Part shown: positions 1 to 33,841 of the stretch, piece after piece
Numbering within the stretch: the stretch's first letter is position 1
Layout: each line of letters opens with the position of its first letter
IMG/VR virus record: IMGVR_UViG_3300048918_000375
Span: 1-33,841 of that record
Strand: one strand, 5' to 3'
Length of the DNA stretch: 33,841 nucleotides
DNA from: a virus
Made by a program: the position numbers and the translations under genes
The notes under the pieces: generated by a model
Seen by the model: only the letters and a program-made list of their open reading frames with translations
What the model was told of the DNA's origin: nothing
The model's database searches: none

Positions 1-127
1 GAATAGCGGCGGGCGGGTCGTCGGCCAGCCAGCGGCCGGCGGCGATGGCGTCGCGGGCGGCTTCACAAGTCGCGCGGCTGGTGGCGGCGACCGTCTCCTG
101 GCGCTCGGCCGACCAGGACAGCAGCAA
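1..127. repeat. Terminal direct repeat copy 1 (identical to 33715-33841); circularisation overlap
   Basis: Base-by-base comparison of the two window ends shows 127/127 identity. The repeat lies inside an open reading frame. Confidence 0.95.
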
Positions 128-175
128 GACGTGCGGGTCGAAGGGCAGGGCGGCGGCCAGGAACAGAGCCGGAAT
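1..175 (-). CDS. 5-prime part of the junction-spanning small Cys-containing protein (same gene as 33650-33841); start codon uncertain
   Basis: The minus-strand frame of ORF 33650-33841 stays open and GC3-rich through 128-175 (..IPALFLAAALPFDPHV-LLLSWSAERQ..). No in-frame ATG/GTG is present. Candidate starts are ATT 175, CTG 166 or TTG 127. Confidence 0.35.
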   Translation of the reverse strand, partial: MPALFLAAALPFDPHVLLLSWSAERQETVAATSRATCEAARDAIAAGRWLADDPPAAI

Positions 176-205
176 CTGGTGGCATTTTTGGTGGCGTTTG
201 GTGGC
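176..205 (+). promoter_or_regulatory. attP P-arm: three direct (C/T)TGGTGGC repeats (176-183, 188-195, 198-205), candidate integrase arm-type sites
   Basis: Read directly: cTGGTGGCattttTGGTGGCgttTGGTGGC with 10-12 bp phasing. Related copies occur on the other side of the core. Confidence 0.5.
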
Positions 206-235
206 AGAAAAGCCCGAATCGCCCCGTTTTTGTTC

Positions 236-265
236 TTGCGACCGTCCGGCCGAAATGCCTATAAC
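236..265 (+). promoter_or_regulatory. Candidate sigma70-type promoter (TTGCGA-18 nt-TATAAC) reading into the tRNA-Pro fragment
   Basis: -35 TTGCGA at 236-241 and -10 TATAAC at 260-265, ending 20 nt upstream of the tRNA 5-prime end at 285. Confidence 0.3.
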
Positions 266-284
266 CCGTTGACCCGCAAGGGCT

Positions 285-324
285 CGGGGCGTGGCGCAGT
301 CAGGTAGCGCGTCTGCTTTGGGAA
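285..324 (+). tRNA. Truncated tRNA-Pro(UGG): acceptor 5-prime strand, D-arm, anticodon stem 5-prime strand and anticodon loop only; presumed attP core
   Basis: CGGGGCG-TG-GCGC-AGTCAGGTA-GCGC-G-TCTGC-TTTGGGA matches canonical tRNA-Pro up to the anticodon loop (TGG at 319-321). Downstream AGATGCC cannot pair with TCTGC, and there is no T-arm (no GGTTCGAATCC). It lies 27 bp from the integrase stop. Confidence 0.6.
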
Positions 325-350
325 GATGCCGGGTAATCACCACAAGCCTC

Positions 351-1523
351 TCAATTATCTAGCGTTTTTGCTCCCGAGACGAGCCTTGGTGACACTTTTG
401 GTGCCATTAAACTTGCCGCTTCCATCGCGGCGCGCACCTGGGCGGTGTCGGAATTGGCATAGCGCGCCGTCGTCGCGATGTCGGCGTGCCCGAGCATTTC
501 CTTTACGACGTTGAGGTTGCCGCAGGCGGCCAAGGTGCGGGTCGCGGCGGTGTGGCGCAGATCGTGGAAGCGCAATGCCGGCAACCCGATCGCGTCCCGC
601 GCCGCCATCCAGTCCTTGCGCCAGCCGTCGTGCGTGAAGGGGTAACGCGCGCCTTTCTGCTGCATGACGCCGTGGTGCGGGTCGTGGCGGTTGCGGCGGC
701 AAATGTACGTGAACACGATCTCGCGGTGCCGCCCTTGCTCGCGAGCCAGGAGCTGGGCCAGACCGTCCGTCAGCGGCAGCACCAACAGCTTGCCGCCGGG
801 TCGGCGAGACTTGACCCGGAAGGTGATCGCGCGGCCCTGCCAGTCGATTTGATCCCAGCGCAGGCCGATCGCGTTTTCGAGCCGCACCCCGGCGATCAGC
901 GCGAACTCGATCAGCGGCCAGTAATCCGGCCGCAACGCCTCGAATAGCTCCGATTCCTTTTCCGGGCTGAGGATTGTCTGTGCCTTGTCGGGCTCGGGCA
1001 GCATGACCCGGCGCCAAGCGATGTCGGGGACCGCGACGCGCCAATGGCGGGCGGCGATGATCACCGAGCGCAGCAAGCCTATCTCGCGGTTGATCGAAGC
1101 GTTGGCGCGGTCGCGCAGCTCCAGCTTGCCGCTCTGCTGGTTGCGCGCCTTGCGCACCCGCCGACGGGCGACGTAATCCTCGAGGTCGCGGGTGCCGAGG
1201 CGGTCGATTGGCAGGTCGTTGCCGAGCTCGCGGATCAGCGTCTCACTGTGTCGCCTGATGTCGCCGGCGCTCCTGACGTGCGCGCCGCGGGTTTCCCAAT
1301 AGCGCCCGAGCGCTTCCCCGAGCGTAAATTGCGCCGCGGGTGTCGTGGCGGCGGGCGCTCCTCGACCAGCCTTGGCGGCGGCGAAGACGGCGGCGGCTTC
1401 GGCCTCGGCGCTCTCGCGGGTGTCCGCGCTAAGGCGGTCGCGAAATCGACGACCTCCGACCTGGAAATTGCAATACCAGCCATCCCGGCCTGGTCGCTCG
1501 ATGACGAGGGATTTGCGCCGCAA
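351..1523 (-). CDS. int: Tyrosine recombinase / phage integrase
   Basis: Catalytic signature present: GVRLENAIGLRW (Arg), HDLRHTAATR (H-x-x-R), LGHADIATTARYAN (His..Tyr). Arm-binding-like N-terminus ERPGRDGWYCNFQVGGRRFRDRL. TTG at 1523 has an AGGAG 8 nt upstream. The longer track ORF (to 1898) overlaps the HTH ORF in another frame. Confidence 0.9.
   Translation of the reverse strand: MRRKSLVIERPGRDGWYCNFQVGGRRFRDRLSADTRESAEAEAAAVFAAAKAGRGAPAATTPAAQFTLGEALGRYWETRGAHVRSAGDIRRHSETLIRELGNDLPIDRLGTRDLEDYVARRRVRKARNQQSGKLELRDRANASINREIGLLRSVIIAARHWRVAVPDIAWRRVMLPEPDKAQTILSPEKESELFEALRPDYWPLIEFALIAGVRLENAIGLRWDQIDWQGRAITFRVKSRRPGGKLLVLPLTDGLAQLLAREQGRHREIVFTYICRRNRHDPHHGVMQQKGARYPFTHDGWRKDWMAARDAIGLPALRFHDLRHTAATRTLAACGNLNVVKEMLGHADIATTARYANSDTAQVRAAMEAASLMAPKVSPRLVSGAKTLDN
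386..405 (+). promoter_or_regulatory. attP P-prime arm: two further direct repeats, TTGGTGAC (386-393) and TTGGTGCC (398-405)
   Basis: Same motif and orientation as 176-205, 12-bp phasing, located inside the 3-prime end of int. Confidence 0.4.
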
Positions 1524-1756
1524 GGTCCGCGCTCCTGCTGCTGAAGGTAGTGGGCGAGGTCGCCCGGTTTGAACTTGCGGCGGCTGCCCACCAGCACATA
1601 GCGCAGCCGGCCCGCCTCGATTTCCTGGCTCAGCGTCTCCGAGGTAATGCCGAATGCGCGGCAGACCTCGGTCTGCGGGATCAGCAGCCGGCCTTGGGCG
1701 AGCTCGGTGAGCTGCTCCCAGAGATCGGGGTCGATGCTGGCTGTGGGGGCAGCCAT
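1235..1756 (-). CDS. xis: Excisionase-like HTH DNA-binding protein; only the first ~75 aa look genuine, the rest overprints int
   Basis: LIPQTEVCRAFGITSETLSQEIEAGRLRYVLVGSRRKFKPGDLAHYL fits the Xis/MerR-type HTH pattern. GGAGAG SD 5 nt before ATG 1756. Beyond about residue 76 the frame is an R/P/S-rich shadow of the integrase frame. Confidence 0.6.
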   Translation of the reverse strand: MAAPTASIDPDLWEQLTELAQGRLLIPQTEVCRAFGITSETLSQEIEAGRLRYVLVGSRRKFKPGDLAHYLQQQERGPCGANPSSSSDQAGMAGIAISRSEVVDFATALARTPARAPRPKPPPSSPPPRLVEERPPPRHPRRNLRSGKRSGAIGKPAARTSGAPATSGDTVRR

Positions 1757-1851
1757 CGGTTCTCTCCGAGAGAGGGGGTTGCGTCAGACGACAACTATGG
1801 TCTCCGGTAGCGCTCAACCGCAACACCAATTTGCGCCTGATGCAAACCCGG

Positions 1852-2031
1852 TCAGCGCCGATCGATGCCCAGATTGGCGCCAAAATGGCGCAATTCATCT
1901 CGCAATTCCGTCGCCAGCCAGAGCGCCAGCTCGAGGTCGCCGCGGCGCAAATACTCAGTCAGGCAGCGGGCTTGTCGCTCCATATCCAGCAGTTTGAGCG
2001 CGGCGTCGTTGAGCAAAGAGCCATCCGCCAT
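1852..2031 (-). CDS. Hypothetical small protein (59 aa), below the ORF-track cut-off
   Basis: ATG 2031 has a GAGGAG 8 nt upstream. Translation is MADGSLLNDAALKLLDMERQARCLTEYLRRGDLELALWLATELRDELRHFGANLGIDRR. Same strand as cI-like, xis and int. Confidence 0.45.
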   Translation of the reverse strand: MADGSLLNDAALKLLDMERQARCLTEYLRRGDLELALWLATELRDELRHFGANLGIDRR

Positions 2032-2172
2032 TCCCCGTTCTCCTCAAGTTCGCTGAGGAAATCGGCGCTTCCCGGCAAACCTGGGTTACGCTCTGAGCAA
2101 ACCACAATGCCGAGATGCAGATGGTGGCTCAATAGGGTTTTTGCCGGATGCAACGTTGCCCACACAGCAAAG

Positions 2173-2709
2173 CTAGAGTTCTTCTGGTTCTTTCGTTGGC
2201 AGCGCGTGCGGCACCGACGCTGCGTAACGGGCAAATATCTCAGCCAGCTCCTCGGCATTGCGCACCACCTGGTCGGATATCCGGCTGGCTTCCTTGATCC
2301 GCCGCTCGATCTGATCGAGGCGAGGCACCACCTCGCCACGCAATTCCGCCAACTCGCCCTTCAACCGGCCGATCAGTTGATGCATTTCAACGATGCCGGT
2401 AAAGCCGGGGCCCACCCTGGTGGCGGGTTCCGTCTCTGCCTTAGGCGCAGACTCGAGGCTCGGGGATGTTGTCTCGGGCGGCAACCGGCTGACCAAATCG
2501 CCGATCGTGCAGTTGTAGGTCCTCGCCAGGGCGTTGAGCGTCTGCGGCGTCCAAGGAGCGGCGCCCGATTCAAGCCGCGACAGCCGGCCCTTTGACCAAC
2601 CGTGCAGCCGCTCGACTTGGCTTTGCGTCATGCCATTCGCCTGCCGCCACTCTTTGAAATAAACCGGCGGCAGCTCAGCGTTAGGATCGGTAAAGCGGTG
2701 GTTCGCCAT
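2173..2709 (-). CDS. cI-like XRE-family HTH repressor with coiled-coil C-terminus (no S24 peptidase domain seen)
   Basis: FKEWRQANGMTQSQVERLHGWSKGRLSRLESGAAPWTPQTLNALARTYNCTIGDLV is an HTH_3/XRE pattern. Divergent from the cro-like gene. ATG 2709 is preferred over the TTG at 2760. Confidence 0.75.
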   Translation of the reverse strand: MANHRFTDPNAELPPVYFKEWRQANGMTQSQVERLHGWSKGRLSRLESGAAPWTPQTLNALARTYNCTIGDLVSRLPPETTSPSLESAPKAETEPATRVGPGFTGIVEMHQLIGRLKGELAELRGEVVPRLDQIERRIKEASRISDQVVRNAEELAEIFARYAASVPHALPTKEPEEL

Positions 2710-2832
2710 GTACTCTGTCCAGCAACTTTTCGCCGGCGCTTTTTTTTGCGCTATCGGCAAGGCGCGGGCAAGCGAAATGTATAGTTAACCCGCGATATCA
2801 GGCCAATATCCTGCCTTAAAACCAGGCGCGAC

Positions 2833-2853
2833 AATTTGCCGTGTCTGCAAATT
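2833..2853. promoter_or_regulatory. Inverted repeat AATTTGC-N7-GCAAATT in the immunity intergenic region (candidate operator)
   Basis: Read directly. ACAATTTGC recurs at 2994-3002. Confidence 0.35.
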
Positions 2854-2891
2854 CGGGATGCGGCTGGCGCCAATCTGGTCGAATCGGGCGC

Positions 2892-2920
2892 TTGACGAGG
2901 TTGCAACCGATGGCAACCAT
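2892..2920 (+). promoter_or_regulatory. Candidate rightward early promoter/operator: TTGACG -35 box followed by the perfect palindrome GGTTGCAACC (2899-2908) and a GGCAACC half-site (2912-2918)
   Basis: Read directly. The -10 is poor (AACCAT), so the promoter call is weak. The ATG of the cro-like gene is only about 7 nt further, so the transcript may be leaderless. Confidence 0.25.
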
Positions 2921-2926
2921 AGGCCG

Positions 2927-3280
2927 ATGCCCGAGCCCGCCGAGTTGCACGACAGACAACCTCGCCACCCGCTGCGGCACTATCGCGACCGGCACAATTT
3001 GCGCCTTGCCGATCTTGCCGCACGCGCCGGGATGAGCGCCGCCGGGCTGTCGCGCATCGAAGCCGGCGCCACCGAACTGCCCGGGTGCGGCGTCATCTTG
3101 GCGCTGGCGACTGCGACCCAGCACGAGGTCGGCGAAATCGACATCTTCCGCTGGCATTTCTACGCCGCCACCGGCGCGCAGGCCGTCGCCGGCACGATCG
3201 GCTACCAGCCTTTGAGAGGGCCCAGCGTCGCTGCCGCGCCGCCGGCAGCACTCCCCGTCAAGGAGGCGTGCAGCCTCTAA
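2927..3280 (+). CDS. Cro-like XRE-family HTH regulator
   Basis: LRHYRDRHNLRLADLAARAGMSAAGLSRIEAGATE is an HTH_3 pattern. Divergent from the cI-like gene. Internal ATG 2927 chosen within track ORF 2858-3280. Confidence 0.65.
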   Translation: MPEPAELHDRQPRHPLRHYRDRHNLRLADLAARAGMSAAGLSRIEAGATELPGCGVILALATATQHEVGEIDIFRWHFYAATGAQAVAGTIGYQPLRGPSVAAAPPAALPVKEACSL

Positions 3281-3313
3281 GCCCACGAACTCATTCTGCC
3301 CAGAGGGACAACT

Positions 3314-3901
3314 GTGGCCCAATCGCTGTCATCCGCCGCCGAGCACTCCTCCCTCTCCAACAGCGCCGCCCGCGCCGAGCTCATCCGCGACGCGGTGCGC
3401 TGGCTCGCCGAGCGCGAGGCCGAGCTGAAGGCGGCCAACGCCGAAATCCGCGAATACAAGCAAAAGCACATCAAGGGCGACCTCGGCTTTAAGCTGGCCG
3501 ACTGGAACGCGGTCTACCGGGTCTCGCAGCTCGAGGTCGAGGACCGCAACGAGTTGCTCGACTGCATCCGCGAAGGTTTCGATGCGCTCGGCATCGGCCA
3601 GGTCGTCGATTGGGTCGTCGCGGCGCAAGCGACGCCGAGCCGTCGCGGCAATGGCTACGCCGAGCCCGACGAGGAGGCCCGCACCGCCGGCCGCCAGGAC
3701 GGGCTCGCCGGCGTCATCGATCACGCCGCGCGCTACCCACAGGGCGAGCCGGGTCACGCCGACTACATGCTCGGCCGCGCCGAGGGCGAAGCCGAGCGGG
3801 ACCGGGTCATGGCGTTGGGGGAGGGCGCCGAGGCACCGCAGCGCCGCCGCGGGCGGCCGCGCAAGCAGCAGCAGGAAACCGAGGCCGACGCGGAGTTCTA
3901 G
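3314..3901 (+). CDS. GapR/DUF2312-like protein with acidic/basic C-terminal extension
   Basis: A coiled coil followed by KGDLGFKLADWNAVYRVSQLEVEDRNELLDCIREGFDALGIG resembles the DUF2312 pattern (K-G-x-GF ... R ... ALG). GTG 3314 has a GAGGGA SD 5 nt upstream. Confidence 0.4.
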   Translation: MAQSLSSAAEHSSLSNSAARAELIRDAVRWLAEREAELKAANAEIREYKQKHIKGDLGFKLADWNAVYRVSQLEVEDRNELLDCIREGFDALGIGQVVDWVVAAQATPSRRGNGYAEPDEEARTAGRQDGLAGVIDHAARYPQGEPGHADYMLGRAEGEAERDRVMALGEGAEAPQRRRGRPRKQQQETEADAEF

Positions 3902-3937
3902 CCGGTGGACGGCGAGATACTGCCCGCTAAAATGAAA

Positions 3938-3960
3938 CGCCGGGCGTTGGAGGCCCGGCG
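3938..3960 (+). terminator. GC-rich hairpin (8-bp stem CGCCGGGC/GCCCGGCG, 7-nt loop) after the GapR-like gene; weak U-tract
   Basis: Read directly. It is followed by CTTCGG, so it could be an attenuator or RNA stability element rather than a strong terminator. Confidence 0.35.
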
Positions 3961-3977
3961 CTTCGGAGGAGCACGCG

Positions 3978-4049
3978 ATGAGCAAGCATCGCAAGCTCTC
4001 GCTGAGGATTATCGTGATCCTAATCGTCAGGGTCAAGATCGTCCGCTAA
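3978..4049 (+). CDS. 23-aa basic/hydrophobic mini-protein MSKHRKLSLRIIVILIVRVKIVR
   Basis: GGAGGA SD 7 nt upstream of ATG 3978. AT-richer than its surroundings. Single hydrophobic stretch. Confidence 0.35.
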   Translation: MSKHRKLSLRIIVILIVRVKIVR

Positions 4050-4104
4050 TCAGCGAGGATGGTCAACCCGTCGCAAGGCGGGTTGGCCTCCCCCGGAGCC
4101 GGCC

Positions 4105-4782
4105 ATGATCCTGGCTCTCGACAACGCCACAAGGCTCGGCTTTTGCCAAGGCGTCATCGGCGCATCACCCACTTGGGGAGCGCACGATTTCGGCCGCAAC
4201 CGTTCCAACGGCGAGGTGCTGTCGGCCTTCCGCACCTGGCTCTGCCGCAAGGTCGACGAGATCCAGCCGACGATCGTCGTCTTTGAGTCTCCCTACATGC
4301 CCGGGCCGAATAGCCGGTTTTCGGCGCCGGCCAATGCCCTGACGATCAGGCGGCTATTCGCCTTCGCCGGCTTTACCGAGGCGGTCTGCGTCGAGCGCCG
4401 CGTGCGCTGCTATGAGGCGCGCCCCTCGGAGATAACTCGCGCCTTCCTCGGCGGGCCCGCACCGCGCCAGCGAGCGGAGAAGAAGGCGGCGACAGTGAAA
4501 ATGGCGCGGCTGCTCGGATATGCCGTAGCCGACGACGACGAAGCCGACGCGGTCGCGCTGTGGTGCTTTGCCGAGAGCGTCTTCGCGCCCGCGATGATCT
4601 CGCGGCGGCGCGCCACGGTTGGCCTCGAACTCGCGCTCCACCCGCCAAACGAAGACGCCCGGCAGGCGCGATCTGCCGGGCGTCAGGGGTCGTCGGCACG
4701 CCACAAGAAATCTGGGGGATCATCTAATGGCAGAAAATCAAATACGACAACCACCGGCGAATTACAATTCGCCGCCGGATGA
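4105..4782 (+). CDS. RuvC-like Holliday junction resolvase
   Basis: MILALDNATRLGF (catalytic Asp), VVFESPY (Glu) and DDDEADAVALW (Asp) fit the RuvC-fold signature. The last ~50 aa are low complexity. Confidence 0.7.
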   Translation: MILALDNATRLGFCQGVIGASPTWGAHDFGRNRSNGEVLSAFRTWLCRKVDEIQPTIVVFESPYMPGPNSRFSAPANALTIRRLFAFAGFTEAVCVERRVRCYEARPSEITRAFLGGPAPRQRAEKKAATVKMARLLGYAVADDDEADAVALWCFAESVFAPAMISRRRATVGLELALHPPNEDARQARSAGRQGSSARHKKSGGSSNGRKSNTTTTGELQFAAG

Positions 4783-4843
4783 TTTCCGCCTCGTAAGCCG
4801 CGGGCCGCAAAAGCCCCGCCTCAGCGTGCGAGGCCATTTATGA
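4727..4843 (+). CDS. Possible 38-aa ORF overlapping the resolvase 3-prime end
   Basis: GGGGGA lies 8 nt before ATG 4727. Its stop overlaps the next ATG (ATGA at 4840). It conflicts with the tail of 4105-4782, so it is uncertain. Confidence 0.25.
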   Translation: MAENQIRQPPANYNSPPDDFRLVSRGPQKPRLSVRGHL

Positions 4844-5019
4844 CTTGGCCCGCCGCATACCGAATCGCCGACGACCAGATCGCTTTCTGGAAGCGCACCG
4901 GCATCACCGCCGACGAGGCGACAAGAGCGCTGCAATGCGACTTCCCAGCACAGTGGCGCCGGGTGCGCGAGCAACTCGCCTGCTGGGCGATGCTGCATAA
5001 AGACCGTTGGGAGGACTGA
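4840..5019 (+). CDS. Hypothetical 59-aa protein (MTWPAAYRIADDQIAFWKRTGITADEATRALQ...)
   Basis: GAGG lies 6 nt upstream of ATG 4840. High GC3. It ends 2 nt before the next gene, whose SD (GGAGGA) lies inside it. Confidence 0.5.
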   Translation: MTWPAAYRIADDQIAFWKRTGITADEATRALQCDFPAQWRRVREQLACWAMLHKDRWED

Positions 5020-5021
5020 AA

Positions 5022-5924
5022 GTGTCGCAAGCGCCGATGATGCCGGTATGGCCCGACGCCCTGATCGGGGACACGCTGCATCTCAGCGCGGAACAGTTCG
5101 GCGCCTATCTCCTGCTGCTGTTCGCTACCTGGCGAAACAACGGCAAGCCTCTTCCCGACGACGACAGAAAACTGGCGCGGATCTGCCGTTGCAGCCTCGC
5201 CCATTGGCGGCGCGCGCTGCGCCCGACCGTAATTGAGTTTTTTCAAATAGATGATGGGTTTTTGCATCAGTTACGGCTCGAATCGGAGTGGAATTTCGTG
5301 CTCAAAACGAGGGCCATACGTGCGATTTTCGGTTCTGCGGGTGGCCGTGCTAAGGCATTGAAAATGCCAAACTCAGGCATAGCAAAAGCTACGATTTTGC
5401 TAGAGAAAAATCCTAGCAAAACTGTAGCAACCCATACCCTTAAGAAGAAAGAAAGAGAGAGCCTTGAGGATGTTACTGCGCACGCGCGCGTAATAGGCTC
5501 GTCCGACACAAAGACAAGGCCCTCTCTCAAGATTTTAGAAAAGAATCAGGAAGGCGAAGCGGAGCCGCGGCAATCGCCCGGCGAAATCCCCGAAGGATGG
5601 CTTGCCGCAGCCGAAGCGGCCCGCGACGAGGCGCAGCTCGAACCCGTCAACCTGCTGCTGGAGTGGGGCAAGTTCGCAGCCCGCGCCGACGGACCCGTCG
5701 AACTGCGTCGCTGGATCGAGTGGAGCCTGCGAGCCTGGGTGAGCCGCGCGCCGAAAGCCCAACCCAACGGCACCGTGCCGGCCGAAGCCGTGGCCGAAAC
5801 CCCGTGGGCCGCCCGCATGCGGCAGTGGCAGATCGATGGCTGGTGGCTGCCCAGCTTCGGACCCAAGCCAGGCGAGCCCGGATGCTTCGTTCCGCCGGAA
5901 TATCTCGCAGAGGCCGCCGAATGA
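5022..5924 (+). CDS. DUF1376 (YdaU-like) domain protein, probable replication-associated
   Basis: N-terminus PVWPDALIGDTLHLSAEQFGAYLLLLFATWRNNGKPLPDDDRKLARICRCSLAHW matches the DUF1376 pattern. GTG 5022 is preceded by GGAGGA. Confidence 0.65.
   Translation: MSQAPMMPVWPDALIGDTLHLSAEQFGAYLLLLFATWRNNGKPLPDDDRKLARICRCSLAHWRRALRPTVIEFFQIDDGFLHQLRLESEWNFVLKTRAIRAIFGSAGGRAKALKMPNSGIAKATILLEKNPSKTVATHTLKKKERESLEDVTAHARVIGSSDTKTRPSLKILEKNQEGEAEPRQSPGEIPEGWLAAAEAARDEAQLEPVNLLLEWGKFAARADGPVELRRWIEWSLRAWVSRAPKAQPNGTVPAEAVAETPWAARMRQWQIDGWWLPSFGPKPGEPGCFVPPEYLAEAAE
5354..5461. repeat. AT-rich repeat cluster inside the DUF1376 gene: candidate origin of replication
   Basis: Palindrome GGCATTGAAAATGCC (5354-5368). 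Inverted repeat TAGCAAAA-N7-TTTTGCTA (5380-5402). Further TAGCAAAA (5414-5421) and TAGCAA (5425-5430) copies. Purine tract AAGAAGAAAGAAAGAGAGAG (5441-5460). Confidence 0.4.
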
Positions 5925-6532
5925 GTACCTTGTTCGAGGACCATCGCCCATGCGAGCGGCAGTGCCTGCCGGAATCGGAAGGAGGATGTGGGAGATATAA
6001 ACATCACTCGCGCTTCCGCCATTGGAAAGACTGTAGAAACAGTACCGTTTCTACGCCACTGATCCGCTTCTCCCTCATCTGCCGAGACTGCGAGCAACGG
6101 AAACGCAACGAAAGGAAGAATGCAGATCGGCCGCTCGCGATTATCAAAGATCGCGCATCGGCAGCCGCCACCAAGGCAGGCGTGAGCTTTGAGTTCTTCT
6201 GGATCGAGATGAATTACCGGAGCCTCGTGGCACCCATGCGGGCAATGATGACCCCTGAGGCGCTGTGTCAGGGGTGCGGCCACAAGTTTGTGAATGAACG
6301 TGATATTCAGATCGAGCACTGCGAGCCGCCAAGGCATCCGCAGGATTGGACATTATTACACACCCGCAATCTCCGATTCCTGTGCGGATCATGCAACAAC
6401 ACCAAAAAGCGGAAGCCATTTATGCAGTGGCTTGAAGAACAAGAACTCTGTCGCCTGAGCCATAAAACAAGCGCAGTGGTTAAGCGGGTATGGGTGCAAA
6501 CAAAACTATTGTTTGGGATTGACGCCGAATGA
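5921..6532 (+). CDS. HNH-like (His-Me finger) nuclease-domain protein, Cys-rich, in a lower-GC segment
   Basis: Motifs CRDCEQRK, CQGCGHKF, IQIEHCEPP and NLRFLCGSCNNTKKRK. ATGA overlap with the upstream gene. ATG 5921 taken within track ORF 5597-6532. Confidence 0.55.
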   Translation: MSTLFEDHRPCERQCLPESEGGCGRYKHHSRFRHWKDCRNSTVSTPLIRFSLICRDCEQRKRNERKNADRPLAIIKDRASAAATKAGVSFEFFWIEMNYRSLVAPMRAMMTPEALCQGCGHKFVNERDIQIEHCEPPRHPQDWTLLHTRNLRFLCGSCNNTKKRKPFMQWLEEQELCRLSHKTSAVVKRVWVQTKLLFGIDAE

Positions 6533-6759
6533 GCCAACCCCGCCGCTACCCGCCGGAAGCCCTCGCGCTGTTCGCCGCATACCGCGTCCGACGCGAGCCC
6601 TATCGCCCGCCGCAATGCGACAGCGGCGAGCGCTGCTGGGTGCGCGACGGCCCGCCGAGCATTACCGCCGTCAGCCTCGGCAACCGCTGCACTGGCTGCG
6701 GTGCCTCACCGCTGGCATTCGGCCGCCGCCACAGGAGGGATGCTGATGGCCGGCTATGA
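6529..6759 (+). CDS. Hypothetical protein (76 aa, Cys-containing)
   Basis: ATGA coupling to the upstream gene and high GC3. Confidence 0.5.
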   Translation: MSQPRRYPPEALALFAAYRVRREPYRPPQCDSGERCWVRDGPPSITAVSLGNRCTGCGASPLAFGRRHRRDADGRL

Positions 6760-7015
6760 CGACTGGAAGGCCCGCGAACCGGACCCGTGGGAGTTCGAAG
6801 ACGAACCCGAGGAAACGCCAATGGACCGCTATGACGCCTGGAAGCCATACCTGCGCCAGATCCAGCACGCCGCCGGGCTCGACCCAGACGGCCCGCGGCT
6901 GGTGCCGATGCAGCCGCGGCTATCGCGGGAAGAACCCCGGCGAGCGGTGCGACGTGCCGGCGAGGTCGCCGACCGCGATGCGCGACTGCGGCAGGCGCTG
7001 AGGTTTGTGTGGTGA
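6746..7015 (+). CDS. Hypothetical acidic protein (89 aa)
   Basis: AGGAGG lies 7 nt before ATG 6746. Translation begins MAGYDDWKAREPDPWEFEDEPEE. Confidence 0.5.
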   Translation: MAGYDDWKAREPDPWEFEDEPEETPMDRYDAWKPYLRQIQHAAGLDPDGPRLVPMQPRLSREEPRRAVRRAGEVADRDARLRQALRFVW

Positions 7016-7017
7016 GC

Positions 7018-7281
7018 TTATCGAGGCCCGTGACCGTCCATGATGCGCGTTGCCGATGGATCTTTGGTGATTGTCTCGGTGCGGCATTTGCTCTGGTAAA
7101 GATTGGAGGCGCAGCGCGTCGTCGTAATCGAGCGGGCGCTTTCGTATTCGTACCGACACTGCATGCCGTAGTTGCTGGGATAGCAGCGGCGTTCATAGGA
7201 CGTGTTGCTCCCAGCCGAGGCGTCTGCGCCGAAGCCGGCGAGACAGGCGAGAAGGGCCAATGATAAAATCCGGGAAGCCAT
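7018..7281 (-). CDS. Small secreted or lipid-anchored Cys-rich protein (moron, antisense to its neighbours)
   Basis: MASRILSLALLACLAGFGADASAG looks like a signal peptide. The mature part has 4 Cys. GAGG lies 8 nt upstream of ATG 7281. Lower GC. Confidence 0.6.
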   Translation of the reverse strand: MASRILSLALLACLAGFGADASAGSNTSYERRCYPSNYGMQCRYEYESARSITTTRCASNLYQSKCRTETITKDPSATRIMDGHGPR

Positions 7282-7417
7282 TGATCGAACCTCACACGTT
7301 CGGTTGTGGTCAGGCGTCGGGCGGGTTGCTGCCCGCCTGGCGCCGCCTCCCACTTAGGGCGACCCTAGTGCGTGGTCTTGTCATATCCGGCCAAAAACTT
7401 GATAGCGGCGACACGCG

Positions 7418-7915
7418 ATGATGGCTTCCGTCGACGGTCCCCTCCCCGAGCGGCTGCAGCACGACCGCGTGACGCGCGACAAGCAGCAGTTCGCCGACGC
7501 CGAGGGCAATATCGGTTTACCGTGGCGCGTCGAGAGCCTGCTTGAACGCCTCGAACGACACGGCGACATCGGGCATCGGGAGAGGCTGGCCGGCGAAGAG
7601 TTTCAGCGGCTGTTTCGGCTAGCCCATCTCGACCCGTTGCGGGCTGGGAATATGATGGAATCGGTGCATCACCCAGGGGCGCGACCTGGCATCAACGCCG
7701 CGTTTGCCCAGCGCCAGGTCAACCTATCGCTCGATGCCGTAGGTGGGCTCGATAGCCCGTGCGGGGCCTGCGCTTGGTTCGTCCTTGGCGTCGAGTTATC
7801 CATGCGGGACTGGGCTATGCGCAAGGGTTGGGCCGGGAAGCCCATCCGGCAGGAGGTCGCAAAAGGCGTGTTGCTCGGTACTCTCGGGTCGCTCGCAAAG
7901 CACTTCGGGATGTGA
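7418..7915 (+). CDS. Conserved phage/plasmid-type protein with C-terminal HTH-like segment; possible DNA-recognition (small-terminase-like) role by position
   Basis: The pattern LAGEEFQRLF..AHLDPLR ... LDAVGGLDSPCGACAWFVLGVELSMRDWAMRKGW..KPIRQEVAKGVLLGTLGSLAKHFG resembles a family I recall as DUF6456 (unverified). It sits upstream of HNH and TerL. Confidence 0.35.
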   Translation: MMASVDGPLPERLQHDRVTRDKQQFADAEGNIGLPWRVESLLERLERHGDIGHRERLAGEEFQRLFRLAHLDPLRAGNMMESVHHPGARPGINAAFAQRQVNLSLDAVGGLDSPCGACAWFVLGVELSMRDWAMRKGWAGKPIRQEVAKGVLLGTLGSLAKHFGM

Positions 7916-7921
7916 AACCGC

Positions 7922-7950
7922 TTGACAAGCGTGTCCGAAACAATGTTCTA
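7922..7950 (+). promoter_or_regulatory. Consensus -35 TTGACA with a weak -10 (GTTCTA/TTCTAC) upstream of the HNH/terminase genes
   Basis: Read directly. Only the -35 box is strong. Confidence 0.2.
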
Positions 7951-8002
7951 CCGTTGCTTAGGCTACAGACTTGCGTCTGCGGCCCGGCACAACCCCCAAC
8001 AT

Positions 8003-8341
8003 ATGGCTAAGCCTCGCCGAGCCAGCGGCTTTTACGACAGTCCGCAGTGGATCGCTGTTCGTCGCCTTGCCTTGATACGTGATGGCTACCGTTGCACCGT
8101 GTGCGGCTGTAACGTGCGGGGCAAAGGCAATGCCAGGGTCGACCATATCCACAGCATCCACGACCGTCCCGACCTCGGGTTGGTGCTGAACAACCTGCGG
8201 ACGCTGTGTCCCGAGCACGACAACCAAGCGCATCGAGAGAAGGGCCACGGCAAGGCACGCGATGCGCAGTTTGTCATTCGAGGTGCGGATCGTACTGGCA
8301 TGCCGCTTGATCCAACCCACCCTTGGCTCAACGGCAGATAG
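8003..8341 (+). CDS. HNH endonuclease (packaging-associated type)
   Basis: CTVCGCNVRGKGNARVDHIHSIHDRPDLGLVLNNLRTLCPEHDNQAH is a classic HNH motif. It lies immediately upstream of terL, as in HK97-like cos phages. Confidence 0.85.
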   Translation: MAKPRRASGFYDSPQWIAVRRLALIRDGYRCTVCGCNVRGKGNARVDHIHSIHDRPDLGLVLNNLRTLCPEHDNQAHREKGHGKARDAQFVIRGADRTGMPLDPTHPWLNGR

Positions 8342-8407
8342 GGGGGGAGGGGCAAAAACCCGCCGAGCGCCGCGGTATGAGCGGCCCCAGGTCGCGGCTT
8401 CAATTTT

Positions 8408-8419
8408 TTCACTAGTGAA
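8408..8419. promoter_or_regulatory. Perfect 12-bp palindrome TTCACTAGTGAA in the AT-rich gap before terL (candidate packaging recognition element)
   Basis: Read directly. It is preceded by the G-run GGGGGGGAGGGG (8341-8352). Confidence 0.25.
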
Positions 8420-8437
8420 GAGCGAAGTGTAACACAC

Positions 8438-10072
8438 ATGGGAATGCGCGGTCGTGGCGCACGGCTAGGATTGGGCGCGATCGTTGAACGCAAATTGCCG
8501 TGGGAGCGGAAGGGGCTGCGGCGCGAGCAGCGCGTCATCAAATTTCTGGAATGGCTGCCGATCACCAAGGGTCCGCTCGCCGGGCAAACCATGCGTCTCC
8601 TGCCGGAACAGCGCCTCTTCGTCGAAGAGATCTACGGCAACCTCGACCGGAACGGGCTTAGACGGCGCCGCATCGGGATTAAGTCCGAACCCAAGGGCAA
8701 CGGCAAAACAGGGCTGATCGCCGGCCTCTGCATGTGCCACCTGGTCGGGCCGGAAGCGGAACCGCGCGGCGAAATCTATTCGGCGGCGATCGACCGGCAG
8801 ATGGCGGCGCTGATCTTCGCGGAGATGGAAGCAATGATTTTTGCAGTACCTGAGTTTTCCCAGGTCTGCAATGTGGTGCGGTTCCACAAGCGCATCGAGG
8901 TGATCGGCGATGTCCTGGCTGCGGGGTCAACTTACGAGGCGCTGTCGGCCGATGCTCGCCGGGCGCACGGTTTGGCGCCGAGTTTATTCTGCTATGACGA
9001 GCTAGCCCAGGCGAAGGACCGGGTGCTGCTCGACAATCTGGTTAATGGCTTGGGCAAGCGAAGGGAGGCATTGGGCCTCGTCATCTCGACCCAGGCACCG
9101 GACGACGGGCACCCGCTGTCGCAACTTATCGACGAGGGATTGCGGCACGAGGATGGCCCGCTCTACGTGCAATTGTTGGCGGCGCCCGAAGATGCCGACC
9201 CGTTTGCCGAGCGTACGTGGCGGGCGTGCAACCCGGCATTGGGCAAGTTCCTGTCATTGAGCGAGATGCGCGACGCGGCTAAGCGAGCGCAAGAGATCCC
9301 GGCCTTCGAGTCGAGCTTTCGCAACCTGCGGCTCAACCAGCGGATCGATTCCCGTGAAGAGGACCGGCTGGTTTCGCATGCGGTCTGGAAGACCGGAGAG
9401 GTGCCGATCGACCGCGAGCGGCTGCGGGGGCGGCCGTGCTACGCCGGCCTGGATCTGTCGGGCAAACACGACCTGACCGCGCTGGTGCTGGCATTTCCCG
9501 ACGACGATCCCGAACCCAGCTACGACCTCCTGCCGTTCTTTTGGACGCCGGAAGGGCAATTGGCGGGGCGAAAGCCGGCCGAACGCGAGCGCTTCCGGGA
9601 ATGGATCGGGCAGGGCTTTATGACCGCCGTGCCGGGCGCGACGGTACGATTCGGCTATGTCGCGCAGCAACTGGTGGAGTTGAGCCGCGAGTTCGAAATT
9701 CAGGTGCTCGGCTACGACCGTTGGCGGATCGATGACTTCAAAGCGGATCTCGACGATGTCGACGCCAATTTCCCGGCGCCGCTGGAACCCTTCGGGCAGG
9801 GCTTCAAGGACATGGGCCCGGCGGTCGAATGGTTTGCCGAACTGGCGCTGACCGGGCGGCTGCGGCACGCCGGACATCCGGTGCTGATGTCGTCGGTGGC
9901 GTCCGCGATCGTAATCACCGACCCAGCCGGCAACCACAAGGTCGACAAGGAGCGCGGCAACAAGCGTGGCATCGTGCGGGTTGATGGCGCGGTGGCGATG
10001 CTGATCGCGCTGGAGCTGGCGAAGCGGGCGCGAGCCATCGTGCCCATCAACATCGAGACGCTGATCGCATGA
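8438..10072 (+). CDS. terL: Terminase large subunit
   Basis: 544 aa. Walker-A-like KSEPKGNGKTGL, then the typical downstream DEL and nuclease regions. Position is after HNH. Confidence 0.9.
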   Translation: MGMRGRGARLGLGAIVERKLPWERKGLRREQRVIKFLEWLPITKGPLAGQTMRLLPEQRLFVEEIYGNLDRNGLRRRRIGIKSEPKGNGKTGLIAGLCMCHLVGPEAEPRGEIYSAAIDRQMAALIFAEMEAMIFAVPEFSQVCNVVRFHKRIEVIGDVLAAGSTYEALSADARRAHGLAPSLFCYDELAQAKDRVLLDNLVNGLGKRREALGLVISTQAPDDGHPLSQLIDEGLRHEDGPLYVQLLAAPEDADPFAERTWRACNPALGKFLSLSEMRDAAKRAQEIPAFESSFRNLRLNQRIDSREEDRLVSHAVWKTGEVPIDRERLRGRPCYAGLDLSGKHDLTALVLAFPDDDPEPSYDLLPFFWTPEGQLAGRKPAERERFREWIGQGFMTAVPGATVRFGYVAQQLVELSREFEIQVLGYDRWRIDDFKADLDDVDANFPAPLEPFGQGFKDMGPAVEWFAELALTGRLRHAGHPVLMSSVASAIVITDPAGNHKVDKERGNKRGIVRVDGAVAMLIALELAKRARAIVPINIETLIA

Positions 10073-10467
10073 ACAAACTTATTGCGCTGGTCATATTGCT
10101 GCTGTTGCTGCCGTCCGCCGCCTTCGCGCAAAAGGTGTGCGACCAGACGCGCACGGCACAAACCAATGGGCCGACAGTGCGCACCGAGCGGGTGGCCGCG
10201 GTGGCGGGCAAGCGGGTTTACATCTGCGGGTACATGATCATGCGCGGACTCGGCGGGCAGGATCTGGAGTTCGAGCTTACCAGCGGCACCGGGCGGGATT
10301 GCCAGACAAACACGCAGATCGTCATCCCGCGGATGCTGATCCCGCCGCAGGGTATTGTGAACCGCATCCCCTATGCCGGCGAGAAGACCGGGACGGCCGA
10401 GGCGATGTGCCTTCAGACGTGGGGCACCGGCCCGGTGACGAGCGTGTTTTACTGGGCGCAATACTGA
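10069..10467 (+). CDS. Secreted protein of unknown function (132 aa) in the slot normally held by portal
   Basis: MNKLIALVILLLLLPSAAFA-QKV looks like a signal peptide. 4 Cys. ATGA coupling to the terL stop. Confidence 0.6.
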   Translation: MNKLIALVILLLLLPSAAFAQKVCDQTRTAQTNGPTVRTERVAAVAGKRVYICGYMIMRGLGGQDLEFELTSGTGRDCQTNTQIVIPRMLIPPQGIVNRIPYAGEKTGTAEAMCLQTWGTGPVTSVFYWAQY

Positions 10468-10514
10468 CGCGCTGACGCGGCGCGAAGGCGCCATCACCAC
10501 TTCGGTTCAGCTTT

Positions 10515-12476
10515 ATGAAAAAACTCCGACAGAAACAGTCGGCGGCGCCGCCGCCCGGTGCCGATCCGCTCGAGTTCGTCATGAGCGACGGCTCGGTGGA
10601 TCGCATGGGCGACGTTCTGGAACCGGGCGGGTGGCAGCTCGACGCCTTCCACAAAAACCCGATCGCGTTGTTTTCGCACGACCCGCGCTTGCCTATCGGC
10701 AAGTGGCACGATGTTGCGGTGCGCAAGGGGCAGTTGACCGGGCGCCTCGAGCTGATGCCGGCGGAAACCGATCTGCAACGGCAGATCCAGACCGCGGTGA
10801 ACGCGGGCGTGCTGCGCGCCGTCAGCGTGGGATTTCACTCCGACAATTTCGAGCCGCTGAAGACGGGCGGCATCCGGTTCCTCGAACAAGAGCTCGTCGA
10901 GTGCAGCCTTGTGTCGGTGCCGGCGAATGCAAATGCCTTAGCGATTGCCAAATCGCTCGGGATCTCCCCGCAAGGGCAAAGCCTGATCTTCGGCGTGCAT
11001 GCCAATAAGGATCGCGCAGTGCCGAGCGGGTTTCATGGCGTGCATGCCAAGCGAGGTGACCTATCCCGAAAGTTTAGAGACATGAACATCAGCGAACGAA
11101 TTGAAAGCGCGCAGCAGGAGCTCGTGGCGCTACGCGACCAGATCGGCGGTGTCGATCCCGACAACGACCTTAGCCGCCTCACCGACCTCACCGCGAAAAT
11201 CGAGGAGGTGCAGCAGAAGATGGCGACCTGGGAGCGGGTCGAGAAAGCGCTCGGCAGCGAGAGCCTGCCGATCACCGTGCCAGCCTCGCGCACCACGATC
11301 CTGCCTCCTGGCAGCAACGTGCCGGTGATGATGGACCGGCCGAAGGCGTGGGCAATCCCGAAGAAAGAGGAGAAGCCCGGCTATCTGTTCATCCGGCACT
11401 GCGTCGGCGTGACCTTGGCGCACGTCACAAATAAGCCGCTCGACCAGGTGATGGCGGAGCGCTACGGCAGCTATGGCGACTGGGAGCAGATCAAGGGCAC
11501 GCATGAGTGGTACATGCGCGCCGCCACCGCGCCGGCGACGACGACGACAACCGGGTGGGCGGCAGAGCTAGCCCAGACGCAATACGGGGACTACGTCGAA
11601 AGCCTGATGCCCGGCGGCATTTACGGCCCGCTGTCGGCAATGGGCTTCCGTCAGACGCTCGGCCGGTTCGCTCAGATCACGATGCCGACGCGGGCCGCAA
11701 CACCGACTGTGGCGGGTTCGTTCGTCGCCGAGGGCGCGCCGATCCCGGTGCGGCAGGCCGCGTTTGTGCCGATCACCCTCGTCCTCAAAAAGATGTCGGT
11801 CATTGTCAGCTACACGAGGGAGATCGCCGAGCACGCGAACCCGGAGATCGAGGGCATCCTGCGCAAGCTTATCCAGGACGACACGCAGGTCGCCGTAGAC
11901 ACGGTGCTGATCGACGCCACGTCCTTCACCTCTATCCGGCCTTCGGGCTTGCGGGCGGGCGTCAGCGCCACGACGGCAACCGCAGGCGGCGGGATTGCGG
12001 CGCTTGTCGGTGACGTCAAGGCTTTAACTGCGGTGCTTGCCGGTGCGAACAGCTTGCGTAGCCCGGTATGGATCATGAACCCGGTGCAGAAAAACTCGAT
12101 CGGGTTGACACAGGGCGCCGCTGGTGCGGTCGCGTTTCCGTTCCAGGGCGAGATGAACTCGAACCGGCTGGTGGGCTATCCGGTGATCGTGTCGAGCACC
12201 GTTCCGGTGGGGATGGTGATCCTGCTCGACGCCGCCGACTTCATGTCGGTGACGGGCGACGATCCGAGGTTTGACGTCTCTAACCAAACGACGTTGCACT
12301 TTGAGGATACGACCCCGCTGCAAATCACCACGGGTGCGCAGGGCTCCGCGGTGGCAGCGACCCCGGTGCGCTCGATGTTCCAGACCGACAGCTTGGCGCT
12401 CCGCATGATCCTGCCGATGAACTGGGCCATGCTGCGCACCGGCGTCATCGCTTGGACGCAATCTGTCACTTGGTAA
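10515..12476 (+). CDS. Fused HK97-family prohead protease, coiled-coil scaffold (delta-like) segment and major capsid protein
   Basis: N-terminal FVMSDGSVDRMGDVLEPGGW..FHKNPIALFSHD..PIGKW..ECSLVSVPANANA is a prohead protease pattern. The middle has a coiled coil (ERIESAQQELVALRDQI). The C-terminal ~330 aa resemble an HK97-type capsid (GWAAELAQTQYGDYVE..., KKMSVIVSYTREI). It is one uninterrupted 653-codon ORF. Confidence 0.8.
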   Translation: MKKLRQKQSAAPPPGADPLEFVMSDGSVDRMGDVLEPGGWQLDAFHKNPIALFSHDPRLPIGKWHDVAVRKGQLTGRLELMPAETDLQRQIQTAVNAGVLRAVSVGFHSDNFEPLKTGGIRFLEQELVECSLVSVPANANALAIAKSLGISPQGQSLIFGVHANKDRAVPSGFHGVHAKRGDLSRKFRDMNISERIESAQQELVALRDQIGGVDPDNDLSRLTDLTAKIEEVQQKMATWERVEKALGSESLPITVPASRTTILPPGSNVPVMMDRPKAWAIPKKEEKPGYLFIRHCVGVTLAHVTNKPLDQVMAERYGSYGDWEQIKGTHEWYMRAATAPATTTTTGWAAELAQTQYGDYVESLMPGGIYGPLSAMGFRQTLGRFAQITMPTRAATPTVAGSFVAEGAPIPVRQAAFVPITLVLKKMSVIVSYTREIAEHANPEIEGILRKLIQDDTQVAVDTVLIDATSFTSIRPSGLRAGVSATTATAGGGIAALVGDVKALTAVLAGANSLRSPVWIMNPVQKNSIGLTQGAAGAVAFPFQGEMNSNRLVGYPVIVSSTVPVGMVILLDAADFMSVTGDDPRFDVSNQTTLHFEDTTPLQITTGAQGSAVAATPVRSMFQTDSLALRMILPMNWAMLRTGVIAWTQSVTW

Positions 12477-12504
12477 AACCCCGCAGGCGTTATGGATGGT
12501 GGAA

Positions 12505-12530
12505 GCCGGGCAAAGAGTTTCTTGCCCGGC
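12505..12530 (+). terminator. Perfect 9-bp-stem hairpin (GCCGGGCAA-N8-TTGCCCGGC) just after the capsid gene; attenuator or RNA stability element
   Basis: Read directly. There is no U-tract (it is followed by TCACCAC). Confidence 0.4.
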
Positions 12531-12551
12531 TCACCACAAAGGAGCAACCCG

Positions 12552-13124
12552 ATGGCAGTCACGGAAGAACAGTACCGCGCCGACCAGGAGGCGCGGGCGG
12601 CGCTGACGAAAAAGACCCTGGAAGTGACCGAGCAAAACCAGCCGACGCCGACGCAGGAGGAAAACGACCTGTTGCGGCTGGGGTTGATGCACCCGGACGA
12701 CAAGGCGAGCCCGCAGAACCCGGAGATGCCGCCAGTAGCCGTGCAACAGGCGGCGCTACGACACGCGCAGCAAACCGCGGCGGTGCCAGATAGGCCGACG
12801 CCGGCACCGGGCGCGCCGAGCAATGTCGATGTCCCAAACCTCAGCGGCAACGGGGCTGTCGGCGAGACGCTCACTTGCACGATGGGCAACTGGCACGGCG
12901 AGCCGACCGGGTACGCCTACGACTGGAAAAGCGACGGCACCGCCATCAGCGGCGCGAGCGGCAATACCTACGTCGTCGCGGCGGGCGATGCCGGCAAGTC
13001 GATCACCTGCGTGGTGACGGCAACCAATGCCGCCGGCAGCACCGAGGCGCCGCCGTCGAATGCGGTGCAGGTTGCCGGCAATGGCGGCGCCTCCCGCATG
13101 ACCGGCGGCGGCCGGGCGAGGTAA
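12552..13124 (+). CDS. Head decoration-type protein with C-terminal Ig-like domain
   Basis: GETLTCTMGNWHGEPTGYAYDWKSDGTAISGASGNTYVVAAGDAGKSITCVVTATNAAGSTEA is the common bacterial/phage Ig-like repeat signature. AAGGAG SD lies before ATG 12552. Confidence 0.55.
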   Translation: MAVTEEQYRADQEARAALTKKTLEVTEQNQPTPTQEENDLLRLGLMHPDDKASPQNPEMPPVAVQQAALRHAQQTAAVPDRPTPAPGAPSNVDVPNLSGNGAVGETLTCTMGNWHGEPTGYAYDWKSDGTAISGASGNTYVVAAGDAGKSITCVVTATNAAGSTEAPPSNAVQVAGNGGASRMTGGGRAR

Positions 13125-13125
13125 T

Positions 13126-14535
13126 ATGGCGCAACTGGTCGCGCGGGCCGCGGGGGCGCTCGCCAGCGTCTTCCGCCCGCGGGCCAAGCAGTTCGGGCCG
13201 CCGGGATTCCCGCTGACGGTCGGCAGCAGCGGCATCCCGAAGAACTGGCCGATCAACTGGTGGCAGCTCGGCTACGACCCGCTGCGCCCGAGCGGCTCGG
13301 CTGTCGTCTACGCCTGCCGCCAGGCTTATGCCCAGACCATCAGCATGTGCGCCGGCACGCACTGGGAAGCCGACGGCGATGGCGGCCGCGAGCGGGTGAC
13401 GACATCGGCACTGTCGCGGATTCTGAAGCGGCCGAATAGCTATCAGTCGCCGACCGATTTCTTCCTCTACCTCACCGACTGCCTCTATGGCGAGGGCTGC
13501 GCCTTCGGGCTGGCGATCCGCAATCAACGCTTCGAGATATCCGAAATTCACCTGATGACCCCGAGCCAGTGCTCGGTGAGCGTCGGCGCGGATGGGGCGA
13601 TCTACTACCAGCTTGCCGGCAATGCGATTGTCGAGCGCTTGTTTGCCGATGACCGGCAGGCGTTGCAGCAAGTGCCGGCGCGCGATGTGCTGCATGTTCG
13701 GCTGCCGAACCCGCGCAACCCATTGCAAGGCTGCGCGCCCTTGGAGGCGGCGCTGCTCGAGATTGCCGTGTCGAACGCGCTGGTGGCGCAGGCACTGGCC
13801 TATGCCGCCAACGAGGGGCGGCCCTCCGGGGTGCTACAAACGCCGGCCAGCTTTCACGACAAGCCGGAAGCGGTCGAGCGGCTGCGCGCCAAGTGGGACG
13901 AGCACACCCAAGGGATCAACGCGGGCGGCACGCCGATCCTGACCGATGGCCTCGTCTGGGCGCCCGCTGTTGTCACCAGCCGCGACGCGCAACTCGCGGA
14001 GAAGCTCCAGGTCAGCGACCAGCGCATAGCCACCGCCTACCGGGTGCCGCTGCCATTGCTGTCGTTGATGGCGGGCACCGGGCCGCAGGGCTCGACCGAG
14101 AGCCTGATGGGGTTCTGGGTGTCGACCGGGCTTGGCTTCTGCGCAAACCTGATCGAGGACGCGTTCGGGCGGGTTTTTGCGCTCGGCGGTTGGCCCGACG
14201 ACTATCTCGAGCTCGACCTCGAGGCGCTGCTGCGGGCGAACTTCCGCGACCGCATCGAGGGCCTGGCGAGAGGCGTGCAGGGCGGCATCTTTTCGCCCAA
14301 CGAGGCGCGCGCCAAAGAGGATCTGCCGGCCATGCCGTTCGGCGACGAGCCGCGGGTGCAACAGCAGGTCGTGCCGCTCAGTGCGTGGGACCAGGCGCCG
14401 CCGGCAACCCCGGCGCCTGACGCGCCGCCAGCGGCACCGCCTGCGGGGGCCGACAGTGGCGGGGATAATGCAAACACCGAACAGGCAATCAAGAGTGCCT
14501 ACCGTAGCCGGCGCCGACTCGATGTTGCCGCTTGA
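13126..14535 (+). CDS. Portal protein (HK97 family)
   Basis: Conserved blocks ILKRPNSYQSPTDFF, GEGCAFGL, PSGVLQTP, RLRAKWDEHTQGINAGGTPILTDGL, DQRIATAYRVPLPLL and IFSPNEARAKEDLP. Confidence 0.85.
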   Translation: MAQLVARAAGALASVFRPRAKQFGPPGFPLTVGSSGIPKNWPINWWQLGYDPLRPSGSAVVYACRQAYAQTISMCAGTHWEADGDGGRERVTTSALSRILKRPNSYQSPTDFFLYLTDCLYGEGCAFGLAIRNQRFEISEIHLMTPSQCSVSVGADGAIYYQLAGNAIVERLFADDRQALQQVPARDVLHVRLPNPRNPLQGCAPLEAALLEIAVSNALVAQALAYAANEGRPSGVLQTPASFHDKPEAVERLRAKWDEHTQGINAGGTPILTDGLVWAPAVVTSRDAQLAEKLQVSDQRIATAYRVPLPLLSLMAGTGPQGSTESLMGFWVSTGLGFCANLIEDAFGRVFALGGWPDDYLELDLEALLRANFRDRIEGLARGVQGGIFSPNEARAKEDLPAMPFGDEPRVQQQVVPLSAWDQAPPATPAPDAPPAAPPAGADSGGDNANTEQAIKSAYRSRRRLDVAA

Positions 14536-15160
14536 AGTATTGGCCGCGGAAGTTGCGGCCGATGTCGAGCGCATCGAGCGCGAGCTTAGGCTGTCCACGG
14601 CGGCTTTGCAGGCGGAGCTTCGCGCCGCGCGGGCAGAGTTCGAGCTTCGCATCGAGCGCGCCGTCGCCGAGCGATTGGCGTCGTTGAAGGACGGCTCCCC
14701 CGGCGCGCCAGGAGAGCCTGGGGAGAGGGGAGAGCCGGGCGAGGCCATCACAGGCCCGCCTGGCGAACCGGGCATCCAGGGGCCGCCGGGGGCCGACTCC
14801 GAGGTGCCCGGCCCGCCGGGGCCGGAACCTTATGTCGGCGAGGTTTGCGGGTTGTTCGATCCCGAGCGGCAATATCGCAAATACGATGTCGTGACTTTTC
14901 GGGACTCGGAGTGGCGAGCGCGGTGCGACGACCCCGGCGAATTGCCGGGCGACGGTTGGGCCGTCTCGGCGCGCGCCGGCAGCCGCGGCAAGCCCGGCGA
15001 AAAGGGCGACCGCGGGGTTCCGGGCCTGCCGGCACCGACCATTGCCCGCTGGGAAACGCGGGACTTCCGCGCGGTGCCGGTGATGTCGGACGGCAGCGTC
15101 GGGCCGCCGCTCGACCTGCGCGAATTTTTCGAGCTCTACCACGCCGAGCGCGCCGCCTGA
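14522..15160 (+). CDS. Collagen-like (G-X-Y repeat) protein with N-terminal coiled coil
   Basis: GSPGAPGEPGERGEPGEA..GPPGEPGIQGPPGA..GPPGPEP and GSRGKPGEKGDRGVPGLP. Alternative start at ATG 14468. Confidence 0.7.
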   Translation: MLPLEVLAAEVAADVERIERELRLSTAALQAELRAARAEFELRIERAVAERLASLKDGSPGAPGEPGERGEPGEAITGPPGEPGIQGPPGADSEVPGPPGPEPYVGEVCGLFDPERQYRKYDVVTFRDSEWRARCDDPGELPGDGWAVSARAGSRGKPGEKGDRGVPGLPAPTIARWETRDFRAVPVMSDGSVGPPLDLREFFELYHAERAA

Positions 15161-15819
15161 TGCCGACCAATGTCCGCTATAGCATCACGCGGGTGATCAC
15201 GCCGGCCGACAGCCTGGCGCTGGTGAGCCTCGACGACGCCAAAGTGGTGCTCGGCATCGACGCGGCGGACACCTCGAAGGACGCGGCGCTAACCCAGCAG
15301 ATCGACGCGGTGTCGGCGGCGGTCAACAACTACTGCAACCGGGTCTTCGCGGTGCAGAGCTATCAGGATCAATTCCGCTACGTCTACAACTGGCTCTATT
15401 CGGGCGAGCCGCTGCGCACCCGGCAATTCCCGATCGTCGTCGACGATGCCGGCGTGCCGCTGGTGGCGGTGTTCGAGGATGGCGCCGCGGTCGACGTGGC
15501 GGCGTGGGATGTCTATCCCGAGGAAGGCGCGCTCTATCGGCTCGACGGCACCACCGTCGCCGCGTGGCTCGGCACCACCCTTTTGGTGGACTACACCGCC
15601 GGCTATGACCCGATCCCGGCGGACGTGCAGGGCGCGGCGCTGGAATGGCTGACGGCGCGGTGGTTCGCGCTGGGGCGCGACCCGGCGCTGCGGTCGGAGA
15701 CAGTGCCCGACCTGATCAGCCAGGTTTACGCCGGCGACGCCGGCGCCGGGACCAGCGGCGGCGCCATCCCACCCGGCGCCCGCGACCTGTTGGCGCCTTA
15801 CAAGATCTGGTCGGTATGA
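15160..15819 (+). CDS. Head-tail connector (gp6-like) protein
   Basis: LVSLDDAKVVLGIDAADTSKDAALTQQIDAVSAAVNNYCNR fits the gp6-like connector pattern. TGATG coupling with the upstream gene. Confidence 0.6.
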   Translation: MPTNVRYSITRVITPADSLALVSLDDAKVVLGIDAADTSKDAALTQQIDAVSAAVNNYCNRVFAVQSYQDQFRYVYNWLYSGEPLRTRQFPIVVDDAGVPLVAVFEDGAAVDVAAWDVYPEEGALYRLDGTTVAAWLGTTLLVDYTAGYDPIPADVQGAALEWLTARWFALGRDPALRSETVPDLISQVYAGDAGAGTSGGAIPPGARDLLAPYKIWSV

Positions 15820-16160
15820 CGCCGCAAGTGCTGATCGCCCGGCTGGATGCGGCAATCGCCGGCTACGGGCAAACGGTGACTTTGCAGCGCACCGCGGTCG
15901 ATCCAACGACTGGGGCGACGACGGTGGCCGAGGAAATCGAGTGTCCGGCGGCGGTGCGGAACTTCGGGCCGCAGGATCTGGAGGCCGGGCAGATCCAAGA
16001 GATCCGGGTCGTCGTCAGCCCGACCGGACTCGGCGCCTGGGGCGTGCCGTCGCGCGATGACCGCATCCTCATCGACGGCGACCCGGCCAACATCACCCAA
16101 ATCGCGCCGCTGTCCTACGGCGGCGAGCTCGTGCGGGTAAATCTGCTCTGCCGTGGCTGA
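15816..16160 (+). CDS. Head closure / head-tail adaptor protein (call by position and size)
   Basis: 114 aa, ATGA coupling, located between the connector and tail genes. Confidence 0.45.
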   Translation: MTPQVLIARLDAAIAGYGQTVTLQRTAVDPTTGATTVAEEIECPAAVRNFGPQDLEAGQIQEIRVVVSPTGLGAWGVPSRDDRILIDGDPANITQIAPLSYGGELVRVNLLCRG

Positions 16161-16602
16161 CCAGCGCGAGGCCATTCTGACGCGGTTGGTGGAAGTCTGC
16201 GGCGCGGTGACGGGCGTGCAGGCCGCCGCCCGCAACAAGCTCGATGTGCCAGCGCTGGCGCGGCCGGCGGTGATCGTGCAGGACGGCTCCGAGGATGTGC
16301 TCGACGCGCCCCAAGGGACGCGCGGCAGCCGCGTACAGCGGATGGAATTAAAGCCGCTGGTCGTGGTCATCGTGCGCGGCGACAACGGTGCCGAGGCCGG
16401 CAGTCTCTTGACGCTTTACCGCTCGCGGATCGTGGCAGCGGTGCTGACCGACTCCGTGTTGCTCGATTGCGTCGTTGACCGCGATATCCGCTACGAGGGC
16501 GCTACGGTAGCCGCGCCCGACGCCGAGGCGCGCGAGTACCGCTGCGAGCTCAATCTCGTCTTCACCAGTCTTTTCCGGCTATCCGACCTCGCTGGAGTGT
16601 AA
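16153..16602 (+). CDS. Neck / tail-terminator-type protein (call by position)
   Basis: 149 aa, GTG start overlapping the upstream stop, directly precedes the major tail protein. Confidence 0.4.
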   Translation: MADQREAILTRLVEVCGAVTGVQAAARNKLDVPALARPAVIVQDGSEDVLDAPQGTRGSRVQRMELKPLVVVIVRGDNGAEAGSLLTLYRSRIVAAVLTDSVLLDCVVDRDIRYEGATVAAPDAEAREYRCELNLVFTSLFRLSDLAGV

Positions 16603-16605
16603 GCC

Positions 16606-17172
16606 ATGCCGATCACCAATGCGGCCGACATCGACAACACCTTTGTCGGCAAGGGCATCGTCAAATTCAAAAAGGACGGGGAAACCGACTACCGGGATTT
16701 GGGCGAAGTGCCTGAGTTCGAGTTTACGATGACCATCGACCGGCTCGACTACTTTTCCAGCCGCAGCGGCATCCGCACCAAGGCGCGCAGCGTCATCCGC
16801 GAGCGCTCGGCCGCATTGCGCATGATCATGTCGGAACTGACCGCCGACAACCTGGCGCTCTATCTGATGGGCGATGCCGTCGCCGGAACCGGTACGCCGC
16901 CCGATGTGACCTATACCGTCGACATTTTTTCGCTGGCCGAGATCACCGGAATGTTGCGCTTTGTCGGCACCAACGACATCGGCGCCAAGGTGCAGCTGGA
17001 CTTCGGCAATGTCAGCTTTACCCCGAGCGCTTCCTTCAGCCCGATCTCGGAGGAGTGGGGGCAGCTTGAGGTGACGGCCGAGGTGCTGGTCGATGACGCG
17101 ATGAAATACGGCACCGCCATCTGGAATATCACCGCCGAGGTCGATCCGGGAGTCATGATGGCGGCGGCCTAA
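16606..17172 (+). CDS. Major tail (tube) protein
   Basis: 188 aa, immediately upstream of the G/GT chaperone pair and tape measure. Confidence 0.65.
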   Translation: MPITNAADIDNTFVGKGIVKFKKDGETDYRDLGEVPEFEFTMTIDRLDYFSSRSGIRTKARSVIRERSAALRMIMSELTADNLALYLMGDAVAGTGTPPDVTYTVDIFSLAEITGMLRFVGTNDIGAKVQLDFGNVSFTPSASFSPISEEWGQLEVTAEVLVDDAMKYGTAIWNITAEVDPGVMMAAA

Positions 17173-17607
17173 ATGCCGTCTCTGCTCGACATCGCACCGC
17201 CGGAAATCTCGGCCGTCGAGCTTGAGATCCGCGGCGTCGCGATAAAGGTGGCCGGCATTCCCGCGATCGATTGGGCGATGCTCTACGGGCGTTTCCCCGA
17301 GCTACGCAAGATCATGTTGGGCGAGGAGAGCAGCGACGGGCGGGACCGGCTGCGGTTCCTGGCGGCGCAGAGTGCCGTCATTGCCGCCGGCACCGGCCAT
17401 CCGGGCGACGCCGACATCGAGCGCGCGTCTCTGACGGTGCTGACCTTTGACGAGCGGCAGTCGCTGTTCGATCAGGTGGTCAGCCTGTCGCTGCCGGGGG
17501 ATGTGCTCAGCCCTTTGTTAGACGCCTCACCGGCGCCGGCCGCCAACGGCGCCGGCCGCGCTACCAAGGGCTCGGGTACGAGATCGCAGAAGGCATTGAG
17601 CAGTTGA
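17173..17607 (+). CDS. Tail assembly chaperone (gpG-like)
   Basis: Position between the major tail protein and tape measure. An overlapping -1 frame is open from 17451. Confidence 0.65.
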   Translation: MPSLLDIAPPEISAVELEIRGVAIKVAGIPAIDWAMLYGRFPELRKIMLGEESSDGRDRLRFLAAQSAVIAAGTGHPGDADIERASLTVLTFDERQSLFDQVVSLSLPGDVLSPLLDASPAPAANGAGRATKGSGTRSQKALSS

Positions 17608-17783
17608 TCGCCTGGGGACACCCGCCGGCCGAGGTGTGGCGCTACACGCCGCGGCAGATCCGCAATTTCCTTGTTATCGCGAACAAGCGGCGGCAGGCCG
17701 AGCGGCGGCTCCTGCTGCATGACAACGCGCTGGCCGCCCGCGGCGACCCGAAAGCCTTGGCGAAAGCGGTGCGCGAAGAATGA
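17173..17783 (+). CDS. gpGT-like frameshift fusion product (about 203 aa, -1 shift at 17511-17517)
   Basis: The -1 frame encodes ..GYEIAEGIEQLIAWGHPPAEVWRYTPRQIRNFLVIANKRRQAERRLL... It has no start codon of its own, and its stop overlaps the next ATG (ATGA at 17780). Confidence 0.45.
17511..17517 (+). promoter_or_regulatory. Candidate -1 programmed frameshift heptamer C-CCT-TTG
   Basis: It is in X-XXY-YYZ phase with the gpG-like frame (codons 114-115, Pro-Leu). The -1 frame is open from 17451 to TGA 17781-17783. Confidence 0.45.
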
Positions 17784-18418
17784 ACGTCCGGTACCAGAGC
17801 GGCCTCGATCAGTTGAAGCGGGGCGCGCAGACGGCACAGGACCGGATGGCGCGCGCGCTGACCAAGGCGATGCGAGATACCGCAAAGCTGGTCGAGACGA
17901 ACGCCCGCGCCGAGATCGCCCGCGGCGGGCTTTCGCGCCGCTGGCAGAAGGCATTCTTTGCACGCGCCAAGCCGCGGGTCGGCTACAGCCTCGAGCCGAC
18001 GATGCGCGGATATATCCGCATCGGCTACGCCAACATCTTTGAGCGCGGCGGCCAGATCCGGCCAAAGAAGAACCTCTTGTGGGTGCCGCTGCCGACCGCG
18101 CCGCGGCTCGCCAGGAAGCGCATCACGCCGAGCGCCTATGTGCAGCAGATCGGGCCCTTGCACAGCATCAACCGGCCGGGCAAGCCGCCGCTCCTGGCGG
18201 GCGACGCCGCGCGCAAACCCACCGGCCGGGCCAGCGTGGCGTCGCTCAAGACCGGCGCCCGCCGCAGGAGCGCGGGCCGGCACACCGAAAGCGTGCCGAT
18301 CTTTGTCGGTATCCGGGCGGCCCTTATTCCCGACCGGCTCGATGTCGACCGCGTCTACCGTGAGGCCGCCGAGGCGCTGCCGCGGTTCTTCCGTCAGCGC
18401 ATGAGCGAGGCAGCTTAG
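17780..18418 (+). CDS. Virion-associated hypothetical protein (weakly HK97 gp10-like) inserted between chaperone and tape measure
   Basis: 212 aa. IRIGYANIFERGGQIRPKKNLLWVPLP is reminiscent of gp10-type neck/tail proteins. Confidence 0.3.
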   Translation: MNVRYQSGLDQLKRGAQTAQDRMARALTKAMRDTAKLVETNARAEIARGGLSRRWQKAFFARAKPRVGYSLEPTMRGYIRIGYANIFERGGQIRPKKNLLWVPLPTAPRLARKRITPSAYVQQIGPLHSINRPGKPPLLAGDAARKPTGRASVASLKTGARRRSAGRHTESVPIFVGIRAALIPDRLDVDRVYREAAEALPRFFRQRMSEAA

Positions 18419-20173
18419 ATGGCGCGCGGCGGCGGCGGCATCCGGCAGCAGATCGCGGTTGACGGCAAGGAGGAGGTCGTCGCCGCCTTCAAGGAAGTGG
18501 GCTCGGCCGGCGAGCAAGCCTTCACCCAGGTCGACCGAGGCTCGAAGTCCGCCACCCAAAGCCTGCGGAGCTTCACCAGAGAAGCCACCGGCATGCGCCG
18601 GGCGACCGGGCAGTTGCTCAAGAATTTCGGCGACATGGGCCGCGGGCTCGAATCGATCGGCGGGCTGTTGGGCTCGGCCTTGGGCGGTGTGGCCGGCGGC
18701 GTCATCGGCGTCGGCCTCGCGAAAGTCGTCAGCGGTATCGCCAACAGCCTTGGCGACGTGACCGAGCGGTTGACGAAGATTCAGCAGCAGGCGCGGGAGT
18801 TGGGACAACGCCCGCTGGTGGTGCAGGCGGCCGGCGAAATTTCCGCCGCGGCGGGGCAGGGCACCGATGTCGGCGAGCGGATGATCGCCGGGATGACCGC
18901 GCAACTTCAGAAGGTGCGGACGGAAACAAAGGCACTAAGCACCTTCGACGGCGTCAAGGTCTTGCGTGGGATGGGCGAGGACGCCAAGGAGACGGCGGGC
19001 CATTTTGTGACGCTCAGCGGCGCCGTCAACAACACCGTGAAGGTGTTCCGGGGCGGCGTGCCGATCGTGCAGGATCTGTCCAAGCCGCTGGACGTCATCC
19101 AAGTCGATCTGTCGCGGATGAAGGACAATTCGCTTGAGAGCAAAAAGGCGCTTCAGCTTCAGCTTCAAGGTTTCTTGAACTTTGCAAAAACCCTGGACCC
19201 GACATCGCAAAAGCTGAATGAACTATCCAAGGTCTTGTTTGCAGGGGTGCCGGCGGGAGCGGCGCTGATCGTCGCGCCGAAGCTGCTCGCCGACCTTAAT
19301 AAGCAGATAGCGGAACTGGAAACCTCGGCGCGCGGCGCCACCGACCCGGCGCTGGATGCCGCCACGCGGCGCACCGCGGCAATAGCCGCGCGCAACCAGA
19401 TGTTCCTCGAACTCACCGCCGGGATCACCAACTGGTACATCGGGCTCGATGCGGCGGTGACCGAGGCCGAGAACAGGTTCATCACCGACACGCTCCCGAA
19501 GTGGAGCGCGGACTTTTCCGCCTTCTTCAGCAACTCTTTTATGCCGACGATGCAGAGCGCGTGGGCATCGTTTATCGGCGACATGAGCCAGCTTTTCGTG
19601 GCGGCGAACTGGTCGCAGCTTTGGACCGACTTTTCGAACGCCGCCATCACGAGCCTCAACGGCATCGGTAAATGGTGGGGCGACCTGATCAAAGGGATGA
19701 TGGACGGCCTTAGCAACCTTGCCTCCTGGGCGGGGCAACAGTTGTCCGGCATCGCGGCCGCCGCCGGAAGCATCCTGTCTGCGGTGCCGGTGCCTGGATT
19801 CGCTGCGGGCGGCATGGTGCATGGCCCCGGCAGCGGCACCAGCGACAGCATCGTGGCGCGGCTATCGGCCGGCGAATTTGTCATGCGCGCCGCAGCGGTG
19901 CAGCATTGGGGCGCCGGGCTGCTCGCATCGATGAACGCGGCGGTCGGCGGCTTGTCGGCGCCGCTGGTGGCACGCAACCCTGGGCGCTTTGCCGATGGCG
20001 GGCTGGTCACCGCCGGCGGTGGAACGCCCGTGCATCTACATCTCGGCGGCCATAGCTTCGCGCTGTCAGGCAGCGGTGATGTCGTCTCGGCGCTCGTCAT
20101 CGAGGCGCACCGGCACAAGATCCGCGCCACCGGCATCAAGCCTAGCTGGTACGGTGGCACGCCCGGCCGATGA
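18419..20173 (+). CDS. Tail tape measure protein (584 aa)
   Basis: Position, helical and Gly-rich membrane-like segment (LLGSALGGVAGGVIGVGLAKVV), and length. At about 1.5 Angstrom per residue this implies a tail of roughly 90 nm. Confidence 0.8.
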   Translation: MARGGGGIRQQIAVDGKEEVVAAFKEVGSAGEQAFTQVDRGSKSATQSLRSFTREATGMRRATGQLLKNFGDMGRGLESIGGLLGSALGGVAGGVIGVGLAKVVSGIANSLGDVTERLTKIQQQARELGQRPLVVQAAGEISAAAGQGTDVGERMIAGMTAQLQKVRTETKALSTFDGVKVLRGMGEDAKETAGHFVTLSGAVNNTVKVFRGGVPIVQDLSKPLDVIQVDLSRMKDNSLESKKALQLQLQGFLNFAKTLDPTSQKLNELSKVLFAGVPAGAALIVAPKLLADLNKQIAELETSARGATDPALDAATRRTAAIAARNQMFLELTAGITNWYIGLDAAVTEAENRFITDTLPKWSADFSAFFSNSFMPTMQSAWASFIGDMSQLFVAANWSQLWTDFSNAAITSLNGIGKWWGDLIKGMMDGLSNLASWAGQQLSGIAAAAGSILSAVPVPGFAAGGMVHGPGSGTSDSIVARLSAGEFVMRAAAVQHWGAGLLASMNAAVGGLSAPLVARNPGRFADGGLVTAGGGTPVHLHLGGHSFALSGSGDVVSALVIEAHRHKIRATGIKPSWYGGTPGR

Positions 20174-20631
20174 TCGGAGCCTCGAATACCGACTTCGATA
20201 TTCATTTCCCGTCTGACACAGCGCCCGGCGTTGCGCCCTATTCAGCCCGCGGCCTCAACGGCACGTTGTCGCCGATCGATGCCGCCCGCGGCGCGGACAA
20301 GCTGCGCCGCACCGTCAACGGCACGCTCGTCGACATCTCGGCGCCGCAGATGCGCAAGTATCAGCTCGAGGTTGCCGGCTCGGACCAGGCGCCGCCCGCG
20401 CTCGATGGCGTGTGGGTGGGTATGGAGGTGCTGGTCGATTGCCATGTCGAGCTTGCGTACCTGACGGCGGGCGGCACGCCGGGGCGCTCTCCGGTGACCG
20501 GCAGCGAGCGGGTCGAGGGCGATTACACTTATTACCGCCCGCAGCTTTCCATGCGCGTCGTCGAGCTCCAGATCGAGCGCAGCGAGTGGGAGGCCGATGT
20601 TGGCTGGTCGCTGACGCTGGAGGAAATCTGA
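20170..20631 (+). CDS. Distal tail protein candidate (153 aa)
   Basis: First gene after the tape measure, with ATGA coupling. Confidence 0.4.
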   Translation: MIGASNTDFDIHFPSDTAPGVAPYSARGLNGTLSPIDAARGADKLRRTVNGTLVDISAPQMRKYQLEVAGSDQAPPALDGVWVGMEVLVDCHVELAYLTAGGTPGRSPVTGSERVEGDYTYYRPQLSMRVVELQIERSEWEADVGWSLTLEEI

Positions 20632-20765
20632 TGGCCTGCGGTGGGTGTGCGGCGCGCCGTGCCGGGATGCGGCGGCTGAAGCAGCGGGTGCTCGCTCGGC
20701 TGAAGGGCAGAGTAGTCCCGCCGCCGCGGCAACCCGCTAAGGCGCCGCCGGCAAAGCAGGGCTGA
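20631..20765 (+). CDS. 44-aa basic CxxC peptide (MACGGCAARRAGMRRLKQRVLARLKGRVVPPPRQPAKAPPAKQG)
   Basis: Start overlaps the upstream stop (TGATG) and its stop overlaps the next start (TGATG), so it is coupled on both sides. Confidence 0.35.
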   Translation: MACGGCAARRAGMRRLKQRVLARLKGRVVPPPRQPAKAPPAKQG

Positions 20766-23500
20766 TGCCGGGCCCCTTCAAGTTTGCCTGGGCTGGCGGC
20801 ACCATCACCGAGCAGCAGACGCTCGTCGTCAACGGCAACACGCACGGCGGCCTGGTCGAAACCATAACCCTGGTCGGCGATACCGAGGCAGGAATCGCGT
20901 CTCTGCGCAACATAGCCAGCAGCAGCGGCTTGGAAGCCGGCGCCTTGTATACGATCGCCGGTCCCGGATTAGCGGATGGCACGTTCTTCATTTACGACGT
21001 TTCGATCCTGACGGAAGAAGGCTCGATCAACCTCAGCGATGCGGCAAGCGGCACGCTTAACAACGCGACGTTTGTGGCGACCAAGTCGATATTGATCGGG
21101 TCTACCGCTGCGGCGATGACCCAAGGATCGCACTTCATCACCTTGGTCGACGACATCGGGTTGCTGCCGGGATTGTACTGCGTGTCTGGCACCAGCATCG
21201 GAGAGACGGCATCGCCGGCGAGCGATACGGAGACGGTCTTTGTCAGCACCGCCTGGGTCTCCTACAGCGGCGGCGGCGTGTTTGCCATGTACATCTTGGT
21301 GCCCGGCGGGATGCAGCCGGTATGGGCGACGTCGACCGGGACTTACGCGATCCGCATCACCGGGATGCCGACGGCCGATTGGTACAGCGTGACGAGCATT
21401 CCTGCTGGCGCGTTGGCGGGGTTGACCGCGGGGTTGCGGTACAACATCGCCGGCAATGGCATTCAAGTCGGCACGACCTTTCTCGCCGACAGCAGCGCCA
21501 CGACGATCACTCTCGATCTTCCGGCCAGCTCTACCAGCATCAACGCCATCCTGACGATTACCGGGCCGCGAACCCCGAACGCCGATTTCGATCCTGCCGT
21601 CCATAACCGGGAAGACGAACAGATCGTCGCCCTGGAGATCAGCCAGGAAGAGGGCGGCTTCGCGACGCTGACCATCGAGATCCGCAATCCCAATATCGGG
21701 TTGCTGGCATTTGGCAGAAACCTCTGGGCCTGGTTGTCATGGGATCAGGCATGGACACCGGAAGGCGGCGGCGCGCCCGACCTTGTCCCGTTATTCAATG
21801 GCCGGCTGATCGGCGTCCCAACGCTATCGGTCGGCGAGACAGTTCAGCTGCAATTTCTGGCCAGGCCCGACGACTTCAACGCACAGAAGGACGCGCTCGT
21901 CTCGGACATGAGCGTGCTGCCGTATTACGATCCGATCTGGCTCGCCGCGAACGTCAATCCCGACACCGTGCTTGAGACGTATTCGTCGCTCTGGCACATC
22001 GACCGCGTCAGCCTCGTATTGACAGCAAGCGACATCCTGCAGGGTGAAGCCGGCGTTATCAGCGTCGGCGAAGACGCCGCGTTCTACGATAGCTTCAGTC
22101 TTTCTTACGGGTCGACGCCGCTCACCGCGATCACTCTATCCGGCACGGTAAGCTGGAACCAACAGGGCGAAGGCGCAATCGACATTACTCAGACGCTTAT
22201 CGATGCGTTTGCCGCCGGCGGGAGCCCGTACAAAACCGCATTCGGCAAGTATGTTCCGCCTAGAGATCCGGCGCGCGGTAAGTCGCCCGCCAAGGGCGGC
22301 GGGCTCATTACCTGCATCTGCGGCGACGGGCTGCGTACCGATTGGCCGAAACCGGGCACCAGCATCGGCGGCGGTTGGTCGCTCTCCACCGGGAACGACG
22401 GTGCGGGGCAGCCGCTGTGCTATTGCATCGATGCGCTGCAGCCGAACGGGTGGATGCAAGCGCAAACCTACAACGTAAAATATGGCGGCCAATCAACCGC
22501 CGACACGACGGGCATGACCAGCGATCAGGCAAATGTGGCCGTGATTACCGAGCCTTACGGTCAATACACCGCGCGCTTTCCGATCAACATCTACAAAATC
22601 CAAATGGTGCTGGACTGGAAAGCAGATCGGCCGCGCACCGAAACCGTTACGGCGGTTTTGACCGCCAACGTTCAGAGAGAGCTGTCTGACACCGCCGACA
22701 GCGATCGCGAAGATATGTCCTATAGTTCCGAATATGTCGACAAGGGCATCGATCCCGGTGGCGAGGTGCCGCTCGGCAGCATCTCTCGCCGGTCATATTT
22801 TCAAACCGACCGCGGGGCCGCGTCTTTTGAATATCTGCTATTGGCGGCGCGGGCGAAGATGCGGGCGCGGGCGCGCTCGGTCGATATCACCTTTGGCGTC
22901 GATTGGTACACTGCGCTCGGCATTACGCTGCGCCACAGCGTCATCTACCTTGACCGGCGGCTGCCCGGCGGCGCTGCAACAGGCAAAGTCAAGAGCTACA
23001 AACTCACCGCCGGCGAAACGATGGCCGGCGAGTTCACCATCGGGTGCTCGATCGGCAACGACGATCTGTCGAGCGCCGCTGAGGGCGTCCTCTCTTATGT
23101 CGAGTTAGATTACGTCGATCCCGGCTATCAGGTCATCGTCGGTGGTCAAAAGATGCTGCTGGATGAGGAACTGGCCTATGAGTCGTTGGACAATTTTGTG
23201 ATCGACGACGACAACCTCGACCTCACCAACATGACCGTGGATCGTGCGGTCAATGAATGCGTCGTGGTTAATGGGTTGACCTCTCAGTTCGATAAGCTGT
23301 CGTCTTATCAACGCCTGGTGGCGCCGACTGCGAGCGACCCGATCAGCGCGATGAAAACCGCGACGACGGCAGTTACTCTTGACCTTAAGCCGCTAACCGG
23401 AAACTCATTTCACACGACGTTCTTTCCCGCCGTCTCTCAGCTCTGGTTGCCGAAGACGATCGACCTCGCAGCCTCGTCGGGCCGACGCCATGCCGTTTGA
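20765..23500 (+). CDS. Large tail-tip / hub (Tal-like) protein, 911 aa
   Basis: Size and position after the tape measure and distal tail protein. The central segment LFNGRLIGVPTLSVGETVQLQFLARPDDF resembles hub-type tail proteins. Confidence 0.55.
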   Translation: MPGPFKFAWAGGTITEQQTLVVNGNTHGGLVETITLVGDTEAGIASLRNIASSSGLEAGALYTIAGPGLADGTFFIYDVSILTEEGSINLSDAASGTLNNATFVATKSILIGSTAAAMTQGSHFITLVDDIGLLPGLYCVSGTSIGETASPASDTETVFVSTAWVSYSGGGVFAMYILVPGGMQPVWATSTGTYAIRITGMPTADWYSVTSIPAGALAGLTAGLRYNIAGNGIQVGTTFLADSSATTITLDLPASSTSINAILTITGPRTPNADFDPAVHNREDEQIVALEISQEEGGFATLTIEIRNPNIGLLAFGRNLWAWLSWDQAWTPEGGGAPDLVPLFNGRLIGVPTLSVGETVQLQFLARPDDFNAQKDALVSDMSVLPYYDPIWLAANVNPDTVLETYSSLWHIDRVSLVLTASDILQGEAGVISVGEDAAFYDSFSLSYGSTPLTAITLSGTVSWNQQGEGAIDITQTLIDAFAAGGSPYKTAFGKYVPPRDPARGKSPAKGGGLITCICGDGLRTDWPKPGTSIGGGWSLSTGNDGAGQPLCYCIDALQPNGWMQAQTYNVKYGGQSTADTTGMTSDQANVAVITEPYGQYTARFPINIYKIQMVLDWKADRPRTETVTAVLTANVQRELSDTADSDREDMSYSSEYVDKGIDPGGEVPLGSISRRSYFQTDRGAASFEYLLLAARAKMRARARSVDITFGVDWYTALGITLRHSVIYLDRRLPGGAATGKVKSYKLTAGETMAGEFTIGCSIGNDDLSSAAEGVLSYVELDYVDPGYQVIVGGQKMLLDEELAYESLDNFVIDDDNLDLTNMTVDRAVNECVVVNGLTSQFDKLSSYQRLVAPTASDPISAMKTATTAVTLDLKPLTGNSFHTTFFPAVSQLWLPKTIDLAASSGRRHAV

Positions 23501-23624
23501 ATATGCCGTCCGCCCTTTTGAGTCGAGGGATAGTCATGGTCGGGTCATTCTACCTGCAACGCCGTCGGGCTTCGAGCGGGCGACCCTGACCTGGGGCGCT
23601 AAGGTCGCCGGCTTGCCGGAACCG
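23490..23624 (+). repeat. Conserved 5-prime block, copy 1
   Basis: Direct comparison of the DNA with 23943-24056 and 24559-24693. Confidence 0.85.
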
Positions 23625-23933
23625 GAAATATCCGGAACCGAAGTCACCTGTTGCCATGAACAGTTGGCCGAACATCAACGGGTCGGCGAAGTACACAAGA
23701 TTGTGTCGAAGGAATCTCCTGGGCTGTTCATTCTGGAACATCGAGCCACCGAAGTTAAACTTAAAAAGAAAACGGAAGATAAATGTGCCTCCGATTGGAC
23801 GCAGATGTCGTATGTCGCATCCGCGGTGGAAAGTGTTTTCGCCGATCTTAAGGCTGACATTGAATCCGTCGGCGGGGCCGATGCCGAGAGTACCGATCCG
23901 TGTTTTACCACGCTTCACCTCAACACAACATAG
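23490..23933 (+). CDS. Paralog 1 of the MPFEY-family (147 aa), unknown function
   Basis: Shares an N-terminal 45-aa block and a C-terminal CASDWTQMSYVASAVESVFADLKADIESVGG block with the next two genes. Confidence 0.7.
   Translation: MPFEYAVRPFESRDSHGRVILPATPSGFERATLTWGAKVAGLPEPEISGTEVTCCHEQLAEHQRVGEVHKIVSKESPGLFILEHRATEVKLKKKTEDKCASDWTQMSYVASAVESVFADLKADIESVGGADAESTDPCFTTLHLNTT
23775..23876 (+). repeat. Conserved 3-prime block, copy 1
   Basis: GATAAATGTGCC..GATTGGACGCAGATGTCGTATGTCGC..GACATTGAATCCGTCGGCGG. Confidence 0.8.
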
Positions 23934-23942
23934 AGCTAATGA

Positions 23943-24056
23943 ATGCCCTTTGAATACTTTGTCAGGCCGTTTCAATCCACCGACTCGCACGGCCGGGTCA
24001 TCCTGCCTGCGACGCCGTCGGGCTTCGAACGCGCGACCCTGACCTGGGGCGCTAAG
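23943..24056 (+). repeat. Conserved 5-prime block, copy 2
   Basis: About 7 mismatches in 114 nt versus copy 3. Confidence 0.85.
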
Positions 24057-24542
24057 ACAACGGCGAATCAGGTGCAGCTCAAGAAAGAAGGTCAGGGCGC
24101 CGGGTGCTGCAAGGACACGCGGACGCAGAATAAGGCAGAGAAACAGTTTGCGGGGCAGTTTATGCAACAGATTTGGGGACCGGGAACGGCCGGGCCGCCG
24201 CGACCACATGGACAATGGGGCGCTAGCGTTGACACCAAACGAAGTGTCGGCGTTTTATCGAAGGTGAACGACACGAATAGCTGCGCCGATGATTGGACGC
24301 AGATGTCTTACGTTGCGTCTGCGGTGGAAAGTGTTCTTGCCGACCTTAAGGATGACATTGAATCCGTCGGCGGCAAGACTGTTGATCATTGCAAGGCGAG
24401 GATCAATTCAGTCGTAACTGAGGCTTGGGAATTTACCGGCGATCCAGCTGGAGCGTTTCCCCAAAAGGTTCCGGCCTTTCCCCCTCCCAGCCTCGCCGGT
24501 ACTCCTGGCTTGGTCTGGGAACCGCCGGCGGCACCAGCGTAA
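23943..24542 (+). CDS. Paralog 2 of the MPFEY-family (199 aa), divergent core and Pro-rich tail
   Basis: Same N-terminal 38-aa block and CADDWTQMSYVASAVESVLADLKDDIESVGGKTVDHC block. Confidence 0.7.
   Translation: MPFEYFVRPFQSTDSHGRVILPATPSGFERATLTWGAKTTANQVQLKKEGQGAGCCKDTRTQNKAEKQFAGQFMQQIWGPGTAGPPRPHGQWGASVDTKRSVGVLSKVNDTNSCADDWTQMSYVASAVESVLADLKDDIESVGGKTVDHCKARINSVVTEAWEFTGDPAGAFPQKVPAFPPPSLAGTPGLVWEPPAAPA
24270..24392 (+). repeat. Conserved 3-prime block, copy 2
   Basis: GATGATTGGACGCAGATGTC..GCCGACCTTAAGGATGACATTGAATCCGTCGGCGGCAAGACTGTTGATCA. Confidence 0.8.
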
Positions 24543-24558
24543 CCGCGGGGCGAAGAAA

Positions 24559-24693
24559 ATGCCATTTGAATACTTTGTCAGGCCATTTCAATCCACCGAC
24601 TCGCACGGTCGGGTCATCCTACCTGCGACGCCGTCGGGCTTCGAGCGCGCGACCCTGACCTGGGGGGCCAAGGTCGCCGGCTTGCCGGAACCG
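24559..24693 (+). repeat. Conserved 5-prime block, copy 3
   Basis: Mosaic: like copy 2 at its 5-prime end, and like copy 1 in GTCGCCGGCTTGCCGGAACCG. Confidence 0.85.
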
Positions 24694-25017
24694 AAAAGAA
24701 CTGGAAACAACGTTAATTGCTGCAACGAGCATCTGCATGAGCTCGACCGGAAAGGCGATATAGTAAGCATCGCCGACCCGGATACGCCGGAAAATTACAT
24801 AGTCGTCGACCGTGCGGTTGCGGTGAACTTTCGCAAAGCCACGGACGATAAATGCGCCGATGATTGGTTGCAGATGTCGTATGTCGCGTCTGCGGTAGCA
24901 GCTGTTTTCGCCGACCTTAAGGATGACATCGAATCCGTCGGCGGCAAGACTGTTGATCAGTGCCACCAGACTTTTCATTTGAGTCCGAACACCGTGCCGC
25001 CGTGGGAAGACCCATGA
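24559..25017 (+). CDS. Paralog 3 of the MPFEY-family (152 aa)
   Basis: Same blocks, with architecture collinear to paralog 1. Confidence 0.7.
   Translation: MPFEYFVRPFQSTDSHGRVILPATPSGFERATLTWGAKVAGLPEPKRTGNNVNCCNEHLHELDRKGDIVSIADPDTPENYIVVDRAVAVNFRKATDDKCADDWLQMSYVASAVAAVFADLKDDIESVGGKTVDQCHQTFHLSPNTVPPWEDP
24844..24963 (+). repeat. Conserved 3-prime block, copy 3
   Basis: Shares GATAAATG and ATGTCGTATGTCGC with copy 1, and the GGCAAGACTGTTGATCA tail with copy 2. Confidence 0.8.
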
Positions 25018-25613
25018 TTACCAGGCCAAGGCGGGGCCGCGATGTGTCGACGCAGACCTTCTCTTATCAGATCCCGTTCATGCTGGATCGCATTGTCGAA
25101 CTGCATACCAAGCGCGACCCGACACAAGATCCGCCGCCGCCCGCGGAACCGCCGCCGGAAACGCCGATCATCTGTACCCCGTCATGGGATTCCAGCCCAG
25201 AGTTCGGCATACCAACATTTATCTATTATGTCGGCAACGCGCTGTGGATCAACCCGCAGCAATGCTGCCCGCCGGCTATGTTGAACCCGGATGGTAGTCC
25301 GTTGGATATGGGGGATATCACCGGGCCGGTGGTTAATTTCAGTTCTGCAATGATACCGGGGCAAAACGCCCCGAAGGTGACGATAACATTTAACGGCGAT
25401 GTGGACTGGATCAAAAAGTGGCCGCGAACCTGCATCCAGCAAATCGACCGATACGAACCGGAGTTCGTTAGCTCGCCCGTAATCTGTACCATTGACGAGA
25501 TGGCCTTGCCGGAACACGAGGCGCATCAGGGATGCGGCACGACCATTATAGTCAAGGTGCCGCCGGGTGGCGGCGGCCACATCACTGTCGAATTTGACTG
25601 CGAAGGCGGCTGA
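25014..25613 (+). CDS. Cys-rich tail-associated hypothetical protein (199 aa)
   Basis: ATGA coupling to paralog 3 and TGATG coupling to the fibre gene. Pro-rich linker (DPPPPAEPPPETP) followed by a domain with 8 Cys. Confidence 0.55.
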   Translation: MITRPRRGRDVSTQTFSYQIPFMLDRIVELHTKRDPTQDPPPPAEPPPETPIICTPSWDSSPEFGIPTFIYYVGNALWINPQQCCPPAMLNPDGSPLDMGDITGPVVNFSSAMIPGQNAPKVTITFNGDVDWIKKWPRTCIQQIDRYEPEFVSSPVICTIDEMALPEHEAHQGCGTTIIVKVPPGGGGHITVEFDCEGG

Positions 25614-28600
25614 TGGTTGACATCACTTATCGCACGCTCGGGCCGTGGGGTTCCGGCAAGGGAGCCAACCTTCAACCGAGCGAGGTTGATGAAAACTTTT
25701 ATTCGTTAGCACAGGCAATTGTCGATATCCAGGCCAACCCGGAAGCGCCGAACGGGATAGAATCGATCACGGTCAGCGGCACGCAGATGACCATCTACCT
25801 GACGGATGGCACTGTGCTTGGGCCGTATACATTGCCGGTGCTTACGTTCCGTTGGCGCGGCGAGTTCGAGCCGAATGTTTATGCCGTGCTCGATGTCTTT
25901 ACCGTCAGCACCGGCAATACCGACGTTCTCGATCCAGCTTTAGTTTCTTACGGCATTTATATGGTGCAGATCGCCGGCACCTATTCGCTATTCGACCAGA
26001 ACGAAATGGTCGATGGCGCGCCCGTCTACAAACAGTTGTTCGGATCGGCCGACAACAGCGTCAGCACGATGGGCGACGTTGATATCATCGAGCCGCTAAC
26101 TGACGGCGACGTGCTGCGTTGGACGGAGAGTATTAGCCGGTGGGTGAACTCTCCGCTGGGATCGATGGCGGTGCAGGCCGCCAGCAATGTCAATATTACG
26201 GGAGGCGTGTTCCACAACCTCGCCAACCCGTTGTTGCCGGGGGACGCCGTCAACAAGGCATACGTCGACGCGCTGCCAGGCGGCACCATGGTGAACGACC
26301 ACACCATGATGTCGAACATTTCCGGCCTGATCGGGCCGGCGCTGCCCAACACACTGTCGGATTTCCTCGACTACGTGCTCCTGACGACCGTGCGCGGCAC
26401 GTTGCTCTACCGCGGCGGCACGGGTTGGCTCGCGTTGCCTCCGGGTGCCGATGGTCAGTTCCTCCAGACGCACGATGCGGGCGCCGACCCGACGTGGGCG
26501 GTCGGGGCTGCCGGTGTCGTCCGGATCGCCGCCGGCACCGGGATCGATACCGGCGGCGCCGACATCACGAGCACCGGCATCGTATCGCTAGCCGGCGCCG
26601 CCGACAGCCGCCTCCTGGCAAATATCAGCGGCGCCGCGGCCTCACCCACGCCGCAGACCCTATCGGCCATTCTCGACCACATCCTGACCAACGCGCGCGG
26701 CACCATCCTGGCGCGCAACATCAGCGGATGGGTGGGGTTAGCGCCGGGGACCAGCGGCTACTATCTGAAGACGCAAGGCGCGGGCGCCGATGTGATGTGG
26801 GACGCCCCGGTCGGCTCGGGCACGCTCACCTCGATCAGCGCCGGAACCGGCATCACGACGGGCGGCTCGCCGATCACGGCCACCGGCACGGTGTCGCTGG
26901 CCGACATTGCCAGCGACCGCATCCTGGCGAACATCAGCGGCAGCACCGCGGCGCCGACGCCACAGACGCTAACCCTGGTCTTGGATCACATCTTCGGCAC
27001 CACGCAGGGCGCCGTGCTGTACCGCTCGGCGACCGCCTGGGTGATGCTGTCTCCCGGCACCAGCGGTCAGTTCCTGGCGACCGGCGGCGCGGCGGCAAAC
27101 CCCTCGTGGCAGAACGCGCCGATCACCGGGGCCAGCACGGCGAACCTGCGGATCGTCTCGAACATCAGCGGCTCGACGGCTGTCCCGACCGGCAACACGC
27201 TGTCGAATATCCTCGACGCGATCATCAGCTCGTCGCGCGGCACGCTGCTCTACCGCAGCAACAGCGGCTGGACCGGGTTGGCGGCTGGCACGACCGGGCA
27301 GATCCTGCAAACCGGCGGCGCTAGCGGCGACCCAAGCTGGACCGCGCCGCCGGGCGCCACGGCGATCAGCAACAGCCGGGTTATGTCCAACATCAGCGGT
27401 GGTTCGGCGGCGCCGATTGGCAACACGCTGACCGCGATATTCGACAGCATCCTCGGCGCGGCCCGCGGGATGATCATTTACCGCGACAACAGCGGCTGGC
27501 GCACGTTGGCGGCGGGCACCGCGGGACAGCTTTTGCGCACCGGCGGCACAACTGCCGACCCGAGCTGGATCACCGCAACGCCGGCCAGCGGCATCTCGCA
27601 GTTGACCGGCGATGTCGCCGCCGGTCCCGGCACCGGCAGCCAAGTCGCCACCCTCGCCAGTACCGCCGTGACGCCAGGCAGCTACACCGCGGCCAACATC
27701 ACGGTCGATGCTAAGGGCAGGGTCACCGCGGCAGCCAACGGCGCGGCTGGCAGCGGCATCAATCAGCTCACCGGCGATGTGACGGCGGGCCCCGGCACCG
27801 GCAGTCAAGCCGCAACATTGTCGAATACCGCGGTGACGCCGGGGAGCTACACGCTGGCTTCGATCACCGTCGATGCTAAAGGACGGCTCACAGCCGCAAG
27901 CAACGGCACGGGCGGCGGCCTCACCGATGCGCCGAGCGACGGCACGTCATACGGCCGTCTCAACGCCACCTGGGCCGCTGTGGCGCCGCTTGCCAGCCCG
28001 GCGCTGACCGGCACGCCAACGGCGCCGACAGCCGCTCTCGCGACGAGCACAACGCAGATTGCCACGACTGCGTTTGTGCAAGCGGCGTTGCCGGCCGCCG
28101 GACTGAATCAGCTTACGGGCGATGTGACCGCCGGCCCTGGCAGCGGCAGCCAAGCCGCGACGCTGGCCAATACCGCGGTGACGCCTGGCAGCTATACCGC
28201 GGCGAATATCACAGTTGATGCGAAAGGCAGGGTGACGGCGGCGGCCAACGGCAGCGGCGGCGGCATCACGCAGTTGACCGGCGACGCGACGGCAGGGCCC
28301 GGCAGCGGCAGCCAGGCGATTACGCTCGCCAGTACCGCGGTGACGGCCGGCAGCTATACCGCGGCGAATATCACAGTTGATGCGAAAGGCAGGGTCACCG
28401 CGGCGGCCAACGGCGCCGCGGTGCCACACCCCGGTTATCGCTCGGGTATCTATTACACGCGGCCGATATCCGCGCCCGGCGTCAATACCGCAATGGTGGC
28501 TAACCGGATTTACGCCACACCGATTTTCATCGCCAGCCCGATCACTATCGATGCGATGCAGATTTTTGTCGGGACGGTGGCGAGCAGCACCTCTGCCGAG

Positions 28601-28954
28601 CTTGGCATTTATGCCAATTCCAATGGTGCGGTCGGCAGCTTGATCCGGGATGTCGGAACGGTCAACACGGGGTTGTCCAACGTGCAGGCGGTGACCGGGT
28701 TCACTCAGGCATTGGCGGCTGGCTGGTATTTTCTAGTTGCCGGGTTTAGCGGCACGCCGTCGGTTATCACGACGACAGCCACCGATATTTCGCAGATGCA
28801 CCTGCTGGGTTTCACCGGATTGGGTTCGAGTTTCCAGGGCTTCCAAGGCTGGCTCGCGACGTGGACATTCTCGGCCGGCAACCTGCCGACGACGCTCGCT
28901 GGTCCGGCTCAGAATGCCGGATCGTTTCCGCTGATCGCGTTCCGGGCGCAGTGA
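25613..28954 (+). CDS. Tail fibre (1113 aa) with two internal repeat families and a distinct C-terminal domain
   Basis: Five NISG...L(D)xI...RG.(L/I).YR...GW..L..GT.GQ.L.T.G...DP.W units. Four QLTGD(V/A)TAGPG.GSQA.TL..TAVT.GSYT.A.ITVDAKGR.TAA.NG units. APSDGTSYGR.NATW and TTQIATTAFV motifs typical of phage fibres. Confidence 0.85.
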   Translation: MVDITYRTLGPWGSGKGANLQPSEVDENFYSLAQAIVDIQANPEAPNGIESITVSGTQMTIYLTDGTVLGPYTLPVLTFRWRGEFEPNVYAVLDVFTVSTGNTDVLDPALVSYGIYMVQIAGTYSLFDQNEMVDGAPVYKQLFGSADNSVSTMGDVDIIEPLTDGDVLRWTESISRWVNSPLGSMAVQAASNVNITGGVFHNLANPLLPGDAVNKAYVDALPGGTMVNDHTMMSNISGLIGPALPNTLSDFLDYVLLTTVRGTLLYRGGTGWLALPPGADGQFLQTHDAGADPTWAVGAAGVVRIAAGTGIDTGGADITSTGIVSLAGAADSRLLANISGAAASPTPQTLSAILDHILTNARGTILARNISGWVGLAPGTSGYYLKTQGAGADVMWDAPVGSGTLTSISAGTGITTGGSPITATGTVSLADIASDRILANISGSTAAPTPQTLTLVLDHIFGTTQGAVLYRSATAWVMLSPGTSGQFLATGGAAANPSWQNAPITGASTANLRIVSNISGSTAVPTGNTLSNILDAIISSSRGTLLYRSNSGWTGLAAGTTGQILQTGGASGDPSWTAPPGATAISNSRVMSNISGGSAAPIGNTLTAIFDSILGAARGMIIYRDNSGWRTLAAGTAGQLLRTGGTTADPSWITATPASGISQLTGDVAAGPGTGSQVATLASTAVTPGSYTAANITVDAKGRVTAAANGAAGSGINQLTGDVTAGPGTGSQAATLSNTAVTPGSYTLASITVDAKGRLTAASNGTGGGLTDAPSDGTSYGRLNATWAAVAPLASPALTGTPTAPTAALATSTTQIATTAFVQAALPAAGLNQLTGDVTAGPGSGSQAATLANTAVTPGSYTAANITVDAKGRVTAAANGSGGGITQLTGDATAGPGSGSQAITLASTAVTAGSYTAANITVDAKGRVTAAANGAAVPHPGYRSGIYYTRPISAPGVNTAMVANRIYATPIFIASPITIDAMQIFVGTVASSTSAELGIYANSNGAVGSLIRDVGTVNTGLSNVQAVTGFTQALAAGWYFLVAGFSGTPSVITTTATDISQMHLLGFTGLGSSFQGFQGWLATWTFSAGNLPTTLAGPAQNAGSFPLIAFRAQ
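26306..27592 (+). repeat. Fibre repeat family A (5 units of about 75-100 aa, protein-level similarity)
   Basis: Units start near aa 232, 334, 437, 513 and 589 of the fibre. Confidence 0.75.
27593..28417 (+). repeat. Fibre repeat family B (4 units of about 54 aa in two pairs separated by a 60-aa linker)
   Basis: 28171-28252 versus 28333-28414 differ at only 5 of 82 nt and share a 47-nt identical run. Confidence 0.85.
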
Positions 28955-28984
28955 GCCAAATCGTCATCGGTTAGGAGGTGGCGC

Positions 28985-29143
28985 ATGATTTTAGAAATCC
29001 TGTTCGTCGTGGTCATGTTCCTCTGGTTGTTGACGATTTTGCCGCTGCCGCCGATGGCGCCGTTCTCGGCGAGCAACGTCTATTTCGCGTTCGTCGCGGT
29101 GCTGCTGCTCGGGCTGTTTGTTTTCCTACCGGCGATGCGGTGA
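28985..29143 (+). CDS. 52-aa two-transmembrane protein, holin-like (below the ORF-track cut-off)
   Basis: AGGAGG lies 6 nt upstream of ATG 28985. Translation is MILEILFVVVMFLWLLTILPLPPMAPFSASNVYFAFVAVLLLGLFVFLPAMR. It supersedes the first part of track ORF 28978-29376. Confidence 0.6.
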   Translation: MILEILFVVVMFLWLLTILPLPPMAPFSASNVYFAFVAVLLLGLFVFLPAMR

Positions 29144-29172
29144 GCTTTGTCCTTGCTTCGGGGCTGTACCTG

Positions 29173-29376
29173 ATGGTGCTGCATCGCGGCGACGGGGGCG
29201 AGGTCATCGTAAACCCGGCACAGATCGTGACGTTGCACGCGCCGACGCCGGGGAGCAGCACGGCCCGGTTATTTACCGGCGCCGTGCGCTGCGCGATCGG
29301 ACTCAGCGACGGCAAGTGGTTGTCGGTGGTGGAGCCGTGTGAAACTATCAGGCAGCGGTTGGAGGAACGGCGTTAA
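29173..29376 (+). CDS. Small hypothetical protein (67 aa; alternative GTG start at 29140) with an FlbD-like sequence pattern
   Basis: MVLHRGDGGEVIVNPAQIVTL...IGLSDGKWLSVVEPCETIRQRLE parallels the M-I-x-L-x-R-x-N-G...N...I and L.dGk...V.E..eei pattern of small FlbD/SwrD-type proteins (from memory, unverified). Confidence 0.45.
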   Translation: MVLHRGDGGEVIVNPAQIVTLHAPTPGSSTARLFTGAVRCAIGLSDGKWLSVVEPCETIRQRLEERR

Positions 29377-29380
29377 ACCC

Positions 29381-30961
29381 TCATAGCTTCTTCCACTGCT
29401 CGGCGATGATGCGCTCGAGCTCCGCGCGGTCGGCAGCCGCCAGCGCGGCGCGCGCCTCTTCCAGGTTGTGCTCGTTGGCGCCGAGTAGGTCCGCGAGCTC
29501 GTTGCTGGCGGTGCAGCGCCGGATCTTTGGGCCGAGCAGCGCCAGCGCCCAGGTGCGCCAGTCCCGCTTGCCATTCTTTAACGGCACCGCGATCTCGAGG
29601 CCGCTGTGATCTGAGTCCACCGGCGGCGGCGGCTCGGCCGGCCTGTGGTGGTCGACCTCGGCCAGGCCGAAAGGATCATCGTCAGCGTCGTCCGCTGGTG
29701 GCGCGTGGGGCGCCTGTTCCTCGATAGGCGGCTCCGGGGCCGGCGCCTCGCTTGCACGCGTCTGGCGCGCTCTGCGCGGCACTAGTGATCCGGGATAGCC
29801 TTCCTCCTCGACCATCCGCCGACGCGCGGCTTCACTTGGAGCAAGCCTGCCGCCTTCGCCTGCCGGCGGAGTTTGGCTACGGCCAGCAGGTTTCGGTTTG
29901 CGCTGGGCCTCGTAGGCGCGGGTGATTTCGTCGGCAATGTCGCGATGCCCGGCAGCCGCCAGGAACTCGACCGCGTTCCGATTATCCTCCCACCAACCCT
30001 CGAGGCGCTCGGGGCCGAGCCGGGCCGCTTCGTCGAGGCAGATCCGCAACGCCTCGCCGGCGGCGCCGGCGGCGCCATAGATATTCTCGACGCCATCGAG
30101 ATCGACCACGGCGAACTCGGGGCCGATCGGCTCAACGCTGCGGCCGATCCGATCTTGCTCGGGCTGCGGCTCCGGTTGACGGTGGTGGGTCAGGGGGCCG
30201 AGATCCTGCCCGATCGCCGGTTCCTCCTCGTCGCGGTCCAGCACCGTGCGCAGTTCGGATGAGAAAGGCGCCTGCTTGGCGGCGCGCCGCAGCGCGGTCT
30301 TCTTCGCACCCTCCCAATAGAAATTCGTCCACATCGGCGAGTTCTTCGCGCGCGATACATTGCGGGCGGCCTCGATCATGCTGCGGTCGAGCACGTCGCG
30401 GATCACTTCGCCGTTCTTCAACCGGATTATCGCGTATGCGCCGATCACCTGACCGCGGGACACGCCGAGCGGCGGCGGCTCGTGTTCGATCATCGCATCG
30501 TCGCCCAGCCGGTAGCGGAAATGATCCTTCTCGAACACCGCCTCGGCGATCGCGCTGGCGACCTCGCCCGATTTGCGCATCCGCTCGCGCAGCCCGGCGA
30601 GCATCGGCATATAGGTCGCTGCGTCGATCTTGCGGATGTGGTCGATGCCGGTCTGCGGGTCGCGCTGTTTGACATCGGTGCGGAAGACGACGAGCGCCGC
30701 CTGGCGGCCATCGGGGAGTAAACCGTCCACCGCGCACCGCATCGCCGCATTGAACAGGCTGCGCCGGTCGGCGTAGAGCAATTCCGGGTTGGTCGACACC
30801 GCTGTCACCAGCACCCGCTTGAACCGCTCGACCGGGATGTCGGCCGGCAGCGCGTCCTTCAGGTTCGGCGTGTAGTGTTCGAGGTCCGCATAGAACACCT
30901 CGGCCATATTCTGGCGCGGCTTGGTTGCAAGCTCCTTAGCGTCGGACACTGACTCCTCCAT
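29381..30961 (-). CDS. recT: RecT-family single-strand annealing protein with about 250-aa C-terminal extension
   Basis: YMPMLAGLRERM, GQVIGAYAIIRLKNGEV, MIEAARNVSRAKNSPMWTNFYWEGAKKTALRRAAKQAPFSSEL is the RecT pattern. Start ATG 30961 (MEESVSDAKE) taken within track ORF 29381-31162. Confidence 0.8.
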   Translation of the reverse strand: MEESVSDAKELATKPRQNMAEVFYADLEHYTPNLKDALPADIPVERFKRVLVTAVSTNPELLYADRRSLFNAAMRCAVDGLLPDGRQAALVVFRTDVKQRDPQTGIDHIRKIDAATYMPMLAGLRERMRKSGEVASAIAEAVFEKDHFRYRLGDDAMIEHEPPPLGVSRGQVIGAYAIIRLKNGEVIRDVLDRSMIEAARNVSRAKNSPMWTNFYWEGAKKTALRRAAKQAPFSSELRTVLDRDEEEPAIGQDLGPLTHHRQPEPQPEQDRIGRSVEPIGPEFAVVDLDGVENIYGAAGAAGEALRICLDEAARLGPERLEGWWEDNRNAVEFLAAAGHRDIADEITRAYEAQRKPKPAGRSQTPPAGEGGRLAPSEAARRRMVEEEGYPGSLVPRRARQTRASEAPAPEPPIEEQAPHAPPADDADDDPFGLAEVDHHRPAEPPPPVDSDHSGLEIAVPLKNGKRDWRTWALALLGPKIRRCTASNELADLLGANEHNLEEARAALAAADRAELERIIAEQWKKL

Positions 30962-31898
30962 CCTCGACCCAGGCGCGCACGCCGATAATCTGCACGCCGC
31001 TCTCGACGGCGGCGACGCCGAGGTCGCGCAACTCATGCTCGGTGAGCTTGTGGACGAGCTGCTCGACCTGCGTTCTCCGCGGCGAGCGCAGGATGTCGCG
31101 CAGCCGTGCGGCGAAATCCTGAATCTCAAATCGGATCTGCTTGCGCCTCGTGGTCTGCCCAAGCTGCGAGCGGGTCGGCTCGTGCCGGATCGCGTCGGCC
31201 CGACGCGCCAGCCGCTCGGCTTCGTCCTGTGCCTTCAGCGCCTCGAGCTCCGCGGCGGGATCGATCTTGCCGGCGCTGGCCTTCGCCTCGGCAGCCGCTC
31301 GGGCGACAGCGGCTTCCTCCTCGCGTTTGCGGGCTTCTTCCGCCAGCCGGCGGCGCTCGGCCTCGACCGTGGCGCGCTGCTTATCGTCCCACGCCGTCAG
31401 CATCCGGCTCAGCCCGTCGCGGCCGCTGGTGCCGCCGATCGCCAGCGAGAGCTTTAGCTTCAGCGCGTCGTAGCTGTGGTTGATGAGCTTCACGGCATCG
31501 CGGTAGGGCTCGGTCCGCGCGAGGCGCGCCTTGTCCACTTCGTCGTGTAATTCCTTTAGCTGGCGGGTGAGGTCGACCACCTTGCCTGCCGACGCCTCGT
31601 CCACGATGACGCTGCGCGCCGCCACGGCCAGGAGCTGGTCGGCGCGAGAGCGGCGGCCAGCCAGTTCCTCGTCAAGCGCTTCGTCCAACGGTGGCCGATT
31701 GTGGCCGATACCGGGGGCCCGTGCTCGGATTGCCGCTATCGCGCGGAGTTGGTCTTCCGACCCTTCTGGCCAGTGCGCCGCCGCGAGGCAGATGTCGGTG
31801 GTCGACATGCCAGCATATTCATCGAGGTCGGGCAGTGCCTCGGCTTCGGCGACGAGTTGGTTCGTCATGGCAGCAAGGCCCGCGGGCACCAAGTACAT
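30936..31898 (-). CDS. Coiled-coil hypothetical protein with an IGHNRPP motif (alternative start ATG 31868)
   Basis: Long charged helix EAERRRLAEEARKREEEAAVARAAAEAKA. It sits immediately upstream of recT and overlaps it by 26 nt. Confidence 0.55.
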   Translation of the reverse strand: MYLVPAGLAAMTNQLVAEAEALPDLDEYAGMSTTDICLAAAHWPEGSEDQLRAIAAIRARAPGIGHNRPPLDEALDEELAGRRSRADQLLAVAARSVIVDEASAGKVVDLTRQLKELHDEVDKARLARTEPYRDAVKLINHSYDALKLKLSLAIGGTSGRDGLSRMLTAWDDKQRATVEAERRRLAEEARKREEEAAVARAAAEAKASAGKIDPAAELEALKAQDEAERLARRADAIRHEPTRSQLGQTTRRKQIRFEIQDFAARLRDILRSPRRTQVEQLVHKLTEHELRDLGVAAVESGVQIIGVRAWVEDGGVSVRR

Positions 31899-31983
31899 CT
31901 GGCGCGAGGCGCCCGGCTCATTAGCGGCTGACCCCTGGCCGGGACTTTGGCGGCGCAGCTTGCCCGCCCGCGGGTTCTCGTCA

Positions 31984-32382
31984 TCATAGCAGCGCCTCCT
32001 CCCGGCTGAAATCAGGCACCTCGACGTCGGCCGCCGCCAGCGGCCGCCGGGTCTTCAGCAGCGGGTCGTCCGGCCGCAGCGCCTCGACCCCGCGCAGCGC
32101 GTAAAAGCGCCAGCGGTATTCCTCGGCCGAGATTGGTTTCGCATAGCGCCAGTGTGTGATCGGGTTCGCCGGGCGCGGGTCGGTCAGGCTGCACAGCCGG
32201 TCGCCGAGCAGCTCGGGATCGACCTCGACGCCGGCGATGTCGGCGCGCGGGTAGAGGCTGAGCCGGCCCCGGTCGAGCTTGTTCTCGGGTGGATCGTCGG
32301 GCCCGTGGTCGCACCAGAACAGGCGCGCCGGCACGAGTGGGCCATAGCGTGTGACCCGCATCAGAAAATATCTTTCTTTCAT
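31984..32382 (-). CDS. Hypothetical protein (132 aa)
   Basis: ATGA coupling with the upstream gene and high GC3. Confidence 0.55.
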   Translation of the reverse strand: MKERYFLMRVTRYGPLVPARLFWCDHGPDDPPENKLDRGRLSLYPRADIAGVEVDPELLGDRLCSLTDPRPANPITHWRYAKPISAEEYRWRFYALRGVEALRPDDPLLKTRRPLAAADVEVPDFSREEALL

Positions 32383-32786
32383 GCGAGCTGGTTCGCAACG
32401 TAGCGCAAATCCGCAGCGCGCCGCGTGAGCGCCCGCTGACGGTTGCTGCCCGCCTTAGCTACCCTTGCCTGCGCTTCCAGCGTGTGCACCGCGTGATAGA
32501 GCTCCTGCCGCAGCAGCAGCCGGCGCTCGTAGGACAGGTGCAGCAGCACGGTGTCGGCGTGGTGTTCGGGGGCGGCGGCGTAGCGCGTCTCGACGATTCG
32601 CCCGGTGCGGCGGTCGATGACCTTGACGTTGCCGGTCAGCGGCTCGCGCAGCTCCGCGCGGTCGGATGATCCAGCCGCATCGCAGCACGACGTGATCCCG
32701 CTGCCGCCGCACATCTGACATGGCATCGCTTGCCCGGCCGGCGCGAAGGCCGGATAGCCGCGGCCTTGGCAGTCCGGGCAAATCAC
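32379..32786 (-). CDS. DnaJ-type zinc-finger (CxxCxGxG x2) protein
   Basis: CPDCQGRG and CQMCGGSG motifs. GTG 32786 overlaps the stop of the preceding mini-ORF (GTGA). Confidence 0.55.
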   Translation of the reverse strand: MICPDCQGRGYPAFAPAGQAMPCQMCGGSGITSCCDAAGSSDRAELREPLTGNVKVIDRRTGRIVETRYAAAPEHHADTVLLHLSYERRLLLRQELYHAVHTLEAQARVAKAGSNRQRALTRRAADLRYVANQLA

Positions 32787-32854
32787 AGCGACAGCGCCAT
32801 CGCCAAGCCGGCGAGCAGCAGGCCGACGAGGAACGCCTCGAGGTGCGAGGTCAT
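32783..32854 (-). CDS. 23-aa hydrophobic mini-ORF (MTSHLEAFLVGLLLAGLAMALSL)
   Basis: ATGA overlap with the upstream gene and GTGA overlap with the downstream gene, so it is a link in a coupled chain. Confidence 0.3.
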   Translation of the reverse strand: MTSHLEAFLVGLLLAGLAMALSL

Positions 32855-33339
32855 TCGCCACGCGCCTTAGCGAGAGCGGCACGGCATGTCACCCGCCAAG
32901 CCTCGTAATCCTCGATGAACCGCTCGACATCAAACCCGCGTTGCCCGTGGTACTTGGACAGGATCGGAGCGCTGGCGACCGCCTCGTAAAGCTCCGGTGC
33001 GGTGGCGATCAGGTCGGCGTTCGCCGGATTGTTGAGTGACAGAAGGCATATGTTAGACGGGCCAGCATCTTCTTTGACGCCATCCCAACCTCCAGGCGTG
33101 ATGACATGAGCGAGAGTCCACCCGCGCCCGGTTCGCCCTCGGCACGGTCGGGCTCGGGGATGAAATGCGGGTCTGACTTGGGCAAAGGCGCCCACCACGA
33201 GCGCACCACGGGAGAAGGTTGGCGGCCGGCTCGGTGGTGACGAGCTTTTCGGGTCATGATCCCTAGCCGCCGGGGTCGAGCCTAGCACAGCACCCACATG
33301 TCGCCAAGGCCCCGGCGTCCATTTTGTCCGCTTGCTCAT
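32851..33339 (-). CDS. Phage protein of the WTPGPW ... NA(D/R)LIA(T/A)APEL type (function unknown)
   Basis: N-terminal KWTPGPW and NPANADLIATAPELYEAV motifs are common in phage early proteins. GGGAGG SD before ATG 33339. The central third translates poorly (see findings). Confidence 0.5.
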   Translation of the reverse strand: MSKRTKWTPGPWRHVGAVLGSTPAARDHDPKSSSPPSRPPTFSRGALVVGAFAQVRPAFHPRARPCRGRTGRGWTLAHVITPGGWDGVKEDAGPSNICLLSLNNPANADLIATAPELYEAVASAPILSKYHGQRGFDVERFIEDYEAWRVTCRAALAKARGE

Positions 33340-33653
33340 GCCGCCTCCCATGACACGGTGAGTTTCGGTTCTTTCCTGATCACCGGGCCGCGCACCTCGG
33401 GCGGCTCGCGCACGACGCAGGTGACGTCGCGGCCTTCGTCGAGCGCCGTCGCGATCGGCTGGTTCGCCTGCCGCGGGATGTAGCCGACCGGGATGCCGCG
33501 GTAATGGCAGGCAACCGCCAGCGCGTCGTGCGGATTGTTGGGCTCGCGTACGAGCTCGACCTCGTCGCCGGGGCGCATCAGGGAGACGGCGGTCCGGGCG
33601 GCGGGCCCGCGAAAGCCGATGCCGACGATGACCGTGGGGATCGCGATGGTCAT
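33336..33653 (-). CDS. Stand-alone HIRAN-domain protein
   Basis: VGIGFRG......MRPGDEVELVREPNNPHDALAVACHYRGIPVGYIPRQANQPIATALDEG fits the HIRAN pattern. ATGA coupling on both sides. Confidence 0.7.
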   Translation of the reverse strand: MTIAIPTVIVGIGFRGPAARTAVSLMRPGDEVELVREPNNPHDALAVACHYRGIPVGYIPRQANQPIATALDEGRDVTCVVREPPEVRGPVIRKEPKLTVSWEAA

Positions 33654-33841
33654 CGGCAGTTGTATCCAGAAATACAGTCCGACCCCGGCGCGAAGACCGA
33701 GCCGCGCTCGCAGCGAATAGCGGCGGGCGGGTCGTCGGCCAGCCAGCGGCCGGCGGCGATGGCGTCGCGGGCGGCTTCACAAGTCGCGCGGCTGGTGGCG
33801 GCGACCGTCTCCTGGCGCTCGGCCGACCAGGACAGCAGCAA
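33650..33841 (-). CDS. 3-prime part of the junction-spanning small Cys-containing protein (continues upstream at 128-175 in the circle)
   Basis: High GC3, 4 Cys, and its stop overlaps the HIRAN start (ATGA). Confidence 0.45.
   Translation of the reverse strand: MLLSWSAERQETVAATSRATCEAARDAIAAGRWLADDPPAAIRCERGSVFAPGSDCISGYNCR
33715..33841. repeat. Terminal direct repeat copy 2 (identical to 1-127)
   Basis: Same comparison as for copy 1. Confidence 0.95.

What the first reader, a model, noticed from the sequence alone, without database searches (positions are those of the whole stretch)
23490..25017. Three tandem paralogous genes with near-identical end blocks and unrelated cores, between the tail-tip protein and the tail fibre
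Three consecutive same-strand ORFs (147, 199 and 152 aa) all begin MPFEY(A/F)VRPF(E/Q)S.DSHGRVILPATPSGFERATLTWGAK. All carry a second conserved block, C-A-(S/D)-D-W-(T/L)-QMSYVASAV..V.ADLK.DIESVGG. All have a CC dipeptide near residue 54 and two more conserved Cys. Between the blocks the sequences are unrelated: copy 2 has a Q/G/P-rich core and a Pro-rich tail, while copies 1 and 3 share another architecture. At DNA level the blocks are roughly 90-95 percent identical and are mosaic. Copy 3 follows copy 2 over the first ~50 nt and in GGCAAGACTGTTGATCA. The same copy follows copy 1 in GTCGCCGGCTTGCCGGAACCG and in GATAAATG...ATGTCGTATGTCGC. That pattern is what gene conversion or recombination between cassettes would leave. 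The segment is lower in GC than the flanking tail genes. I recognise no family for these proteins. Their position suggests a diversifying set of tail-tip or receptor-binding accessory proteins. The >100-bp direct repeats would also permit cassette gain, loss or shuffling by homologous recombination, and the phage encodes RecT. No reverse transcriptase, invertase or template repeat is present, so this is not a known DGR or shufflon design.
Basis: partly seen in the sequence, partly recalled or inferred. Interest (0 to 1): 0.8.

Follow-up and report, generated by a model that had tools for sequence, protein, structure and literature searches.

The report
Triplicated phage tail-tip gene, recombining ends
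A temperate soil-type phage carries three side-by-side copies of a small, uncharacterised tail-tip gene; the copies share end segments that have served as recombination points and keep distinct, separately inherited middles, which is an unusual variant of how phages remodel their host-contact machinery rather than a new diversity-generating system.

Summary
Three same-strand ORFs (147, 199 and 152 aa) at 23490-25017 share an N-terminal block, a C-proximal block and four Cys. The same layout appears in 18 independent assemblies.

They belong to an unannotated ~150-aa family: no Pfam, PHROG, NCBIfam, PDB or Foldseek match. The family always sits directly after a ~900-aa hub-like tail protein and before a ~200-aa protein and the fibre. 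Relatives carry 1, 2 or 3 copies.

The cores are three orthologous lineages (Long, A, B) under purifying selection (dN/dS about 0.2). They are not unrelated and not hypervariable.

The C block evolves in concert within genomes: the nearest neighbour is a same-genome paralogue in 21 of 27 cases, against 3 of 27 for the core.

The window's array is recombinant. The four other three-copy lineages closest to it have the order Long-A-B; the window has A-Long-B. The first ~16 codons stay with the position and the breakpoints lie inside the N block. Copies 2 and 3 show recent DNA-level exchange.

No reverse transcriptase, invertase or inverted repeats were found.

The function is inferred, not shown: tail-tip subunits with a shared docking peptide and a shared helix that present different beta-hairpins. 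I rate it a new variant of a known kind, of moderate interest.

The parts
20765..23500 (+). 911-aa hub-like tail-tip protein. Its last 11 nt overlap the start of copy 1. The family always follows its orthologue in relatives.
   Evidence: It has no Pfam, PHROG or PDB match. It lies after the tape-measure gene at 18419-20173.
23490..23933 (+). Copy 1 (147 aa): an A-type core placed at array position 1.
   Evidence: core 78% identical to L001_9555; the first ~16 codons match the position-1 gene of L001, and the rest matches the A gene.
23535..23550 (+). Approximate recombination breakpoint inside the N block of copy 1. Upstream resembles the L001 position-1 (Long) gene; downstream resembles the L001 A gene.
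   Evidence: alignment A5; 93/87/80% changing to 80-93%.
23943..24542 (+). Copy 2 (199 aa): Long-type core with a Q/G/P-rich insertion and a Pro-rich tail, here at position 2.
   Evidence: core 72% identical to L001_8980; the 5' ~25 codons resemble the L001 position-2 gene, and the body matches the Long gene at 83-93%.
24559..25017 (+). Copy 3 (152 aa): B-type core. The N part up to about residue 45 is A-like, and residues ~116-140 are 97% identical to copy 2.
23490..23603 (+). N block of copy 1 (codons 1-38). Proposed docking peptide.
   Evidence: Positions E4, R8, P9, W35 and G36 are at least 90% conserved in 150 sequences.
23943..24056 (+). N block of copy 2, 94% nt identical to that of copy 3.
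   Evidence: 29 of 36 conserved residues use the same codon, P = 4e-4.
24559..24672 (+). N block of copy 3.
23779..23894 (+). C block of copy 1 (conserved Cys plus predicted helix).
24277..24392 (+). C block of copy 2.
24848..24963 (+). C block of copy 3, 87% nt identical to copy 2, with 20 of 25 conserved residues using the same codon.
25014..25613 (+). 199-aa Cys-rich protein. Its start overlaps the copy 3 stop (ATGA). It is a fast-evolving neighbour and a candidate partner.
25613..28954 (+). 1113-aa tail fibre.
   Evidence: (PHROG tail-fibre families).

Best explanation
The three ORFs are tandem paralogues of an uncharacterised ~150-aa tail-tip protein. In more distant relatives this protein is a single-copy, syntenic core component encoded between the hub-like ~900-aa protein and a ~200-aa protein plus the fibre. 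Two successive duplications gave three sub-lineages: Long, A and B.

Proposed parts of each protein:
1. A very conserved, extended N-terminal ~40-residue peptide. I infer that it docks on the conserved hub.
2. A long beta-hairpin core held by a Cys cluster. This is the part that differs between paralogues.
3. A hydrophobic helix (the C block). I infer that it packs either with the other copies, so that the three would form a hetero-oligomer replacing an ancestral homo-oligomer, or with one shared fast-evolving partner.

Because all copies must fit the same sites, the end blocks stay alike within a genome. That happens through strong purifying selection at the N end and concerted evolution at the C block. 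This likeness gives homologous recombination >100-nt substrates. Recombination may use the phage's RecT or host functions.

In the window's lineage, recombination moved the A and Long bodies relative to their positions and copied block segments between copies 2 and 3.

Shown: the paralogy, the synteny, copy numbers of 1 to 3, orthologous cores, concerted C block, the swapped order with breakpoints in the N block, and recent exchange between c2 and c3.

Inferred: presence in the virion, the docking and oligomerisation roles, and any effect on host range.
For: Family and synteny. The family always sits directly after the hub orthologue and has 1, 2 or 3 copies.

Tight operon structure: there is an 11-nt overlap with the hub gene and an ATGA overlap with the next gene.

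Core orthology versus block concert: the nearest neighbour is a same-genome paralogue for 3 of 27 cores but for 21 of 27 C blocks at aa level and 23 of 27 at nt level. For L011 versus L017, C blocks are 78-86% nt identical within a genome but 55-60% between genomes, while orthologous cores are 70-77%.

Rearrangement.

Recent DNA-level exchange in the window: identical-codon fraction is 0.81 for the N block (P = 4e-4) and 0.80 for the C block (P = 4e-3) of c2-c3, against a background of about 0.5.

Purifying selection: dN/dS is 0.17-0.21 for the genes and 0-0.05 for the N block.

The array is a divergence hot spot bounded by the blocks: dS is 0.71-1.06, against 0.30-0.37 in the hub gene, the 199-aa gene and the fibre's first 750 codons. 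The trend is the same in three other sister pairs.

AlphaFold2 with 150 sequences predicts a hairpin at 55-72 and 80-97 with pLDDT about 90, an N-terminal 54 residues without secondary structure, and a helix at 114-126.

RecT is present.
Against: - No direct evidence places the proteins in the virion.
- The structure model is only moderately confident overall (pLDDT 67) and matches no known fold, so the docking and oligomer roles are conjecture.
- Outside the window, within-genome C-block similarity is not accompanied by a clear excess of shared synonymous codons beyond what the core shows (0.52 versus 0.42 in the C block; 0.53 versus 0.44 in the core). In most lineages the concert could therefore be old conversion or protein-level co-evolution rather than ongoing conversion.
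- Two-copy genomes are common, which fits a strict 1:1:1 heterotrimer poorly.
- The order swap could have been imported from an unsampled relative rather than made in this lineage.
Confidence: 0.6

Rival explanations
1. Plain duplicated genes with no recombination. The end blocks look alike only because they are under strong purifying selection, and the apparent mosaic is chance.
For: The N block is nearly invariant across the whole family, with dN/dS 0-0.05. The runs test on the c3 mosaic inside the blocks gives P = 0.11. Outside the window there is no clear synonymous excess.
Against: The C block is more diverged between genomes than the orthologous cores, yet alike within genomes. The first ~16 codons follow array position while the bodies are swapped relative to L001, L006, L007 and L008. 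The c2-c3 blocks share synonymous codons far above background.
Confidence: 0.1
2. A programmed diversity generator: a cassette system that switches or shuffles receptor-binding variants at high frequency within a phage population, as pilin-type gene conversion, shufflons or DGRs do.
For: There are direct repeats of more than 100 nt, RecT is present, copy number and order differ among relatives, and the array is a divergence hot spot.
Against: The 9 of 18 independent assemblies that were fetched and aligned are 99.9-100% identical across the array. All copies are complete, translationally coupled ORFs, with no silent cassettes. Cores are stable orthologues under purifying selection. No reverse transcriptase, invertase or template repeat was found, and no significant inverted repeats.
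Confidence: 0.05
3. Non-structural helpers: the proteins are assembly chaperones for the hub, the fibre or the 199-aa protein, or other non-virion factors, and the paralogues serve different client domains.
For: They are small, have no detectable fold match, have a largely unstructured N-terminal third in the model, and are translationally coupled to structural genes.
Against: The position is upstream of the fibre rather than downstream, where fibre chaperones usually lie (general knowledge). There is no match to any chaperone family in Pfam, PHROG or NCBIfam. The family is conserved with the hub across a very wide clade. None of this is decisive.
Confidence: 0.2
4. Assembly artefact: a collapsed or expanded repeat gives a false three-copy array.
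For: Several short contigs end inside the array.
Against: The layout is identical in contigs from many samples, including 18-34 kb contigs. The copies differ strongly in their cores. Homologous three-gene arrays exist in four diverged relatives.
Confidence: 0.01

Closest known systems
gp38 adhesins of T-even phages (conserved glycine-rich motifs flanking hypervariable segments; PMC3157838, which cites Tetart et al. 1996 and 1998)
   Same: Conserved motifs flank variable segments in a host-contact protein, and genetic exchanges occur within or near the conserved motifs and swap the variable parts. The window shows breakpoints inside its conserved N block.
   Different: There is no sequence or fold relation. 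gp38 is one gene exchanged between phages, whereas here there are 1 to 3 tandem paralogues in one genome. The variable cores here are orthologous lineages under purifying selection, not hypervariable loops. Receptor binding is not shown.
Phages with several receptor-binding proteins that share a conserved N-terminal anchor (for example multi-depolymerase Klebsiella phages, SP6/K1-5-type dual tailspikes, and lactococcal baseplate proteins BppU/BppA/BppL; from my own knowledge)
   Same: Neighbouring tail genes share a conserved N-terminal attachment part and have differing distal parts. Copy number differs among relatives.
   Different: Here the proteins are only ~150 aa and are conserved on both sides of a ~45-90-residue core. 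They have a Cys cluster, and no enzymatic or known receptor-binding domain is detectable. Homology was tested and not found.
Invertible tail-fibre segments (Mu G/Gin, P1 C/Cin) and shufflons (from my own knowledge)
   Same: Alternative variable parts are joined to a constant part of a tail protein by recombination at repeats.
   Different: Those systems use a site-specific recombinase and inverted repeats and switch at high frequency. Here all copies are direct, complete and co-oriented. There are no inverted repeats and no adjacent recombinase, and no variants among assemblies.
Concerted evolution of tandem paralogues by gene conversion or unequal crossing-over (a general phenomenon, for example PMC3966223 and PMC7042247, listed)
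   Same: Segments of paralogues are more alike within a genome than to their orthologues.
   Different: The concert is restricted to short end blocks while the cores escape it. At synonymous sites it is evident only in some lineages: the window, and L011 and L017.

Membership tests
Diversity-generating retroelement (DGR) | A reverse transcriptase gene near the target | tested here: not met
   Pfam scans of the large ORFs of the window found TerL, capsid/protease, portal, RecT, integrase, HTH and HNH but no reverse transcriptase. Small ORFs were not all scanned.
Diversity-generating retroelement (DGR) | A template repeat and variable repeat pair that differ mainly at adenines | tested here: not met
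   The repeats are the coding ends of three full-length paralogues. The differences are spread over all bases and are mostly synonymous.
Invertible segment or shufflon | Inverted repeats flanking the segments, plus an adjacent site-specific recombinase | tested here: not met
   Only seven short imperfect inverted pairs of 16-20 nt were found. All copies are on one strand. The only recombinase is the tyrosine integrase at 351-1898, in the lysogeny module.
Multi-RBP design with a shared N-terminal anchor | A conserved N-terminal part shared by neighbouring tail proteins with differing distal parts | tested here: met
Multi-RBP design with a shared N-terminal anchor | The proteins are in the virion and bind host receptors | not testable with these tools
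   This needs virion proteomics, cryo-EM and adsorption assays.
T-even gp38 adhesin family | Sequence homology: glycine-rich motifs and an N-terminal fibre-binding domain | tested here: not met
   No PHROG, Pfam or PDB hit for any of 150 family members.
Tail fibre assembly or tail chaperone families | A match to the known chaperone families, usually encoded downstream of the fibre gene | tested here: not met
   No hits in Pfam, PHROG or NCBIfam, and the genes lie upstream of the fibre. This does not exclude a new chaperone type.
Tandem paralogues under concerted evolution | Paralogous segments are closer within a genome than to their orthologues, while other segments follow orthology | tested here: met
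   (C block 21 of 27, core 3 of 27).
Tandem paralogues under concerted evolution | DNA-level homogenisation, seen as an excess of shared synonymous codons | tested here: inconclusive
   It is clear in the window for c2-c3 and suggested in L011 and L017. Over all genomes there is no excess beyond the core control.

The most novel reading that the evidence does not exclude
The three paralogues form an obligate hetero-oligomer that replaced an ancestral homo-oligomer at the junction between hub and fibre. Their end blocks are kept alike because they are the shared interfaces. As a by-product, or as a selected feature, the blocks act as portable recombination linkers. These linkers let whole cores, or the whole interior of the array, be exchanged between phages. 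That would be a modular host-contact cassette system based on general homologous recombination, without any dedicated recombinase.
Probability: 0.2. Interest if true: 0.7.

Novelty: new variant of a known kind. Interest (0 to 1): 0.5.

Why it matters
The family is a conserved, completely unannotated component of the tail tip in a large clade of uncultivated temperate siphoviruses. There are 146 clusters at 50% identity and none has a name.

The array gives a clean natural example of how tail modules evolve. The copy number rose from one to two to three. The cores became separate lineages. The shared ends stayed matched and served as crossover points.

If the proteins touch the host, the blocks mark where to cut and paste in order to re-target such phages. 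If they form a hetero-oligomer, this would be a case of symmetry breaking by duplication in a phage tail.

It is not a new kind of diversity generator.

Tried and rejected
Searches that found nothing:
- Pfam, PHROGs and NCBIfam on the three proteins and their neighbours.
- Pfam and PHROGs on 150 family members: only isolated single-member hits.
- PDB sequence searches with profiles of 31 and 150 sequences: best E about 0.6-0.7.
- PDB sequence searches with the hub-like protein, the 153-aa protein and the fibre.
- Megablast and tblastn against 50,697 cultured-phage records.
- A scan of one genome per bacterial or archaeal species for prophage copies.
- A literature search for DUF6441 and for tandem paralogous tail genes with gene conversion.

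Structure:
- The AlphaFold2 model from 31 sequences was poor (pLDDT 54).
- The model from 150 sequences was better (pLDDT 67), but Foldseek against PDB and BFVD gave only noise.

Rejected explanations:
- Invertible-segment and DGR designs.
- Internal promoters or terminators: counts are at the shuffle expectation.

Weak or inconclusive tests:
- A pooled synonymous-codon test did not separate gene conversion from co-evolution outside the window.
- A possible second, independent order swap (L047 versus L055) could not be established because their cores are too diverged.
- Gene-level dN/dS gave no sign of positive selection. Site-level tests were not run.


Full report
**1. The observation**

All are on the + strand and all begin MPFEY.

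The protein alignment shows two shared blocks. The first 38 residues are nearly identical. The second block runs C-A-x-D-W-x-QMSYVASAV..V.ADLK.DIESVGG. CC at 54-55, C99 and one later Cys are invariant.

At DNA level the repeat finder gives two families:
- A 115-nt N block: c2-c3 94%, c1-c2 78%.
- A 116-nt C block: c2-c3 87%, c1-c2 76%.

So "90-95%" holds for one pair only.

G+C is 0.56 in the array, 0.60 in the upstream gene, 0.65 in the fibre and 0.65 overall.

The array is not an assembly artefact. The exact c3 protein is on 18 contigs from many samples. The nine fetched contigs are 99.9-100% identical to the window across whatever part of the array they cover.

One correction: the next gene starts at ATG 25014 (199 aa) and overlaps the c3 stop as ATGA.

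**2. Context**

The window is an almost complete temperate siphovirus genome. It contains:
- An integrase at 351-1898 (-) and an HTH repressor.
- An HNH endonuclease, TerL, a protease-capsid fusion, a portal and a major tail protein.
- A tape-measure protein at 18419-20173.
- A 153-aa protein, then a 911-aa protein at 20765-23500 whose end overlaps c1 by 11 nt.
- The three paralogues, then the 199-aa protein.
- An 1113-aa protein with tail-fibre PHROG hits.
- RecT at 29381-31162 (-).

No promoter or terminator excess lies inside the array. The tight spacing and overlaps suggest one translationally coupled operon.

**3. What family is it?**

No described family matches:
- Pfam, PHROGs and NCBIfam give no hit for the three proteins.
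- The 911-aa and 199-aa neighbours have no hit either.
- Profiles of 31 and 150 members find nothing in PDB sequences.
- Scanning 150 members one by one gives only stray single hits.
- tblastn against 50,697 cultured-phage records finds neither c3 nor the 911-aa protein.
- One genome per prokaryotic species holds no copy.

The family is nevertheless real and sizeable. A profile search of 1.84 billion cluster representatives returns 146 proteins at E < 1e-3, nearly all of 140-165 aa. All named ones are "hypothetical".

AlphaFold2 gave two models:
- With 31 sequences the model was poor (pLDDT 54).
- With 150 sequences it reached pLDDT 67.

The better model shows a confidently predicted long beta-hairpin (55-72 and 80-97, pLDDT about 90). 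Its N-terminal 54 residues have no regular secondary structure. It has a helix at 114-126 and a short final strand. Foldseek against PDB and BFVD gives only noise (best E 0.04-0.25, TM < 0.25).

**4. Comparative anatomy**

The family gene lies directly after the orthologue of the 911-aa protein in the 21 viral-contig loci that include the upstream region. The same holds in two distant relatives. Those keep the order tape measure, ~143 aa, ~630-880 aa, family, ~200 aa, fibre.

Copy number differs among relatives:
- One copy in the most distant relatives (hub identity about 53-57%).
- Two copies in many lineages (57-67%).
- Three copies in the window and its four nearest lineages: L001/L005, L006, L007, L008/L010 (64-94%).
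- Three copies also in a separate diverged lineage (L047, L055).

So this is a conserved core component that was duplicated twice, not an accessory set.

**5. Cores are orthologous lineages**

The cores fall into three types. The window's c1, c2 and c3 cores are 78%, 72% and 67% identical to the L001 genes that I call A, Long and B. They are only 13-43% identical to each other.

Across 27 proteins from multi-copy genomes, the nearest neighbour of a core is a same-genome paralogue in only 3 cases.

Gene-level dN/dS between the window and L001 is 0.17-0.21. It is 0.04-0.27 in three other sister pairs. That indicates purifying selection, not hypervariability.

Cores A and B are clearly homologous (43%). 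Long is the diverged one and has an insertion. "Unrelated cores" is therefore an overstatement.

**6. The end blocks behave differently**

*N block.* It is the most conserved part of the whole family. E4, R8, P9, W35 and G36 are at least 90% conserved in 150 sequences. Its dN/dS is 0-0.05. Much of its similarity therefore needs no recombination.

*C block.* It is different. Its nearest neighbour is a same-genome paralogue in 21 of 27 cases at aa level and 23 of 27 at nt level.

In the sister pair L011/L017, C blocks are 86% and 78% nt identical within a genome. They are only 55-60% identical between genomes, although the orthologous cores are 70-77%. This is concerted evolution at the protein level.

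Whether DNA-level conversion drives it everywhere is not settled. The pooled fraction of identical codons at conserved residues is 0.55 within genomes against 0.42 between genomes for the C block. The core control also shows 0.52 against 0.44, which is probably genome-specific codon usage.

*Synonymous signal in the window.* It is clear for c2-c3:

| Pair and block | Identical codons | P (background 0.52) |
|---|---|---|
| c2-c3, N block | 29 of 36 | 4e-4 |
| c2-c3, C block | 20 of 25 | 4e-3 |
| c1-c3, C block | 17 of 24 | about 0.05 |
| c1-c2, C block | 18 of 26 | about 0.06 |

**7. The window's array is recombinant**

The other three-copy lineages close to the window have the order Long-A-B. 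The window has A-Long-B.

Sliding identities, a blastn map and the six-way alignment of gene starts show three mosaics:
- **c1** matches the position-1 (Long) gene of L001 from upstream through about codon 16 (93, 87, 80%). From there it matches the A gene (80-93%).
- **c2** has a 5' end like the position-2 gene. From about codon 30 it has the Long body (83-93%). The end of A and its junction to the next N block are collinear in both genomes.
- **c3** is A-like up to about residue 45, then B. It is 97% identical to c2 over residues ~116-140, and B again in the tail.

The first codons therefore follow array position while the bodies moved, and the breakpoints lie inside the conserved N block.

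One duplication by unequal crossing-over between N blocks, followed by two deletions between N blocks, reproduces three of these four chimeras. It predicts a position-3-like 5' end for c2, whereas the observed 5' end is closer to position 2. This is inference.

An import of the array interior from an unsampled relative is equally possible. Between the window and L001, dS is 0.71-1.06 for the three genes. It is 0.30-0.37 for the hub gene, the 199-aa gene and the first 750 codons of the fibre. The low-G+C flanks share the low dS, so composition does not explain the difference.

The same excess divergence of the array is seen in three other sister pairs. The divergent stretch runs from the N block of gene 1 to about the C block of gene 3. 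It is therefore bounded by the blocks.

**8. What it is not**

- No reverse transcriptase or invertase was found among the scanned ORFs.
- There are no meaningful inverted repeats.
- All copies are complete and co-oriented.
- There are no variants among assemblies.

DGR, shufflon, invertible-segment and silent-cassette designs are therefore not met.

**9. Most likely mechanism**

I commit to the following model, with confidence about 0.6 for the whole and less for the functional part.

These are tail-tip subunits:
- The invariant extended N-terminal peptide docks on the conserved hub.
- The hairpin core, closed by the Cys cluster (C54, C55 and C99 lie at the base of the hairpin in sequence terms), is the differentiated part.
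- The hydrophobic C-block helix shows an a/d-like spacing of M106, V109, V113, V116, L120, I124 and V127 in c3, read directly from the sequence. It packs either with the other copies or with one shared fast-evolving partner such as the 199-aa protein.

This accounts for three things: the ends must stay matched within a genome, the copy number stops at three in a three-fold tail tip, and the matched ends then act as substrates for homologous recombination.

Weak points:
- No evidence places the proteins in the virion.
- The model is of moderate confidence.
- Two-copy genomes are frequent.
- The cause of the concert is unresolved outside the window.

**10. Comparison with known systems, and novelty**

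The closest analogue in mechanism is the T-even gp38 adhesin. There, exchanges occur in or near conserved motifs that flank variable segments (PMC3157838).

The closest analogue in design is the set of phages with several receptor-binding proteins that share an N-terminal anchor (own knowledge). Homology to either was tested and not found.

The finding is a new, unannotated family and an unusual arrangement: short proteins, conserved on both sides of a small core, with concerted ends and orthologous cores. It is built from known evolutionary processes.

I rate it a new variant of a known kind, interest 0.5.

Noticed in passing
window 25613-28954: The 1113-aa fibre contains about five to six ~85-aa internal repeats (motif LANISG..APTPQTL..ILD.I...RG..L.R...GW..L.PGT.G..L.T.GA.ADP.W). 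After these come repeated LTGDVTAGPG...ITVDAKGRVTAAANG units. Tandem Repeats Finder reports a 165-nt unit x2 at 27586-27911. Between the window and L001 the fibre is conserved up to about residue 750 (dS about 0.25) and then diverges sharply (dS 0.7-1.5). That is a typical swapped distal end.
   Followed up: partly
window 23000-26000: A ~3-kb trough in G+C (0.54-0.58, against 0.62-0.70 around it) covers the 3' end of the hub gene, the array, the 199-aa gene and the 5' end of the fibre, not only the three paralogues.
   Followed up: partly
window 25014-25613: The 199-aa protein after the array is also Cys-rich and has its own CC dipeptide (QQCCPP). It has no family match. Its counterparts evolve very fast and change size with array copy number: about 450-555 aa in the L018-L025 one-copy genomes (246 and 294 aa in L026 and L014), 250-300 aa in two-copy genomes, and mostly 194-214 aa in three-copy genomes.
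   Followed up: partly
window 10515-12476: A single 653-aa ORF combines a prohead protease (Peptidase_S78, residues 31-144) with a major capsid domain (Phage_capsid, residues 388-592). This is a protease-capsid fusion.
   Followed up: no
window 29381-31162 (-): The RecT ORF is 593 aa as listed, but the RecT domain covers only residues 112-313. The L001 counterpart is called at 492 aa. Either the true start is further in, or there is a large extra C-terminal region of unknown function.
   Followed up: no
window 20631-20765; L001 6127-6255: The gap between the 153-aa gene and the hub gene holds a 42-aa gene that is called in the relative L001. This is a possible small conserved tail-tip ORF. It was not examined in the window.
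   Followed up: no
L047 1180-2790 and L055 640-2296: A second, diverged lineage also has three copies. The long member is at position 2 in L047 and at position 1 in L055, and the N blocks are 83-92% alike within each genome but 66-77% alike between them. This may be an independent order swap, but the cores are too diverged to prove orthology.
   Followed up: partly
window 17780-18418; L036, L037: A DUF6441 protein sits just before the tape-measure gene. The set UCP028589, Pre_tape_measure and DUF6441 recurs in distant relatives. It marks a wide, uncultivated siphovirus tail-module type. The full-text library holds no paper that mentions DUF6441.
   Followed up: no
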